DNA from: Pirellula sp.
Lineage (GTDB): Bacteria; Planctomycetota; Planctomycetia; Pirellulales; PNKZ01
Reading direction: 5' to 3'
Length of the DNA stretch: 64,000 bases
Assembly: GCA_013822735.1 (NCBI GenBank)
Contig: PNKZ01000022.1
Span: forward strand, 39,625 to 103,624
A program made the position numbers and the translations under genes. This document shows, piece after piece, positions 1-64,000 of the stretch; positions within the stretch are counted from its first letter, which is position 1; every line of letters starts with the position of its first letter. The notes beneath the pieces are model-generated. The model was not told the origin of the DNA. It saw nothing but the letters and a program-made list of their open reading frames with translations, and searched no databases.

Positions 1-200
1 ATCCCCAGCATGAAGCCGGTCGTGGCGAAGTACGCCGTGTAATACCCGGTGAACCGGCCCGAGGGGGGCGCCATCGCGGCCAGTTCACGTTCGAGAACTC
101 CCGCCCGCTCCTTGAGTTCGGCGAGTTCCGTCTCGATTTGTCGTCGCTGCTCGGCATCGCCGTCAAGGTCGGCGATCCAGCGGCGTTTTTCATGCGTCAT
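1..200 (-). CDS. hypothetical protein, N-terminal fragment running off the left edge
   Basis: ATG at 200..198 opens a stop-free frame to nt 1 (MTHEKRRWIADLDGDAEQRRQIETELAELKERAGVLERELAAMAPPSGRFTGYYTAYFATTGFMLG..). It is co-directional with the cytochrome c gene and 45 nt downstream of it. It is missing from the ORF track only because it is truncated. Confidence 0.35.
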   Translation of the reverse strand, partial: MTHEKRRWIADLDGDAEQRRQIETELAELKERAGVLERELAAMAPPSGRFTGYYTAYFATTGFMLG

Positions 201-245
201 ACGTTACTACTCGCTCAACTCGGGAGGACGGGCGTGGGCGTACCG

Positions 246-1262
246 TTAAGGCGTGGAGCTTGCGGTGAATTGTCGAACAACTTCGCGACGGCGAGCGCCG
301 GAAATAAACTGCACGTAATGCACGAGATGCCAAAGCATGTCGGGATCTTTCGGATATCCGTTCGCGAATGCAGGCATCGGCTTGATGCCGCCATAAATAC
401 GGCGATAGATGTCGAGCGACGTCGCTCCGCCGTGGAACATGCCGCTGGTCAGGTCGGCGGCCCGACCTTCGTGACCCCAAGGGTCTTTGCCGACTTCGAG
501 CAGATTGCGTGCGCTGCCGTCGCGATCGTGACATTTAAAGCAAACGCCGTTGGCCCCGGCGAACGCTTCACGCCCTTTTTCGATGCTTTCCCAGGTGTAG
601 GGAGGCTCGACCGTGAGCGGATGAATGTGCTTGTTGCGAGGGACGACCCATTTCTTGGCGATGTCGCCGGCTAGTTTTGTCGCGAGCTTATCGTCGATCT
701 TCTCTTCTTCGTCTACGGCCGCCTCGCGCAACGCCGATTCCAATTCGCCGCGGTGAGTTAACACGAGGACGTAGTCGACCACCGCATCCAAATCTTGCTG
801 CGGCAGTTGCGCAAACGACGGCATCGAGGTCCCGCGCGCTCCCTCGCGAACCGTCCGGAGCAAATCCTCCCGGAGAGGCTTGGAGCCGTCGACGACCGAC
901 ACAAACTTGAAGATGCCCTTGCTGTAATCGCGCGGCAGAGGCGAAAGCCCCTTGGCCGCCGGTCCGTCTCCATAACCCGTATTTCCGTGGCAGGCTGCGC
1001 AGCGTAGGCGGTATACCTCCGCACCACGCGACAAATGCTCGGGGGCGAGCGTCGGATTCCCGATGAGCTTCGGATGCTGCGGGGTGCCGCATTGCTTTTC
1101 CAACTGATGCGCAATTTCCCGACGCAGCTCGTCCGGCTTGTCAAAGTCTTCCTTCGCAAGCGTGCGAAGCGACGAGCTCAGTTCGTAGTCTGGAACCACG
1201 GTCCGTTCGCAACCGACGCTGATGAGCGACGCCGCAAAAGCGATAAACCACACAGGCTTCAA
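246..1262 (-). CDS. dihaem c-type cytochrome, probable lipoprotein
   Basis: 338-aa ORF with two CxxCH haem motifs (CAACH, CFKCH). Hydrophobic N-terminal signal ends in a lipobox-like SVGC. The start codon at 1262 is TTG. Confidence 0.8.
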   Translation of the reverse strand: MKPVWFIAFAASLISVGCERTVVPDYELSSSLRTLAKEDFDKPDELRREIAHQLEKQCGTPQHPKLIGNPTLAPEHLSRGAEVYRLRCAACHGNTGYGDGPAAKGLSPLPRDYSKGIFKFVSVVDGSKPLREDLLRTVREGARGTSMPSFAQLPQQDLDAVVDYVLVLTHRGELESALREAAVDEEEKIDDKLATKLAGDIAKKWVVPRNKHIHPLTVEPPYTWESIEKGREAFAGANGVCFKCHDRDGSARNLLEVGKDPWGHEGRAADLTSGMFHGGATSLDIYRRIYGGIKPMPAFANGYPKDPDMLWHLVHYVQFISGARRREVVRQFTASSTP

Positions 1263-1669
1263 GACATTCTCCCTTCGTACGACCGACAGTTCGTTGATGT
1301 CGGTCGTTAAGCAATCGACATGCCGCCGATTACTCGCCTTCGGAAAACCGAAGATAAGCGGTCAAGACGCGTCGTTTGTGCGCGCTCCGCAATTTGGAGT
1401 CGTGCGCGAGCGCGCGGGACGGCGCGCACCGTGTCGCAAAGCGAGCGGTTCCGTCACTTACCTGGGGAGCACACATATTCCGCGCGCCTGCCGTGTGCTC
1501 TTCACACGGTTCACGGCTCACTTCACAATTCGCGAAAAGGCGACCTGAGCCGACAATTCGGAAGTCACCATCGCGATCGGTACCAAATTCGCAATACGTG
1601 ACCCATCTCCTTCAACCGCCGGTCGCCGTCGAAGAATGTTTGGGGCAATCTATCCAAGAGTTAACAAAG

Positions 1670-2122
1670 ATGGCCACCGCCGAAGTACCGACGAGAACAA
1701 TTCCCAAGGATCGTCCATCACCGATCGCGGCGCGCACCAAGTTGAATTTTCTTCTCGATGCCGCGCTGCTAATGAACTTTCTGGCCCTCGTTATCCTGGC
1801 CTTGATCGTTCGGTTCGTGTTTCCGCCCGTGTTGCATGCGGAAGGTTGGACGCTGTGGGAGTACGACTATGACGCCTGGATGGGTGCGTGGTTCAACTCT
1901 CTGATCGCGTTTACGCTGCTGGTGCTGATCCACGTCATGTTGCATTGGTCTTGGGTATGCAATGTCGCGGCTCGTTTGCTTTCCAACTACCGAGGTCGAG
2001 CAGTTCGCGCCGACGACGCCGCGCAAACCGTTTACGGCGTCGCCTTCCTCATCGTGCTGTTGGGAATTGTCGGCGGTGTTGTCGCGACGGCCGCTCTTTC
2101 CATACAAACTCCGACCTTCTAA
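1670..2122 (+). CDS. small polytopic membrane protein (DUF4405 / cytochrome-b-like suspected)
   Basis: In-frame ATG at 1670 (MATAEVPTRTIP..) inside ORF 1376..2122; the upstream part of that ORF is Arg/Ser-rich noise. Three hydrophobic helices with His residues (LIHVMLHWSW). Divergent from the cytochrome c gene. Confidence 0.6.
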   Translation: MATAEVPTRTIPKDRPSPIAARTKLNFLLDAALLMNFLALVILALIVRFVFPPVLHAEGWTLWEYDYDAWMGAWFNSLIAFTLLVLIHVMLHWSWVCNVAARLLSNYRGRAVRADDAAQTVYGVAFLIVLLGIVGGVVATAALSIQTPTF

Positions 2123-2413
2123 GCGGGAGTAATCGCTGCTGCGCGTCCTCATCGTCGCAGCGGACGAAGCTTTGCCGAATCAGGTCGAAAGCTCAGCGAC
2201 GGGGGGCCGTTTGATGAGTGACGGCATGGACTGAAGAGAAAGACGTCGCGTGCCGGGGTACCGGCACGAATCGAACACCCCTCGGAACAACGGCCCTTCG
2301 GCCGATTCTGTCTTGGCGTCCTGCTTGCCGTTATCCGGCGCTTTTACATGCGCCGAGGTGAGGTGCAGGCTGACGCACATCTGACGCACCCGTGGCCGAA
2401 ACGTCGGCGCATG

Positions 2414-2450
2414 AAAAAGCCTCGGCAAACACACGGTTTACCGAGGCTTC
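2414..2450 (-). terminator. rho-independent terminator downstream of tRNA-Ser
   Basis: The minus strand reads GAAGCCTCGG-(15 nt loop)-CCGAGGCTTTTTCAT. This is a 9-bp GC-rich stem followed by a T-run, immediately 3' of the tRNA. Confidence 0.6.
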
Positions 2451-2452
2451 AG

Positions 2453-2541
2453 CGGAGAGGATGGGATTTGAACCCATGGTACGGTGTGACCCGTACACCG
2501 GTTTAGCAAACCGGCGCTTTCGACCACTCAGCCACCTCTCC
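2453..2541 (-). tRNA. tRNA-Ser (anticodon GCU)
   Basis: Minus strand GGAGAGGTGGCTGAGTGGTCGAAAGCGCCGGTTTGCTAAACCGGTGTACGGGTCACACCGTACCATGGGTTCAAATCCCATCCTCTCCG. Acceptor GGAGAGG/CCTCTCC, anticodon stem CCGGT/ACCGG with loop TTGCTAA, long variable arm, T-loop GGGTTCAAATCCC, discriminator G. CCA is not encoded. Confidence 0.9.
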
Positions 2542-2719
2542 TTTTAGGGGTCTCCCGACGGTCGAGGCCGGGAACCTCACAATTCTAGGAATTCTTTCGT
2601 CACACGCAAGGGACTTCCCGCAGTCGGAATTCCGGCCGGATGCGGGAAATCGCCGCGATTTTTTGGAATCTGGTTCTTACCATACGAAGGTCGGGACGCC
2701 GCGAGCCCAACTGTGGGTT

Positions 2720-4327
2720 ATGGTTACTGCGGAACCTGGAATCCTCGGCGCGCACGGAAGCCGCCTTTGCACTTGTATCGATAAGCGAGCTTCCGTAGTG
2801 ACGACGATTCTCCGCCTGATCCGGTTCGCCTTTTTCTTTGCCTGCTGCTATGCCGTCAACGCCGGCGCTGTGGAACTTGCCACAAGGTCGGCGGCCCGCA
2901 ATCGCCTGGCCGTCGACGGCCTCAAGGCCCACGCGGCGGTGCTCTCCGACGACACGTTTGAAGGACGCGAAGCCGGCAAACGGGGCGGGCGCGCGGCGGC
3001 CGGCTATATCATCGACAAGCTCAAGAGCTACGGCCTGCACGGCGCCGGTCCCGAAGGGGGCTTTCTGCAACCCTTCGACCGTGAGCGCAACAACGTCTTG
3101 GCGCAGCTTCCCGGCACCGATCCCGAACTGCGCGAAGAGATCATCGTCGTCGGCGCGCATTACGATCACGTGGGCTACGGCAATGCCCGCAACAGCTACG
3201 GTCCCTACGGCTACATTCACAACGGCGCCGACGACAACGCCAGCGGCGTGGCGGGCGTGCTCGAAGCGGCACGCGTGCTCGCGGAACTCAAGGCGCCGCT
3301 GAAGCGCACGGTCGTGTTCGCCTTTTGGGACGGCGAAGAAGCCGGCCTCTTCGGCTCGAAGCATTGGACGACCCATCCCACCGCGCACCTGCACAACGTG
3401 AAATGCTTCATCAATCTCGACATGATCGGTCGGCTGCGGAACGACTTCGTCGAAGTGTTCGGCACGCGCTCGGCCGAGGGCCTTCGTAAGCTCGTCACCG
3501 ATGCCAACCGCGACGAGCAGCTCGTGCTCGACTACAAGTGGGAACTGCGCGACGACAGCGATCACGCTCCGTTTTTCCATAAGAACATTCCGGTCGTGAT
3601 GCTGCACACCGGCAAGCACGCCGACTATCATCGCCCGAGCGACGACCTGGAGAAGCTCAACTTCGAAGGGATCCAGCGCGTTTCGCGGTTGACGATGGAT
3701 CTCGTCTTCAACTTGGCCGATGCGGAGAAGCTGCCGGAATTTCGTCAGCTCTCGAAGCAAGAGGCGGTGTCGGAAGCGGCCCGCAAGGCAATGGACCGGC
3801 CGTTCGCCGCGCCGCCGAGCCGGTTAGGCATTAGCTGGCGTGAAGAAGCGGACGAATCAAAAGGCATTCTCATCTCGTCGGTGCAGTACAACTCGCCGGC
3901 GAACAAAGCAGGCTTGCGGATCGGCGAACGGATCACAAAGTGGAACGACGCGCCGATCACGTCGGACGAAAGCTTTCAAAAGTTCGTGTTGCTGGCGACC
4001 GGAACCGTGCGGCTGGAAGTGGCCGATCGGGCCGGAGCAACGCGTGAAGCAAGTCTCGAGCTGCGCGGCGAGCCGATCCGGGTCGGCGTGAGTTGGGCCG
4101 AAGACGATGCGGAGCCGGCGTCCGTCATCGTGAAGCGCGTCGTTGCGCAATCCCCCGCCGATCGAGCCGGCGTGCTCGTCGCCGACCGCATCTGCGAAGT
4201 CGACGGAGCTCCGTTTGCGTCGGCCGCGGAGTTCGAAGAGCGGCTCGGTACCATGGAAGACGAACTCGCGCTGACCGTCGATCGCAACGGGATCTTGCTT
4301 AAGTTTAAGCTGAAGCTCAACGAGTAA
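2720..4327 (+). CDS. secreted M28-family metallopeptidase with two C-terminal PDZ domains
   Basis: M28 zinc-ligand pattern (GAHYDHVGYG, NGADDNASG, FWDGEEAGLFGS, INLDMIG). Two PDZ-like segments (GILISSVQYNSPANKAGLRIGERI; VIVKRVVAQSPADRAGVLVADRI). The ORF-track start 2663 is TTG. The first ATG is 2720, and GTG 2798 would give the cleanest signal peptide (TTILRLIRFAFFFACCYAVNA). The start is uncertain; the end is firm. Confidence 0.85.
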   Translation: MVTAEPGILGAHGSRLCTCIDKRASVVTTILRLIRFAFFFACCYAVNAGAVELATRSAARNRLAVDGLKAHAAVLSDDTFEGREAGKRGGRAAAGYIIDKLKSYGLHGAGPEGGFLQPFDRERNNVLAQLPGTDPELREEIIVVGAHYDHVGYGNARNSYGPYGYIHNGADDNASGVAGVLEAARVLAELKAPLKRTVVFAFWDGEEAGLFGSKHWTTHPTAHLHNVKCFINLDMIGRLRNDFVEVFGTRSAEGLRKLVTDANRDEQLVLDYKWELRDDSDHAPFFHKNIPVVMLHTGKHADYHRPSDDLEKLNFEGIQRVSRLTMDLVFNLADAEKLPEFRQLSKQEAVSEAARKAMDRPFAAPPSRLGISWREEADESKGILISSVQYNSPANKAGLRIGERITKWNDAPITSDESFQKFVLLATGTVRLEVADRAGATREASLELRGEPIRVGVSWAEDDAEPASVIVKRVVAQSPADRAGVLVADRICEVDGAPFASAAEFEERLGTMEDELALTVDRNGILLKFKLKLNE

Positions 4328-4456
4328 CGATCACCGAGCAGCGATGGGTGGCTGGGGCAGAACGTAGTGATGCCCCAGAAAGTGCCGCCTACAGACCGGG
4401 GCCTCGCCGACGGCTCCAGCCCCGGGCACCCGACGTGACAGGACTTTGAAAATTGC

Positions 4457-5314
4457 CTACGCCCGCGTCATTTCGCGGAAGCGTTTCATCAGGTCGCGGG
4501 TTATCGGACCCGGCTCGCCGTTGCCGATGGCGCGGTTGTCGATCTTCACGACCGGAATGACTTCCGCGGCGGTGCCCGTGAGGAACACTTCGTCGGCGAC
4601 GTAGACATCGTGCCGAGTGAGCGCGATTTCGCGAACTTCCATTCCGGCGGCCCGAGCGGCTTCGATCACCGCCTCGCGCGTCACTCCTTCGAGAATGCCT
4701 GCGTCGATCGGCGGCGTCAGCAGTTGCTTATGCCGCACGAGGAAGATGTTGTCCCCCGTGCACTCGGCCACTTCCCCCTTGCTGTTGAGCATCAGCGCTT
4801 CAATGCAGCCGGCGCGGAGCCCTTCGATCTTGGCGAGGATGTTGTTCAGGTAATTGAGCGACTTGATCCGCGGCGAGAGCGCAGCCGGGTGGTTGCGAAT
4901 GGTGCTCGCCGTGATGATGTCGAGCCCCTTCTCATAGAACTCCGGCGGGTAGAGCGTGATCTTGTCGGCAATGATGATCACCTGCGGATCGCTCGTGCGA
5001 TTGGGATCGAGCCCCAAGCTGCCGCTGCCGCGCGTGACGACGAGACGAATATACGCGTCGCTGAGGTTGTTCACCTTGAGCGTCTCGTTGACGTCTTTGG
5101 TCATCTGCTCGATCGAGATCGGAATCGTTAGCCAGATCGCTTTGGCCGATTCGTACAGCCGGACCAAATGTTCTTGCAGCCGAAAGACCTTGCCGCCGTA
5201 GCTGCGCAGCCCCTCGAAGATGCCGTCGCCGTAGAGGAGCCCGTGGTCGTAGACGCTGATTTTGGCGTCTTCTTTGGCGTAAAACTTTCCGGAGATATAG
5301 ATCTTGAGCGACAT
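4457..5314 (-). CDS. ilvE: branched-chain-amino-acid aminotransferase (PLP fold type IV)
   Basis: 285 aa with full-length resemblance to bacterial IlvE (DHGLLYGDGIFEGLR, IRLVVTRG, RIKSLNYLNNILAK with the catalytic Lys, ECTGDNIF, GILEGVTR). ATG start verified. Confidence 0.9.
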   Translation of the reverse strand: MSLKIYISGKFYAKEDAKISVYDHGLLYGDGIFEGLRSYGGKVFRLQEHLVRLYESAKAIWLTIPISIEQMTKDVNETLKVNNLSDAYIRLVVTRGSGSLGLDPNRTSDPQVIIIADKITLYPPEFYEKGLDIITASTIRNHPAALSPRIKSLNYLNNILAKIEGLRAGCIEALMLNSKGEVAECTGDNIFLVRHKQLLTPPIDAGILEGVTREAVIEAARAAGMEVREIALTRHDVYVADEVFLTGTAAEVIPVVKIDNRAIGNGEPGPITRDLMKRFREMTRA

Positions 5315-5374
5315 GAGCGGGATACGGCGCGCGAACGACGTGCAAAGGAGAGCGGTTGCGAAACTTCGGTCGGC

Positions 5375-6169
5375 CTAGGTTTCAACCCGGCCTTCTACTA
5401 AGCGTACGATTCGGTCGGCCTGTTCGGCAATGGCCAAGTCGTGCGTGACCATCACCGTGGTGAGTTTTTCCCGCTCATTGAGGCCGCGGAGAATGTTCAA
5501 AATCTCTTGGCCGGTCGTCCGATCGAGGTTGCCGGTCGGTTCGTCGGCCAGCAGGATGCGGGGGCCGTTGATCAGCGCGCGAGCGATGGCCGCCCGTTGC
5601 ATTTCGCCGCCGGATAGCTCCCGCGGCTTGTGCTTCAAGCGGTGCCCCAGGCCGACGATTTCTAACAGACGCTTAGCCTCGGCTTCATGTTCGCGCCGCC
5701 GCGACCAATATTTCCATACGCCGTCGGAAATCATCCGCGGCGAGAGCACGTTTTCGAACGCCGACATTTCCGGCAGCAGGTGGTAGAACTGGAAAATCAG
5801 CCCGAGCTGCGAATTGCGCAGGCCGTCGCGTTTGCGGGCCGGAAGGTCGTCGATCCGTTGGCCGTGGAGCATGACTTCGCCCTTGTCGGGCTGGTCGAGC
5901 GTCCCCAGCAGGTGGAGCAGCGTACTCTTGCCCGAGCCGCTGGAGCCGATGATCGCGAGGAACTCCCCTTCGCGCACCGCCAAGTCGACCCCCCGAAGCA
6001 CGGGAATCTTGATCGAGCCTTTGTAGTAGTTCTTCTCCAGGCCGACGGCCGAAATGTGCGCCGTCTTCGGGTCGATGCGTTCCGCGCCGTCGCTTCCGTC
6101 GCGCGCGATCAACTGCAGACGCGGCGAGGGTCGACGTTCGGTCGATTCGATTTTGGGAAGCGTGTTCAT
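5375..6169 (-). CDS. lolD: ABC transporter ATP-binding protein, LolD-like
   Basis: Walker A GSSGSGKST, signature LSGGEMQR, Walker B ILLADEPTGNLD. The internal ATG at 6169 (MNTLPKIE..) is preferred, because the longer ORF to 6334 would overlap the upstream permease gene with Arg-rich noise. Confidence 0.85.
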   Translation of the reverse strand: MNTLPKIESTERRPSPRLQLIARDGSDGAERIDPKTAHISAVGLEKNYYKGSIKIPVLRGVDLAVREGEFLAIIGSSGSGKSTLLHLLGTLDQPDKGEVMLHGQRIDDLPARKRDGLRNSQLGLIFQFYHLLPEMSAFENVLSPRMISDGVWKYWSRRREHEAEAKRLLEIVGLGHRLKHKPRELSGGEMQRAAIARALINGPRILLADEPTGNLDRTTGQEILNILRGLNEREKLTTVMVTHDLAIAEQADRIVRLVEGRVET

Positions 6170-6231
6170 GGTTCGACTTCTTCCAACTTCCGGAAACAAG
6201 AGACATTGCGATGCCGGGCGGACGCTCGGCG

Positions 6232-7836
6232 TTAGTCGTAACGCAATGCTTCCACAGGGTGCATCCGCGCGGCGCGGATCGCCGGGAAGACGCTCGCGCC
6301 GACGGAGATCGCCAGCGCGCCAAGGACGATCCAACCGACGGTAAACGGGTCGACGATCGTCGGAATCTTGTAGAAGTAGTAGATGTTCGGATCGAACACC
6401 TTGGTGCCGCTGACCCAGCCGAGGAAATCGGCCACTTCGTTGATGTAATGCACCAGCGCCATGCCGACGACGAAGCCCCCGCCGGCGCCGACCGCGCCGA
6501 GCGCGAGTCCGTAACCGAGGAAGATGCCCATCACGCCGCGGGCCGAAGCGCCGAGCGATTTCAGAATGCCGATGTCTTTGGTCTTCTCGACGACGATCAT
6601 GAAGAAGATCGCCAAGATGCCGAAGCCGGCCACGGCGATGATGAGAAACAGCAGCACGTTGAGAATGGCCGTTTCCATTTCCACCGCCGAGAGGAGCGGG
6701 CCTTGCTTATCGCGCCAGGTGGCGATGCGATAGAGTTGCGGATGAAACACCGCCTTGAGCTTGTCGCGCACGATGTTGCCGTCGGCTTCGTTCTTCAGCT
6801 TAATTTGCAGCGCCGTGATGCGGGCATTGCCGGTTTGCGGATCGATCATGCCGCGCAGCTGTTGCAGCTTTTGAATCGGCACGAAAACGAATTGCGAATC
6901 GTATTCGCTCATTTTGCACTCGTAGAAGTCGACGATCGTGAACAGGTCGTCGATCGGCCGCGGCGGCGTGCCCGCCGTGGGAAACGTCAGACGAACGTCG
7001 TCGCCCGGCATGGCGAGGAATTGCTCGTCCCCCGCGCGATCTTGAAAACTGGAAAGCGCGATGCCGAGCACCAGGCCGGTGTGCTGCTGCTTGCCGGCGT
7101 CGAAGACGTTCTGGGCGGCGGCAAACGGCGGCGGGGCTTGCCCTTTCGCGGCGGCTTGTTGCTGCGCCTGCGAGAAGATATCGACCGGCTTGGGCTGTTG
7201 CGGCTGCGCCGCGGCCGCCAAACCTGCCGGCGGTTGCGAAGCCTGCGGCGGCAACGGGGCCGGCGGTTGGACGCCTCCCTTGAGCGGATCGTCATCGAGC
7301 GTCTCGCGGTCGTACTTGCGCAACGCCGCCATTTCGCGACGGTACTGCCAGCCGGCGTCCGCGAGCGAAGCGCGCTTGCCGTTTTGGGTATCGTAGCCCC
7401 CTTCGCGGAGGTCGAAGCTGAGTTGTTTACGGTTTTCAGGATGCTGCAGGAAGCCGCTGAAGTCGCTGGCCTTGCCTTGCGTCCGTTCGTCGATGCCGAT
7501 GAGCTGCACCGGCTGCGTGATCCACTGCCGTTGCACCTTGTAGCTCAGCATCGCCGGCACGACGACCGTCGGCGTAATGCCTTCGATATACTCGCCGCAT
7601 ACCTTGTTGATTTCCTTCATGTGCCATTGGGCGTCCATGAAGCCTTCGAGGCTTTGCGATTCGAACACGACGTCGGAAAGCACGCCGTGGATACGGGCCT
7701 GCATCTCGACGGAGAAGCCCTTCATCACGCCGTTGACGACGATCATCGTCGCCACGCCGAGCATCACGCTCACGACCGAAGCCAACGCGATGTAACGCGT
7801 GGTCAGATACTTCCGACAAAGCAGCAAAACGTACAT
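6232..7836 (-). CDS. LolC/LolE-type (FtsX-fold) ABC transporter permease with an enlarged periplasmic loop
   Basis: 534 aa. The N-terminal TM plus MacB/LolE-like periplasmic domain, and the C-terminal FtsX-type TM triplet (ILKSLGAS..), fit the family. It sits directly upstream of lolD on the same strand. Confidence 0.8.
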   Translation of the reverse strand: MYVLLLCRKYLTTRYIALASVVSVMLGVATMIVVNGVMKGFSVEMQARIHGVLSDVVFESQSLEGFMDAQWHMKEINKVCGEYIEGITPTVVVPAMLSYKVQRQWITQPVQLIGIDERTQGKASDFSGFLQHPENRKQLSFDLREGGYDTQNGKRASLADAGWQYRREMAALRKYDRETLDDDPLKGGVQPPAPLPPQASQPPAGLAAAAQPQQPKPVDIFSQAQQQAAAKGQAPPPFAAAQNVFDAGKQQHTGLVLGIALSSFQDRAGDEQFLAMPGDDVRLTFPTAGTPPRPIDDLFTIVDFYECKMSEYDSQFVFVPIQKLQQLRGMIDPQTGNARITALQIKLKNEADGNIVRDKLKAVFHPQLYRIATWRDKQGPLLSAVEMETAILNVLLFLIIAVAGFGILAIFFMIVVEKTKDIGILKSLGASARGVMGIFLGYGLALGAVGAGGGFVVGMALVHYINEVADFLGWVSGTKVFDPNIYYFYKIPTIVDPFTVGWIVLGALAISVGASVFPAIRAARMHPVEALRYD

Positions 7837-7912
7837 GGTCCCATCCTTGGGAATCGTGTCGCAATCGGAGCGTTTCGTCTTCCAGACTTCAGACTCAGCC
7901 GGACTTCAGAAA

Positions 7913-8075
7913 GGGAGATAAGGGGGATGAGACGGGGATTGGGGGGATAGGAATACAAAGATGGAAGCGGGCATAGGATTTCGGTTCCTTGTCTCCGCCG
8001 CTTGCTTCAATCGCTAGTCACTAGTCTTCAGTCTATTCCTAGCTCGCTGATCTCCTTCTCATCCCCCTTATCCCC
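7913..8075. repeat. imperfect inverted repeat (GGGAGATAAGGGGGATGAGA family) in the lysS-lolE spacer
   Basis: Left arm 7913..7932 gggagataagggggatgaga. Right arm 8057..8075 tctcatcccccttatcccc. 16 nt are perfectly complementary, then one indel. The same words recur at 22661..22680. Confidence 0.5.
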
Positions 8076-8100
8076 TTTTCTTCTCTTCCTCGTGTCGTTC

Positions 8101-9624
8101 TCAAACAGTCTCATGCCGCAAGAGCGGGAACAAGATCACGTCGCGGATGGTTTGGGCGTTGGTCAGCAGCATCACTAGGCGGTCGATGCCGATGCCGAGG
8201 CCGCCGGCCGGGGGCATGCCGTGCTTGAGCGCGCGGACGAAGTCGTGGTCCATCTTGGCCATCGAATCTTCTTCCTTTTGCCCCGCCAGTTGCCCGCTGA
8301 AGAGTTCTTCCTGCAAATACGGATCGTTTAGTTCCGTGTAGGCATTGGCGACTTCCATGCCGTGTACGAAGAGCTCGAATCGCTCCGCCACGCGCGGATT
8401 CGACGTCTTGCGCTTCGTCAACGGGCAGATGCTCGCCGGATAATCCATCACGAAGATCGGCCCGACCAGCGCATCTTCCACCTTCTCTTCAAACACTTCG
8501 CTCTTGATCACATCCGGGTCTTTGCCGGCCGTTTCAAAGCCGATCTTCTCGGCCAGCGCACGGATGCCTGCTTCGTCGTCGGCCCGGACGCCGGCGTGCT
8601 TCTCGAAGAGTTCGTCGTACGTGGCGCGTTGAAACGGCGGCGTGAAATCGATGGTCTTGTCTTCGCCCCAAGGGAGCACGAGCGAATCGTCTCCCGGCTT
8701 CTTGCCGGCGCGAATCGCGCCGACGATCAACTTCTCCGTCAGGTCCATCATCGAACGATAGTCGCCGTAGGCCTGATAGACCTCGAGCATCGTGAATTCA
8801 GGATTGTGCCGGGGGCTGATGCCTTCGTTACGGTAGACGCGACCGAGTTCGTATACGCGCTCCATGCCGCCGACCAAGAGCCGCTTCAAATGCAGCTCCA
8901 GCGCGATGCGCATAAAGAGCGGCATATCGAGCGCGTTGTGATGGGTCTTAAACGGCCGCGCCGCGGCGCCGCCGGCAATCGAGTGGAGCGTCGGGCCTTC
9001 GATTTCGACGAAGCCCTCGCCGCCAAGCGTGTTGCGAATCGATTGCACAATCTTCGTGCGGGCGAGGAACCGATCGAGCACCCCCTCGCCGTAGATGAGG
9101 TCGAGGTAGCGCATTCGCTGCCGGAGTTCGGCATCGGCCAGACCGTGGTACTTTTCCGGGTGCGGCACCACCGACTTCGTAAGAAACGTCAGCTTCTCGG
9201 CGAAGATCGTGAGCTCGCCGGTCTTCGTGCGCTTGAGTTCGCCGTCGACGCCGACGAGGTCTCCCAAGTCGAAGCACTTGCAGAGGGCCCAGTTGTCGTC
9301 GCCCACTTGCGACTTGCCGATAAAAATCTGAATCGTGCCGGACCAATCGCGGATGTTGGCGAAGATCAGCTTGCCGGTATCCCGCTGCAAGACGATGCGC
9401 CCGGCCGCGCGGACCTTCGGGCCATGCAACACCGGGCCGTGCTTCTCGTTGCCGGGGGCCGGGTCTTCCGAAGTGATTTCGTTTTCGCGCGCGCGGATCG
9501 AGCCGATCGACTGGTGATCGTCGAAACGGCCGCCCCAAGGGTCGTGACCCAGCTCCGTAATCTTACGCAGCTTGTCGCGGCGGGCGGCTTCGTGAATTCC
9601 AGGGGATCCGGCTTCGTCAGACAT
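8101..9624 (-). CDS. lysS: lysine--tRNA ligase (class II)
   Basis: 507 aa with an N-terminal OB anticodon-binding region and class II motifs (FVEIEGPTLH, YRNEGISPRHNPEFTMLE, GGLGIGIDRLVMLL). ATG verified. Confidence 0.95.
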   Translation of the reverse strand: MSDEAGSPGIHEAARRDKLRKITELGHDPWGGRFDDHQSIGSIRARENEITSEDPAPGNEKHGPVLHGPKVRAAGRIVLQRDTGKLIFANIRDWSGTIQIFIGKSQVGDDNWALCKCFDLGDLVGVDGELKRTKTGELTIFAEKLTFLTKSVVPHPEKYHGLADAELRQRMRYLDLIYGEGVLDRFLARTKIVQSIRNTLGGEGFVEIEGPTLHSIAGGAAARPFKTHHNALDMPLFMRIALELHLKRLLVGGMERVYELGRVYRNEGISPRHNPEFTMLEVYQAYGDYRSMMDLTEKLIVGAIRAGKKPGDDSLVLPWGEDKTIDFTPPFQRATYDELFEKHAGVRADDEAGIRALAEKIGFETAGKDPDVIKSEVFEEKVEDALVGPIFVMDYPASICPLTKRKTSNPRVAERFELFVHGMEVANAYTELNDPYLQEELFSGQLAGQKEEDSMAKMDHDFVRALKHGMPPAGGLGIGIDRLVMLLTNAQTIRDVILFPLLRHETV

Positions 9625-9985
9625 GGCTTCGTACGGGGCTCGCGCTGATAGGAAGGATGCAATAAGTCCAAAGAGTGCCGTATTTTAGGGAAGGTTCAGG
9701 GTGGGTCAACGTCAACCCCCGCAGCCCGGAGTGCCGGCACCGCGAAAGGCAGCGACCGGACGGACTTACGGGAAATGCCGAGTGCGAACTGCTGCATACG
9801 GAACAGGAAAATGACGAAGACTCCCGTGCGATGGGCGAAAGAAGCTGATTGCACGTCGCCTCGGGCTTAGCCCGGCCGTCGACGGCCGGAACCCAATCCA
9901 AGGGCCGGCAACATGCATCGCCCGACACTCCACGTACAATAGGGAATGTCGCCCTTGCCGCCCCGTCTCTGCGTGAGTTCTTCGC

Positions 9986-10552
9986 ATGCTCGTCCCCTGT
10001 CATCGGTTCTTGCTGATCGCCGGTCTACTCACGGGGGCATGCTTCGGTTGCCAAGATAAGAAGTCGGGGGGCGGCTCGTCGTCGGGAGGTTCCGGCGGCG
10101 CGCAAGCCGCGAACACCGAGCCGCCGCATGAAATCAAAGACCATGCCGAATCGGCGACGTTTCGCATGCAAACGATGTCCAGCGTGATCGGCTCCAACTA
10201 CGAAACGCGGGTCGAAGAATATGCCGAAGCACGGGACTGGCTCAAGAACGATCGGAACCGACCGGCAAAAGTTCCGCGAGCTTTGTTGGAGCAGCTTGTC
10301 GCCGACTTCTATGCGGCCGGCGCGGAGAAGGTCTACGTCTCGGGGCTCGTCACCGGCGACGAAGGCTCCCGGAGCGACGGTCTCGTCGTCCTGATTTCGC
10401 CGACCGAACACGAACCAAGAAACCGTGTGCTCGAAGTTCGCAACAAGCACTACGCCAGCTATCTGCCGACGGTCGGAAAGCCCGAGCTCGTCGAATCTCT
10501 CTCGCGCTCCGAAGCCAGCCTCGCGGCGGTCATCGTCGAACTGAAGTATTAG
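9986..10552 (+). CDS. hypothetical lipoprotein
   Basis: Signal peptide plus lipobox (LLTGACFGC) followed by a Gly/Ser linker. Coding-like composition. 8 nt upstream of the next gene. Confidence 0.6.
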   Translation: MLVPCHRFLLIAGLLTGACFGCQDKKSGGGSSSGGSGGAQAANTEPPHEIKDHAESATFRMQTMSSVIGSNYETRVEEYAEARDWLKNDRNRPAKVPRALLEQLVADFYAAGAEKVYVSGLVTGDEGSRSDGLVVLISPTEHEPRNRVLEVRNKHYASYLPTVGKPELVESLSRSEASLAAVIVELKY

Positions 10553-10560
10553 GAGTCGCC

Positions 10561-10926
10561 GTGCCGCAATTGAAAGCCGTCTCGCGCTGGTTGCTCGCCC
10601 TCTTCCTGATGGTTGCGGGGGTCATGCATTTCGTGAGGCCGGAGTTTTATCTGAAGATCATGCCGCCGTACCTGCCGTGGCATTTGGAATTGGTATATCT
10701 CAGCGGCGTCGCGGAGTTTGTTCTGGGGGCTCTGCTGATTCCGACACGCACGCGCAAGCTCGCCGCCTGGGGCATCATCGCACTGTTGCTCGCCGTCTTC
10801 CCGGCAAACATCTATCTCTTTCAACATCAAGAAATTCTGCCCGCACCGCCGCTCGTGCATCTGGCAAGATTACCGTTGCAAGCCATTTTCATCCTTTGGG
10901 CTTGGTGGCACACGCGGCCCGAGTAA
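10561..10926 (+). CDS. DoxX-like family small membrane protein
   Basis: 121 aa with four hydrophobic helices (WLLALFLMVAGVMHF.., GVAEFVLGALLIP, GIIALLLAVFPANIY). GTG start. Confidence 0.65.
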   Translation: MPQLKAVSRWLLALFLMVAGVMHFVRPEFYLKIMPPYLPWHLELVYLSGVAEFVLGALLIPTRTRKLAAWGIIALLLAVFPANIYLFQHQEILPAPPLVHLARLPLQAIFILWAWWHTRPE

Positions 10927-11116
10927 AACCGTCGCGCGTGAATGTCAACGACACTTTTGGGCCGGCCAAAAATCGCCTGGAGATTCGCGCGGCTTTGCGG
11001 TACGGTGCGGAGTGGTGGCAAGACCGAAGACTGAAGACTTAAGACCGAAGTGGAGTGGGGCCGGCGGCGGCCGACGACTGCACGTAAGTCTTTACTCTTC
11101 GGTCTTCCCTCTTGAC

Positions 11117-11252
11117 CACTTACGTCGACGGGCCGAACGGGCACTGCGCAGATAACTCGGGGTTATCTGCGCACAACCTCAAAACCCACAAGGGGTGCGC
11201 AGATAGGTCGAGTTATCTGCGCACGCGGTGGTCGGGCCAATCGACGTAAGTG
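11117..11252. repeat. nested palindromic element: outer stem enclosing two tandem hairpins that share the same stem sequence
   Basis: Outer arms are 11117..11134 cacttacgtcgacgggcc and 11235..11252 ggccaatcgacgtaagtg. Hairpin 1 is TGCGCAGATAAC(11145-11156)/GTTATCTGCGCA(11162-11173). Hairpin 2 is GTGCGCAGATA(11195-11205)/TATCTGCGCAC(11214-11224). Confidence 0.6.
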
Positions 11253-11274
11253 ATGAAACAGACGCTAGGCGTTA

Positions 11275-11404
11275 GGCGAGCGTCGAGCCGTGAGGCCGAC
11301 GTGTCGGGAGCGTTGGGCAGTGCATCGTTATCGAGAAACCGACGAATGAGACTTTCAAAACGAGTGTCTACCGGACACGTCGGGCTTACGCCTCGACGCT
11401 CGCC
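11275..11404. repeat. imperfect 33-nt inverted repeat (GGCGAGCGTCGAGCCGTGAGGCCGACGTGTCGG family)
   Basis: Left arm 11275..11307 and right arm 11371..11404 (ccggacacgtcgggcttacgcctcgacgctcgcc). A third copy lies at 17856..17888, about 31/33 identical to the left arm by eye. Confidence 0.5.
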
Positions 11405-11485
11405 CCAAAAAATTGCTTCGCACCTGCGGCTTGCTACAGTGACGTTTCCACGCCTTCCCCTTCGCCCGCCCTGCGAGAACTTGTC

Positions 11486-12796
11486 ATGAACACGCGCCGC
11501 GAATTCTTGGAACAATCGACCGTGGCGCTCGCCGCCGCTTCCGCCATGGTGCACACTTCGAGCGAGGTTCAGGCCGCCGAAGGGCGAACCGTCACCATGG
11601 CCGCGATCGGTTGCGGAGGGCAGGGGACGAGCCTGCTCAAGACGTTCGCGGATATGCCCGACGTGAAGATCGCCTACGTGTGCGACCCGGACGAGGCCCG
11701 CGCCGCAAAGGCCGCCGACGCCGTCAAAGACAAGCAATCGCCGAAGACGATCAGCGACCTGCGACGCGTACTCGACGACCCGGCGGTCGAAGCCGTGACC
11801 GTGGCCACGCCCGATCATTGGCATGCTCCGGCGACGCTCCTGGCGTTGGCGGCCGGCAAGCATGTGTACGTCGAGAAGCCTTGCTCGCACAACATTCGCG
11901 AAGGCCGGCTGATGGTGGAAGCGGCCGAACGCACAAAGAAGATCGTGCAGGTCGGAACGCAGTCGCGCTCGACGCCGTTCATCCGCGAGATGTTCGCCAA
12001 GCTGCGCGACGGCATCATCGGCGAGATCGTCGTCGCGAAAGCGTGGAACAGCCAGCGCCGGAAAGACATCGGTCACCTGCAGCCGAGCGAAGCCCCCGGC
12101 GGATTCGACTACGACCTTTGGATCGGCCCGGCGCCGATGGTGCCGTTTCAAGCCAATCGGCAGCACTACAACTGGCACTGGTGGTACGACTTCGGCACCG
12201 GCGACGCCGGAAACGACGGCGTGCATGAGCTCGATATCGCCCGTTGGGGACTCGGCGTCGACGTGCATCCTTCGCGCGTCGCGGCGGTGGGCGGCAAGTA
12301 CGGCTTCGACGACGATCAGCAATTCCCCGACACGCTCTACACGGCGTTCGACTACCCGAGCGACGGCGCGGTCGGGCACAAGAAGCAACTGATTTTCGAG
12401 ATGCGGATCTGGTCTCCCTACAAACAGGAAGGGCATGACAATGCCTGCGCGTTCTACGGGACCAACGGCATGCTCATTCTCGGCAAGAACGGCGGCTACA
12501 AACTCTACGGTCCCGGCAGCAAGCTGATCGAAGAAGCGTCCGGCAAGGCCGACACGCAGGCCCACCGCCGCAACTTCGTCGACTGCGTTTACTCCGGCCA
12601 AAAGCCGAATGCCGATATTCTCAACGGTCACCTCTCGGCGACGCTCTGTCACTTAGCAAATATCGCGGCCCGCACGGGTCGCACGCTGCAATTCGACCCT
12701 GCCAAGGAAGAGATCGTCGGCGACGCGGAAGCGGCGGCCTTGGTCGGTCGCACGTATCGCGAAGGGCACTGGGCGGTGCCGAAGGTAAGTAGCTAG
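11486..12796 (+). CDS. Gfo/Idh/MocA family oxidoreductase with Tat signal
   Basis: 436 aa. Twin-arginine motif (TRREFLEQS) and Rossmann N-terminus (MAAIGCGGQG). Family-typical EKP motif (YVEKPCSHN) and C-terminal domain. Confidence 0.85.
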   Translation: MNTRREFLEQSTVALAAASAMVHTSSEVQAAEGRTVTMAAIGCGGQGTSLLKTFADMPDVKIAYVCDPDEARAAKAADAVKDKQSPKTISDLRRVLDDPAVEAVTVATPDHWHAPATLLALAAGKHVYVEKPCSHNIREGRLMVEAAERTKKIVQVGTQSRSTPFIREMFAKLRDGIIGEIVVAKAWNSQRRKDIGHLQPSEAPGGFDYDLWIGPAPMVPFQANRQHYNWHWWYDFGTGDAGNDGVHELDIARWGLGVDVHPSRVAAVGGKYGFDDDQQFPDTLYTAFDYPSDGAVGHKKQLIFEMRIWSPYKQEGHDNACAFYGTNGMLILGKNGGYKLYGPGSKLIEEASGKADTQAHRRNFVDCVYSGQKPNADILNGHLSATLCHLANIAARTGRTLQFDPAKEEIVGDAEAAALVGRTYREGHWAVPKVSS

Positions 12797-12817
12797 TGAC
12801 TGGTAGCTAGTAGCTAG
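12789..12817 (+). repeat. stop-codon-dense 29-nt element GTAGCTAGTGACTGGTAGCTAGTAGCTAG
   Basis: It overlaps the TAG stop (12794-12796) of the oxidoreductase gene. A second copy lies at 35190..35218, in the same orientation relative to groEL, with 1 mismatch. Confidence 0.6.
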
Positions 12818-12838
12818 AACAGAAAAGCCGAGAGGAGA

Positions 12839-13375
12839 TCACCACAACGGTTTTCTGCCGATCATGCGGCGGACGAGCGAGATCTGGCCGGCGTGCACCA
12901 TTTCATGGCGCGTGCACCAGAGCAACGATCCGAGCTTGGTATGGAACAGACGGTGCGGCTTGAGCGGCGGCAGATCGAGATCGGCGTCGGCGAGGCGACT
13001 ACATTCATCGAGCGACGCTTTGTAAACACGGTCGAACACCGCGCGAATCTCGTCGACCGGCGGATACTTCTTGCTGTCGGCGTCGGGCGTCGAACCTTTG
13101 CCGAAAATGGTGAGCATCGCCAGCGAAATGAGTCGGTTGTCGGATTCGCGCTCGCCGCGAATACGGTCGAGACAGAGTCGATATTGGGCCATCGCCAAAT
13201 GCCCGACTTGCCACGCGATGTGCGTCACGCCGCCGGGCATTGCAAACCAATCCTGCGGTTGCAAATCGGCGAGCAACTCCCATGTATAAGCGCGTGCCGA
13301 ACGAATCTGATCGAGAGCCAGCTGCAACCGAATCGACTGCGCTTCCCCAGACTGCGGTGCCTCTGACAATGCCAT
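12839..13375 (-). CDS. DinB-family (DinB_2-like) four-helix-bundle protein
   Basis: 178 aa. Spaced His residues typical of the DinB metal triad (HIAWQVGH .. RHEMVHAGQ). ATG verified. Confidence 0.75.
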   Translation of the reverse strand: MALSEAPQSGEAQSIRLQLALDQIRSARAYTWELLADLQPQDWFAMPGGVTHIAWQVGHLAMAQYRLCLDRIRGERESDNRLISLAMLTIFGKGSTPDADSKKYPPVDEIRAVFDRVYKASLDECSRLADADLDLPPLKPHRLFHTKLGSLLWCTRHEMVHAGQISLVRRMIGRKPLW

Positions 13376-13654
13376 TCCGTCCCCTTACGTTTCTTCCTCG
13401 AACCCAGCGCAATTCTAGCTCACGAAGCACACCCGCCTATGCCGTTGCAGGGTGCCGCACAAAGATCGACCGATGGGAGAAGACCGACCGACCCGTTTTG
13501 ATTAGACTTGTAATTGTTGCCGCAGTACCGCCTGGCGCACATGAAGTAAACGCCCCCGGTCGATAAGAGATCAACGCACCGCAGACACACAATCGTTCAC
13601 CTTGAAGTGCGGCGTCACTTTGTCGCACTGTTCCGACGCCAACTACTCCCACGC

Positions 13655-15313
13655 ATGGGCCTACTAAAAATATCCGGTGGTACGCTTTACGATCCGACCA
13701 ACGGCATCGACGGTGTCGTGCGCGATGTTTGGATCGAGAATGATCGAATCGTCGCGGCGCCGAGCGATCCGAGCGCGCGCGCGGAGCGAACCATCGATGC
13801 GAGCGGACTTGTCGTCATGCCCGGCGGCGTCGATATGCACTGCCATATCGCAGGTCCCAAGGTCAATGTGGCGCGCAAGCTGAGGCCGGAAGAAAAGCGC
13901 ACGGCCGAACCTGTGCGACGCACTCCCCGAACGCGAAGCGGCACCATGGGCAGCGTGCCGAGCACGTTCGCCACCGGCTACAAATATGCCGGCCTCGGTT
14001 ATACGACCGCCGTCGACGCCGCCGTGCCTGCCTTGGCCGCCCGGCATGCGCATGAGGAGTTTGCCGACACGCCTTGCCTTGATAAGGCATTTCTGGTGTT
14101 GCTCGGCAACAACCATTACGCGATGCGAGCCATCGCGGACGGCGATCTGGAACGTCTCGACGGTTTCACGGCTTGGCTGCTCGCGAGCGCCAAAGGCTAC
14201 GGCGCGAAACTCGTGAACCCCGGCGGCGTGGAAGTGTGGAAGCAGCGACAAGCGGGCAACGTGCATGGGCTCGACGACGAAGTCCCGAGCTTCGACGTGA
14301 CGCCCCGGGCCATCATTCGCGAAATGGCCCGGGCCGCTGATCGATTGCGGTTGCCCCACAGCGTACACATCCACGCCAACAATCTCGGCATGCCGGGCAA
14401 CTGGACCACGACGCTTGAAACGATGCGGGCCCTCGAAGGGGCACGCGGGCACATGACGCACATCCAGTTTCACAGCTACGGCGGCGGCGACGCCGACGAA
14501 ACGACGTTCAACTCGCGCGTGCCCGTGCTGGCCGAATATGTCAACGCGAACAAGAATATCACGGTCGACGTCGGCCAAGTGATGTTCGGCAAGACGACGA
14601 GCATGACCGGCGACGGCCCGGTCGGCTACTACCTGAGCAACTTGTATCGCACGAAATGGTTCTCGGCCGACACCGAACAGGAAGCCGGCTGCGGCATCGC
14701 GCCGATCGAGTACAAGCGAAAGAGCATCGTGCACGCGCTGCAATGGGCCATCGGGCTCGAGTGGTACTTGCTGGTCGACGATCCGTGGCGCGTCGTGATG
14801 AGCACCGACCACCCCAACGGCGGCTCGTTCCTCGCCTATCCGCAAATCATTCGCTTACTCATGGATCGCACTTACCGCGAAGAAGTGATCAAGACGCTGC
14901 CCGAGGAAGTGCGCACCCGTTCATCGCTCGCCGACCTCAAGCGAGAATACACGCTCCACGAGATCGCGATCATCACGCGCGCCGGCCCGGCCCGAATTCT
15001 CGGCTTGAAGAACAAGGGACATCTCGGCCCGGGTGCGGACGCCGACATCACGATCTACACGCCCGACGCCGACCAAGAAACGATGTTCGCGCTGCCGCGG
15101 TTTGTGATCAAAGCAGGCCGTGTGATCGTGGAGCAAGGAGACATCCGCGAAGAAACCTACGGTAAGTCGTTGCACATCGCCCCGGCCTTCGACCCAGGCT
15201 TGGTGCCCGACATTGCCCGCTGGTTTGAAGATCACTACTCGATTCAATTCGCCAACTATCCGGTGGATGCGAGCTATTTGCACTCGCCGGAAATCGTCGG
15301 CTGCGGCAACTAG
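13655..15313 (+). CDS. fhcA: formylmethanofuran dehydrogenase subunit A homologue (FwdA/FhcA, amidohydrolase fold)
   Basis: Near full-length resemblance to archaeal FwdA as I remember it (DASGLVVMPGGVDMHCHIAGPKVNVARKLRPEE, HEEFADTPCLDKA, HIQFHSYGG, FANYPVD). The ATG at 13655 (MGLLKISGG) is preferred over the ORF start 13607. Confidence 0.85.
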   Translation: MGLLKISGGTLYDPTNGIDGVVRDVWIENDRIVAAPSDPSARAERTIDASGLVVMPGGVDMHCHIAGPKVNVARKLRPEEKRTAEPVRRTPRTRSGTMGSVPSTFATGYKYAGLGYTTAVDAAVPALAARHAHEEFADTPCLDKAFLVLLGNNHYAMRAIADGDLERLDGFTAWLLASAKGYGAKLVNPGGVEVWKQRQAGNVHGLDDEVPSFDVTPRAIIREMARAADRLRLPHSVHIHANNLGMPGNWTTTLETMRALEGARGHMTHIQFHSYGGGDADETTFNSRVPVLAEYVNANKNITVDVGQVMFGKTTSMTGDGPVGYYLSNLYRTKWFSADTEQEAGCGIAPIEYKRKSIVHALQWAIGLEWYLLVDDPWRVVMSTDHPNGGSFLAYPQIIRLLMDRTYREEVIKTLPEEVRTRSSLADLKREYTLHEIAIITRAGPARILGLKNKGHLGPGADADITIYTPDADQETMFALPRFVIKAGRVIVEQGDIREETYGKSLHIAPAFDPGLVPDIARWFEDHYSIQFANYPVDASYLHSPEIVGCGN

Positions 15314-15336
15314 CAATAGCCGACTCTCTCTCATTT

Positions 15337-15376
15337 CCCCTCTCCCCTTGCGGGAGAGAGGCCAGGGGTGAGGGGT
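15337..15376. repeat. interspersed palindromic repeat CCCCTCTCCCCTTGCGGGAGAGAGGCCAGGGGTGAGGGG
   Basis: Copy 1 of 3; the others are at 20688..20723 (inverted) and 47717..47755. It contains the hairpin CCTCTCCC-ttgc-GGGAGAGG. Confidence 0.7.
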
Positions 15377-15424
15377 CAGTATTTTTACATCGCCCGTTTT
15401 TCAATCGCCTGAGAAGAAGCCCGC

Positions 15425-17833
15425 GTGAAGCGTTTCCGCTGGATCATCGTCCTGCTCGTACTCCTAGCGACGTCGCTGGCGCTCGGCTCGTGGTCGTATC
15501 GGGCCACACAGGCCTCGAAGACCTACACCGCCTCGTACGTCGGTCGCAGTTCGTGCAACGCCTGCCATGCGCAACAGGTGCATTCGTGGACCGGCTCGCA
15601 TCACGACTTGGCCATGGACCCTGCGACGGAAGAGACCGTCGTCGACCCGAAGGCGTTCGACAACCAGGAGTTTACGCACCAGGGGGTCACGTCGAAGTTC
15701 TTCCGTAAAGACGGTAAGTTCTTCGTGACGACCGACGATGCCGACGGTAAGCTCGCGACGTTTGAGATCAAATACGTCTTCGGCGTCGATCCGCTGCAGC
15801 AGTACATGGTCGAGTTCCCCGACAAGAAAAAAGTCCGCACGCCGCAGGGAGAAGAGATCGAACTGCCCTCGGGGCGCGTCCAGGTCCTGTCGATTGCCTG
15901 GGATACCGACAAGGGACGCTGGTTCCATCTCTACCCGAAGCAGAAGATTCCGGCCGGCGATTGGCTCCACTGGACCGGCGGCGGACAGAACTGGAACTAC
16001 ATGTGCGCCGAGTGCCACAGCACCGATCTGCAAAAGAAGTTCGACGTCGCGAAAAACGAGTACCACACGACGTTCGCCGAGATCGACGTGAGTTGCGAAG
16101 CGTGCCATGGTCCGGCCGGAGAACACGTGGCCCGCGCCGAAGGGACGCTGGGGTTCAACGACCCGCGCCATTTCCATAGCTACGCACTCAACAAGCTCAA
16201 AGGCCCCGACTCGCTTGCCGAAATCGAGACCTGCGCCCAGTGCCACGCACGCCGGCGCATCGTGCACCCCGACTATCGCCCCGGCAATCGCTTCCGCGAT
16301 TTCTACGAACCGGAAACTCTTGACGGCACCGAGTACTTTGCCGACGGCCAAATCAAAGAAGAACTCTACGAATACGGCTCGTTTCTCCAGAGCCGCATGT
16401 TTCGCGAAGGGGTGCGCTGCTCGAATTGCCACGATCCGCATAGCCTGCAGCCGAAGTTCGCAGGAAATGCGCTCTGCACGCAGTGCCACACTTTGGCGAA
16501 GTACGATACTCCGAACCATCATCACCACGCGACGAATTCGCAGGGGGCACGGTGCGTCGAGTGTCATATGCCGGAGCGGACCTATATGGAGGTCGACCCG
16601 CGCCGTGACCACAGCATTCGCATTCCTCGGCCGGACCTGACGCTGAAGCTCGGTACGCCCAACGCCTGCCAAAGTTGCCACACGAAGCCGACGGAGAACG
16701 TCGAATGGCAACTCGCCAAGGTGCGCGAGTGGTACGGCACGAAGCGCGAGCAGAAGCCGCACTTCGGCGAAGTTCTCGAACGCGGGCGCAAGCAAGATCC
16801 GCACGCCGCGGAAGCGCTCATCGACTTAGCTCGCAATCGCCCGACGGCGACGCCCGACGAGCGGGCCGCGGCGGTGGGCCCGGTCGTGCGCGCGAGCGCC
16901 GTGGCGCTGTTGACGAACTATCCGGGCGAGGAAACTCGCAAAGCCCTGGAACGTGCGCTAAAAGACGACGACTCACTCGTCCGCGTCGCCGCCGTGCGGG
17001 CCATCGACCAATGGCCGGACGACTTGCTGGCGACCTACCAACTGCCGCTGGTTGCCGCGCTTGCCGACCCCGATCGGACGGTGCGCACGGAAGCGGCTCG
17101 CACGCTTACGCGGTTGCCGCCGAACCGCGAGCGCGATCCGAACGGATGGAAGGACTTCGAGCGCGTGTTTGCCGAATGGGTCGAGGGACAGAAGGCCGTC
17201 GACGATCAGCCCGGCACGCATACGGCGATCGGCACCTGCTATGCCAACCTGCTGAAGGCCACGGAGGATATGACCTACCTACCGAAGGCGGAAGCTGCGT
17301 TCCGGCAGGCGCTGAAGATGGAGCCGGCGCACCTGCCGACGGCTCGCAACCTCGCGGCACTCTACGACCTTGTGAACCGCGACGCCGAAGCAGAAGCGGA
17401 ACTTCTGCGCACCCTGGCGCTCGTGCCGAAGATCGATGAACCGGACGAAGCGAAGAAACGCTTCACGGCCGAGACGCAATATGAGCTGGGATGGCTTCTG
17501 TTCCGCGATAAGAGCGGCGCCCGCATCGCCGAAGCCGCTCAATATCTGAAGGCCGCGCTCGACGCAGGCATAAACGTGCCGCAGGCGCGGATGTACTACG
17601 GAATATCGCTCTTGGGCCTGAATCGCTTTAGCGAGGCGGCCGAAGAGCTCACCGCTTTCTGCAAGCAGACGCCGGCCGGCATACAGGCGATGCTGCAATA
17701 CGCCGACGGCTCTCTACGAGCAGAGCAACTCGACGCCGCCAAGGTCTTCTTGAACGTCGTGCTGGCTGCGGACCCTGCGGCGCGCGAACACTATCCGCAG
17801 CTGGGTGAAATGCTACGACGGGCAGGCTTGTAG
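15425..17833 (+). CDS. octahaem c-type cytochrome fused to HEAT/TPR-like helical repeats
   Basis: 802 aa with an N-terminal signal/TM. Eight CxxCH motifs (CNACH, CAECH, CEACH, CAQCH, CSNCH, CTQCH, CVECH, CQSCH) fall in the first ~430 aa. The C-terminal half is helical-repeat-like. GTG start. Confidence 0.85.
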   Translation: MKRFRWIIVLLVLLATSLALGSWSYRATQASKTYTASYVGRSSCNACHAQQVHSWTGSHHDLAMDPATEETVVDPKAFDNQEFTHQGVTSKFFRKDGKFFVTTDDADGKLATFEIKYVFGVDPLQQYMVEFPDKKKVRTPQGEEIELPSGRVQVLSIAWDTDKGRWFHLYPKQKIPAGDWLHWTGGGQNWNYMCAECHSTDLQKKFDVAKNEYHTTFAEIDVSCEACHGPAGEHVARAEGTLGFNDPRHFHSYALNKLKGPDSLAEIETCAQCHARRRIVHPDYRPGNRFRDFYEPETLDGTEYFADGQIKEELYEYGSFLQSRMFREGVRCSNCHDPHSLQPKFAGNALCTQCHTLAKYDTPNHHHHATNSQGARCVECHMPERTYMEVDPRRDHSIRIPRPDLTLKLGTPNACQSCHTKPTENVEWQLAKVREWYGTKREQKPHFGEVLERGRKQDPHAAEALIDLARNRPTATPDERAAAVGPVVRASAVALLTNYPGEETRKALERALKDDDSLVRVAAVRAIDQWPDDLLATYQLPLVAALADPDRTVRTEAARTLTRLPPNRERDPNGWKDFERVFAEWVEGQKAVDDQPGTHTAIGTCYANLLKATEDMTYLPKAEAAFRQALKMEPAHLPTARNLAALYDLVNRDAEAEAELLRTLALVPKIDEPDEAKKRFTAETQYELGWLLFRDKSGARIAEAAQYLKAALDAGINVPQARMYYGISLLGLNRFSEAAEELTAFCKQTPAGIQAMLQYADGSLRAEQLDAAKVFLNVVLAADPAAREHYPQLGEMLRRAGL

Positions 17834-17932
17834 GGAACGCCCTCTGTGGCGTTCCGGCGAGCGTCGAGCCGTAAGGCCGACGTGTCCGAGATTTGGGGTA
17901 GCCTTCGGAACGCCACAGAGGGCGTTCCCTAC
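17830..17932. repeat. perfect 27-bp inverted repeat between convergent genes (probable bidirectional terminator)
   Basis: Left arm 17830..17856 gtagggaacgccctctgtggcgttccg. Right arm 17906..17932 cggaacgccacagagggcgttccctac, an exact reverse complement. Each arm is itself a hairpin (GGAACGCC/GGCGTTCC). The left arm overlaps the cytochrome stop codon. Confidence 0.75.
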
Positions 17933-17944
17933 AGGTCGCCACTC

Positions 17945-19027
17945 TCAATCGCCGAAGCAAATGCCGATGGCTCGCGCCGTTTGCACGAGGCCCGCGTCGG
18001 GCGGCACGGTGCGAATGCCTTTGCCGACTTCTTCCAGAGAGACGCTGGAAATTTTAGCGCCGGTGTAACTAACCATTCGGCCCAGTTGCCCTTGGGCGAT
18101 CAGTTCCACGGCCGCGGTGCCGAACATGGTGCAGAGCGCGCGATCGATGCAGGTCGGCGAGCCGCCGCGTTGCAAATGGCCCAACACCACACAACGGGCT
18201 TCCTTGCCGGTGCGCGTTTGCAGTTCCGCGGCGACCATATTGCCGACGCCGCCGAGCCGTGCTTCGCGGTTGGATTCTTGGCCCGTGGAGGTGACGAACT
18301 CACCCCCCGCGACGCGCGCCCCTTCCGCGACGACGACGATCGTGAAATGCCGGCCGTGGGATTCACGCTCCGCAATCTTTTGGCAGACGCTTTCGTAGGT
18401 GAACGGGATCTCGGGAATGAGAATCACGTCGGCCCCGCCGGAAAGTCCGCACGAGGCGGCGATCCAACCGGCGTAGCGCCCCATGACTTCGAGCACCATT
18501 ACGCGGCTGTGGCTTTCCGCCGTGCTGTGCAAGCGATCGAGCGCGTCGGTCGCGCACGCCACGGCCGAGTCGAAGCCGAACGTCGTATCGGTGCCGATCA
18601 CGTCATTGTCGATCGTCTTCGGCACGCCGACGATGGGAATGCCGTGGTTGTAGAGTTGCTGGGCGATGGCGAGCGTGCCGTCGCCGCCGATGCTTACCAG
18701 GCCGACGATTCCCAAGTCGCGACACGACGCCGCCGTGGCGTCGAGCAATTCCTTCGGCAGGGCCCGCAATTCGCCGTGGCCGGTCTTGGCGCAAAACTGG
18801 CCGCGATTGGCGGTGCCGAGCACCGTGCCGCCGCGCGTGAGCAGGCCGTCGAGGTCGTGGATGCTGAGCACCTTCAGACGGCGCGGCTCGAGCAAACCTT
18901 CGAAGCCGCCGTAAACGCCGATGGCGTCCCAGCCGCGCCGGTTGGCCGCTTTGGTCACGGCGCGAATCACGGCGTTGAGCCCCGGGCAATCACCGCCGCC
19001 CGTTACGATTCCGATACTCTGCGCCAT
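17945..19027 (-). CDS. pfkA: 6-phosphofructokinase
   Basis: The internal ATG at 19027 (MAQSIGIVTGGGDCPGLNAVIRAV) is preferred. Motifs SIGGDGTL and GVPKTIDND are present. ATP versus PPi specificity cannot be decided from the motifs alone. Confidence 0.9.
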   Translation of the reverse strand: MAQSIGIVTGGGDCPGLNAVIRAVTKAANRRGWDAIGVYGGFEGLLEPRRLKVLSIHDLDGLLTRGGTVLGTANRGQFCAKTGHGELRALPKELLDATAASCRDLGIVGLVSIGGDGTLAIAQQLYNHGIPIVGVPKTIDNDVIGTDTTFGFDSAVACATDALDRLHSTAESHSRVMVLEVMGRYAGWIAASCGLSGGADVILIPEIPFTYESVCQKIAERESHGRHFTIVVVAEGARVAGGEFVTSTGQESNREARLGGVGNMVAAELQTRTGKEARCVVLGHLQRGGSPTCIDRALCTMFGTAAVELIAQGQLGRMVSYTGAKISSVSLEEVGKGIRTVPPDAGLVQTARAIGICFGD

Positions 19028-19125
19028 GACCCGTGATCCTTTGCCCCAGTTGTTTACTACGTGATCCGGCTCAGGATACTCGCTTGGCCGACGAGAAACG
19101 CCTGTCGCCAAGTTCCTTTTGGAAT

Positions 19126-20547
<1,422 letters not shown>

Positions 20548-20687
20548 GGCGGTGGAGTTCTGCAGGTTGGAGGATGGCGCTCGATTGAGACGGCGCGGAA
20601 GTCAGACGTGCCCTAGCCGCTGATTATACGAAGATTGGGCGCGCGAACGAGGGGCTGAAGCGGCGTGACAATTGCGTTGGGTTACCG

Positions 20688-20723
20688 CTCACCCCCGGCC
20701 CCTCTCCCGCAAGGGGCGAGGGG
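20688..20723. repeat. interspersed palindromic repeat, inverted copy of the CCCCTC..GGGTGAGGGG family
   Basis: ctcacccccggcccctctcccgcaaggggcgagggg. By eye it is identical over 36 nt to the reverse complement of 47719..47754. Confidence 0.7.
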
Positions 20724-20778
20724 AGAACACGCGCGCCGAACGCGGTTCGCTAACGCCTAGCGCCTGCCACCTGTTCTC

Positions 20779-21495
20779 CTACCACGCTCGGGTACGCAGC
20801 AGCGCTTGGTGCTGGCGAAACGCTTCCGCCGCCGCGCTGCCGGCTTGCGAACCGCGGGCGGCCGCTTGGCGGACGAGCAAGTGTTCAAGCGGAGTGTAGT
20901 CGCGATCGCCCGAGCGTTGCAATTGGCTCCGATGGCAATCGAGCATCCGGCGCTTGAGGTCGACATACTCGGACACGTCGACGTAGAACGTCGGCTCGAA
21001 GCCGAGCATCTCCAGTGCATCGCAGAACCACAGGGCCGGCGGCGTCTCCAACGGCGGCGACGGCGTACGATGTCCGCGCGACGAGCAAAACCACGAGGCG
21101 GATTCCGCGAGGGCCGAAGCGGCGCGATGGTCGGCATGATAGTCGTTCGCGGCATGCGCGATGACGAGCGTCGGCCGGAAGCGACGAAAGATTTCAACCA
21201 GCCGCATGCGCGAAGCGTAATCGTCGGTGAGTTCGCCGTCGGCGAAGTCGCCGTACATGGTTTGAGCGCCGAGCAGTTCCGCGGCCTCCGTGGTTTCCTG
21301 CCGCCGCTGCCGCGCGAGCTCCGCGACCGGCGTTACCGGCTGCCCCTTGTCGCCGCGGCACAATACGCACAGGCCGATCGTCGCGCCATCCGCGCGGGCT
21401 CGCGCTAGCGTGCCGGCGCACAAGAGTTCGGCGTCGTCCGGATGCGCCATCACGGCCAAGACCCGTTCATCGGCAAACGATAACTGCACCGCCAT
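20779..21495 (-). CDS. PIG-L/LmbE family N-acetylglucosaminyl deacetylase
   Basis: 238 aa with the family motif AHPDDAEL near the N-terminus and downstream His/Asp-rich motifs (AHAANDYHADH). ATG verified. Confidence 0.8.
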   Translation of the reverse strand: MAVQLSFADERVLAVMAHPDDAELLCAGTLARARADGATIGLCVLCRGDKGQPVTPVAELARQRRQETTEAAELLGAQTMYGDFADGELTDDYASRMRLVEIFRRFRPTLVIAHAANDYHADHRAASALAESASWFCSSRGHRTPSPPLETPPALWFCDALEMLGFEPTFYVDVSEYVDLKRRMLDCHRSQLQRSGDRDYTPLEHLLVRQAAARGSQAGSAAAEAFRQHQALLRTRAW

Positions 21496-21546
21496 GCGTC
21501 GCTCCTCGGATGTCTTCTCAACTTAAGATTTTCAAACTACCGGCGC

Positions 21547-22599
21547 TCATTCGCTACGTTCAGTTCGCAATCCGTCGAGCGCCACAATCGCCGCGCGGTC
21601 GACCGATTCTTGCGCCGCGTTGCAGATGCCGACCGACCAACGGCCGTCGAGCGCCGTCGCCCGGGGCGTGCCGCCGCGGCGAACCACGTCGACCATCATC
21701 GCCATTTCGTCTTCGAGTTCAAATACTTCGCCGCTTTGTCGGTCGATTTTAACGTCGTGCACCGTCTCGCCGTCGAAATGCTTCAGGGAATGCGTCGGAT
21801 GGAGCGTCCGGTCGAGCGCTCCGCTCCAACTTGCCCAAACGGCACCCTTGGTGCCGGTCACCTTCACGGTCTGGTGATGCTCAAACGCCGCCAAAGTCTG
21901 CGTGACGACGGCATACGCCCCCTGCGGAAAATGCAGAATCGCCGAGAAATTGTCCTGCAATTCGGGGTGATCGGCCTGCCTTGAGTTCGCCCGAGCATAC
22001 ACGTGCGTCGGCTCCCCGACGGCCGCCAAGTACCACCGGGCCAGGTCAAAGAAATGGATCGGCTCTTCCAGGATCCAGTTCCCCACACGCTTAATATCGT
22101 ACCGCCAGCCGCCGGTTCCGAGCCGATACGGCTTCCGCGACAGCTCGACCAGTGCGTAGAGCGGCGTGCCGATGCCGCCGGCGTCGATGATCTCTTTGAC
22201 CTTTCCCCACAGGCTCGACATCCGTAGCTCGTGACCGATGGCAATCGTCTTGCCGCTCGCAGCCGCGGCTGCGCGGAGTTGGTCGCATTCGGCGACGGTC
22301 ACCGCCATCGGCTTCTCGAGCAACAAATGCTTGCCGCTCGCGAGCACGGCGCAGCCGATCTCACAATGCAGATGGCTCGGCACCACGACGTCGACGACGT
22401 CGAGGTCGTCGCGTGCGAGCAGCTCACGATAATCGGCGACTACGGTCGCGGCCGGAAACGCCTCGCGTGCCGCGGCCTGCGACTCCGGCGAACGTACGGC
22501 AACGGCGCAGAGCTCCGCGTCGGCCGTCTTCATGATGGCCCCGGCATGAAAACTTCCCCACGCCCCATAACCGATGAGACCGAATCGAACCTTACTCAC
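21547..22599 (-). CDS. Gfo/Idh/MocA family oxidoreductase
   Basis: Rossmann start VSKVRFGLIGYGAWG (GTG at 22599) and the EKP motif (LLLEKPMAV). The longer ORF to 22722 adds repeat-derived sequence. Confidence 0.8.
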   Translation of the reverse strand: MSKVRFGLIGYGAWGSFHAGAIMKTADAELCAVAVRSPESQAAAREAFPAATVVADYRELLARDDLDVVDVVVPSHLHCEIGCAVLASGKHLLLEKPMAVTVAECDQLRAAAAASGKTIAIGHELRMSSLWGKVKEIIDAGGIGTPLYALVELSRKPYRLGTGGWRYDIKRVGNWILEEPIHFFDLARWYLAAVGEPTHVYARANSRQADHPELQDNFSAILHFPQGAYAVVTQTLAAFEHHQTVKVTGTKGAVWASWSGALDRTLHPTHSLKHFDGETVHDVKIDRQSGEVFELEDEMAMMVDVVRRGGTPRATALDGRWSVGICNAAQESVDRAAIVALDGLRTERSE

Positions 22600-22640
22600 G
22601 CGACGGACTCCGGCATTTCGTTGGATAAGTCGATTATCAG

Positions 22641-22783
22641 CAAGGGAGATATGGAGATAGGAGGGGATGAGGGAGATAAGGAATAAAAATGAGGCTGGAG
22701 ATCGGAACAATGCGCGTTCCAATCACATTCCCATCTCCTTTAGTTCATCCCCCCGATCTCCTCCTATCTCCATATCTCCCTTG
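22641..22783. repeat. 24-bp perfect inverted repeat CAAGGGAGATATGGAGATAGGAGG
   Basis: Left arm 22641..22664 and right arm 22760..22783 (cctcctatctccatatctcccttg). It lies between the stop of the sialidase-like gene and the start of the oxidoreductase gene. Confidence 0.7.
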
Positions 22784-22802
22784 CTGCTTCTTCTGCTTGG
22801 AG

Positions 22803-25295
22803 TTAATGGGAAACCTTGAGCATCCAGACTTCTCGCGATCGTACCGCCGGGCGGATTTCGCCGCTCGCTACTACCCAACCGCCGTGCCATTTCACGACCG
22901 GTGTGGCTACGGGCACAAACGGCGATGTGCCGATGCGCATCCAGCGATCTTCGGCCGTGTCGTAGCTGTAGACGTTCTTCGGGAAGCCGGGGTGATCTTG
23001 CGGCGGCTTGTGGCCGAGGCGTGAGCCGTCGTCGCCACCGAAGACGATGATTTGCTTTCCTGCGACGACGGCCGGCACCGGCGCGGCGACGATACCGGTC
23101 GGGGCCGTGGCAATCTTGGTCCACCCCTGGCCCGGCGTGTAGCGGAACGAATCGTTCTGATAGGCCCGCATCGGCTTGCCGTCGGGTCCCGGATGAAGAT
23201 CGCAGCCGCCGGAAAGATAGAAATTGCCGTCGACCGCGGCGGTCACGGCCAGCATCCGCCCGTTGCCCGGCCAGGGCTCCAACACTTGCCACCCGGCGTC
23301 GAGGTTCTTCAAGTCCAGCGACCAGAAGGTGCGCATCGTTCGAACGGCGTCGGGCTTGGCGATGCCGCCGGCCACGTACACCGTGCTGCCGATCTGCGCT
23401 CCAGAAAGATACGCACACGGTTCCGGCAACGGCGGCAGATCGCGCGTCTTGAGTTCGTCGCCGTCGAGCGTCAGGTAGAAGACGTCGGTGAGATGCTTCG
23501 TCGCATCCGCGCCGCCGATGCAGAGCAATCCTTCGTCGGTCGAGATCGAAACGCCGTACCCGACGGCCCGGGTCTCGGGCAATTTGCCGATCTTGCGCCA
23601 GGTACTCTCCGGCGCATCGAGCACAAAAGCATCGTGGTACCAGCCCTTGATGCCGCCGTCCCAGACCGGCTTGTCGGGAAAGTTCGTACCGCCGACGAGC
23701 ACGAGTTTGTTTTGGATCGTGCCGACGAATTGCCCGGCGAACCCACGCGGGTCGTTGAGGTCGGGAAGACGTTGCCAACTAGTAGTGATATGGCCTCCTT
23801 CGTTCTTCACGAGACTAATTTGATTGAACTTCACTAGGACCGAATCGTAGTCGGATGCCTTTCGTGATGCCGGACGAGCCGCGATGTCTCGCTGCATTGC
23901 CAAAAACTCTTCCAAGATCTGAATCTGTTCGATCTTATCGCGATCTGTCTTCGCGAGCGGGTCGGCCTTAAGCTTATTGATCGCCGCGACAAGTTCCCTT
24001 TCACTCTCTTGTCTCATGCGACGTGCGTGCTCTTCGAGAAGGGCAACACGTCGGGTCTGATCTTCCTCACTCATGATTTGGTTCATCGACGACGCCGACA
24101 GCTTCATCTGCGCGGCAAGTTCGAATTCCGATTGCTGCTCGGGGCTCAGCCGCACGCTCACAATGTACGGCATTTCGCCCGCCGTCCAATGGCCGTAGGT
24201 CGTCGTGACGATCGTGCCGTCGGGCAGGACTTCGACCGGCGGATAGGCGCAGTCGGCCCCCTTCGTGTTGTCCATCAAGCGCAGGCGATAGAAACCTTCG
24301 CCGCCGGAAACCAAGTCGTCGTACGTGCCGACCCAGGCGACCCAATCGCCGGGGGTCGGGCTTCCTTTGAGCTGGTCGCGGAACGTGATGAAGAGCTTGC
24401 CGTCTTTCAAATACGCGCAGGTATGACGATCGCCGGTGAGCGAGGCCGGCACTTCGCGCGGCTCAGACCACGTTGCACCTTCGTCATTGGAAAAGATGAT
24501 GAATGAGCGCAGCTTCCGGGCATTCTCGCGCAGGAGCACGGCGAGTTGCTTGCCGTCGGGAGAGCGGACCATGCCGGGCTCGCAAAGGTGGGCAACGTCG
24601 TGCGTTGCGATCGCCGTCGGCTTCCCCCAAGTGAGGCCGCCGTCGGAGGAAATGATCTTGTAAACAATGAAGTTCGGCTTGGTTCCCTTCACCGGCTTGG
24701 TCGCCGTGAGGTACCGACCGTCGTCGTGGAAGAGGGCCATGTAATCGCCGTTCCGCAGGCGAATGCAACTCGCGCAGGCCACGATGCCGCCGTAATCGCC
24801 GATCGGCGCCAGCTCGCTCCAGGTCGCGCCGTCGTCTTCGCTCACGGCTTGGCGAATCGGGTAGAGGCCCGAGAACATGATGAGCCGCTTCTTGCCGGCT
24901 TTGTCGACGGTGCGGTACATCGTCGGCACTTCCGTGCTCGTGGCCCAACTCGACGGCGTCGGCAACCGGTCGCTCCAGGTAAGCCCGCCGTCGGTGCTCC
25001 GTTTCATTACGATGCCGCCCCGGCCGTGCCCCTTCGGGTAGACGATGAGCATCGTCTTGCCGTCTTCCAGCAACACCGTGGTCGGATGGCCGAGATACTG
25101 GCCGGCCTCGCGATCGACCGTGACCTGCAATTCCTTTCGTCCTGAGAGATCGAACTGCGGAATGGAGAACGGCGCCGCCGCGCCGGCCTTCGCCCCTTCA
25201 GGCGGGGCGACGATCGCCTTTTGCTGCGCTTCTACCGAGGCCGGAAAAAACGCCGCCGTCAAAACGAAAGCCGACCAAAAGCGGTGGTGCCGCAT
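22803..25295 (-). CDS. secreted BNR/sialidase-like beta-propeller fused through a coiled-coil linker to a NanM-like (cyclically permuted mutarotase-type) Kelch domain
   Basis: 830 aa with a signal peptide. Four Asp-box/BNR motifs (STDGGLTWS, SEDDGATWS, SSDGGLTWG, SNDEGATWS). A charged helical linker spans about aa 390-480. The C-terminal part has GGTNFPDKPVWDGG, GYGVSISTDEGLLCIGGAD and SGEIRPAVRSREVWML, which resemble NanM/YjhT motifs in permuted order. Confidence 0.8.
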   Translation of the reverse strand: MRHHRFWSAFVLTAAFFPASVEAQQKAIVAPPEGAKAGAAAPFSIPQFDLSGRKELQVTVDREAGQYLGHPTTVLLEDGKTMLIVYPKGHGRGGIVMKRSTDGGLTWSDRLPTPSSWATSTEVPTMYRTVDKAGKKRLIMFSGLYPIRQAVSEDDGATWSELAPIGDYGGIVACASCIRLRNGDYMALFHDDGRYLTATKPVKGTKPNFIVYKIISSDGGLTWGKPTAIATHDVAHLCEPGMVRSPDGKQLAVLLRENARKLRSFIIFSNDEGATWSEPREVPASLTGDRHTCAYLKDGKLFITFRDQLKGSPTPGDWVAWVGTYDDLVSGGEGFYRLRLMDNTKGADCAYPPVEVLPDGTIVTTTYGHWTAGEMPYIVSVRLSPEQQSEFELAAQMKLSASSMNQIMSEEDQTRRVALLEEHARRMRQESERELVAAINKLKADPLAKTDRDKIEQIQILEEFLAMQRDIAARPASRKASDYDSVLVKFNQISLVKNEGGHITTSWQRLPDLNDPRGFAGQFVGTIQNKLVLVGGTNFPDKPVWDGGIKGWYHDAFVLDAPESTWRKIGKLPETRAVGYGVSISTDEGLLCIGGADATKHLTDVFYLTLDGDELKTRDLPPLPEPCAYLSGAQIGSTVYVAGGIAKPDAVRTMRTFWSLDLKNLDAGWQVLEPWPGNGRMLAVTAAVDGNFYLSGGCDLHPGPDGKPMRAYQNDSFRYTPGQGWTKIATAPTGIVAAPVPAVVAGKQIIVFGGDDGSRLGHKPPQDHPGFPKNVYSYDTAEDRWMRIGTSPFVPVATPVVKWHGGWVVASGEIRPAVRSREVWMLKVSH

Positions 25296-25358
25296 GATTA
25301 CGTCCTCGGGTATGATTCTTCACACTAGCCCCGACGCGCAAGCGAGGGGACCGGCGGG

Positions 25359-25390
25359 AAATGCTGAATGTAGAGTGCTGAATGCTGAAC
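25359..25390. repeat. tandem CATTCAGCA-type element upstream of the sialidase-like gene
   Basis: The plus strand reads aaatgctgaatgtagagtgctgaatgctgaac. A second copy at 28259..28290 differs at 2 positions by eye. Confidence 0.65.
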
Positions 25391-25416
25391 AATGGGGGAG
25401 TTCCGTCGTTCATCAT

Positions 25417-25441
25417 TCATAACTCTGAACTCATAACTTCC
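25417..25441. repeat. TCATAACTC-type element, single arm
   Basis: tcataactctgaactcataacttcc is 24/25 identical to 50100..50124. It lies 47 nt upstream of the tauE-like ATG. Confidence 0.65.
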
Positions 25442-25487
25442 GCCTAATCTCCGTTGCGGCGCGGCCGAACGCAAGAGTTTGCTTGAA

Positions 25488-26276
25488 ATGACGACGACCG
25501 AACTAATTATTCTCTGTCTCACCGCGGCACTCGGCGGAGGCATCAATGCCGTCGCCGGGGGCGGCACGCTGCTGACGTTTCCGGCGCTGATCGGCATTCT
25601 GTCGAAGCATTATCCGGACGATGCCGTCGCCAAGGTCTTCGCCAACGGCACGAGCACCGTTGCGCTATTTCCCGCGTCCGTCACGGCGCTCTGGGGCTTG
25701 CGACGCGAGTTCCGCGTCTATTCGCATTGGGCTTCGAAACTCGTCGGTCCGAGCATCGTCGGAGGCGCGGCGGGCACGCTGCTCGTCACACAGCTCGATG
25801 AAAAGATTTTCGCGGCCCTCGTTCCTTGGCTCATCCTCACGGCGGCGTCGCTCTTTGCGTTGCAGCCGATCATCGCCAAGTTTCTCGGCATCGGCAAAGC
25901 CCATGAAGAGCCGCAAGGGACGACCGTCGTCGGCGTAATCGTCTTTCAGTTTTTGGTCGGCATCTACGGCGGCTACTTCGGCGCAGGGATCGGCATCCTC
26001 ATGCTCTCGGCGCTCGCCATGATGGGGATGAACGACATCCACGCCATGAACGGCCTCAAGAGCTTGCTCGGCAGTTGCATCAACGGCACGTCGGTCGCCA
26101 TCTTCGCCGCGACGGGAAAAGTGGAATGGCGGCTCGCGCTGCCGATGGCCGTGAGCGGCTGCGTCGGCAGCTTTCTCGCGGCCCACTATTCGCGACGCCT
26201 GCCCCGAGCGCTGGTGCGGTGGTTTGTGATCTGCGTCGGGTTTACGTTGGCGACGTACTACTTCCTACGCGGCTGA
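25488..26276 (+). CDS. TauE/SafE family sulfite/anion exporter
   Basis: Polytopic membrane protein with the family motif GGGINAVAGGGTLLTFPAL and a repeated half. The ORF-track start 25479 is TTG; ATG 25488 (MTTTELI..) is preferred. Confidence 0.85.
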   Translation: MTTTELIILCLTAALGGGINAVAGGGTLLTFPALIGILSKHYPDDAVAKVFANGTSTVALFPASVTALWGLRREFRVYSHWASKLVGPSIVGGAAGTLLVTQLDEKIFAALVPWLILTAASLFALQPIIAKFLGIGKAHEEPQGTTVVGVIVFQFLVGIYGGYFGAGIGILMLSALAMMGMNDIHAMNGLKSLLGSCINGTSVAIFAATGKVEWRLALPMAVSGCVGSFLAAHYSRRLPRALVRWFVICVGFTLATYYFLRG

Positions 26277-26292
26277 AGCCGCGTAGGAATGA

Positions 26293-26397
26293 CCAATGAT
26301 CAAGCACCAAATTCCAAGCGAAGTTGATCGACGCCGCTGAGCGATTCGGTCATTGTTCTCTTCGATCATTGTTTGGAATTTGGTGCTTGGTCATTGG
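26293..26397. repeat. 25-bp inverted repeat between convergent genes
   Basis: Left arm 26293..26317 ccaatgatcaagcaccaaattccaa and right arm 26373..26397 ttggaatttggtgcttggtcattgg. 24/25 are complementary, with a 55-nt spacer. Confidence 0.65.
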
Positions 26398-26465
26398 AAT
26401 TTAGCAGCCGAACGCATTGGCCCCGGGCGGTTCGCCCGGGGCTAAATACTCTTGGCGTCGAAGCG

Positions 26466-28250
26466 CTATCCTTTTGAGCTCAACGGAATTACTCCGTCCC
26501 AACCGGCGGGCGGGGTGCGGCCGTGTTGGGCGATGAACACCGTGAGGAAATCTTTCACGCGATCACGGGCCGGCACGGCGTGCAGCGATTCCAAGGCTTC
26601 GCTCCATTGGCCAGACGTGAACTGCTCGACGGCTTCCTCGTATTGCCGGATCTGATCGTCGGAGAGTTGGCCCGGCTCGCCCGCGGGCGGCAGGAGCTCG
26701 CTGATTTCCACATGTCCCTCGGTACCGTAGGGTCGCACGCGGGCCACGGTGCGGACGCGAGCCGTGGTGGCGGGAATCCTTTTGCGCACGGCGGCGGCGG
26801 TCGCCTGATCGATCAAGATCGGGGCCTGTACGAGCTTCGTCATTCCTTCCAAGCGCGAGGCGAGATTGACGACCGGCCCGAAGACCGTGACCTTCACTTG
26901 GTCGACGGTGCCGATGCGCCCGGCGACGGCGCGGCCGGAGGCGAGGCCGATCCCCATGCGAAAGTCGGCCAGCGGGTGGCCCGGGGTATGCGATGCGACC
27001 TCGAATTCCTTCCGCACGGCGAGCGCGGCGCGGCAAGCTCGATCGACGGCGTCTTCCTGCACGAGCGGCCAACCCCAGAAGCCCATCGCCGCGTCGCCGT
27101 GGAAGTCGCCGAGCACGCCCCCTTGCTCGAGAATCTGATGCGTCATCACGCCGAGCGCTCGGCTCACGCGTTCCAGTAGGCCGAGCAAGTCGTCGGCATT
27201 GCGCTGCGCGGTGCGCGTGAAACCGCGCAAGTCACAGAACATGACGCAGACGTCGGCCTCGCGCGGCATGAGCACCAGTTCGGGATCGGCCGATTGCATG
27301 GCTCCCAGGACCGCGGGTGCAAAGAAGCCGCTGAGCGCCGCTTGGCGTTTGCGCAGTTGTTCGGTCTGCCGCAGGGCGGCGACGAGCGCGGCGACCAGCT
27401 CCGTGAACTTGACGTCTTCGCGCAAGTCCGTCGGGTCGCTCGGCGTGGCCGTCATGCCGGCGTGGCCGTGATAGCGCCCGGAAACGTAGAGCGCCCAACC
27501 GCGGCACGCCTCGCCCATCAACGGCGTGCAAAAGGCCCAATCGGATTCTTCCGAAAGGGTGAACGAAGCGCCGCCGGGAGTACCGGTGCTCCAAACGTGC
27601 AATACGCTCTGGCCGCGCCGCAAAGTTTCAAGAATGAGTCGCCGACTCGGTTGGAAATCGCCGCCGGTATGCAAGCGACGATCCCAATGCAACACGTTGA
27701 CCTGCTGGGCCGTGTCCGTCGATTGATCGACGGTCGTCAGCGCCACGACATTGGCGCGCGGAATGCCCGATAGCAGGAGATTGACGAGCCGGACGAAGAG
27801 TTCGGCGTCGTTCGTGGCGCCGGAAATGATTTCCGGCATCCGGCTGAGGACTTCGAGCCGTTGGTCGGCGTTGCGATAGCGGACGCGTTGCAGATACTGC
27901 GCGCTAAAGGTTTGCTCTTCGAGCGGGGCGGGACCTTCCCTGCCGACGCGCGCTTTCTCGACGACGAATGTGAACGTGGTTTCGCCGATCACGAAGTGGT
28001 CGCCCGGCTGCACGACGAAGTCGGCCTGCTCGCGGCCGGACACGAAAATGGGATTGCGCGCCGTGTCGAGTCGACGCACTTCGAGACGTTCGCCCGAGAG
28101 CTTGAGCTCGCAATGACGGCGCGAGATCCGTTCGTCCCAAGGCACCGACCATGAGCCGCTATCGCGGCCGAGGACCACGGCTTCGCCCGAATGGAGCGCA
28201 CGGCGCCAGCGTTCTTGCGGTTTGGCGCCTTGGGCGATCAGGTCGGGCAT
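26466..28250 (-). CDS. FHA-domain protein with C-terminal class III adenylate/guanylate cyclase domain
   Basis: 594 aa. N-terminal FHA pattern (VVLGRDSGSWSVPWDERISRRHCEL..NPIFVSG). C-terminal cyclase motifs (VCVMFCDLRGFT, GDAAMGFWGWP, VNLASRLE). Confidence 0.85.
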   Translation of the reverse strand: MPDLIAQGAKPQERWRRALHSGEAVVLGRDSGSWSVPWDERISRRHCELKLSGERLEVRRLDTARNPIFVSGREQADFVVQPGDHFVIGETTFTFVVEKARVGREGPAPLEEQTFSAQYLQRVRYRNADQRLEVLSRMPEIISGATNDAELFVRLVNLLLSGIPRANVVALTTVDQSTDTAQQVNVLHWDRRLHTGGDFQPSRRLILETLRRGQSVLHVWSTGTPGGASFTLSEESDWAFCTPLMGEACRGWALYVSGRYHGHAGMTATPSDPTDLREDVKFTELVAALVAALRQTEQLRKRQAALSGFFAPAVLGAMQSADPELVLMPREADVCVMFCDLRGFTRTAQRNADDLLGLLERVSRALGVMTHQILEQGGVLGDFHGDAAMGFWGWPLVQEDAVDRACRAALAVRKEFEVASHTPGHPLADFRMGIGLASGRAVAGRIGTVDQVKVTVFGPVVNLASRLEGMTKLVQAPILIDQATAAAVRKRIPATTARVRTVARVRPYGTEGHVEISELLPPAGEPGQLSDDQIRQYEEAVEQFTSGQWSEALESLHAVPARDRVKDFLTVFIAQHGRTPPAGWDGVIPLSSKG

Positions 28251-28258
28251 GAGTCGAC

Positions 28259-28290
28259 AAATGCTGAATGGAGAATGCTGAATGCTGAAC
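28259..28290. repeat. tandem CATTCAGCA-type element, second copy
   Basis: aaatgctgaatggagaatgctgaatgctgaac. It sits 9 nt upstream of the cyclase ATG and 18 nt downstream of the kinase stop codon. Confidence 0.65.
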
Positions 28291-28307
28291 GGCGGACCAA
28301 GGAAAAC

Positions 28308-30560
28308 CTATTCGTCGGCGGCTTTGCCCATGGTGATGGTCGGCAGTGCGCCTCCGACGGGAGCCGTGGGCGTCGGAGGGCCGGGCGTGGCGCGGGCGGA
28401 ATTTGCGGAGTGGGACGTGCCGCTCAGTCCGCCTCCCCCGAGACCGGCCGTGCGACGGATGAATGCGGCAACTTTCCAGCGGGGCGATTCGTTGAGCACG
28501 ATCATCACGAAGCCCCACAGCGCCGTAACAACGGCCAACACGACACCGAGCGCCGTGACGCCGTAGCGCCAGAGCTTCTCGCCGAGCTCTTGTGCCGGCT
28601 TAAGCGCCGCCTCATACCGCTCTTGTACGATCACGACCCAACCGGTCGTGCCCGACTCGGCGGGGCGTCCGCTGACGACGACCGGCTGAAACGCGGCAAT
28701 CCAACGCCCGTCGTAGTCTTGGCCGAGCGGATCGCGGTAATCGATATCCGCGGCGCTTTTATATGATTTGGCCGATTTCGACGCGTCGGCGTCCGTAAGT
28801 TGCCGTAGTCGATCGACGCCGGACTTGTCGAAGTAGTAGGCCGGAAACGGGTCGTCGGGCTTTTTCGCCGCCGTGAGTGCGGCAAGTTGCGGATGCTCCA
28901 ACACCGCGCCGCTGCGCTGGTCAGAGTCGGGCTTAGCGTCGACGAGTACGGCGATCAGACTGCGCCCGACGTCGTTATCGCTGCGCAACTCGGCAAACTG
29001 CCCGAGCGCTACGGTGACGCTCAAGACGCCGACCACCTGACGTGGTCCGTCGAGCTTATCGGGCACGCTCCAGACGGGGACGGAAAACGCAACTTTGCGA
29101 TCGCTGGTCGATTGGCTCACGAAAACGTTCGATAGGTGCGGCGATTCGATCGGCTTGATGTCGGGCGTTCCCTCGGGCAGACCGCCGCGGCCGTTGAAAT
29201 AATCGCGAAAGGCGTAATTCTTGCCGACCGTCTTCGCTTCATACGGCACGCGGGCCAACTGGTTGCCGCGGGCGTCCATCATCGTCCAACTCGCCGCTTG
29301 CAAGTCGGGATTGCGCGCCGCGGTGCGCTCGATCCAGGTTTGCAATTGCCGCTGTTCGGCATTCGAGAGCTTGGCCTGCGACGTGCTCACGCGTGCGAGC
29401 TCTTCTCGCAAATCGCGATCCGTGGCTTCTTGTTCCAATGTTTGCCAGCGTCGATCGATCTCGCCGGCGACCGCTTCCGCCACGAACTGCGCGGCGAAGA
29501 GATTGGTTTCCACGGAACGCTGGGTAAGCGCTTCGTCGGACTCGCGCACCGAGGTACGGTAGACGCTCCAGGCAAACCAGCTCAAAACCGCCAGCAGCAC
29601 GGCGGGGCCGATTGCGCCGAGCACAAGCAGCGGGCGTCGGGCACGGCGCATCGTGCGCATGTCGAGCGCATCGAGCACGGCCTGCGGATTGGGAAAGCGG
29701 CGCGTCGGGTTCGGCTGCAAACACTTCGTGATAATGTCGCCCAAGTCGCGATCGACGCCCGGCACGTCGCGATGCTTCGTCGGGATCGGCGTCGTTTGCA
29801 GATGCTTGCGATAGGCGGCCAGCTTCCCCGGCAAGTCGGCGGCGCGATCGAAGATCGTCAACGTGTCGGGCGAGCGATGGGGCGGCTCGCCGCAGAGCAT
29901 GCAGTAGAGCAGGGCGCCCAGCGCGTAAACGTCCCACCGCGCATCCGGCACGGCGCCGAGATCGGCCTGCTCGGGTGCCATGTAGAAAAGCGTGCCCAGG
30001 GCCGGCGTCTGCTCGTGCGAAAGACGCGATTGCCCGAAGTCGGCCAGCCGCGGTCGGCGATCTTGATCGAGCAAGACGTTCGCCGGCTTCAGATCGCAAT
30101 GCAATACGCCTTTGTCGTGGGCGTGAATGAGCCCGATGGTGACGTCGCGAAAGAGCGAGATCGCTTCGACGGGAGGAATCGGGCCGGTCTGAATGCGGTC
30201 GGCCAGCGAGCCGTTTTCCAGAAACTCCATCACGTAGTACGGCGGGTTGGCGTCCCAGCCGACGTCGATCAATTGCACGACGTAACGATCGGCGAAGAGA
30301 AACGCCAGCTTCTCGACTTCGCGCGACAGCAGCGACCAATCGACGCCGCCGCGATGGGCATAGAACTTGATGGCCGTGCGGCGCCCGGTGTTGCGATCGA
30401 CGGCGACCCACACCTCGCCGTAGGCCCCGGCGCCGAGAAAGCGCTCGAATTCGTAGCCCGGCACTTCCGTCGGCGGACGGAGCCGTTGCGAACTTTGGCG
30501 CCGCGCCCGTTGCAGATCTTCGGCGTTTTGCGAAATCGTGGGATCTTGCGTCACGCACAT
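28308..30560 (-). CDS. Ser/Thr protein kinase with extracytoplasmic Cache-like sensor domain
   Basis: Hanks kinase motifs (GAGAYGEVW, AIKF, HCDLKPANVLL, DFG, APE). A TM helix is followed by a ~330-aa extracytoplasmic region, a second TM helix and a Gly/Pro-rich tail. The ORF start 30590 is TTG; ATG 30560 is preferred. Confidence 0.85.
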   Translation of the reverse strand: MCVTQDPTISQNAEDLQRARRQSSQRLRPPTEVPGYEFERFLGAGAYGEVWVAVDRNTGRRTAIKFYAHRGGVDWSLLSREVEKLAFLFADRYVVQLIDVGWDANPPYYVMEFLENGSLADRIQTGPIPPVEAISLFRDVTIGLIHAHDKGVLHCDLKPANVLLDQDRRPRLADFGQSRLSHEQTPALGTLFYMAPEQADLGAVPDARWDVYALGALLYCMLCGEPPHRSPDTLTIFDRAADLPGKLAAYRKHLQTTPIPTKHRDVPGVDRDLGDIITKCLQPNPTRRFPNPQAVLDALDMRTMRRARRPLLVLGAIGPAVLLAVLSWFAWSVYRTSVRESDEALTQRSVETNLFAAQFVAEAVAGEIDRRWQTLEQEATDRDLREELARVSTSQAKLSNAEQRQLQTWIERTAARNPDLQAASWTMMDARGNQLARVPYEAKTVGKNYAFRDYFNGRGGLPEGTPDIKPIESPHLSNVFVSQSTSDRKVAFSVPVWSVPDKLDGPRQVVGVLSVTVALGQFAELRSDNDVGRSLIAVLVDAKPDSDQRSGAVLEHPQLAALTAAKKPDDPFPAYYFDKSGVDRLRQLTDADASKSAKSYKSAADIDYRDPLGQDYDGRWIAAFQPVVVSGRPAESGTTGWVVIVQERYEAALKPAQELGEKLWRYGVTALGVVLAVVTALWGFVMIVLNESPRWKVAAFIRRTAGLGGGGLSGTSHSANSARATPGPPTPTAPVGGALPTITMGKAADE

Positions 30561-30684
30561 TCTCGTCGCAATGCGACGGCCCGGCGGCAAGCGGAGAAAT
30601 CAACTTCTCCCACTATATCAGCTTCAGGCAAGCCGAGACTATTGGCCGGGGGACGAAATTCAGAGCCCGGTTACCAACGCAAAC

Positions 30685-30702
30685 GGGCCCCTTGCGGGGC
30701 CC
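30685..30702 (-). terminator. GC hairpin downstream of the MORN-repeat gene (possible terminator)
   Basis: GGGCCCC-ttgc-GGGGCCC. On the minus strand it is followed by GTTTGCGTT, so the T-tract is weak. Confidence 0.35.
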
Positions 30703-30767
30703 GAGCGCGGCGACGACCAGGGATGGACAGCTGGTCGCCGGCGGTTGCTGCTACGAACGGAGTCGGT

Positions 30768-32282
30768 TTAGAGCACGCGGCGGAACGAGGCCGGCCGGAT
30801 CGACGGCGTCATGGGACGCGGCAGATCTTGCGAGTGCATTTGCAGTTCCACCGGTTCGGCGTCGGCGGTTGCCGGCGTCGCTTCCAATTGCATGTTCGGT
30901 TCGTCCGTCCGGAAGAGGGCTCGCATCGCGGAGGTTTCCCCGACGGCGAGTTCGGCCGGAATCTTCTGCTCGGCCGACTTGTGCTCGGCGGGCAGGGCGT
31001 CCGTTGCCGTCGCGGCTTGGGCGACGGTCGCCGCGGCCGGTTCGACAATTGACGTCGTCGCGTCTTGCTTCGATTCGAACGCCGGCACCACCGACGGATC
31101 TTGCCGATTCGATTCCACATCCGGGATTTCGACCGGTTGCAAATCGACCGCGTCGGAAGCTTCGTAGAGCGGCGTTTCGAACACGGTCATGCTCGTCGCC
31201 ACGAGACCGGTCTCTTGCCACTCTTTCCAATTGCCGGCTTCCTCGCCCGCGACGTAATCGCCGGTGAGTTCCTTCATGCCGTTGGAGTACCACCAGGTCC
31301 AGACGCCGTTTTGCTTGCCGTCGACGTATTGCCCTTCGATGGCCTTGGTGCCGTTTTCGTGCCACCAGGTGAAGCGACCTTCCGGACGATCGTCAACGTA
31401 GGTCCCTTCGAGCACCTTCAGGCCGTCGAGGTTCCAGGCCGTGAAACGTCCGTGGCGTTGATCTTCGCCGACCAAGCCGACGATCTCCACGTTGGACGTG
31501 CCGTTCCACCAATCGTCTTCCGAGATCACGACGTTCTTCGCGAACAACGTCTCGCATTCGGATTTCACTTCGCCCGTCGGATAGTGCTCGGTCTTGATTC
31601 CGTGGCGATAGCCGTTGACGAACTTCTCTTGTTTGACCACTCGTTCTTCGGCGTCGAATTCGACGGCCGCACCGTCGAGCTCGCCGGCGCGGTATTCGAT
31701 TTCGCGGAATTTCTTGCCGTTGGGGTGCCAGGCCAGCGATTTGCCGTGGCGCTCGCCGTTGTCGAACTCCGTGGCGCTCACTTGCCGCTTCTTGGCGTCG
31801 AGAATCACCCACGTGCCGTGGAGGTGACCGTTCTCAAACTCGGCGACCGAGCTGAACGGGGCTTCAAAGCCGAGCTCGAGTGCCGCTTCAAAAGCTTCTT
31901 GCGTTTCGACGGCGTCGTACAGCCGGACCCAGCGGCCGTGTTGCGCGCCGTTGCGGAATTCTCCTTGGCCCATCAGTCGGCCTTCTTCCGACCACTTGGC
32001 CCAAGGACCATGATTGAAGAAGTTGCCTTGAGCGTCTTGCGCCACGTGCCGTTCGACTTTTACAAGCCGGTTCGTGTACCGCTCGACGACCCGTTCCGTC
32101 GGGCCGGCAACTTTTGCAAGCTGCGGCGTGAGCGGAGCCGACTCGAGGGCTTCGACCTTCGCATCCCCTTCAGGGCTCGCGGGGAGCGGCAACGGCTCGT
32201 CGGCGCGCGCTTCCGCGCCTTGCCAAGTGAGCAAGAAACCGAGGGCAAGACCGCAAGAGCGACGGGTCTCACGCATGAACAT
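30768..32282 (-). CDS. secreted MORN-variant (YwqK-like) repeat protein
   Basis: At least 8 repeats of the G-x-W-x(5-8)-G-x(5)-Y/F-x-x-G-x(2)-H/D-G type (NGAQHGRW, NGHLHGTW, NGERHGKS, GELDGAA, NGYRHGIK, DQRHGRF, DRPEGRF, GKQNGVW, GEEAGNW). Signal peptide from ATG 32282 (MFMRETRRSCGLALGFLL..). Confidence 0.75.
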   Translation of the reverse strand: MFMRETRRSCGLALGFLLTWQGAEARADEPLPLPASPEGDAKVEALESAPLTPQLAKVAGPTERVVERYTNRLVKVERHVAQDAQGNFFNHGPWAKWSEEGRLMGQGEFRNGAQHGRWVRLYDAVETQEAFEAALELGFEAPFSSVAEFENGHLHGTWVILDAKKRQVSATEFDNGERHGKSLAWHPNGKKFREIEYRAGELDGAAVEFDAEERVVKQEKFVNGYRHGIKTEHYPTGEVKSECETLFAKNVVISEDDWWNGTSNVEIVGLVGEDQRHGRFTAWNLDGLKVLEGTYVDDRPEGRFTWWHENGTKAIEGQYVDGKQNGVWTWWYSNGMKELTGDYVAGEEAGNWKEWQETGLVATSMTVFETPLYEASDAVDLQPVEIPDVESNRQDPSVVPAFESKQDATTSIVEPAAATVAQAATATDALPAEHKSAEQKIPAELAVGETSAMRALFRTDEPNMQLEATPATADAEPVELQMHSQDLPRPMTPSIRPASFRRVL

Positions 32283-32610
32283 CGCAACACTCCCCAAAAG
32301 CGCGGGCACGAAAAACTCGACGCCGACGGACAACTCCCGTTCCAACGCTAGAACGAGAACCTGCGGCATATCCAATACAAGTGATCGACCCGGCATCGTT
32401 GGAGCATGCAGAGTTTTGTGACTCACTGGCAAGGTTTGCCCAGCTTCTCAGGCCGCCCCACGTAATCACCCGTCTTTTAGCGGTTTTCCGCGATTTGCCC
32501 CAGAAGCGCGAAGGTTAACCACCCGCCGGCGGAACCCTGTTTGCACCGGTAAAGCATCGCTACTCGCCAACGACGCCTTACGACCACAAGTCGCTTACCG
32601 GAGTTCTCTG

Positions 32611-33633
32611 ATGAACCGTTCACTACGTAAACTTGCCGGCGTTGCCTGCGCCGCGGCCGGAAGCTGGTACGTCGCGCGCACCCTACTGCGTCGACAACGC
32701 GATTTCTCCTACGCCGGAAAGACCGTGCTCGTCACCGGCGGTGCGCGCGGGCTCGGCTTAGTGCTGGCCCGGAATCTCGTCGCCGAGGGGGCTCGCGTGG
32801 TGATCTGTGCGCGCACCGGCGAGCAGCTGATCGACGCCGCGAAAGAGCTCGCGCTTCGCGGGGGCGAAGTGATGGCGTTCGCCTGCGACGTGCGTGATCA
32901 AGACGCCGTCGAACAGATGGTCGCCGAAGTCACTGCGAGTTGGGGCCCGATCGACGTGCTCATCAACGTGGCGGGCATTATCGAAGTCGGTCCGCTCGAC
33001 TCGATGACCGTCGATGACTTCCGCCGCTCGATGGACACGCATTGCTTCGGCCCGCTCCATACGACGCTGGCCGTGCTCCCCGGTATGCGCAGCCGCGGCT
33101 GGGGACGCATCGTCAACATCGCGTCGCTCGGCGGCAAACGGGCCGTGCCGCACATGACGCCCTATGCCGCCAGTAAATTCGCGCTGGTCGGTCTTTCCAG
33201 CGGGTTGCGAGCCGAGCTCGCGCAGGAAAACATCTTAGTCACCACGGTCTGCCCCGGACTTCTCCGTACCGGCAGCCCGCGAAATGCCGGCTTCAAAGGT
33301 CGGCACCGGGACGAATACGCGTGGTTCAGCATCGGCGATTCGTTGCCGCTCCTTTCCATGAACGCCGATCGCGCCGCTAAGCAAATCCTCAAGGCGTGTC
33401 GCCACGGCGATGCCGAAATCGTGCTCTCCGGTATGGGAAGCTTCGCCGCGGCACTGCAATCGCTCGCGCCGAATTTCACTGCGGAGTTGGCGTCGTTGGC
33501 CAATCGCTTGCTGCCGCCGATGGGAGGCATCGGGCGCGCCTCGGCGCGCGGCCACGAAAGCCATTCGCGTTGGTCGCCGTCGGTCCTCACGACGCTCGGC
33601 GATGAAGCGGCCGAACGGAACAATGAGTACTAA
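32611..33633 (+). CDS. SDR-family short-chain dehydrogenase/reductase with N-terminal membrane anchor
   Basis: TGGARGLG cofactor motif, NVAG, and the catalytic YAASK. Confidence 0.85.
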   Translation: MNRSLRKLAGVACAAAGSWYVARTLLRRQRDFSYAGKTVLVTGGARGLGLVLARNLVAEGARVVICARTGEQLIDAAKELALRGGEVMAFACDVRDQDAVEQMVAEVTASWGPIDVLINVAGIIEVGPLDSMTVDDFRRSMDTHCFGPLHTTLAVLPGMRSRGWGRIVNIASLGGKRAVPHMTPYAASKFALVGLSSGLRAELAQENILVTTVCPGLLRTGSPRNAGFKGRHRDEYAWFSIGDSLPLLSMNADRAAKQILKACRHGDAEIVLSGMGSFAAALQSLAPNFTAELASLANRLLPPMGGIGRASARGHESHSRWSPSVLTTLGDEAAERNNEY

Positions 33634-33654
33634 CTCACGCTACTGAGTACTATC

Positions 33655-34038
33655 TCACTTCACCTTCACGTACCAATCCTTGTAGATCCCTTCGGAGCGA
33701 TCGCCGCCGCGGATTACGAAGGCGCGAATCCGGTCTCCTTCGCGCGGCACGGAAGTGTGCCCATACGGGGCGGGAATGCGCGGAGCGTTCCGTTTGCGCT
33801 GGAAGCACTCTGCGTAGAAGGCGTCTCCTTCTTGCACGCCTTCGCCGCGTTCGACCTTCTCGACGAGGATCTTGATCACGTAGTCGTGCTGTTCGCGCGT
33901 TTCGCGCACATACACGCCGGCCACTTCGCCGACCACGACGTGCGTCGCATCGTCTTGCGATTCCGGCGGCCGCTCGGCGCGAGCAACCGCGGTGACGAAA
34001 CACAACGCGACGAAAACGAAGAGCGCGGAGCGTGACAT
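33655..34038 (-). CDS. small secreted hypothetical protein
   Basis: 127 aa with a clear signal peptide (MSRSALFVFVALCFVTAVARA) and coding-like composition. ATG verified. Confidence 0.6.
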   Translation of the reverse strand: MSRSALFVFVALCFVTAVARAERPPESQDDATHVVVGEVAGVYVRETREQHDYVIKILVEKVERGEGVQEGDAFYAECFQRKRNAPRIPAPYGHTSVPREGDRIRAFVIRGGDRSEGIYKDWYVKVK

Positions 34039-34085
34039 GGTGCAATCTCCGAAGAACGGCCGAGATGAAAAACGAGCGCGGCGCC

Positions 34086-34949
34086 CTACGCCGCGCCGTT
34101 CTTCTTAAACCATTCTTGCAGACGTTTCCAACCATCTTCCGCGTCCGCCTGGTTGTAGGTCGGGCGATAGTCGGCGTGAAAGCCGTGTTGGGCTTCCGGA
34201 TACACGTGAATCTCCGACGGTTTGCCGGCCTTTGCAACGGCGGCCTTCATTTGCTCGACCGCTTCCAGCGGAATACCGGTGTCCTTGCCGCCGTAGAGAC
34301 CCAACACCGGCGCCTTCAGATCGGCGGCGATGTCGACGGCATTCTTCGGATGCAACGGGTCCGTCGGCCCGACCACGCGGCCGTACCAGGCGACGCCCGC
34401 CTTCACTTTGTCGCTGTGGGCCGAGTAGAGCCACACGATCCGCCCGCCCCAGCAGAAGCCGGTAATGCCGAGCTTGCCGACGTCGCCGTGGCCTGACTTT
34501 TCGGCGAAAGCGACGGCCGCGTCGAGGTCGCTCATCACCTGAGCGTCGGGCACTTTCGAAACCACTTCCTTGATGATCGACGGAATGTCGGTCTTGCCCG
34601 CGACGTCTCCCTGGCGAACGTACAATTCGGGCGCAATCGCGTAGTGACCGAGCTTCGCGAAGCGTCGGCAGATGTCTTTGATGTGCTCGTGCACGCCGAA
34701 GATTTCTTGGACGACGAGCACGACCGGAAACGTTCCTTCCTTCGCGGGCCGGACCACGTACGCCGGAATCTCGCCGTCGGCGACCGGAATCTTCACTTCG
34801 CCCGCTTCGAGTCCCGAGGTATCGGTCGTGATCGTTTCGGCGGAGACCGGTCGGACGGCCATCGCGAACCCGGTCGCCAATGTGCCGGCGACGAATCCGC
34901 GACGGCTGAGGCCCAGGATCGATTCCGAAGTTGTTGCTTTCTCGTGCAT
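34086..34949 (-). CDS. dienelactone hydrolase family protein with Tat signal
   Basis: ATG at 34949 ([22 protein letters not shown]..). Nucleophile motif GFCWGG and a C-terminal HGF motif typical of DLH. Confidence 0.85.
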
Positions 34950-35103
34950 GCGAAGTACCTCGACGGCGAGCGATGGATGTGAGTTCTCAGCGACGCGGCG
35001 CATTTTAAAAGCCCGCCGCCGCGCGCCTAGCCGGCGAACGAACTTCGCGCAGCCGAGCGTGCAGACATTACGCAATGCTCATGTAACGTGAACACGCAGG
35101 CGC

Positions 35104-35141
35104 AAAAAAAGAGCGGCGAGCTTTTATTGCTCGCCGCTCTT
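35104..35141 (-). terminator. rho-independent terminator of groEL
   Basis: The minus strand reads AGAGCGGCGAGC-aataaaa-GCTCGCCGCTCTTTTTTTGC. This is a stem of at least 11 bp followed by a 7-T run. Confidence 0.75.
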
Positions 35142-35158
35142 CTGAATCGTAATCAGAG

Positions 35159-35184
35159 GGAACGCCACGGAGGGCGTTCCCTAC
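35159..35184. repeat. solitary copy of the GGAACGCC..GGCGTTCC hairpin element
   Basis: ggaacgccacggagggcgttccctac has 1 mismatch to 17907..17932. Confidence 0.7.
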
Positions 35185-35189
35185 AGAAA

Positions 35190-35218
35190 CTAGCTACTAG
35201 CTACCAGCCACTAGCTAC
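35190..35218 (-). repeat. stop-codon-dense 29-nt element, second copy
   Basis: The minus strand reads GTAGCTAGTGGCTGGTAGCTAGTAGCTAG. It starts 10 nt after the groEL stop codon and has 1 mismatch to 12789..12817. Confidence 0.6.
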
Positions 35219-35227
35219 TTCCGCCGA

Positions 35228-36847
<1,620 letters not shown>

Positions 36848-36890
36848 TTAGAAACTCTCCTGAACGAAATGAGGATGTTGTATGGGGGTG

Positions 36891-36948
36891 GCGAGCGGCG
36901 GGGTTTATCCCCGCCGTCCGGACGGCGGACGTGAAGTCCGCCGCTCGC
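36891..36948. repeat. GCGAGCGGCGGGGTTTATCCCCGCCG-family palindromic element in the groES-groEL spacer
   Basis: It shares its first 28 nt, the TCCGGACGGCGG core and the terminal CCGCCGCTCGC with the copy at 37622..37695. Confidence 0.7.
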
Positions 36949-36958
36949 AACTTGCGAA

Positions 36959-37288
36959 CTACTCGATCACGGCGAGGATGTCGTCTTCGCGCATGAGGAG
37001 CAATTCTTGGTCGTTGATTTTGAACTCGTCGCCGGCGTACGAGCTAAACAACACGCGATCGCCGACCTTCACTTGCAGCGGCTTACGCGTTCCATCCTTG
37101 GAGAGTTTGCCGTCGCCCACCGCCTTGACGGTGCCGCGGGCCGGCTTGTCCTTGGCCGAATCAGGCAGCACGATGCCGCCGGCGGTCTTGCTTTCCGACG
37201 ATTGACGCTCGATCACCACGCGATCGCCCAGCGGTTGGAGCGAAAGCTTGCCGGTCTTTGCTTTTTTGTCTTTGGTGGCCGTGCTCAT
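36959..37288 (-). CDS. groS: co-chaperonin GroES
   Basis: ATG at 37288 (MSTATKDKKAKTGKLSLQPLGDRVVIER..). GroES mobile-loop and core motifs (TAGGIVLPDSAKDKP, GDRVLFSSYAG). Confidence 0.95.
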   Translation of the reverse strand: MSTATKDKKAKTGKLSLQPLGDRVVIERQSSESKTAGGIVLPDSAKDKPARGTVKAVGDGKLSKDGTRKPLQVKVGDRVLFSSYAGDEFKINDQELLLMREDDILAVIE

Positions 37289-37621
37289 GTTCTCAGAAAC
37301 CTCCGAATGTGCGGAAACAGCGAATATGGGAATTGCGATGGAAAGGCGAACGGTGTGAAGGGACCAACACTCGAGCCGCCGCCGCCTGCCAAACAGGCGC
37401 AGCGTCACCGCAGGCGGGCCTTCTTAAAGCAACGGGCGCGCCAAAGCCGGCACTTTGAGTTGCAAACTCCTGCAACGAAAAGGCTTAAGTACGCGATGGC
37501 CCGTTTCCCTGCTTTTCCGGCTCCACCCGCTTCGGCAGCAATCGGAGCAGAAAGTCTCGGACCGCTGCCAATATGGCAGCGGGGTCAGGCGAACTGCTTA
37601 ATGGGACGAGGCACGGTAACG

Positions 37622-37695
37622 GCGAGCGGCGGGGTTTATCCCCGCCGTCTGATAACCGATGCGTCCGGACGGCGGGGATAAACCCCGCCGCTCGC
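37622..37695. repeat. perfect 26-bp inverted repeat of the GCGAGCGGCGGGGTTTATCCCCGCCG family
   Basis: Left arm 37622..37647 and right arm 37670..37695 (cggcggggataaaccccgccgctcgc), separated by a 22-nt spacer. Confidence 0.75.
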
Positions 37696-37802
37696 TGCCG
37701 GAAACTGTGACCGTGGATTTTGTCCTCCGCGCGCGTTCGTTGCACGTGCTTGTTCACACCCCTATGCTGCCTAGCGCACCTTTTACCATCGGTCGCACCA
37801 CC

Positions 37803-39698
37803 ATGTTGAAACCCAGCCGAGACTCGATCATGTCCACACTTCGTCGTTCTGTGCCTCTCTCTTTGCTCGCCGGAGCGCTAATCGCCGCTTGCGCTGCGAC
37901 GCCCGTCGCGGCCCAGTCGACTCTCCTTGCACCGCAGCTCGTGGCACTGGCTCCGGCCGGCGGCGAGATCCCCGTCGACCTGAAGGTAAGCGTGCTCGGC
38001 ATGGTGCCGGAGGATGCCTACGGATTTTTGGTCCTCTCCGATTTCGAGAAGAACCGCGCCACGGTCGAAGGCTTGTTGCACAAGCTCAAGGTTCCGTTCG
38101 ACACCACGCGCGAATACGCCGACTTCAACGACTTCGTCGAACGGCTCGAAGGCTGGGACAGCACCGGCCCGCACGCGCTCGTGCTGATGCCGGTAGAAGG
38201 CGAAGACGAGCCGGAAGCGGTGCTCGTCGTGCCGGTGAAGGACTACAAGAAGTTCGCGGCTTCGATCGGCGCGGATGAAGCGGAAGACGGCCCTACGGAA
38301 TTTGATTTCCAAGCGGAAGAGATGTTGATCGCCGAGAAGAACAATTATGCGCTGATTACGGCCAAGGAGTGCCTGCCGACGCTTGAGAGCGTGCTCGCCT
38401 CGAAGAAGTCGGCTTCGGCATCTTGCGAAGCGATTCGCCCGTGGCTCGCCAAACAACAGCTGGCCGGCGTCGTGCTGCCGTCGACCGTGCAATTGGGTTG
38501 CAACGAATTGCTTAAGGCGTTGGAAGAAGCGAAGAAGTTTACCGACGGCACCGAGGAGTTGCCGAACGAGGAACTCACGAAGTATCTACCGCTGATCGAA
38601 ATCGGCCGCAAAGCCGCCATCCGCGTGGTCGAGGCGGCGCGCGATGATCTCACGCACCTGACGTTCTCGTTGCGCATCGACGAAAAACTCGGCGTCGCCA
38701 CGTCGGGCCAGGCGATCTTTAAGCCGAACGGCGCGTTCGCCGCGCTGCTGAAATCGAATCCGCCCCTCCCGGCGGACTGCTTGAAGAACTTGCCGGCGGA
38801 GCAATTTATCATGTCGCTGGCCTACGCCTACCCGAAGGCCGGCACGGAATTGTTCTATCAACTGATCGACGAACTCCTCACGGAAGCGTCGAAAATCGAA
38901 GACGTGCCGGTGGACGTGGCGAAGCTCAAGGAAGCGATCGTAGCCTCGCGAAAAATGGTCGCGCAGATGCAATATGTCTCCCAAACGCAGAGCATCGCCG
39001 GACCCGGCATGTACGACGGCGTCTACGGCATCTTTCACGTCGAAGACTCGCAAGCCTTCTTGGATCAGTACCAGGAGAGCATGAAACGAATCATGGCCGT
39101 GTTCGAGAAGCAGAAGGACATGCTGTCGGGCATTGAAATCGCCGATGCGAAAGTGGGCGACATCCACGCGATCAAAATGTCGATCGATATGCTGGAACTG
39201 TCGAAGAAGTTCGGCGCGCCCCCGCAACCGCAGCAAGACATCATGATGAAGGCGATGTTCGGCGGCGAAGGTAAGATGACGGTCTTCGTCGCCGCGGCGA
39301 CGAAAGACAAGGTCGTCATGTCGTACGGCGAGCCGGGCCTGAAGACGATCGTCGAATCAGTGAAAGCCGATAAGCCGGGCCTAGCCGACGACGTGATGAT
39401 CAAGAAAACGGCGGCGCTCTTGCCGAGCGGCGTCATGGGCGTCGGCTACGTCGACATCGGCGGCTACATCGAAATGATGAAGAAAATGGTCACGGCGGCC
39501 ATGGCGGCCAACGGCGCGGGAGGACAGTTTCCGCTGCCGATTCCGCCGTTTCCGAACTCGCCGCCGCTCGGCTACACCTTTAAAACGTACGAGAACACGG
39601 CCACGGTCGACTTCGTCGTGCCGCTGGAACTCATGGAAAACACGCGCGACTTCGTCATGCAAATCCAGGGGCTGATCGGCGCCTTCGCACCGCGTTAG
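37803..39698 (+). CDS. large secreted hypothetical protein
   Basis: Coding-like composition over about 630 aa with a signal peptide (..STLRRSVPLSLLAGALIAACAATPVAAQ). Possible ATG starts are 37803 and 37830. The ORF-track N-terminal extension lies in repeat sequence. Confidence 0.7.
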   Translation: MLKPSRDSIMSTLRRSVPLSLLAGALIAACAATPVAAQSTLLAPQLVALAPAGGEIPVDLKVSVLGMVPEDAYGFLVLSDFEKNRATVEGLLHKLKVPFDTTREYADFNDFVERLEGWDSTGPHALVLMPVEGEDEPEAVLVVPVKDYKKFAASIGADEAEDGPTEFDFQAEEMLIAEKNNYALITAKECLPTLESVLASKKSASASCEAIRPWLAKQQLAGVVLPSTVQLGCNELLKALEEAKKFTDGTEELPNEELTKYLPLIEIGRKAAIRVVEAARDDLTHLTFSLRIDEKLGVATSGQAIFKPNGAFAALLKSNPPLPADCLKNLPAEQFIMSLAYAYPKAGTELFYQLIDELLTEASKIEDVPVDVAKLKEAIVASRKMVAQMQYVSQTQSIAGPGMYDGVYGIFHVEDSQAFLDQYQESMKRIMAVFEKQKDMLSGIEIADAKVGDIHAIKMSIDMLELSKKFGAPPQPQQDIMMKAMFGGEGKMTVFVAAATKDKVVMSYGEPGLKTIVESVKADKPGLADDVMIKKTAALLPSGVMGVGYVDIGGYIEMMKKMVTAAMAANGAGGQFPLPIPPFPNSPPLGYTFKTYENTATVDFVVPLELMENTRDFVMQIQGLIGAFAPR

Positions 39699-39822
39699 TT
39701 CGTGGTGGTCAACCATTTACCCGCGGAGTTCGTCTCCGCGCGGACTTGAGCATATTCGGTTCAAATTTTCCCGCTAAAGGCTTCGCCGCGCACGGCCGAT
39801 GATTGTAGTCGTCAGGGCATGC

Positions 39823-39893
39823 GAGGATGGAGCCAGACGGCTAGGCAACCGGCTGCAACCCGGTGAAAGTGGGTTCGATTCCCACCGTCCTCT
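39823..39893 (+). tRNA. tRNA-Cys (anticodon GCA)
   Basis: GAGGATGGAGCCAGACGGCTAGGCAACCGGCTGCAACCCGGTGAAAGTGGGTTCGATTCCCACCGTCCTCT. Acceptor GAGGATG/CGTCCTC (one G-U pair), anticodon stem ACCGG/CCGGT with loop CTGCAAC, T-arm GTGGG-TTCGATT-CCCAC, discriminator U73 as expected for Cys. Confidence 0.85.
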
Positions 39894-39909
39894 CTTTGAA
39901 TCTGCAATG

Positions 39910-39946
39910 GCGAGCGGCGGGCTTCGTGCCCGCCGCTCGCTTTTTT
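39910..39946 (+). terminator. rho-independent terminator after tRNA-Cys
   Basis: GCGAGCGGCGGGC-ttcg-TGCCCGCCGCTCGC followed by TTTTTT. The stem belongs to the GCGAGCGGCGGG repeat family. Confidence 0.75.
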
Positions 39947-39969
39947 GCAGCCTCGCCTTTTTTACGGCA

Positions 39970-40902
39970 TCAGCGATGTGCGAATCGCCGCGCCTGCTCG
40001 GCGATATTGACGCCGACCTCTTCGCTCCACGCCGCGAGCAGCTTCTTGAAGAACGGCCCGGGTCGGCCATCGCCGATTGGCGCGTCATCGAGTTTGACGA
40101 CCGGCAACAGACAGAACGGCGTGCTGGTGAGCCAAAGCTCGCGGAAATCGCTTGCCAATCGATTGGGCCACAGACCTTCGCCGAACCCACGAACCTCGAA
40201 GCGCCGGTAAGCTAATTCCTGCACGACTGCCACGCTCACGCCGGGCAAGACGGCGTCGCGCCGAGGGGTCCATAACGCACCGGCCTTGCCCGAGTCGGCC
40301 AAAGCAACGACGTTCGCCGTCGCTGTTTCGTTCACGGCCCCCTCCTCGTCGAGCAACAGCGCTCGGGCGCCGGGAGCGCGTCGGCGCACTTCCTGATCCG
40401 CCAAGTAGTAGTGCATCCGGCTGCGGCACTTCAACTCGCGCGGCCACGACTCGGCCGCAACTTGCCGCACGGTGCTCGTTACGAGATGCTCGCCTGCTTC
40501 ATACTTGCCGGACCATAGTTGGAACGGCAGCGGATAGGTACTCATGCCGATGGTCGGTCGGCGCGGCACGTTCGGCGGAGCGAGCGTGGCGTACGGTCCC
40601 GGCGTGATGAATATCGACAGGCCCAGGTCGTCGGCAGGGTCGAGCAGTTTGAAGTTTGCCGCAACGAGTTCCGCGGCCGCCGACGCAAGTTCGTCGAGGT
40701 TCATCGGCGGCTCAATGCCGACAATCTCCAGCGAGCGTGACAGTCGCGACCAATGCTCTTCGTCTTTGAACAGCTTCCCGCCGAACGTACGGAGCTGTTC
40801 GCTCACCGTCGCGCCGAGTACGAACCCGGCGTCGTAGGCGGGGATCGCAAGTTCGGCGGCCGGGATCATGCGGCCGTTCAGGAATGCCCAAGGCTTGTTC
40901 AT
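39970..40902 (-). CDS. aminotransferase class IV family protein (divergent paralogue)
   Basis: ATG at 40902 (MNKPWAFLNGRMIP..). Fold-type IV pattern with a putative catalytic Lys in ELKCRSRMHYYLA. This motif is shared with the gene at 58697. Confidence 0.75.
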   Translation of the reverse strand: MNKPWAFLNGRMIPAAELAIPAYDAGFVLGATVSEQLRTFGGKLFKDEEHWSRLSRSLEIVGIEPPMNLDELASAAAELVAANFKLLDPADDLGLSIFITPGPYATLAPPNVPRRPTIGMSTYPLPFQLWSGKYEAGEHLVTSTVRQVAAESWPRELKCRSRMHYYLADQEVRRRAPGARALLLDEEGAVNETATANVVALADSGKAGALWTPRRDAVLPGVSVAVVQELAYRRFEVRGFGEGLWPNRLASDFRELWLTSTPFCLLPVVKLDDAPIGDGRPGPFFKKLLAAWSEEVGVNIAEQARRFAHR

Positions 40903-40959
40903 CGTGCTATTATGCTCGACTTCAGCGCCGCCGAAAATGAAAAACCGTCGACCACGCAC

Positions 40960-41928
40960 ATGACCAAGCCGTTACGAATCGGAATCCTCGGGTGTGCCCG
41001 CATCGTTCGCAGGGCCATCGCCGGCGCGCTCCGTAAGACTCCGCACGCCGTACTCCAAGCGATCGCCGGACGCGACGGCGCGACCGCCGCCGCGTGGGCC
41101 GCGGAGTTCGGCATCCCGAGCCATTACGACAACTACGAAGCCCTGATTTCGGACGCGAACGTCGACGCCGTTTACCTACCGCTCCCCAACGAGCTACATC
41201 GCCCCTGGGCCCTGAAAGCCGCCGCTTTGGGGAAGCACGTACTCTGCGAAAAGCCGCTCGGGCTCGACGAGGCTGACGCATATCAGGTTGTTGAGGGTTG
41301 TCGGCAGGCCGGCGTCGTGCTGATGGAAGCCTTCATGTGGCGGCATCATCCGCGCGTCGCCCTGGCAAAGAAGATGCTTGCCGAAGGAAAGCTCGGCGAG
41401 TTGCGACTCGTGAAGATGGACTTCTCCTTCGTGATCGACCCGAACGACTGGCGGCTCGATGCCGCCCGCGGCGGCGGAGCGCTGTACGACCTCGGCTGTT
41501 ACGGCATCAACATTAGCCGCTTCTTCGCCGGGGCCGAGCCGACGGAGATCCACGCCCGAGCCCGACACTTGCGACCGCTCGTGGATATGACGCTGGCCAT
41601 GCAGTTGCAGTTTCCCGGCCACGTGACGGCGCTACTCGATGCGAGCTTCGAATGCCCGGATCGCAACCGGTTTGAACTGGTCGGCACCAAGGGGACGCTC
41701 GAATTTCCCGGCGGTGTGCTCCCGCCCGAGGAAGCTACGCTCCTCTACCGCACAGCCTCGGGCACGGAAACCATCACGCTTCCCGCGGCCGATCAATACA
41801 CGGCGATGATCGAATGCTTCGCCCGCAGCGTCGCCGCCGGAAAACTGGAATCCCCGGCAGAAGACGGACTGGCGAACATGCGCGTGCTGCAAGCCGTGCG
41901 CGACGCAGCGATGAACGCCGCGAAGTAA
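40960..41928 (+). CDS. Gfo/Idh/MocA family oxidoreductase
   Basis: ATG at 40960 (MTKPLRIGILGCARIVRR..) and the EKP motif (LCEKPLGL). Confidence 0.85.
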   Translation: MTKPLRIGILGCARIVRRAIAGALRKTPHAVLQAIAGRDGATAAAWAAEFGIPSHYDNYEALISDANVDAVYLPLPNELHRPWALKAAALGKHVLCEKPLGLDEADAYQVVEGCRQAGVVLMEAFMWRHHPRVALAKKMLAEGKLGELRLVKMDFSFVIDPNDWRLDAARGGGALYDLGCYGINISRFFAGAEPTEIHARARHLRPLVDMTLAMQLQFPGHVTALLDASFECPDRNRFELVGTKGTLEFPGGVLPPEEATLLYRTASGTETITLPAADQYTAMIECFARSVAAGKLESPAEDGLANMRVLQAVRDAAMNAAK

Positions 41929-41937
41929 GCAGCGACT

Positions 41938-43227
41938 TTACGCGCTTGGAATCACTTCCCCGCGCGTGAGGTCTTCCGGCGTTTGACGGGCGCGAATTAG
42001 GTGAGCCTGACCGTTCCTCAAGAGCACTTCGGCCGCCAGCGGCTTGCTGTTGTAGTTGGAGCCCATCGCGAAGCCGTAAGCTCCGGCACATTCCAACACG
42101 AGCAATTCGCCCACTTGAGCGGTCGGCAACTTGCGCGTGGTCACGAAGCCCCCTTCGGCTTGCGTGAAGATGTCGCCCGATTCGCAAAGCGGACCGCCGA
42201 CGACGGCTTCCACTTCCGGCCGCGGCGACGTAGCGTCAACCGACGCATCGGCCATATCGAGCGGGCCCGGCACGATCGACATCGGGTGGTGCGAGCCGTA
42301 AAGAATCGGTCGCGCCAGATTATTAAACCCGGCATCGAGCAAATAGAACGTGTTTTTCCCCATTTGCTTGATCGCGCGAATTTCGGCGACGAGATACCCG
42401 CTCTCCGCCACAAGGTAGCGACCCGGCTCAATTTCGAGCGTGAGCTTGTGCCCGAACTTCTGTTCCAGACGCTTGCGGGAAGCGTCCCATAGCGAGAAAT
42501 ACACGGACGTGTCGACGTACGTGTCGCCGGCTTTGTAAATGGTGGGCAAGCCGCCGCCTGCGGAGATCGTGGTGAGCGTGCGACCGACGTCGCCGGCCAG
42601 TTTCTCCATGGCGCCGCAAACTTGCGAGAGGTGCTCCAAGTCGGTGCCGGAGCCGATGTGTAAATGCAGGCCGGTTACGGAAAGGCCGTGCCGATCGGCG
42701 ATCCGCAAGCAGTCGTCGAGTTGCTCGTGCCAAATGCCGTGCTTCGATTGTTCGCCGCCGGTATTGGTCTTTTGGCTGTGCCCATGGCCGAAGCCGGGAT
42801 TGATGCGCAGCGTTACATTGGCGCCGGGCTTGCGGCTGCCGTACTGCTCAAGCATGTCGGGCGAACCGCAGTTGACGTGGATATCGTGCTTGAGCACCAT
42901 CGCCAGTGCGTCGCGGTCGAAGATGTCGGCCGTGTAGACGATCGGATGGGTATCCCCCGCGGCGTGCGGTTGGAACCCGGCCGCGAGCGCGCGATGAATT
43001 TCGCCTGCACTCACCGCGTCGACGAGTACTCCCTTGCGACGCATCAGATCGAGAATCGCGATGTTCGAGCAGGCCTTCTGCGCGAAGCGCACCACGTCGA
43101 ACATCTTCAAATCGTCGATCTTCCGCTCGATGACGGCGGCGTCGTAGACGTAAGTCGGCGTGCCGAAGCGGCGGGCGATTTCGCGCAGCGAAACGCCGGC
43201 GAGTTCAGTACGAGTGGCGGGAAACAT
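41938..43227 (-). CDS. lysA: diaminopimelate decarboxylase
   Basis: 429 aa with PLP-Lys region FAQKACSN, HIGSG, GGGLP and the CESGD motif. ATG verified. Confidence 0.9.
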   Translation of the reverse strand: MFPATRTELAGVSLREIARRFGTPTYVYDAAVIERKIDDLKMFDVVRFAQKACSNIAILDLMRRKGVLVDAVSAGEIHRALAAGFQPHAAGDTHPIVYTADIFDRDALAMVLKHDIHVNCGSPDMLEQYGSRKPGANVTLRINPGFGHGHSQKTNTGGEQSKHGIWHEQLDDCLRIADRHGLSVTGLHLHIGSGTDLEHLSQVCGAMEKLAGDVGRTLTTISAGGGLPTIYKAGDTYVDTSVYFSLWDASRKRLEQKFGHKLTLEIEPGRYLVAESGYLVAEIRAIKQMGKNTFYLLDAGFNNLARPILYGSHHPMSIVPGPLDMADASVDATSPRPEVEAVVGGPLCESGDIFTQAEGGFVTTRKLPTAQVGELLVLECAGAYGFAMGSNYNSKPLAAEVLLRNGQAHLIRARQTPEDLTRGEVIPSA

Positions 43228-43326
43228 CGAAACGTCTCGCTGGAAGACAGGGAATAGCTTGCGAATGGCCGAGCCTATCGCGCCGGACCGATCGCGAAAA
43301 GGGGGCGGGGGGTGACGGCCGCGACT

Positions 43327-44154
43327 TCATCGTTCGGGCGAGCCTTCGCCTGCCGAAGTCTCGCCGGTAGGAGGCGCCGCGTCCGGTTTGGGTTCGTTTA
43401 ATGGCTCGTTCTGGGGCGGCACGGAGTTCTGCGGGGGCGTATTGTCGGGAGTTTCCTCTCGACGCTTATGATGCCGCCGGCGCTGATGATCGCGATGCCG
43501 TCGCCGACGTCGGCGACGTTTCTGCTCGCCGAGCGCGTACTGGGCGGCGTAATACGCCGGGCTGTGCGTCTCAACGACGAAGAATATCTGCAAGACTAAG
43601 CAAACGAGAACACCGGCAAGTGCGCCGAGAACGTCGGCCTCCCAATCGGCTGTTTCGCGCGTGCGTCCGGTAAGCGGCTGAGTCTGCTCATCGAGGTATC
43701 CATAGGCGACGCAACCGAGGAACACGGCCGCATAAACAGAAAGCGGAGGATTTCTCCCCGACGATCTCTCCATCGACCACGCTTCAGCCGTACGGCAAAG
43801 CAACAGCGCGAATCCGAAGTAGGCAAAGCCGTGCAGCCAGAGGTCCGTGTCGCCGGTCAGCAGAATATCGCCCGGCAGGAAGTCGCTCGGCGAATGCATG
43901 AAGAAGAGTAAGAACAACCAGTAAATGCCCGTCGCCATTGCCCAAAAGAACGTGTTGCTCGCGCCGAGCGTTTCCGGCTTAGCAACAAACAAGCTCGAAC
44001 GCGAACCGCTCGACGAACGCCGCGAACGCGATTTGTGCTTGGCAGAACCGGATGACGAACCACTGGAAGAGGACGAACCTGACGAAGAGTCGGCGGAGCG
44101 GCGGCGACGTCGATGCGAACGGCGACGTCGGCGTCGAGGTTCTTCGTCGGCCAT
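43327..44154 (-). CDS. VanZ-like membrane protein with Arg/Ser-rich N-terminal and poly-Arg C-terminal tails
   Basis: The central four-TM region resembles VanZ (WLHGFAYFGFALLL..). The ATG at 44154 (MADEEPRRRRRRSH..) is preferred, because the ORF-track start 44175 is TTG and overlaps holB. Confidence 0.65.
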   Translation of the reverse strand: MADEEPRRRRRRSHRRRRRSADSSSGSSSSSGSSSGSAKHKSRSRRSSSGSRSSLFVAKPETLGASNTFFWAMATGIYWLFLLFFMHSPSDFLPGDILLTGDTDLWLHGFAYFGFALLLCRTAEAWSMERSSGRNPPLSVYAAVFLGCVAYGYLDEQTQPLTGRTRETADWEADVLGALAGVLVCLVLQIFFVVETHSPAYYAAQYALGEQKRRRRRRRHRDHQRRRHHKRREETPDNTPPQNSVPPQNEPLNEPKPDAAPPTGETSAGEGSPER

Positions 44155-44167
44155 CGTAGAGCGCTCC

Positions 44168-45229
44168 TTAGACAAGGCCGGCGTGCAACGCCGCGGACTT
44201 GCCCAAATCGTCGCAGAGCGCTTCCACGATCATCGTTTGATGGGCATTGCGATCGACCTGCTCCACGGCTTCCAAACAGCGCTCGACCAACGCCGCGACC
44301 GACTCCAAGTCGCCGCCGCGCGTTTTGACGGCGGCGACGGCCGCCCGTTGCAATTCCGCATCCGGGCTCGGCGGGGCGCCCGCCAACGTGTGCATCGTCG
44401 CGCGAAAGAAGTCGGCCAGCAAGCCGATTCCCTGTCGCAGGCGGTTGCGGCGTTCGCCGGCCTCTTTGCCTGCTCCCTCGGCAAACGCCAGCAGCAACTT
44501 TGCCAACGATTGCGAATTGCCGGGCTCGACAACGGGTATTGCGAACAACTCGCGCCGAAATTCCAGCAATGCCGGTTCCGCCCACTGGCGTGCTCGTTCT
44601 AAGCTCCCTTGCGCGCAGATCGCGACGCGCTCGGCATCCTCGGGCTTCGCAATTCCTTGTTCCACGACGAGACGCGCCAGGTCCGTCGGCGATAGGGGCG
44701 CGAAGCGCACGAGTTGCGATCGGGACCGGATCGTCGGCAGTTGTCGATCGGCCCCGGTGCTCAAAAGAATGATCACCGAGCGCGGCGGCGGCTCTTCCAG
44801 TGTTTTCAGGAGAGCGTTGGCCCCTTCTTCGTTCAGGTCGTCGGCATCATCGATGACGGCAATACGTCGCCCGCCGCGAAACGGCTTCATGCCGATATCG
44901 TGACAGAGCCCTTGCCGCATCCGGTTCTCAGGCGGACCGATCAGCAAGCTCAACGGAATCTCGCTTTTGTCCGCCGGCTTGGCCACGGTGAGCAGGTCGG
45001 GATGGTTGCCGGCCTGCGCAAGTCGGCAGTCTTCACAATGGCCGCAGGGGTCGAGCGAGCCATGGGTTCCTTCGCGGCAGAGCAACGCCTGGGCGAGTTT
45101 GAGGGCAAACGTTCGCTTGCCGACTCCCGCCGGACCGACGAACAGGAACGTACCGTTCACGCGTCCCGACACCAAGCGGCGGCGGAATTGCTCGACAACG
45201 GCGTCCTGACCGACGATCCCCTGCCACAT
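44168..45229 (-). CDS. holB: DNA polymerase III subunit delta-prime
   Basis: AAA+ clamp-loader pattern: GPAGVGKRT, zinc module CGHCEDC, Walker B VIDDAD, sensor TIRSRSQ. Confidence 0.85.
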   Translation of the reverse strand: MWQGIVGQDAVVEQFRRRLVSGRVNGTFLFVGPAGVGKRTFALKLAQALLCREGTHGSLDPCGHCEDCRLAQAGNHPDLLTVAKPADKSEIPLSLLIGPPENRMRQGLCHDIGMKPFRGGRRIAVIDDADDLNEEGANALLKTLEEPPPRSVIILLSTGADRQLPTIRSRSQLVRFAPLSPTDLARLVVEQGIAKPEDAERVAICAQGSLERARQWAEPALLEFRRELFAIPVVEPGNSQSLAKLLLAFAEGAGKEAGERRNRLRQGIGLLADFFRATMHTLAGAPPSPDAELQRAAVAAVKTRGGDLESVAALVERCLEAVEQVDRNAHQTMIVEALCDDLGKSAALHAGLV

Positions 45230-45594
45230 GGGCGACGACCCGGAAAAGTTGAAAAATGTACGAAACCGACCAATTGCCCTGCTCGAAAACCCGCCGGCAA
45301 TTCTAGCTTGCCGCTCTTACCGAAGGGAGCAACGATCGCTAATTTCTCGGGCAATTTGCGGTAGTCGACGCCAGCGCGACCGATGGCCAAGCCCCTCGGC
45401 CCATCATTCGGCACGACGTTTGCCGACAGAGTGACCGGAAAGGTTTGCCTGTTGTCCTGATCGAAACGCTTGCGAAGCTATTACCCGATTCCTGTCGGCC
45501 GGTTGAAGACCGTCAAGTAAACTGTGCGATAAGGATCACAGAAGAGTCACGGACGATTCGCTTTCGCCGGCCCAAGTTGTTGTGAGGTACAGGG

Positions 45595-46452
45595 ATGAAG
45601 TGGAGCCAGATGCGTTGGTTGGCCGTGGTGCTGTTGGCCGTCGCGGCCGGCGCGACGCCTTATTGCTACTCGCAACAGCCCGGCGGAAAAGGTTCCACGT
45701 CGCCGAGCCCGGTGCAAACTGCGCGCAGCGATACGCCCGGCGTCGGCAACGTTCAGGAGCACCCGCTCAAGCGAGCCACCGACTTGGCACGCGCCGCGAT
45801 GGAGCAGGCGCAACGCTTGCAAGGCTGCACGTTCATCATGGTCAAACGCGAAAGCGTGAACGGCAAGCTCTCGGGCCATGAGGCCGTGTTTATGAAGGTG
45901 CGGACCCAGCCGTTCAGCGTTTACGCCTATACGCTCGGGCCCGTGCAACCCAAGGGCCGGGAAGCGATCTTTGTCGAAGGGCGCAACGGCAACAAAGCCC
46001 AAGTACACGTGACGGGCTTCCAACACAAGTTGATGGGCGTCATGTCGCTCGACCCCGCCGGTCCGGAAATGATGGACGGCAATCGCAATTCGATGACGAC
46101 GGCCGGCTTCGTCAACATGATGTCGAACATCCTGAAAATGTACGACCTCGAGGGGCGCCATCCGGAAAACGACGTGCAAATCTACACTGGCGCGAAAGTC
46201 GACGGCGTCGCCTGCACTTGCGTTCAAAATGCCCACTCGGTCCGTCGTCCGGACTTCCCGTACCACATGACGCGCGTCTTTTACGACGAACAGACTTCGC
46301 TTCCCATCCGCTGGGAAGCCTACGATTGGCCCGCCAAAGCCGGGGCCGCGCCGGCCCTGCTCGAGGAATACACCTATCGCAATGTGAAGCTCAACCCGGG
46401 CCTCACCGATGCCGACTTCGACATCAACAATCCGGCTTACGGCTACAAATAG
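45595..46452 (+). CDS. secreted hypothetical protein (DUF1571-like suspected)
   Basis: 285 aa with a signal peptide (MKWSQMRWLAVVLLAVAAGA) and coding-like composition. The family name comes from memory only. Confidence 0.6.
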   Translation: MKWSQMRWLAVVLLAVAAGATPYCYSQQPGGKGSTSPSPVQTARSDTPGVGNVQEHPLKRATDLARAAMEQAQRLQGCTFIMVKRESVNGKLSGHEAVFMKVRTQPFSVYAYTLGPVQPKGREAIFVEGRNGNKAQVHVTGFQHKLMGVMSLDPAGPEMMDGNRNSMTTAGFVNMMSNILKMYDLEGRHPENDVQIYTGAKVDGVACTCVQNAHSVRRPDFPYHMTRVFYDEQTSLPIRWEAYDWPAKAGAAPALLEEYTYRNVKLNPGLTDADFDINNPAYGYK

Positions 46453-46481
46453 TACGCAAGTGGAACGCTCGCAAAATGGAT

Positions 46482-46520
46482 ACAGGACGCTCGATCGCAT
46501 TCGGCGGTCGAGCGTCCTGT
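46482..46520 (+). terminator. 13-bp stem-loop downstream of the secreted-protein gene
   Basis: ACAGGACGCTCGA-(13 nt)-TCGAGCGTCCTGT followed by tctcgtttcc, a weak T-tract. Confidence 0.4.
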
Positions 46521-46643
46521 TCTCGTTTCCGGGAGCATCGCGGCCGACGGCCCGCGCTCCTTCGGCGGGTGGCGGCCTACTTTAGGCTTTGATATCTTTA
46601 CGGGTTACGGTTTTCGGCTCGTATCGCAACGGAAGGTCTTCCC

Positions 46644-47696
46644 ATGACTTCGCCTCTCCAATCGCTTGTCGCCTGCGGCACCAAACTCTGGCTCGATTCG
46701 ATCGACCCTGAACTCGTGGCGAGTAATCGCGCTCTCGGGGCGACCGGTGCGACGAGCAACCCGATTATTATTGCCGACTTGCTGAAGACGGGACGGTTCG
46801 ACGACGAAATTGTCTCCCAGATCCGCAAGGGAGGTGACGATGTCGGCATCGCCTGGACCGTCACCGACTTGCTCGTGGGTCGCGCCCAAGAGGTGTTCAT
46901 CCCGGTCAACAAGGAAACCCACGGCGACGACGGCTATGTCAGCTTCGAACTCGATCCGCTCTTGGAAGACGCCGAACTCGGACCGCCCCTGAAGGATCGC
47001 ACGGCCGCCTACATCGAGCTCGGCAAGAAGTGGGCCAAGGGGCATGAAAACCGGATGATCAAAGTACCGGCCACGCCGGCGGGTCTCGGCTGCTTGGAAG
47101 AACTCGCGGCTGCTGGCGTGACGCTCAACGTCACGCTGATCTTCTCCATGCGCCAATACAAGGAAGCGCGCGACGCCGTCTGGCGCGGAGCGCAGCGCCG
47201 CAAAGACCTCGCGAAATTCAAGAGCGTCTACAGCATTTTCGTCTCGCGACTCGACGTCTACACGGAGAAGGCGGTGCCGCAACTCTCGGCCGCCGCGCAA
47301 GGCCAAGTCGGCATCGTGAACGCCAAGCGCATCTGGAAAGAGAATCTCGATTTCTGGGCGCCCAAGAAGACGCCGCTCAAGCAAGAAATGATCTTCGCGA
47401 GCACCGGCACGAAGAAGCCGGAAGACGCCCCTTGGAAGTACGTGGAAGCGTTCGCGGGGAGCGATATCGAAACCAACCCGCCGGCAACGAACGCCGCCGT
47501 CGAAAAGAGCGGGCGTACGTTCACGCGACAAGTCGACAAAATGCCTGCGCCCGAGGTGCTCGCCGAGATCGACAAGTTGGTCGACATGCAAAAACTCGAA
47601 GAGACGCTCATGCACGAAGGGCTCGCGAAATTCGCCGATCCGTTCAAGGCGCTCCTTAAGCTGATCGGCGAAAAGCGCAAATCGCTCGCCGGCTAA
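46644..47696 (+). CDS. tal: transaldolase
   Basis: 350 aa with [16 protein letters not shown] and the Schiff-base Lys context [11 protein letters not shown]. Confidence 0.9.
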
Positions 47697-47716
47697 CATA
47701 CCTCGCGCATAAATCG

Positions 47717-47755
47717 CCCCTCGCCCCTTGCGGGAGAGGGGCCGGGGGTGAGGGG
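47717..47755. repeat. interspersed palindromic repeat CCCCTCGCCCCTTGCGGGAGAGGGGCCGGGGGTGAGGGG
   Basis: Third copy of the family, lying just after the tal stop codon. Confidence 0.7.
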
Positions 47756-47843
47756 CGAACTTCTTGGGAGCGCCAACTTCCTCAATCCGACGCCGCGATA
47801 CTCTCTCAATCATTCACGCCCCCTCTCTCACGCAGCAAGTTCC

Positions 47844-50015
47844 ATGGCCAACGCACTCGATCCTTATTCCTACTGCCCCTGCGGCTCCGGCAAAAAGCTG
47901 AAGTTCTGCTGCCAAGATTTGGCTTCGGAAATTCAACGCATCCACGAGATGCTCGAAGGGGGCCAGCGCGCCGCGGCGCTCGAATACATCGAGTCGCTCG
48001 AGAAGAAGTTTCCGGATCGGGCTTACTTGGTCACGACCAAAGCCCTCCTGCAGTCGATCCTCGGCTCCGACGATAAGGCCGCCGCCACGCTGGAAGATTT
48101 CCTCTCGCGCCATCCCGGCCATCCCGTCGCGCTGGCCGAACAAGCGGTCGTCACCGCCGCGCGGCATGGCGCTCTGGCCGGCATCCAGCCGCTGCAACGC
48201 GCCCTGGAAGCGAGCACTGAAGCCATGTCGGGGCGCGTCGTCGCGGCCATCAGCCGGCTCGGCGAATTGCTATTGATGGAAGGGCGCGTCGCCGCGGCGC
48301 GGGGCCACTTCGTTTTGGCGTACAGCCTCAATCCGCAAGACGAAATGTCGTTGCAATTGCTGGCACGCTTTTTCACCTCGCCCAACATCCCCCTGGTGCT
48401 CAAGAACGAACAGGCGCTCGTTCCCGCTCCCGCCGGTGCGGAGTGGGCCGCGGAGTTCGACGCCGCCGTAGCCGATGCGCGCCGCGGGCTCTGGTGGCGT
48501 GCCGCCGACAAACTAAAGGCGCTCATGCCCAAGGCGGAATCTACGCCGGAGCTCTGGCGCAATTTGGCGGTCTTACGAAGTTGGCTCGCCGACAATCCCG
48601 GCGCCATCACGGCGCTGCGCAAGCTCGCATCGTTGCCGGTCGTTTGGGACGACGCCGTCGATGCCGAAGCACTCGCGCAGATCTACGACGGAATCGCCGA
48701 TCAAGACGTCATCGACGAACTTCGCGCCACGGTCGACCTGCGCAACCTCGACACCGCCAACGAAGTGTTCGCCTCGAACAAGCAGTTCACGCCGTTCCGT
48801 TGGGAGTCGCTCGAAATCGACTTCGGCGATCAGCCCCCTCCGCGCGCGGGCTACTTCCTGCTCGATCGACCGCTGCCGGCGACGGGCGTCGACATCCGCC
48901 GCGAAGATATCCCGCGCATCGTCGCCCGGCTGCTCGTCTTCGGTCGCCAGACCGATCGGGAAGCCCGGCTCGAAGTTTTCGTCCGCCGCACCGAATTGGA
49001 CCTCGTTAAGCAAAATCTTGCCTCGATTCTCCCGGCCGATGCGCTGGGCGCATGGCCCGAACAGCCGGAGAAAATCGACGAGGTGCCGACCGCGGAAGCC
49101 GCGCTCAGCTGGAGTTGGCGACTTCCCGACGACACGCCGCCTGCCCACATTCGCGCGCTCCTTGAAGCCGCGCGTCGCAATGCGGTGCTCAACGTGTGGA
49201 CGCAAACTCCGCTCTCGCGCTTCGACGGTAAAACTCCGGCCGTCGCCGCGAGTGAGGAAAAGTATCGCACGTCGCTTGCCGCGGCCGTGCTCTTGATCGA
49301 ACTCTCATTCTCGCAAGCCTCGACGACCGCCGTCTTCGATGAATTGCGAACCAAGCTGAATATCACACAGCCCGCGGCTCCCGATCCGGCGGAGTTTGGT
49401 CCGCTCGGCGTTCCGTATACCCGGCTCCATCGGCTCGACGTCGCAAAGCTCAGTGACGACGATCTGGTGATGAACTTCCAGCGGGCCCTGCAAGTCGTAG
49501 CACGGCAAGCCGTGCGGAAGCTCGGCCTCGAAGTCGTCGGCCGCGCGAGCCTGAAAGGCAAGATCGATCTGGCCGGCGTCTACGGCCATCTCGCCGATTT
49601 GGAAGAAGCGAGCGACGAAGCAATTCGCTACATCGATCTGGCACGCAAGGCTGCCGAAGAGCAGAAGCAATCGACTGCCCCGTGGGACCTCGAAGAAGTC
49701 GAACTCCGGTTGCGTCGCGGCGAACCGCAAGAGTTCGGCCGACTGGTCGAGCATATCCAATCACAGCACCTTCGCGAGCCCGGCGTGGCGCAAGCCTTGA
49801 TGCAGCTGCTCTATCAGGCGGGCATCGTCGGCCAAGACGGACGGCCGCGCAATCTCCCAGGCGGCGGCGTGGGAGTTCCCGGCGTTTCCGTGCCCGGCGC
49901 GGCGATTCCTTCTTCGCCCGGCGATGGAGGCGGCCTTTGGACGCCAGACGGCGGCGGCAGCCCTGCGCCTGCAGCGGGCGGCAAGTCCGGCCTCTGGGTT
50001 CCCGGAATGGACTAA
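47844..50015 (+). CDS. SEC-C-motif protein with helical-repeat body and Gly/Pro-rich tail
   Basis: ATG at 47844 (MANALDPYSYCPCGSGKKLKFCC). This is a SEC-C zinc motif placed at the N-terminus. The body is a ~650-aa helical region and the C-terminus is Gly/Pro-rich. Confidence 0.75.
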   Translation: MANALDPYSYCPCGSGKKLKFCCQDLASEIQRIHEMLEGGQRAAALEYIESLEKKFPDRAYLVTTKALLQSILGSDDKAAATLEDFLSRHPGHPVALAEQAVVTAARHGALAGIQPLQRALEASTEAMSGRVVAAISRLGELLLMEGRVAAARGHFVLAYSLNPQDEMSLQLLARFFTSPNIPLVLKNEQALVPAPAGAEWAAEFDAAVADARRGLWWRAADKLKALMPKAESTPELWRNLAVLRSWLADNPGAITALRKLASLPVVWDDAVDAEALAQIYDGIADQDVIDELRATVDLRNLDTANEVFASNKQFTPFRWESLEIDFGDQPPPRAGYFLLDRPLPATGVDIRREDIPRIVARLLVFGRQTDREARLEVFVRRTELDLVKQNLASILPADALGAWPEQPEKIDEVPTAEAALSWSWRLPDDTPPAHIRALLEAARRNAVLNVWTQTPLSRFDGKTPAVAASEEKYRTSLAAAVLLIELSFSQASTTAVFDELRTKLNITQPAAPDPAEFGPLGVPYTRLHRLDVAKLSDDDLVMNFQRALQVVARQAVRKLGLEVVGRASLKGKIDLAGVYGHLADLEEASDEAIRYIDLARKAAEEQKQSTAPWDLEEVELRLRRGEPQEFGRLVEHIQSQHLREPGVAQALMQLLYQAGIVGQDGRPRNLPGGGVGVPGVSVPGAAIPSSPGDGGGLWTPDGGGSPAPAAGGKSGLWVPGMD

Positions 50016-50031
50016 GCGACTAGAGTTTGGA

Positions 50032-50124
50032 GAGTTATGAGTTAGGAATTATGAGTTATGAGGTGTTGTCGATTGAGATTGCCGCACGGCAACGAAGTTT
50101 CATAACTCTTAACTCATAACTTCC
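50032..50124. repeat. imperfect inverted repeat of AGTTATGA/TCATAACT units directly upstream of ribD
   Basis: Left arm 50032..50062 gagttatgagttaggaattatgagttatgagg and right arm 50098..50124 tttcataactcttaactcataacttcc. The core is about 19/22 complementary by eye. The right arm ends 3 nt before the ribD ATG. Confidence 0.65.
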
Positions 50125-50127
50125 CCT

Positions 50128-51264
50128 ATGCGTCCCTCGCAACAATCCGACATTCAGCCCGAGCTCGACGCCTGGCACATGGCTCGGGCTTTGGACTTGG
50201 CCGTGCTCGGGCGCGGGCGCGTGGAACCGAATCCGATGGTCGGCTGCGTCATTGCGCAAGGGGCCGAAATCATCGGCGAGGGATATCACCGCAAGTTCGG
50301 CGGCCCGCATGCCGAGGTGGAAGCGCTCGGCGTCGCCGGCAAGCGCGCGGTCGGCGCCACGGCCTACGTCACGCTCGAACCTTGCTGCCATCACGGCAAG
50401 ACTCCTCCTTGCACCGAGGCCTTGCTCGCAGCCGGCGTCGCGCGCGTCGTCTATGCGATGGACGATCCGTTCCCCAAAGTCGCCGGCGGCGGCGCAGCCC
50501 TCTTGCGCAAGGCGGGCATTGCCGTCGAAAGCGGGCTGTTCGAATCGTCGGCACGGCGGCTGAACGCTCCCTATGTTAAATTGCTCGAGCGCGGTCGACC
50601 TTGGATCATCGCCAAGTGGGCGATGACGCTCGACGGCCGAATTGCCGCGGCGACGGGAGATAGCCGCTGGATTTCCGGCGAAGCGTCGCGGGCCGTCGTC
50701 CACGAGCTGCGCGGTCGCTGCGACGCCATTCTCATCGGCGCAGGTACCGCCAAGGCCGACGATCCGCAACTCACCGTACGCCCGCCGGGGCTGCGCGTGC
50801 CGCTGCGCATCGTCGTCGACGATCACGCAGCGCTGCATACCGCCGGCCGACTCGTCGGCTCGATCGCCGAAGCGCCGCTCATGGTTGCCACGTCCGCCGC
50901 GGCGCCGCAGGCCAACATCACACGACTGCAGGCCGCGAAGGTCGAAGTGCTCACGCTGACCGGTGCGTCGCGCACCGATCGCCTCGCCGCCTTGCTCGAC
51001 GAACTCGGTCGGCGTCGGGTCACGAACCTTCTGGTCGAAGGGGGCTCTCACGTCTTCGGCACCTTCCTCGACCTCGGCGAGATCGACGAAGTCCACGCCT
51101 TCGTCGCACCAAAACTGATCGGCGGCGCGAAAGCGCCGGCGCCGGTCGCGGGCCGCGGCCTCGCCAAAATGGCCGACGCACGCCTGCTCGACGACGTGCG
51201 ATGGCGGCAACTCGGCGATGACCTCTACGTCACGGGCCGCGTTAAGAAGCACGCGACGACGTAG
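50128..51264 (+). CDS. ribD: bifunctional riboflavin biosynthesis protein RibD (deaminase/reductase)
   Basis: Deaminase zinc motifs HAEVEAL and PCCHHGKTPPC, followed by a C-terminal reductase domain. Confidence 0.9.
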   Translation: MRPSQQSDIQPELDAWHMARALDLAVLGRGRVEPNPMVGCVIAQGAEIIGEGYHRKFGGPHAEVEALGVAGKRAVGATAYVTLEPCCHHGKTPPCTEALLAAGVARVVYAMDDPFPKVAGGGAALLRKAGIAVESGLFESSARRLNAPYVKLLERGRPWIIAKWAMTLDGRIAAATGDSRWISGEASRAVVHELRGRCDAILIGAGTAKADDPQLTVRPPGLRVPLRIVVDDHAALHTAGRLVGSIAEAPLMVATSAAAPQANITRLQAAKVEVLTLTGASRTDRLAALLDELGRRRVTNLLVEGGSHVFGTFLDLGEIDEVHAFVAPKLIGGAKAPAPVAGRGLAKMADARLLDDVRWRQLGDDLYVTGRVKKHATT

Positions 51265-51291
51265 CTCGCATGCGTCGCGAAGGGGATTGCG

Positions 51292-52605
51292 TTAGCTTCC
51301 GAACGGATTTGCCGAAGGCTCGCCGGCAGGTGCGGCAGGCGTGGGGGCGGGCGTTCCAAATGGCGAGCCCGGAACGTCGGCCGCGGGCGCGGCATCGGTA
51401 GCCGCAGGCGCCAGGGCACCCTCTTTCGGCTTCGGTGCAATTGCGAATCCGGCCGTATGTTCCAGCGGCTTCGATTGAGCACGTTCCCGCAGACACTGCA
51501 ACATTCCGGTCGACGTCCCCAAATAGATGCGATCGCTCGACGTATTGCGCACGGTCAGATCGATGCCCGCAACGGGCATGGAGCCGCGGCGTCCTCCCGT
51601 CTCGGCGTCAAGCACTTGCAACCTTCCCTGCGCATCGAGCAAGTAAAGGTTCTTTGCACCGGCTGCCAAGAATTTCGCGATGCCGGTCGTGTACCACATT
51701 TGAATGCCGGTCAGCGGATTGAGGCGCAACATTTGGCCCGTTTCCGAAATGGCGAACAATTTGCCGTCGATGGCGATGAGCGGGCGCGAAAACGAATTGA
51801 CGCCGCCGGCTTGCCAAACGTCCAAACCCGTAATTTCGTCGAGGCAATAAACGGTTCCGCTGCGCGAAGCGGCATAGACGAACGGCGACATGTACAAAGG
51901 CGCGGCCGTCGCCGCGTCGTTCATGCGGAAACGAAACTGGATCAGCTCTTTTGCTTGCTCGCGTGAGTAGACGTAGCCTTTGTCGGTCGTCCAAAGCACT
52001 CGATTGCCGACCGTCACCGGCGATTGCGGAGTACCCCCCGTGCCGCTGAAGCGCGTCGGCACGTGGTCGAGCAATCGTTCGCGCTTGATCTTGTAGCCTT
52101 CGAGCAGACCGCCGTCGAGCGGCACGTAAATTCGGTCGTCGCTAATTGCCGGTCCCGCCGAGGGAGCGTTGCCCAACCGTTGCGACCAAATCTCGGCGCC
52201 GGTCGAACGGTCGAGCAGATACAGCGTATCGCCGTTGGTGGCGGCTACGTATTTGTCGTTCACCGCCGGCACTTGCGTCTGGTAGTTCGCCTTGCCGATC
52301 TCCGTCACCCAATAGGTGCGTCCCGTCTCGGCGTCGATCCCCTGCAGAAGCGCCGTATTCGTTTGAGCGACGATCAAGCCGCGATGAACAACGACGTTTT
52401 CCACGCGTCCGCGCGCCGGATCAACGCGTAGGGCCGTCGACCACATGCGCTCGAGCCCGAGCTGTTGCGCAACCGGATTCGAAATGAGCTCCGTGCCCGA
52501 CTGCGCGGCGCTGGGTCGCGCGGCGCCGACGAACAGGATGCCGAAGGACACCGTGCGGAAGAACATCGACGTCGTCAATACGCCGGAAAAGATCCCGTTT
52601 GTCAT
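51292..52605 (-). CDS. PQQ-like (BamB-type) beta-propeller repeat protein, secreted
   Basis: 437 aa with a signal peptide. Repeated propeller-blade patterns (..TGRTYW, ..TGAEIW, ..GLDVW, ..GIQMW) and an Ala/Pro-rich C-terminal tail. Confidence 0.7.
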   Translation of the reverse strand: MTNGIFSGVLTTSMFFRTVSFGILFVGAARPSAAQSGTELISNPVAQQLGLERMWSTALRVDPARGRVENVVVHRGLIVAQTNTALLQGIDAETGRTYWVTEIGKANYQTQVPAVNDKYVAATNGDTLYLLDRSTGAEIWSQRLGNAPSAGPAISDDRIYVPLDGGLLEGYKIKRERLLDHVPTRFSGTGGTPQSPVTVGNRVLWTTDKGYVYSREQAKELIQFRFRMNDAATAAPLYMSPFVYAASRSGTVYCLDEITGLDVWQAGGVNSFSRPLIAIDGKLFAISETGQMLRLNPLTGIQMWYTTGIAKFLAAGAKNLYLLDAQGRLQVLDAETGGRRGSMPVAGIDLTVRNTSSDRIYLGTSTGMLQCLRERAQSKPLEHTAGFAIAPKPKEGALAPAATDAAPAADVPGSPFGTPAPTPAAPAGEPSANPFGS

Positions 52606-52899
52606 GACCGCCTACTTGCTGCGAAGTGACTCGGATTGATGTGAGGCCGACCGAAACGACGTTCCGCACGACGCGGAACTTTGTTCCGCCTTTTGGACGC
52701 GAGCGCCGTAACGAAATTATGCGATGCAACCGGCCGCCGTGCCGAGGAAAATCGGCCTTTGAAACACCACGCCCCCGTAAAGACGGGGGGCAATGGCGGA
52801 TGTGAGCCGAGGATTCTATGATAATTGCTCATAACCACGTTCGAAGCGGCAATTTAGGGCCATTCCGAACGATTTTCCCCGGTCGGCGACGATGAGATC

Positions 52900-55800
52900 A
52901 TGGATTTAGCGAACGTGACGCCGCCGGAGCGCTCGCTGAGCCAGGAAATCGTCGGTTATCTCAACTTCTCGGAAGGTCCGCCGGACGCCAAGTTCTATCG
53001 GGCCGTGAACGAAGCGTTTCTCCGCCTGAGCAATGGCCGCCAGCCGCTGCATGCCGCCGCATCGCGCGCCGCGGAAACGCCGCCCCTCTGGCGACTCTTC
53101 GCCGATTGGCTTCGTGCAGAAGCAGTTCGCCTCGCCGCCGAAGAGCCGGCATTCCGTAGCATCGAGCAGGCCGAGGGAGTTCTGAACTCCACGTTCGACC
53201 ACGTGATCCCCGCCTACCGATCGTTTCATCGCGATCTACTGTTTCATCAGCCCGACGACGATCTGTTTCGCCCGTACTTCACGGCGCGGATTCTGCAAAC
53301 CGTGCTCCGCTTCCGCGTCGCCGGCATCGACGACGACGAACTCGTTCCGCATACGCTCGCCAAGCTGAACGATTTCCTTGGTCATCGCCCGACCGCCGTG
53401 CTGCAAAACGAACGGAAGCTGGAACCGTATGAGCACGAGTGGGTCGCGCCGTTGCCGCTCTATCTCGACGGCGCCGGATTCGCGCACGACCACTACCGTC
53501 CCGTACTCGAACAAGCACTTGCGATCTTGCGCTCGACGGACCCCGACGTCCTGACGCGCGCCTACTTCGATCCGGCGCTTTTAGAAGAGTTGGCCGTCGA
53601 TCCCAGGGCCTACGACTTTGATCATCCGGTCAATAAGCGGCCGAATTACCACTTCGGCCAGTGGGATCCGCATCGCATCGACGGTCGCGGTCGTTACCGA
53701 CGCTTCGTCCTCCAAGAAGTCACGCTCGATGCCGTGTTTCAGCGCACGCAAGACCAACACGAGCTTCCGTCGGAGGAAGTGTTGTTCGAAGCCGGCGCCG
53801 TTTTGGCCGGCACCATGCTGATGGCATCGGCCGTGAGCGGCAACGGGCCTGATGCGCACGACTCCAGCGTGACGCTATCGACGTTGCTGCCGCGCATCGT
53901 TCGTTGCCGCGAAGATTTTTACAATCGCCTCCTCAGCAAAGTGCCGGGCCCGCACGGCGACCGGCTCCGCGCGGAAAGTGAAACGCTTCGCCAACCGTTC
54001 GGCGGTGCGCGACAACATCTCAATCAACGGCTCGCCCGCCTGCGCGCCATCCAATTGCAGCACGTTCACCTGGCACAGCTCTTCGCCAAGATGGGCTACG
54101 CCGACGCCGGCCGCCGGCAAGCACAGATCGTTCCCGTCGCTTCGGCACGCATGTTGTGCGAAATCAACGGCGTTATCACGACGATTCATCAGCTCGTCGA
54201 CCGCGGTCAACTGGTTCCCGCATCGGCGGAAGTGCCCGAAGCGGTCGCCTTGTTGCACCGCGCCATCGAATGCGGGGCACTCGTTGATCCTTGGAACATG
54301 CTCGGCTTTCAGGGGCAATTCAGCCTCTTTCCGTCGCTGGAAAACACCGTCCGCGACCATCGCGTCGATGTACTCGTGCACCTCGTGAAGCGGATCCTCG
54401 CGCTGATGGTGCGGCTTGTCGGCGAAGCCGCGGCGGCCGGTGAACACGACCTGCAATCACGTTTGCAAAATCTCCTCGGGTCGCTTGCCGAGTGGTGGGA
54501 CCAGTTCGCCTCCACCACGGTCTCCGGCGTGGATCCGGTCAGCGGCAACGACGCCGTGCAATCGGCCGAACAAGTCGCTGAAGCGCTCGGCGCTTGGCAT
54601 CGCGGCGGAGGCGCGGCCTCGGGCGACATCCAATTTTGGCGCAAGCACGTCGACCATTTCACGAGCCCCAAAACATATGCGCTCGTCGTCGAGACCTTGC
54701 TCGATAAGCGCAACTACGTCGCGGCGATGGGCCTACTGATGCAATGGCTCAGTCGGTTCGGTGAACTTCCGCTGGTGGAAGGAGATTTCTCGTTCCACAC
54801 CTTGGCGACGCGCTGGCTACACGAGATGCTCAGCTTCGAAGAAGCGCCGGGCCTCACGACTCCCGCTTTGCGTCGCGAACTCATCGCAAAATTCTTCGAC
54901 TATCTCGAAGCCAACGCCGATGAGAATTGGTCGGTGCCGCGTTTCGAGCTCTCCGCCGAAGGTCGACGACCGCGCCCCGGCAAGACGCTCGGCGACGAAT
55001 TGGAATCGGTCGACGGCGACGACGAGGAGGACCAAGCGCTCTTCGGCGCCGCGTATGAAGACGTCACTTATCGCGACAGCACGCGCGACGGCAACGAAGG
55101 AAACACGGTCTCCGGCGACGACTCCGAGCCCGGCGAGTACGAACTCGAACTCGAAGCACAGCGACTGATTACGCGTTTGGCGCTCATCGAAACGGCCGCG
55201 CGGCTTTGGAAGACGGTCGCCATCGGCGCGTCGACCGTCGCTGCCGGAACCGATACCCTGCAGTTCGACGTCGATCGGCTCGAAGGCTGGTATCGGCAAG
55301 CCGAAGCCAATCGCCGAGGACTGCTCCATCTGCTCGATCAATTGCATGCCCACAAGCTGCCGACGCCGCGCGGCACGCATGCTTCGCTCGTCGAGTACGA
55401 TCGCCGTCGTCAAGTGAAGGAAGATCTTGAGGCGCGCGTCATCGTCGCGGCCGTCGAGACGATCGAAGCCGGTCGGTTTTTGTTGGCGACCCTCGACGTG
55501 CTGCCGGCCGATTGCGACCTTGTGGAATGGTCGGCCCGATTTGTCGACGTCGTGCGCGGCCTGAAGCGCGGCGACCGCACGGCGCTGGTTGAAGCCATGC
55601 CGCGGCTGCGGAGCACGTTGTCGGAGCAGCCCATTCTCTACGTGCCGCTCTCCAAAGGGGGTAAGCCGCGCGACATCGTCGAGGCGCAAAGCGTGCAATC
55701 GGCGGCGGTGATCCTGCTGCAAGCGATGCCCCGCGCCGGACTCCTTTCCGAAGGCTTCCGGCTCGTCTCGGTCGCTCAATTGATGGAACGGCATCGACCG

Positions 55801-56901
55801 ACGGGCGAAGGGGCGGTGACGGAATTCGATCGCCTGTTCCAAGTCGGCTTCGAAGCGTCGGTCCATGCCTTGATCGACGCCATCGAGTTCAACACCCCGC
55901 AACCGAGCTACGGCGAAGACGTCGATCATTCCGCCGAGCTCTTCGAGGGCCTGCAATCGCTCACGGAAGCTTGGCTCAAACGTTGGAATACGCACTCGCG
56001 CAGCCTGCGCCTCTCGTCGCTGGAGAAGGCGACCGATAAGAAACGTTGGGAGGCGCTGGTCGATTTCATCAAGCGCTACGGCCGCGACCTCTTCACGCCG
56101 AAGTTCCTCAATCTCGGCAACCTCCGCGCGGTGCTGCACCAGCGCGTCGATACGTATTTGAAACGTTTGGAAGAAGACGACGATGCGGAAGCGCGGCCGG
56201 CTCTGCTCGACGCACTCGATAAGGACATCCCGCGCGTCGAAGCCGTCGACTTGCTGAGCATCGTGATCGAGACGCTCATCGAGAACTACGCCGAATTCAA
56301 AGATTACAACAGCACGACGACGCAGAGCGATCAGGGGGACATGCTTTACATCCTCCTCGACTTCCTCCGCTTGCGCCTCGGCTACGAGCGCTTCGCCTGG
56401 AATTTGCGGCCGGTGATGATGGTGCATGAAGTGCTGGTGCGCCGGCAGAAAACGGCCACGGCCGAACTTTGGCGCCGTGCCGTCACCGACCGTACCTGCG
56501 AGGCGGCCGATTGGAACATCGCGCAACTGCGCGAACTCACGCGCAAATACGGCGTGCGGCTGCCGACGATTTCCGATCGGCTCGGCGAACGCTTCGTGCG
56601 GCCGTTGGCCGTCGACCGGTTGCGCGCGTTGGTACGCCCGTCGGTCGTCGAACTCCGCACCGACGGCGACCACACGGCGTTTTCGCTGCTTGAACAAGAG
56701 TTGCTCGAATTCACCGACAACCCCTGCGGCTCCGGGCTCGACGTCCCGGCTTGGCTCTTGGCCCTGGAAGACGAAGCTCGCCGCGTGCAGGCCCAAACCG
56801 ACCGCCGCTCGGCGATTCCCCCAAACCTGCACGAGCGTATTCCCCGCGTGAGGCTCACCTGGGACGAAGCCTTGCAGCAAATGCGCAACTGGGAAGCTTA
56901 G
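52900..56901 (+). CDS. very large hypothetical protein (1333 aa), predicted all-helical, no recognisable motif
   Basis: Uninterrupted ATG-initiated ORF with coding-like composition throughout. No signal peptide, TM helix, P-loop or metal-Cys cluster was seen. An acidic low-complexity linker spans about nt 55000-55160. Confidence 0.75.
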   Translation: MDLANVTPPERSLSQEIVGYLNFSEGPPDAKFYRAVNEAFLRLSNGRQPLHAAASRAAETPPLWRLFADWLRAEAVRLAAEEPAFRSIEQAEGVLNSTFDHVIPAYRSFHRDLLFHQPDDDLFRPYFTARILQTVLRFRVAGIDDDELVPHTLAKLNDFLGHRPTAVLQNERKLEPYEHEWVAPLPLYLDGAGFAHDHYRPVLEQALAILRSTDPDVLTRAYFDPALLEELAVDPRAYDFDHPVNKRPNYHFGQWDPHRIDGRGRYRRFVLQEVTLDAVFQRTQDQHELPSEEVLFEAGAVLAGTMLMASAVSGNGPDAHDSSVTLSTLLPRIVRCREDFYNRLLSKVPGPHGDRLRAESETLRQPFGGARQHLNQRLARLRAIQLQHVHLAQLFAKMGYADAGRRQAQIVPVASARMLCEINGVITTIHQLVDRGQLVPASAEVPEAVALLHRAIECGALVDPWNMLGFQGQFSLFPSLENTVRDHRVDVLVHLVKRILALMVRLVGEAAAAGEHDLQSRLQNLLGSLAEWWDQFASTTVSGVDPVSGNDAVQSAEQVAEALGAWHRGGGAASGDIQFWRKHVDHFTSPKTYALVVETLLDKRNYVAAMGLLMQWLSRFGELPLVEGDFSFHTLATRWLHEMLSFEEAPGLTTPALRRELIAKFFDYLEANADENWSVPRFELSAEGRRPRPGKTLGDELESVDGDDEEDQALFGAAYEDVTYRDSTRDGNEGNTVSGDDSEPGEYELELEAQRLITRLALIETAARLWKTVAIGASTVAAGTDTLQFDVDRLEGWYRQAEANRRGLLHLLDQLHAHKLPTPRGTHASLVEYDRRRQVKEDLEARVIVAAVETIEAGRFLLATLDVLPADCDLVEWSARFVDVVRGLKRGDRTALVEAMPRLRSTLSEQPILYVPLSKGGKPRDIVEAQSVQSAAVILLQAMPRAGLLSEGFRLVSVAQLMERHRPTGEGAVTEFDRLFQVGFEASVHALIDAIEFNTPQPSYGEDVDHSAELFEGLQSLTEAWLKRWNTHSRSLRLSSLEKATDKKRWEALVDFIKRYGRDLFTPKFLNLGNLRAVLHQRVDTYLKRLEEDDDAEARPALLDALDKDIPRVEAVDLLSIVIETLIENYAEFKDYNSTTTQSDQGDMLYILLDFLRLRLGYERFAWNLRPVMMVHEVLVRRQKTATAELWRRAVTDRTCEAADWNIAQLRELTRKYGVRLPTISDRLGERFVRPLAVDRLRALVRPSVVELRTDGDHTAFSLLEQELLEFTDNPCGSGLDVPAWLLALEDEARRVQAQTDRRSAIPPNLHERIPRVRLTWDEALQQMRNWEA

Positions 56902-57013
56902 ACGGTCTTTCGCATCGGCTTGAAACACGGAACGCGTTTCGCCATATTGAACACACGTTCACTTCTGGTGAACGGGCCTCTAAGGAATCGTCCCGTCGCG
57001 AAAGGATGCCGCC

Positions 57014-58693
57014 GTGTCCGACACTCTTCCTTTGGAATCTGCCGCCTACGCCTTGAACGAGCGCTCGCACCCTTCGGAACTCTTCCTCGAACTAACGGTC
57101 GACGACCCGGAGACCATTGCGGCGCTGGTGCAACATGCCGACGGACCCGATCGTGAGAGTTTCGCCCGTCGTGCCTTGCGCATCGGCGTACTGGCGCTCG
57201 GCCAAGCACGAGGACAAATCGATACCTCGGCCGTGCGCGGCGAATGCGAGCGGATGTTGCTGGCGCTGCAAAGCCAATTGCGCGAACATGCCGGCAGCAT
57301 GCAAACACGGCTCTCCGGTACGTTGCAGGAATACTTCGACCCGCAAAACGGCCGGTTTCAAGACCGCGTCGAACGACTGATCAAGCGCGACGGCGAATTG
57401 GAGCAGGTGTTGCGACGCCAGATCGGCGTCGACGATTCGCAACTCGCCAAAACCCTTTCGGCCCACTTCGGCACCGAAAGCCCGCTGATGAAGCGGCTCA
57501 GCCCGCACGAAGCGGAAGGGCTCTTGGCCGCCTTGCGCGATACGTTCGGCAAGCAACTGGAAGTACAACGCGACGCGGTGCTGAAAGAGTTTTCTCTCAA
57601 CAACCGCGACGGCGCGTTGGCCCGGCTCGTCCAAGAACTCACGACCAACCAAGGAAAACTTACCGAAAACCTGCAAGGTCGCATTGATGCGGTCGTCAAA
57701 GAATTCTCGCTCGACGCGGAAGACTCGGCCCTGAGCCGACTGGTAAAGAACGTCACCACGGCTCAGCAAACAATCTCCAGCGAGTTCTCACTCGACAACG
57801 AGAACTCCGCCCTTTCGCGTCTGACCAAGATGCTCAAGTCGGCCGATGCGGCCATCCACGACAATCTCACACTCGATAGCGACACCTCGGCTCTGGCTCG
57901 CCTGAAGCGCGAACTCGTGACGATTCTCGACGCGCAGTCGAAAACGAATCGCGAGTTTCAGGAAGAAGTGAAGGTCGCCATCGCCACGATCACGGCGAAG
58001 AAGCAAGCCGACCAGCAGACGACCCGGCACGGCCTGGTATTCGAACAGGCCATGCACACGTTCCTGCAAGACCTTTGCCGGCAGTCGAACGACATGGTCG
58101 AGTTCACCGGCAACTCCACCGGGCTGATCAAGAATTGCAAAAAGGGGGACTGCCTCGTCGAACTCGGCCCCGAGCACGCGGCGGCCGGCGCGCGCATTTG
58201 CATCGAAGCCAAAGAAGTGGTCGGCTTCGATCTGCGGCAGGCCCGGGCCGAAATCGAAGAAGGACGCAAGAACCGCGACGCGCGGATCGGAATGTTCGTC
58301 TACTCCAAGAAAACGGCCCCCACCGGTCTGGAGCCGATCTCGCGTTTCGGCGACGACGTGTTCGTGATCTGGGACGCTGAAGACGCCACGACCGACATCT
58401 TCCTCAAGCTCGGCCTCACCGTGGCCCGCGCCTTGTGCAGCCGAGCCCAAGCGGAACGGCAGGCCCAACAGGTCGATTTCACCACCGTCGACAAGGCTCT
58501 GCTTGCGATCCAAAAGCGTTACGAAGACTTCGATCAAATCAACAAATACGCCGACTCCATCATCAAGGGGAGCGACGAAATCAAGAACCGCGCCCGCATC
58601 ATGCGCGACGATCTCGAACGCCAAGTCGACCGCGTGGTTCGTCAGATCGACGAATTGAAAGAACTTGTCCATCGCGCCGGGGGAGTCGAGTAA
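57014..58693 (+). CDS. coiled-coil protein with FSLDxxxSALSRL-type repeats and a PD-(D/E)xK-like C-terminal domain (RmuC/DUF2130-like architecture)
   Basis: 559 aa with a GTG start, 112 nt downstream of the giant gene. Repeats span aa 107-297. The putative nuclease pattern is GLVFE(344)..GD(379)CLVEL..ICIE(398)AK(400)E. A C-terminal coiled coil follows. Confidence 0.7.
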   Translation: MSDTLPLESAAYALNERSHPSELFLELTVDDPETIAALVQHADGPDRESFARRALRIGVLALGQARGQIDTSAVRGECERMLLALQSQLREHAGSMQTRLSGTLQEYFDPQNGRFQDRVERLIKRDGELEQVLRRQIGVDDSQLAKTLSAHFGTESPLMKRLSPHEAEGLLAALRDTFGKQLEVQRDAVLKEFSLNNRDGALARLVQELTTNQGKLTENLQGRIDAVVKEFSLDAEDSALSRLVKNVTTAQQTISSEFSLDNENSALSRLTKMLKSADAAIHDNLTLDSDTSALARLKRELVTILDAQSKTNREFQEEVKVAIATITAKKQADQQTTRHGLVFEQAMHTFLQDLCRQSNDMVEFTGNSTGLIKNCKKGDCLVELGPEHAAAGARICIEAKEVVGFDLRQARAEIEEGRKNRDARIGMFVYSKKTAPTGLEPISRFGDDVFVIWDAEDATTDIFLKLGLTVARALCSRAQAERQAQQVDFTTVDKALLAIQKRYEDFDQINKYADSIIKGSDEIKNRARIMRDDLERQVDRVVRQIDELKELVHRAGGVE

Positions 58694-58696
58694 AGA

Positions 58697-59629
58697 ATGT
58701 CCGAACGTGTCTGCTACTTCAACGGCCGCATCATTCCCGAGCGCGATGCGAAGGTCTCGATCTTCGACTCCGCGCTACAAGTCGGCGACATGGCCTTTGA
58801 AGTGACGCGCACTTACAACGGCCGGCCGTTTCGCTTAGACGATCACCTCGAGCGACTCTGGAACAGCCTGACCGCGCTGCGCATCCAACCTGGCCTCACG
58901 CGCGACGAACTCGCCGAAATCACGCTCGACGTACTGGCCCGCAACCAGCCGACGGAAGCGGCCGACGTTGATTGGACGATCCTACACGACGTCTCGCGCG
59001 GTCCCGCCTCCGGCTTCCGTGCGTACTTCACTCCCGACGAACTCCGCGCAACCGTGATCGTCGCCTGCTATCCGCTGGCGGAGAAAATGGCGCAGCTCGC
59101 CCCCGCCTACACCTCGGGCATCGACCTCGTCGTCCCCGATCAGCGCTCGCTCCCGCACGGGCTCCTCAGCGCCTCGATCAAATGCCGCAGTCGGGTTCAC
59201 TACCAACTCGCAAACCTGCAAGCCGACGCCAAGCTGCGCGGCTCGACGGCGATGTTGCTCGACCCGGACGGCTTTGTCACCGAAGGAACCACGGGCAACG
59301 TCTTCTTCGTGCGTAAGGGCGAACTCCTCACGCCGACGACGCGCAACATCCTTTCCGGCGTCACGCGCCGCACGGTGCTCGAACTCGCCGAAGAACTCGC
59401 GATTGCCGCGCGCGAAACCGATGTCACCTTAGACGACGCGCTGGCCGCCGATGAGGCGTTCGTCACCTCAACGAGCATCGGCATCATCCACGCCCGCACG
59501 CTCGAAGGCCGCCCAATCGGCGACGGCAACCTCGGCCCGTTCACGCGGCAATTGCGCGACGCCCTCACCGCGCGCGTCGGCCTCGATTTCGCCGCGCAAG
59601 CGGAAGCGTACGCGGCACGGTTTGCCTAA
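58697..59629 (+). CDS. aminotransferase class IV family protein (divergent paralogue)
   Basis: 310 aa with a fold-type IV pattern, a putative catalytic Lys in SIKCRSRVHYQLA, and EGTTGNVFF. The ATG is 3 nt after the upstream stop codon. Confidence 0.8.
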   Translation: MSERVCYFNGRIIPERDAKVSIFDSALQVGDMAFEVTRTYNGRPFRLDDHLERLWNSLTALRIQPGLTRDELAEITLDVLARNQPTEAADVDWTILHDVSRGPASGFRAYFTPDELRATVIVACYPLAEKMAQLAPAYTSGIDLVVPDQRSLPHGLLSASIKCRSRVHYQLANLQADAKLRGSTAMLLDPDGFVTEGTTGNVFFVRKGELLTPTTRNILSGVTRRTVLELAEELAIAARETDVTLDDALAADEAFVTSTSIGIIHARTLEGRPIGDGNLGPFTRQLRDALTARVGLDFAAQAEAYAARFA

Positions 59630-59780
59630 CTCTCGCAGCGCCGTGGGGCGGCACCCGTAAACGCCGCAAATTCCGCGGCATTTGCCCCATTTCCCAAGGC
59701 CCGAACCTCACGGGCCCCCGCCTTGTCGAGTATCCGCGTCGTGACTAAGCTAGTAGTTTCTTTAATTTGCGGAGTTCGTC

Positions 59781-60281
59781 ATGCGTCATGTGCTGTCGGC
59801 CGTCGTGCAGAACCTCCCGGGCGTGCTTGCGCACATCTCGGGCATGCTCGCATCGCGCGGCTACAACATCGACAGTTTGGCCGTCGGTGCTACGGAAAAC
59901 CCTGAATTTTCGCGGATGACGTTCGTCATCGTCGGCGACGATGCCGTGCTCGAACAGGTCCGCAAACAGCTGGCGAAGATCGTCACGGTCGTCAAGGTCG
60001 ACGACATTAGCTCCCGCGATTACGTCGAACGCGATCTGATGCTCATCAAGGTCTCGGCCGAACCCGGCTTGCAGCGGAGCGCCGTCAAGGAACTGACCGA
60101 CATTTTCCGCGGCCGCGTCGTCGACATCGGCGGTACGGAAGTGATCGTCGAGATCTCCGGCCAAGAGCGGAAGATCGAAGCGTTCATCGAATTGATGCGT
60201 CCCTACGGCATCAAGGAAGTTGTGCGAACCGGACGCATCGCGATGGTCCGCTGTGCGAAACCTTCGGAAGCGGCGGTTTAA
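59781..60281 (+). CDS. ilvN: acetolactate synthase small (regulatory) subunit
   Basis: 166 aa with an ACT-domain start (HVLSAVVQNLPGVLAHISGMLASRGYNIDSLAVG) and an IlvH-type C-terminal domain. Confidence 0.9.
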   Translation: MRHVLSAVVQNLPGVLAHISGMLASRGYNIDSLAVGATENPEFSRMTFVIVGDDAVLEQVRKQLAKIVTVVKVDDISSRDYVERDLMLIKVSAEPGLQRSAVKELTDIFRGRVVDIGGTEVIVEISGQERKIEAFIELMRPYGIKEVVRTGRIAMVRCAKPSEAAV

Positions 60282-60374
60282 GTCGCGCTTCGAACTCAGT
60301 CGGCGCGCCGAGTCGAGCTCGGCGGCTAAATATACAAACCAAGAACTAAGAACCTCGAACGAAGAACCCCCACC

Positions 60375-61379
60375 ATGCCCGCCACGATTTATTACGACAA
60401 AGACGCCGATCTCGCCGCCCTTAAGGGAAAGACCATTGCCATCATCGGCTACGGCTCCCAAGGGCACGCTCAAGCCCAGAACCTCCGCGACTCGGGCCTG
60501 AACGTCATCATCGGCCAGCGCCCGGGCAGCCCCAACTACGACCTGGCCGTGAGCCACGGGTTCAAGCCGATGTCGGCCGCCGACGCCACGAAGGCCGCCG
60601 ACGTCATCAACATTCTCCTGCCGGACGAAGTGCAGGGAGACGTCTACCGCGCCGACATCAAGCCGAACCTGAAGAAGGGCGCCATCTTGATGTGCTCGCA
60701 CGGGTTCAACATCCACTTCGGCCAAGTCGAACCGCCCGCCGGCCACGATGCGTTGCTCGTCGCCCCAAAAGGCCCCGGCCACTTGGTGCGTAGCGAGTTC
60801 GAAAAGGGGGGCGGCGTGCCGTGCCTCATCGCTTTGAGCAACGGCGCGAGCGAAGAAACTCGGAAGATCGGCCTCGCATACGCCAAGGGCATCGGCGGCA
60901 CCCGCGGCGGCGTCATCGAGACGACGTTTGCCGAAGAAACCGAAACCGACCTCTTCGGTGAGCAAGTCGTGCTCTGCGGCGGCGTCAGCGCGCTGGTGAA
61001 GGCCGGCTACGAGACGCTCGTCGAAGCCGGCTACCAACCGGAAATGGCCTACTTCGAATGCATGCACGAGCTCAAGCTGATCGTTGATCTCTTCTACCAG
61101 GGCGGCTTGAACTACATGCGTTACAGCGTGTCGAACACGGCCGAATACGGCGACTACACGCGCGGCCCGCGGATCGTCACGGAAGAGACGAAGAAGGAAA
61201 TGAAGAAGATCCTATACGAAATCCAAAGCGGCCAATTTGCCCGCGATTGGCTGTTGGAAAACAAGGCGAACGCCCCGGCGTTCAAGGCCACGCGCCGCCG
61301 CGAACGGAACCATCCGATCGAAGTCGTCGGCAAGCAACTCCGCCGCCTCATGAGTTGGATCAAGGCGAAAGAAGTCTAA
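60375..61379 (+). CDS. ilvC: ketol-acid reductoisomerase (class I)
   Basis: 334 aa with [17 protein letters not shown] and the LFGEQ..LCGG motifs. Confidence 0.95.
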
Positions 61380-61454
61380 AAAATCGATTAAGAGGCCGCC
61401 GGCGGACTCGCTCCGCCGGTTGCCTCCCGGGATCGCATCGGGAACAATACGGAT

Positions 61455-61772
61455 ATGAGCAATCTTCCCATCGCGCCGGGTACTCCGGCACCGGGCGTTA
61501 CCGAGCGCAGCGAACTTACGACCCGCGACGAAGTGAATTCGTTGCGCGAGGGCGATCGGGTCGAGATCACCCACGAGGTCAAGGTCGGCCTCAAGGTTTG
61601 GTCGACGACCACGGTCGGCACGGTCGAGCGCATCGAGCGCCGCCGCCAAGGCCTGCACTTCCGCCGCAACATGGACGACAAAGCGTTTTGCGACCTGATC
61701 GTCTTGCGACTACCAGACAGCTCGCTGACGACGGTGACGATGGACGAGTTCTCCCGGTTGCGGAAGTTATGA
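61455..61772 (+). CDS. small hypothetical protein
   Basis: 105 aa with an ATG start and coding-like composition. Its TGA stop lies inside the AGTTATGA repeat. Confidence 0.55.
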   Translation: MSNLPIAPGTPAPGVTERSELTTRDEVNSLREGDRVEITHEVKVGLKVWSTTTVGTVERIERRRQGLHFRRNMDDKAFCDLIVLRLPDSSLTTVTMDEFSRLRKL

Positions 61773-61850
61773 GTTATGAATTGGGAGTTATGACGCGGGA
61801 AGGCTTTTGTTCCGCAACTCATAATTCATAACTCCCGACTCATAACTCTT
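61765..61850. repeat. AGTTATGA/TCATAACT inverted-repeat element bridging a stop codon and the next start codon
   Basis: Left arm 61765..61793 agttatgagttatgaattgggagttatga and right arm 61817..61850 actcataattcataactcccgactcataactctt. The right arm ends at the nucleotide before the radical SAM ATG (61851). Confidence 0.65.
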
Positions 61851-62717
61851 ATGTCCCTCTTCACCTCGCATCCCCGATCGTTTGAGACGAACCGGTTCGT
61901 CTATCCGGTCGTCAGTCGTCGCAGCGGCGGCGTCTCCATCGGGGTGAATCTCAATCCCGACAAAGTCTGCAACTTCGATTGCATCTATTGTCAGGTCGAT
62001 CGCGTCAGCGCGGCGGAAACAAAGTTCGTCGACATGAGCCAATTGCTCGACGAGCTTGATCACATGCTCGACCTCGTAGCGAGCGGCAAGCTTTACGAGC
62101 AAGGCAAGTTCTCCGCGACGCCGGCGCACTTGCGACGCTTGAACGACATCGCCTTCTCCGGCGACGGCGAACCGACGACCTATCGCAACTTCGACGAGAT
62201 CATCGCCGCCTGCGCGGAACTGAAGCGCAAGCACAAGCTCGACGATGTGAAGCTCGTACTGATCACGAATGCGAGCATGTTCCATCGGCCGGTCGTCGAG
62301 CGCGGATTGGAAATCCTCGACCAAAACAACGGCGAAATTTGGGCCAAGCTCGAAGCCGGTACCGAAGACTACTTTAAGCTCGTCGATCGCACGGTCATTC
62401 CGTTCCGCCAAATCGTCGACAACATCTCGGCCGCCGCGAAGGTGCGGCCGCTCGTGATTCAGGCCCTCTTCATGCGCGTCGCCGGCGAAGCTCCCCCCGC
62501 CGCCGAGCTGGAAGCCTTCTGTGATCGGCTTAACGAAATCACCACGGCCGGCGGCAAGCTCAAGCTCGTGCAGGTCTACACCGTCGCACGTCGTCCGGCC
62601 GAAAGCTATGTCGCCCCGCTCACGAATGCCGAGGTGGACGCGATCGTCGCCCTCGTGCAAGCCCGCACCGGCCTCGCGGCGGAAGCGTTTTACGGCGCGG
62701 CGGCGAGCGACGCTTAA
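61851..62717 (+). CDS. radical SAM protein
   Basis: CxxxCxxC cluster CNFDCIYC near the N-terminus, plus the SGDGEPT motif. Confidence 0.8.
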   Translation: MSLFTSHPRSFETNRFVYPVVSRRSGGVSIGVNLNPDKVCNFDCIYCQVDRVSAAETKFVDMSQLLDELDHMLDLVASGKLYEQGKFSATPAHLRRLNDIAFSGDGEPTTYRNFDEIIAACAELKRKHKLDDVKLVLITNASMFHRPVVERGLEILDQNNGEIWAKLEAGTEDYFKLVDRTVIPFRQIVDNISAAAKVRPLVIQALFMRVAGEAPPAAELEAFCDRLNEITTAGGKLKLVQVYTVARRPAESYVAPLTNAEVDAIVALVQARTGLAAEAFYGAAASDA

Positions 62718-62796
62718 CAGTCGCGTCTGTTAAGATGGTCTGACGGCGAAGCCTTTTTCTCGACGTCGTTTTATCGAAACTAGAGCCGGCGATCTC

Positions 62797-64000
62797 ATGC
62801 CCCAGTTCTCCACCGCCCAAATTCTCGACTCCGCCGACGCCGCGCTGCTCGACGTGCAAACCAGCGCCGCCGGTCCGCAAGGCGCGCTACCGCTGACGGC
62901 CGAAATGCTCCGCGACGCTCCGAGCGGCGACCTGTTCGGTCTCACGCAAAACGCCGGCATGGGCTGGCCGCCGCAGGAAATGCTCGGGCCGCAGTTCGTG
63001 CTGCTCAGCACCCAAGGGGGCGTGCGCGCCGAAGACGGTACGCCCATTGCGCTCGGCTACCATACCGGCCACTGGGAAGTCGGGCTGCTTGTGCAAGCCG
63101 CGGCCCGCGAATTGAAGCAAGCCGGCGGCGTGCCGTTTGCCGCCTTCGTATCCGACCCGTGCGACGGCCGCTCGCAAGGGACGACCGGCATGTTCGATAG
63201 CCTGCCGTATCGCAACGATGCCGCGACCGTCTTGCGCCGGCTCATTCGTTCGTTGCCGACGCGCCGCGGAGTGCTTGGCGTCGCCACGTGCGATAAAGGA
63301 CTTCCCGCCATGATGATGGCGCTCGCCGGCGCACGGTCGCTCCCATGCGTGCTGGTGCCGGGCGGCGTGACGCTTCCGCCGACCGAAGGGGAAGATGCGG
63401 GCAAGATCCAGTCGATCGGCGCCCGCTTCGCGCACGGCGAGATCTCGCTCGAAGAAGCGGCGGCCCTCGGTTGCCGTGCCTGCGCATCACCCGGCGGAGG
63501 TTGCCAATTCTTAGGAACCGCAGCCACTAGCCAAGTCGTGGCCGAAGCGCTTGGACTGGCCTTGCCGCATTCCGCGCTCGCTCCCAGCGGGCAACCGATC
63601 TGGCTCGACGCCGCCCGACGCAGCGCGCGAGCCCTCTTCGAACAAGCCCGTCGCGGCATCAAGCTGAGCGACATTCTCACGGAAGCCGCAGTGCGCAACG
63701 CGATGGTCGTCCACGCGGCCTGCGGCGGTAGCACAAACCTGTTGCTGCACATTCCGGCCGTCGCGTTTACGGCCGGCCTCCGACGCCCGACGGTCGACGA
63801 TTGGAACGCCGTCAACCGCACGACGCCCCGTTTGGTCGACGCCCTACCGAACGGCCCCGTCGGCCATCCGACGGTCCGCGTATTCCTCGCCGGCGGCGTG
63901 CCGGAAATCATGCTGCAATTGCGCGGGCTCGGCTTGCTCGATCTCGACGTTCTAACGGCCGCCGGCATTCCGCTAGGCGACGTGCTCGCGTGGTGGGAAA
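62797..64000 (+). CDS. IlvD/Edd-family dehydratase, YjhG/YagF (sugar-acid/xylonate dehydratase)-like, truncated at the right edge
   Basis: ATG at 62797 opens a stop-free frame to nt 64000 ([12 protein letters not shown]..). Motifs [36 protein letters not shown] and [14 protein letters not shown] closely resemble E. coli YjhG as I recall it. It is missing from the ORF track because it is truncated. Confidence 0.85.

Follow-up and report, generated by a model that had tools for sequence, protein, structure and literature searches.

The locus

The stretch of DNA considered here, the window, comprises 64,000 nucleotides from Pirellula sp. Two long open reading frames (ORFs), gene 1 and gene 2, lie side by side on the forward strand and are preceded by a divergent gene for a β-propeller protein.

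51292..52605, reverse strand, exported PQQ-repeat (BamB-like) β-propeller gene, divergent from gene 1 (Pfam PQQ_2)
52900..56901, forward strand, gene 1, an ORF of 1333 amino acids with an ATG start
56902..57013, forward strand, spacer of 112 nt between the genes
57014..58693, forward strand, gene 2, an ORF of 559 amino acids with a GTG start

The ORF list gives both frames, and the 112 nt gap that separates them on the same strand, as the original prediction had placed them. Both frames are real genes: at least 2910 full-length homologues of gene 1 and at least 2811 of gene 2 were found, and their N-termini agree with the called starts. A 703-residue antisense ORF at 54817..56928 is a shadow ORF of high-GC sequence and not a gene. 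The 112 nt spacer (56902..57013) carries no terminator-like hairpin. It does hold one weak σ70-like match, at 56920–56948, which is a match to a consensus alone and not evidence of function.

The surroundings are of a housekeeping character. RibD and the exported PQQ/BamB-like propeller are followed, beyond the two genes, by ilvE-ilvN-ilvC, with 3 nt between the stop codon of gene 2 and the start of ilvE, a tighter coupling than that with gene 1. The GC content of the block, 0.61–0.63, is like that of the flanks, the closest tRNA lies at a distance of 13 kb and there are no Rfam matches in 50000–61000. The locus shows neither an integrase nor a tRNA junction, and its GC content does not shift. 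Pfam matches, GC content and tRNA distance therefore uphold the earlier description of a housekeeping setting, free of integrase, tRNA junction or compositional shift, in which an ilv cluster follows gene 2.

The solenoid of gene 1

An AlphaFold2 model covering residues 1–1200 of gene 1 (pLDDT 81.5, pTM 0.72) is nearly all-helical and forms an extended superhelix of paired-helix repeats. A Foldseek search with this model returned only TPR/solenoid scaffolds (TTC21B/IFT-A, Ski3, Ctr9, nucleoporins and karyopherins), with E values of 1.7e-4 to 3e-3 and probabilities of 0.92–0.98 for TTC21B, Ski3 and Ctr9. The matches are generic, with TM values of approximately 0.1 and RMSD values greater than 25 Å, and indicate similarity at the level of class only. 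At the level of sequence no Pfam TPR, HEAT or ARM repeat model is matched at E ≤ 1. Alignment of the N-terminal half with the C-terminal half using hhalign gives a probability of 0.2%. On the basis of the model, gene 1 is predicted to encode a cytoplasmic, TPR-like α-solenoid of about 1300 residues in two non-homologous halves, and the two-part α-solenoid first proposed from composition is seen in both the model and the Foldseek matches. The following parts are distinguished.

53377..53769, forward strand, α/β insert, residues ~160–290, with model strands 185–189, 230–234 and 268–272
53770..54969, forward strand, central helical solenoid, residues 291–690, from model helices and block conservation
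54970..55134, forward strand, acidic disordered linker, residues 691–745
55135..56898, forward strand, C-terminal helical solenoid, residues 746–1333, from the model; not homologous to the N-terminal half

Invariant polar residues cluster more densely in the α/β insert than anywhere else in the protein (Tyr177, Glu180, Glu230, Asp234, Arg236, Asp239, Arg247, Asn249, Asp256, Asp261 and Arg268), and a motif of 25 residues at 234–258 is part of this cluster. The central solenoid that follows has per-block conservation of 0.68–0.84 over residues 291–690, and residues 351–500 are the most conserved stretch of the protein. An acidic disordered linker had been expected at ~55000–55160, and pLDDT falls below 50 over residues 691–743 (~nt 54970–55128), in good agreement. 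The linker is composed of 17% Glu, 15% Asp and 14% Gly and carries a short conserved motif, AAYExVTYRDSTxDG, at residues 717–731 (nt 55048–55092), in which Ala717, Ala718, Tyr719, Asp726 and Asp730 are invariant. In the C-terminal solenoid a flexible loop, YKDYNSTTTQSDxG, is conserved at residues 1133–1146, the invariant positions being Thr1141, Gln1142, Ser1143, Asp1144 and Gly1146.

Gene 1 matches no Pfam family at E ≤ 1 and has no NCBIfam, PADLOC or PDB sequence match. A Walker A motif and a signal peptide are absent and the six cysteines are scattered. The maximum of a 19-residue Kyte–Doolittle profile is 1.78, at residues 294–312, a segment which the model presents as a solenoid helix and no obvious transmembrane anchor. 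The motif search, cysteine pattern, hydropathy and model thus agree with the initial reading that P-loop, metal-binding cysteine cluster, signal peptide and transmembrane helix are all lacking. The gene is carried by at least 597 GTDB species, has no plasmid matches and its homologues match over the full length down to 32% identity. Clustering at 50% identity gives 1528, 1118 and 550 clusters at E ≤ 1e-3, 1e-10 and 1e-30, respectively. These sequences make up an unannotated family, to which gene 1 belongs and which extends across Planctomycetia. Conservation of gene 1 is stronger than is typical of passive scaffolds, and its invariant polar residues are far more numerous.

The commonest neighbour of gene 1 is a divergent exported PQQ propeller, present at 45 of 60 loci, and in three of seven distant loci a MotA_ExbB operon is divergent from it. 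Such recurrent envelope proteins hint at an envelope-linked process for gene 1. In the window, the propeller gene, on which the original prediction did not draw, has a hydrophobic signal-like N-terminal segment and is matched by BamB models far below their cutoff. We caution that divergent neighbours say little about shared function, and that the propeller is exported while gene 1 is seemingly cytoplasmic.

The nuclease fold of gene 2

Gene 2 consists of a compact core set between short N-terminal helices, the four FSLD-loop repeats among them, and a C-terminal helix of about 100 residues.

57074..57211, forward strand, conserved N-terminal helical element, residues 21–66, from alignment invariants
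57575..57913, forward strand, four helix-loop repeats, residues 188–300, from regular-expression matches and the model
58028..58378, forward strand, PD-(D/E)xK catalytic core, residues 339–455, from invariant residues and AlphaFold2 (pLDDT 84–91)
58385..58678, forward strand, C-terminal single long helix, residues 458–555 (model pLDDT 78–91)

In the AlphaFold2 model the core is formed by helix 341–358, strands 361–364, 380–383 and 394–400, helix 407–421 and strand 425–431, which is the α-β-β-β-α-β order of elements expected for a restriction endonuclease-like fold. Four residues, Glu344, Asp379, Glu398 and Lys400, are invariant in 34 sequences. Glu344 is on the first helix, Asp379 just before the second strand (380–383) and the Glu398-x-Lys400 pair on the third strand, so that each lies at or adjacent to the element where a PD-(D/E)xK catalytic residue is expected. 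Fold matches are weak, with a best Foldseek E value of 6e-3, and the six best in the PDB are PD-(D/E)xK nucleases (EcoT38I, the DdmD nuclease domain, McrC and MspJI); further down the list BamHI, AspBHI and Cas4-type enzymes display the same fold.

Alignment of gene 2 to a haloarchaeal family with hhalign has a probability of 99.8% (E 1e-29), and Glu344, Asp379, Glu398 and Lys400 align with the haloarchaeal Glu189, Asp224, Glu239 and Lys241. Among 30 haloarchaeal relatives, 28 match Pfam Mrr_cat (best E 1e-6) and 11 match DUF2130 (best E 6e-5). Gene 2 itself reaches no Pfam nuclease model at E ≤ 1, Mrr_cat (PF04471) included, and has no match to RmuC (PF02646); two of the 34 homologous sequences touch Mrr_cat, at E 0.013, and neither gene 2 nor its 33 aligned homologues match DUF2130 (PF09903). 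Since gene 2 is homologous to a family that matches both Mrr_cat and DUF2130, sequence and model together assign it as a PD-(D/E)xK nuclease relative of the Mrr_cat/DUF2130 branch, in which it represents a new subfamily with an already known nuclease fold. The nuclease-like fold originally suggested for this protein finds support in the invariant residues, the modelled core, Foldseek and hhalign.

The N-terminal element, LxLTVxDxxT...ALRIGVLALxQARGQxD, is common to the haloarchaeal relatives and its invariant positions are Asp31, Leu38, Arg47, Ala54, Ile57, Gly58, Gln64, Ala65, Arg66, Gly67 and Asp70. A regular expression for (F/L)(S/T)L(D/N)xxxx-AL(A/S)RL finds four copies of the repeat motif, at residues 193, 231, 258 and 285, and the model helices break exactly at these loops (FSLDxExSALSRL). 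The segment 188–300 is mostly an insertion relative to the haloarchaeal proteins of 395 residues, gapped in the hhalign alignment, and among the sequences compared the FSLD-loop repeats occur in the planctomycete branch only. The C-terminal helix is kept in the haloarchaeal relatives and, as modelled, is possibly a coiled-coil or oligomerization element. No transmembrane segment was identified in gene 2, where hydropathy peaks at 1.02. The combination of a repeat-bearing helical part with a PD-(D/E)xK-like core, noted before any search was made, is recovered by the regular expression, the model, Foldseek and hhalign.

Linkage, function and comparison with known systems

Do the two genes form a module, as the original prediction held? 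Of 62 related loci with enough flanking sequence to judge, seven have gene 2 immediately after gene 1. On the gene 1 tree this adjacency is limited to two clades, with interspersed losses. Homologues of gene 2 stand alone in varied housekeeping contexts, with no gene 1 within 8–10 kb on large contigs, the genes downstream of gene 1 homologues are variable and no gene 2 lies close to the distant homologues of gene 1. Because they are not neighbours in most related genomes, the pair is probably not a dedicated two-gene system. The idea of a module is not supported, and a lack of synteny among orthologues, which had been named in advance as counting against it, is what was mostly found (55 of the 62 loci). 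Our preferred explanation, to which we assign a probability of roughly 60%, is that these are two independently conserved planctomycete chromosomal genes, placed side by side by inherited gene order, with no dedicated two-component system. Where adjacency does occur, order and orientation never vary, and it recurs in two separate clades at gene 2 identities of 42–56%, an observation that runs counter to independence and allows for possible functional coupling.

We consider it rather unlikely that the genes constitute a functional DNA-maintenance module, in which the giant solenoid recruits or regulates the nuclease, an ancestral adjacency has been lost by rearrangement and the proteins cooperate in trans. 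The conserved order and orientation extend over nine loci in the two clades, with gaps of 112–1000 nt and gene 2 identities of 42–98%. Both families are large with seemingly the same broad lineage distribution, the spacer in the window is free of a terminator-like hairpin, and the genes purH, trpC and one with an MBL fold are found repeatedly close to one or the other of the two, pointing to an ancient region common to both. Set against this are the 55 loci that lack adjacency, the separation of the genes by more than 8–10 kb in genomes with large contigs, the distant gene 1 homologues that have no gene 2 close by and, in the window, the 3 nt that couple gene 2 more closely to ilvE than to gene 1.

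With the two genes treated as independent, gene 2 would encode a Mg2+-dependent DNA endonuclease, with the helical parts mediating oligomerization. Its role in Pirellulales would lie in DNA repair, recombination or the processing of aberrant DNA, and not in mobile restriction or defence, by analogy with the RmuC-type coiled-coil nucleases. The role in repair, recombination or chromosome organization that was first proposed is plausible for gene 2, by that analogy only. Gene 1 might act as a scaffold or adaptor on which other proteins assemble, its conserved insert possibly providing a ligand-binding or catalytic pocket.

A different view of gene 1 is that it is an enzyme and not a scaffold, with an active site of an unrecognized type, built from invariant acidic, histidine and arginine residues of the insert and neighbouring helices (residues ~160–500), and the solenoid as a substrate-binding surface, gene 2 being unrelated. 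Invariant polar residues are dense in and beyond the insert (Asp234, Arg236, Asp239, Arg247, Asn249, Asp256, Asp261, Arg268, Glu297, His320, Ser322, Arg371, Asn375, Asp463, Asp486, Arg488 and Asp490), block conservation rises to 0.84 and the architecture is retained at full length down to 32% identity. However, searches by family, PDB sequence and fold link gene 1 to no enzyme, and conserved polar residues may equally mark protein–protein interfaces. We regard an enzymatic gene 1 as distinctly improbable.

No sign of a defence role was seen in this lineage. An anti-phage or anti-plasmid system would pair a large sensor or scaffold with an Mrr-like (type IV restriction-like) effector nuclease. 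The closest annotated relatives of gene 2 do carry an Mrr_cat-type domain, the haloarchaeal relatives are found in variable stretches of megaplasmids, where helicases, AAA ATPases and VWA/MBL genes adjoin them, and three distant gene 1 homologues, these only, adjoin a MotA_ExbB protein matching PADLOC ZorA2 (E 1.9e-11 and 2e-5). Against these observations, PADLOC-DB 2.0 returns no family at E ≤ 1 for either protein and none for P0490, a distant homologue of gene 1. In Zorya, ZorA/ZorB (MotA/MotB-like) genes adjoin the effectors, and no MotA_ExbB-like or ZorA-like sequence was found in the window or in 80 Pirellulales loci. Defence genes are typically patchy and located in islands. Here both genes persist at stable housekeeping loci in hundreds of species (at least 597 species for gene 1), integrase, tRNA junction and GC shift are all absent, and the pair is rarely adjacent. 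A defence system is accordingly a very remote prospect. The early preference for a lineage-specific role outside defence is well founded, given the lack of PADLOC matches, of phage matches for gene 2 and of plasmid matches for gene 1, the core-like conservation and the housekeeping contexts.

Of the known systems, Mrr_cat (PF04471), the domain of type IV restriction endonucleases, shares with gene 2 the core fold, the D...(E/Q)xK signature and the upstream helix glutamate. The N-terminal winged-helix DNA-binding domain of Mrr-type proteins is absent, and the core instead has helical repeats on one side and a long C-terminal helix on the other. Gene 2 is also a stable core chromosomal gene whereas Mrr is a patchy restriction gene. 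RmuC (PF02646) is a coiled-coil, recombination-limiting nuclease in which the PD-(D/E)xK domain comes after an extended helical part. Its layout, and its being a stand-alone chromosomal gene, are analogous to gene 2, but there is no sequence match and gene 2 lacks the N-terminal membrane anchor. DUF2130 (PF09903, COG4487), a coiled-coil plus PD-(D/E)xK protein, shares the plan of long helices and core; it differs in that no direct match exists and the FSLD-loop repeats belong to the planctomycete branch of gene 2. DUF2130 is listed in the PD-(D/E)xK superfamily with function unknown, and RmuC as a family of that fold involved in recombination (PMC3424549).

For gene 1 two comparisons are relevant. 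The PVC membrane-coat-like proteins consist of a β-propeller then an α-solenoid (PMC2799638), and here, too, a β-propeller gene and an α-solenoid gene are conserved next to each other in planctomycetes. The coat-like protein is one polypeptide whereas two separate divergent genes are present here, with a signal-like N-terminus on the propeller and none on the solenoid. The giant TPR scaffolds TTC21B/IFT139 of IFT-A, Ski3 and Ctr9, the best fold matches, are of similar size and built from all-helical repeats. These scaffolds are eukaryotic, and gene 1 differs from them in possessing the α/β insert and far stronger sequence conservation.

Gene order around the two genes

The pairing of a giant helical protein (gene 1) with a nuclease-fold protein (gene 2), put forward in the original prediction as a two-gene system, is not supported by gene order. 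In a sample of 80 related loci with flanks of up to 10 kb, 62 retain at least 2 kb of downstream sequence, and in only seven of these is gene 2 the next gene after gene 1. The adjacency is confined to two clades of a neighbour-joining tree of gene 1, that of the window and one containing the Lacipirellula records L078 and L079; within the second, loci that have it are scattered among loci that do not. On contigs of 0.14–1.8 Mb gene 2 homologues stand alone among unrelated housekeeping genes, with gene 1 absent within 8–10 kb. The genes downstream of gene 1 homologues vary; no conserved downstream operon partner was found across the 80 loci, and the clusters that recur there (purH, trpC, an MBL-fold gene and a response regulator) each occur in 12 loci at most. 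On these grounds the orthologues are largely non-syntenic, an outcome that the prediction had named in advance as counting against it.

Genes 1 and 2 and the downstream cluster in the window
52900-56901, plus strand, gene 1, ATG start, 1333 aa
57014-58693, plus strand, gene 2, GTG start, 559 aa, after a 112-nt spacer
58691-58699, gene 2 stop to ilvE start, 3 nt apart
59781-60281, ilvN
60375 (start) to 61379 (end), ilvC

Gene 2 is coupled more closely to ilvE than to gene 1 and in the window's genome is probably co-transcribed with the branched-chain amino-acid genes, a pairing found only in the window's own clade (loci L001 and L002). The order and orientation that genes 1 and 2 share in two clades might be read as the mark of a residual functional link, an unlikely one in our judgement; they are best explained as an inherited gene order that has since decayed, which fits the finding that purH, trpC and the MBL-fold gene turn up, in different genomes, near one or the other of the two. 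There is a practical warning here, that a giant protein next to a nuclease in one genome is no proof of a system.

Both reading frames were recovered as predicted. The window has 62% GC and also holds long minus-strand frames, for example one antisense at 54817-56928; what validates the plus-strand frames is their full-length protein homologues (2910 or more for gene 1, 2811 or more for gene 2), with N-termini that agree with the called starts. Gene 2 has a 100% identical counterpart at NCBI, a 553-aa protein from a Pirellula sp. MAG. The housekeeping setting also holds, with RibD and an exported PQQ-repeat propeller upstream and ilvE-ilvN-ilvC downstream. The GC content of the two-gene block equals that of its flanks, an Rfam scan of 50000-61000 returned no RNA family, and the nearer of the only two tRNAs in the window is 13 kb away.

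tRNA genes in the window
2452-2541, minus strand, tRNA-Ser(GCT)
39823-39894, plus strand, tRNA-Cys(GCA)

A 755-aa frame at 47748-50015 (plus strand), which also lies upstream in the closest relative (L001), gives only weak TPR matches, below Pfam cutoffs.

The gene 2 nuclease core and its haloarchaeal relatives

The PD-(D/E)xK-like core predicted for gene 2 is borne out by a confidently modelled core, invariant catalytic residues, fold matches and a link to haloarchaeal proteins. In an alignment of 34 homologues (51–87% identity) the invariant residues of the C-terminal third are His339, Gly340, Phe343, Glu344, Asp360, Gly378, Asp379, Glu398, Ala399, Lys400, Glu413, Arg418, Asn420 and Arg421. 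The AlphaFold2 model has N-terminal helices of low to moderate confidence, followed by a confident segment at residues 341-455 (pLDDT 84–91) in the order helix, three strands, helix, strands. Glu344 lies on the first helix, Asp379 directly before the second strand and Glu398-x-Lys400 on the third, which in the model is the canonical PD-(D/E)xK arrangement. A Foldseek search of the PDB gave weak scores (best E 6e-3, probability 0.97), with this fold in the six best matches and several lower ones; EcoT38I, the DdmD nuclease domain, McrC, MspJI, BamHI, AspBHI and a Cas4-family protein are among those that carry it.

The remainder of the protein had been described as a repeat-bearing coiled coil. 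Repeats are indeed present, and the region is more precisely a series of helices broken by four conserved seven-residue loops. The loop motif FSLDxExSALSRL occurs in four copies, starting at residues 193, 231, 258 and 285, and beyond the nuclease core the model has one helix of about 100 residues. Gene 2 may be a metal-dependent DNA endonuclease that oligomerises via its helices.

Direct searches of Pfam, NCBIfam, PADLOC and PDB sequences with gene 2, the last also by profile, gave no significant match, and the link to named nuclease families is transitive, via a haloarchaeal family. A tblastn search of plasmids with gene 2 found seven 395-aa haloarchaeal proteins at 22–28% identity. Their family profile aligns with that of gene 2 (hhalign probability 99.8%, E 1e-29) over the N-terminal element, the nuclease core and the C-terminal helix, the four-loop stretch being mostly an insertion relative to the haloarchaeal proteins. 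Pfam Mrr_cat is matched by 28 of 30 members of that family (best E 1e-6) and DUF2130, listed among the PD-(D/E)xK families and without a known function (PMC3424549), by 11 of 30 (best E 6e-5).

Haloarchaeal loci carrying 395-aa relatives of gene 2
L085, 5797-6984
L086, 5470-6657
L095, 4680-5864
L096, 4620-5810
L097, 4659-5816

These relatives lie in variable regions on megaplasmids, beside helicases (UvrD-like, DEAD/DEAH and SNF2), AAA ATPases, VWA/MBL genes, a transposase and an AddAB-like pair. Such surroundings are the one point in favour of regarding the gene block in the window as a defence system. Against it, PADLOC has no match for gene 1, gene 2 or a distant gene 1 homologue, tblastn finds gene 1 on no plasmid and gene 2 in no phage, and both genes are spread like core genes in housekeeping loci that lack island signatures. 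Our reading is that the nuclease family of gene 2 is mobile or linked to defence in haloarchaea, and is fixed in Pirellulales as a core gene of the chromosome. The contrast between plasmid-borne, helicase-rich variable regions and a stable core gene is worth testing.

Conservation and predicted structure of gene 1

Gene 1 is an unannotated and very widespread planctomycete family. Matches were found in at least 597 GTDB species genomes and are full-length down to 32% identity; names in their record titles include Anatilimnocola, Blastopirellula, Lacipirellula and Thermoguttaceae, and every genus or family named among the matches listed is, we take it, of Pirellulales lineage. Contigs of distant members bear the typical planctomycete pairs PSCyt2/PSD1 with DUF1501. 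In locus L099 a distant homologue (8300-13984, about 36% identity) is found at the end of the main cluster of ribosomal protein genes, 200 nt beyond rpoA-rplQ and in the same orientation.

Mean column identity over 41 sequences is 56%, with a peak of 0.84 at residues 351-400 and 451-500, a level of conservation that is unusually strong for a scaffold. Dense invariant polar residues occupy a 25-residue motif at 234-258 and ECGALVDPWNxLGFQGQFSLFP at 457-478. The segment described as a linker is predicted to be disordered or flexible and carries the conserved motif AAYExVTYRDSTxDG (residues 717-731, nt 55048-55092); a second conserved flexible loop, STTTQSDxG, is found at residues 1139-1146 (nt 56314-56337). 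Both resemble short linear motifs for binding, or mobile loops of an active site.

As predicted, gene 1 has no Walker A motif and no signal peptide, and its six cysteines are scattered. The most hydrophobic 19-mer, VLFEAGAVLAGTMLMASAV (residues 294-312, nt 53779-53835), has a Kyte-Doolittle score of 1.78, which we take as borderline for a membrane segment; the helix is conserved and is modelled with high confidence as buried inside the solenoid. No significant match was obtained in Pfam, NCBIfam, PADLOC or PDB sequences, the last searched also by profile. The AlphaFold2 model, built from 58 sequences and covering residues 1-1200 of 1333 (pLDDT 81.5, pTM 0.72), is nearly all helix, with a small alpha/beta insert (strands 185-189, 230-234 and 268-272), a disordered stretch at 691-743 and a few low-confidence loops. 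The model shows a TPR-like solenoid in which the insert and the loop motifs are conserved; the protein may serve as a scaffold for assembly, and might have a pocket for a ligand or for catalysis. An (alpha/alpha)6-barrel enzyme in the central region was rejected, such enzymes being absent among the PDB fold matches, as was duplication of the two halves (hhalign probability 0.2%).

Neighbours of gene 1 and comparison with known systems

The divergent gene upstream is kept far more often than the adjacency with gene 2. Of the 60 loci with enough sequence on that side, 45 have a PQQ-repeat, BamB-like propeller gene in this position; the median gap is 286 nt.

Divergent upstream gene in the window
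51292-52605, minus strand, propeller gene, 294 nt from gene 1 (gap 52606-52899)

The propeller protein has a signal-like N-terminus and scores far under BamB equivalog cutoffs. In three of seven distant gene 1 loci the divergent neighbour is an operon whose first gene encodes a MotA_ExbB protein of 445–475 aa that has a helical tail. In L090 and L091, which are complete, genes for two coiled-coil proteins of about 700 and 400 aa come next; L093 shows one further gene, cut by the contig end.

MotA_ExbB operons divergent from distant gene 1 homologues (31–33% identity)
L090, 4703-9504, minus strand
L091, 4643-9517, minus strand
L093, 3-3050, minus strand

The MotA_ExbB proteins of the two loci tested match PADLOC ZorA2 models (L090, E 1.9e-11; L091, E 2e-5), and the three loci showed neither a MotB-like gene nor a known Zorya effector. 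As a lead the ZorA-like neighbour is limited to distant relatives; neither the window nor any of the Pirellulales loci contains the operon. Taken together, the divergent neighbours hint only weakly at a connection with the envelope.

Much of the standard bacterial machinery for division and the envelope is missing from planctomycetes, and they encode many lineage-specific proteins whose function is unknown. Planctopirus limnophila has 108 essential proteins that are phylum-specific and of unknown function, and lineage-specific unknowns are numerous in planctomycetes (PMC10632474). Gene 1 is among the larger of such families (1528 clusters at 50% identity for E<=1e-3, 1118 for E<=1e-10 and 550 for E<=1e-30), without even a DUF assignment; it would come as a moderate surprise to a specialist, since many such unknowns exist in the phylum. 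It is now delimited, modelled and domain-mapped, with invariant residues that can be tested.

On the most far-reaching view, gene 1 would be an unrecognised, class-wide Planctomycetia cell-biology factor linking cytoplasm to envelope and gene 2 a domesticated chromosomal Mrr-type nuclease, a reading to which we assign a probability of about 0.12. Gene 1 would then be a cytoplasmic solenoid of about 1300 aa with a conserved pocket and conserved flexible-loop motifs and would have no counterpart in model bacteria. Its partners would be the exported BamB-like propeller in Pirellulales and, in another order, a ZorA-like MotA/ExbB stator with two coiled-coil proteins, and the process coupled to the envelope might be remodelling of the envelope itself, or budding or division that does without FtsZ.

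Among known structures the gene 1 model resembles TTC21B in IFT-A, Ski3, Ctr9, Nup188 and karyopherins (Foldseek against the PDB, probability up to 0.98), a likeness to giant TPR/solenoid scaffolds that is at the level of class only, with TM-scores of about 0.1; a search of BFVD gave generic helical-repeat matches and nothing meaningful. Gene 2 may act in repair or recombination by analogy with RmuC, although it falls outside that family. Within a known nuclease fold it forms a new subfamily, marked by its repeats, and through it a large family of planctomycete proteins is tied to the Mrr_cat/DUF2130 branch of nucleases.
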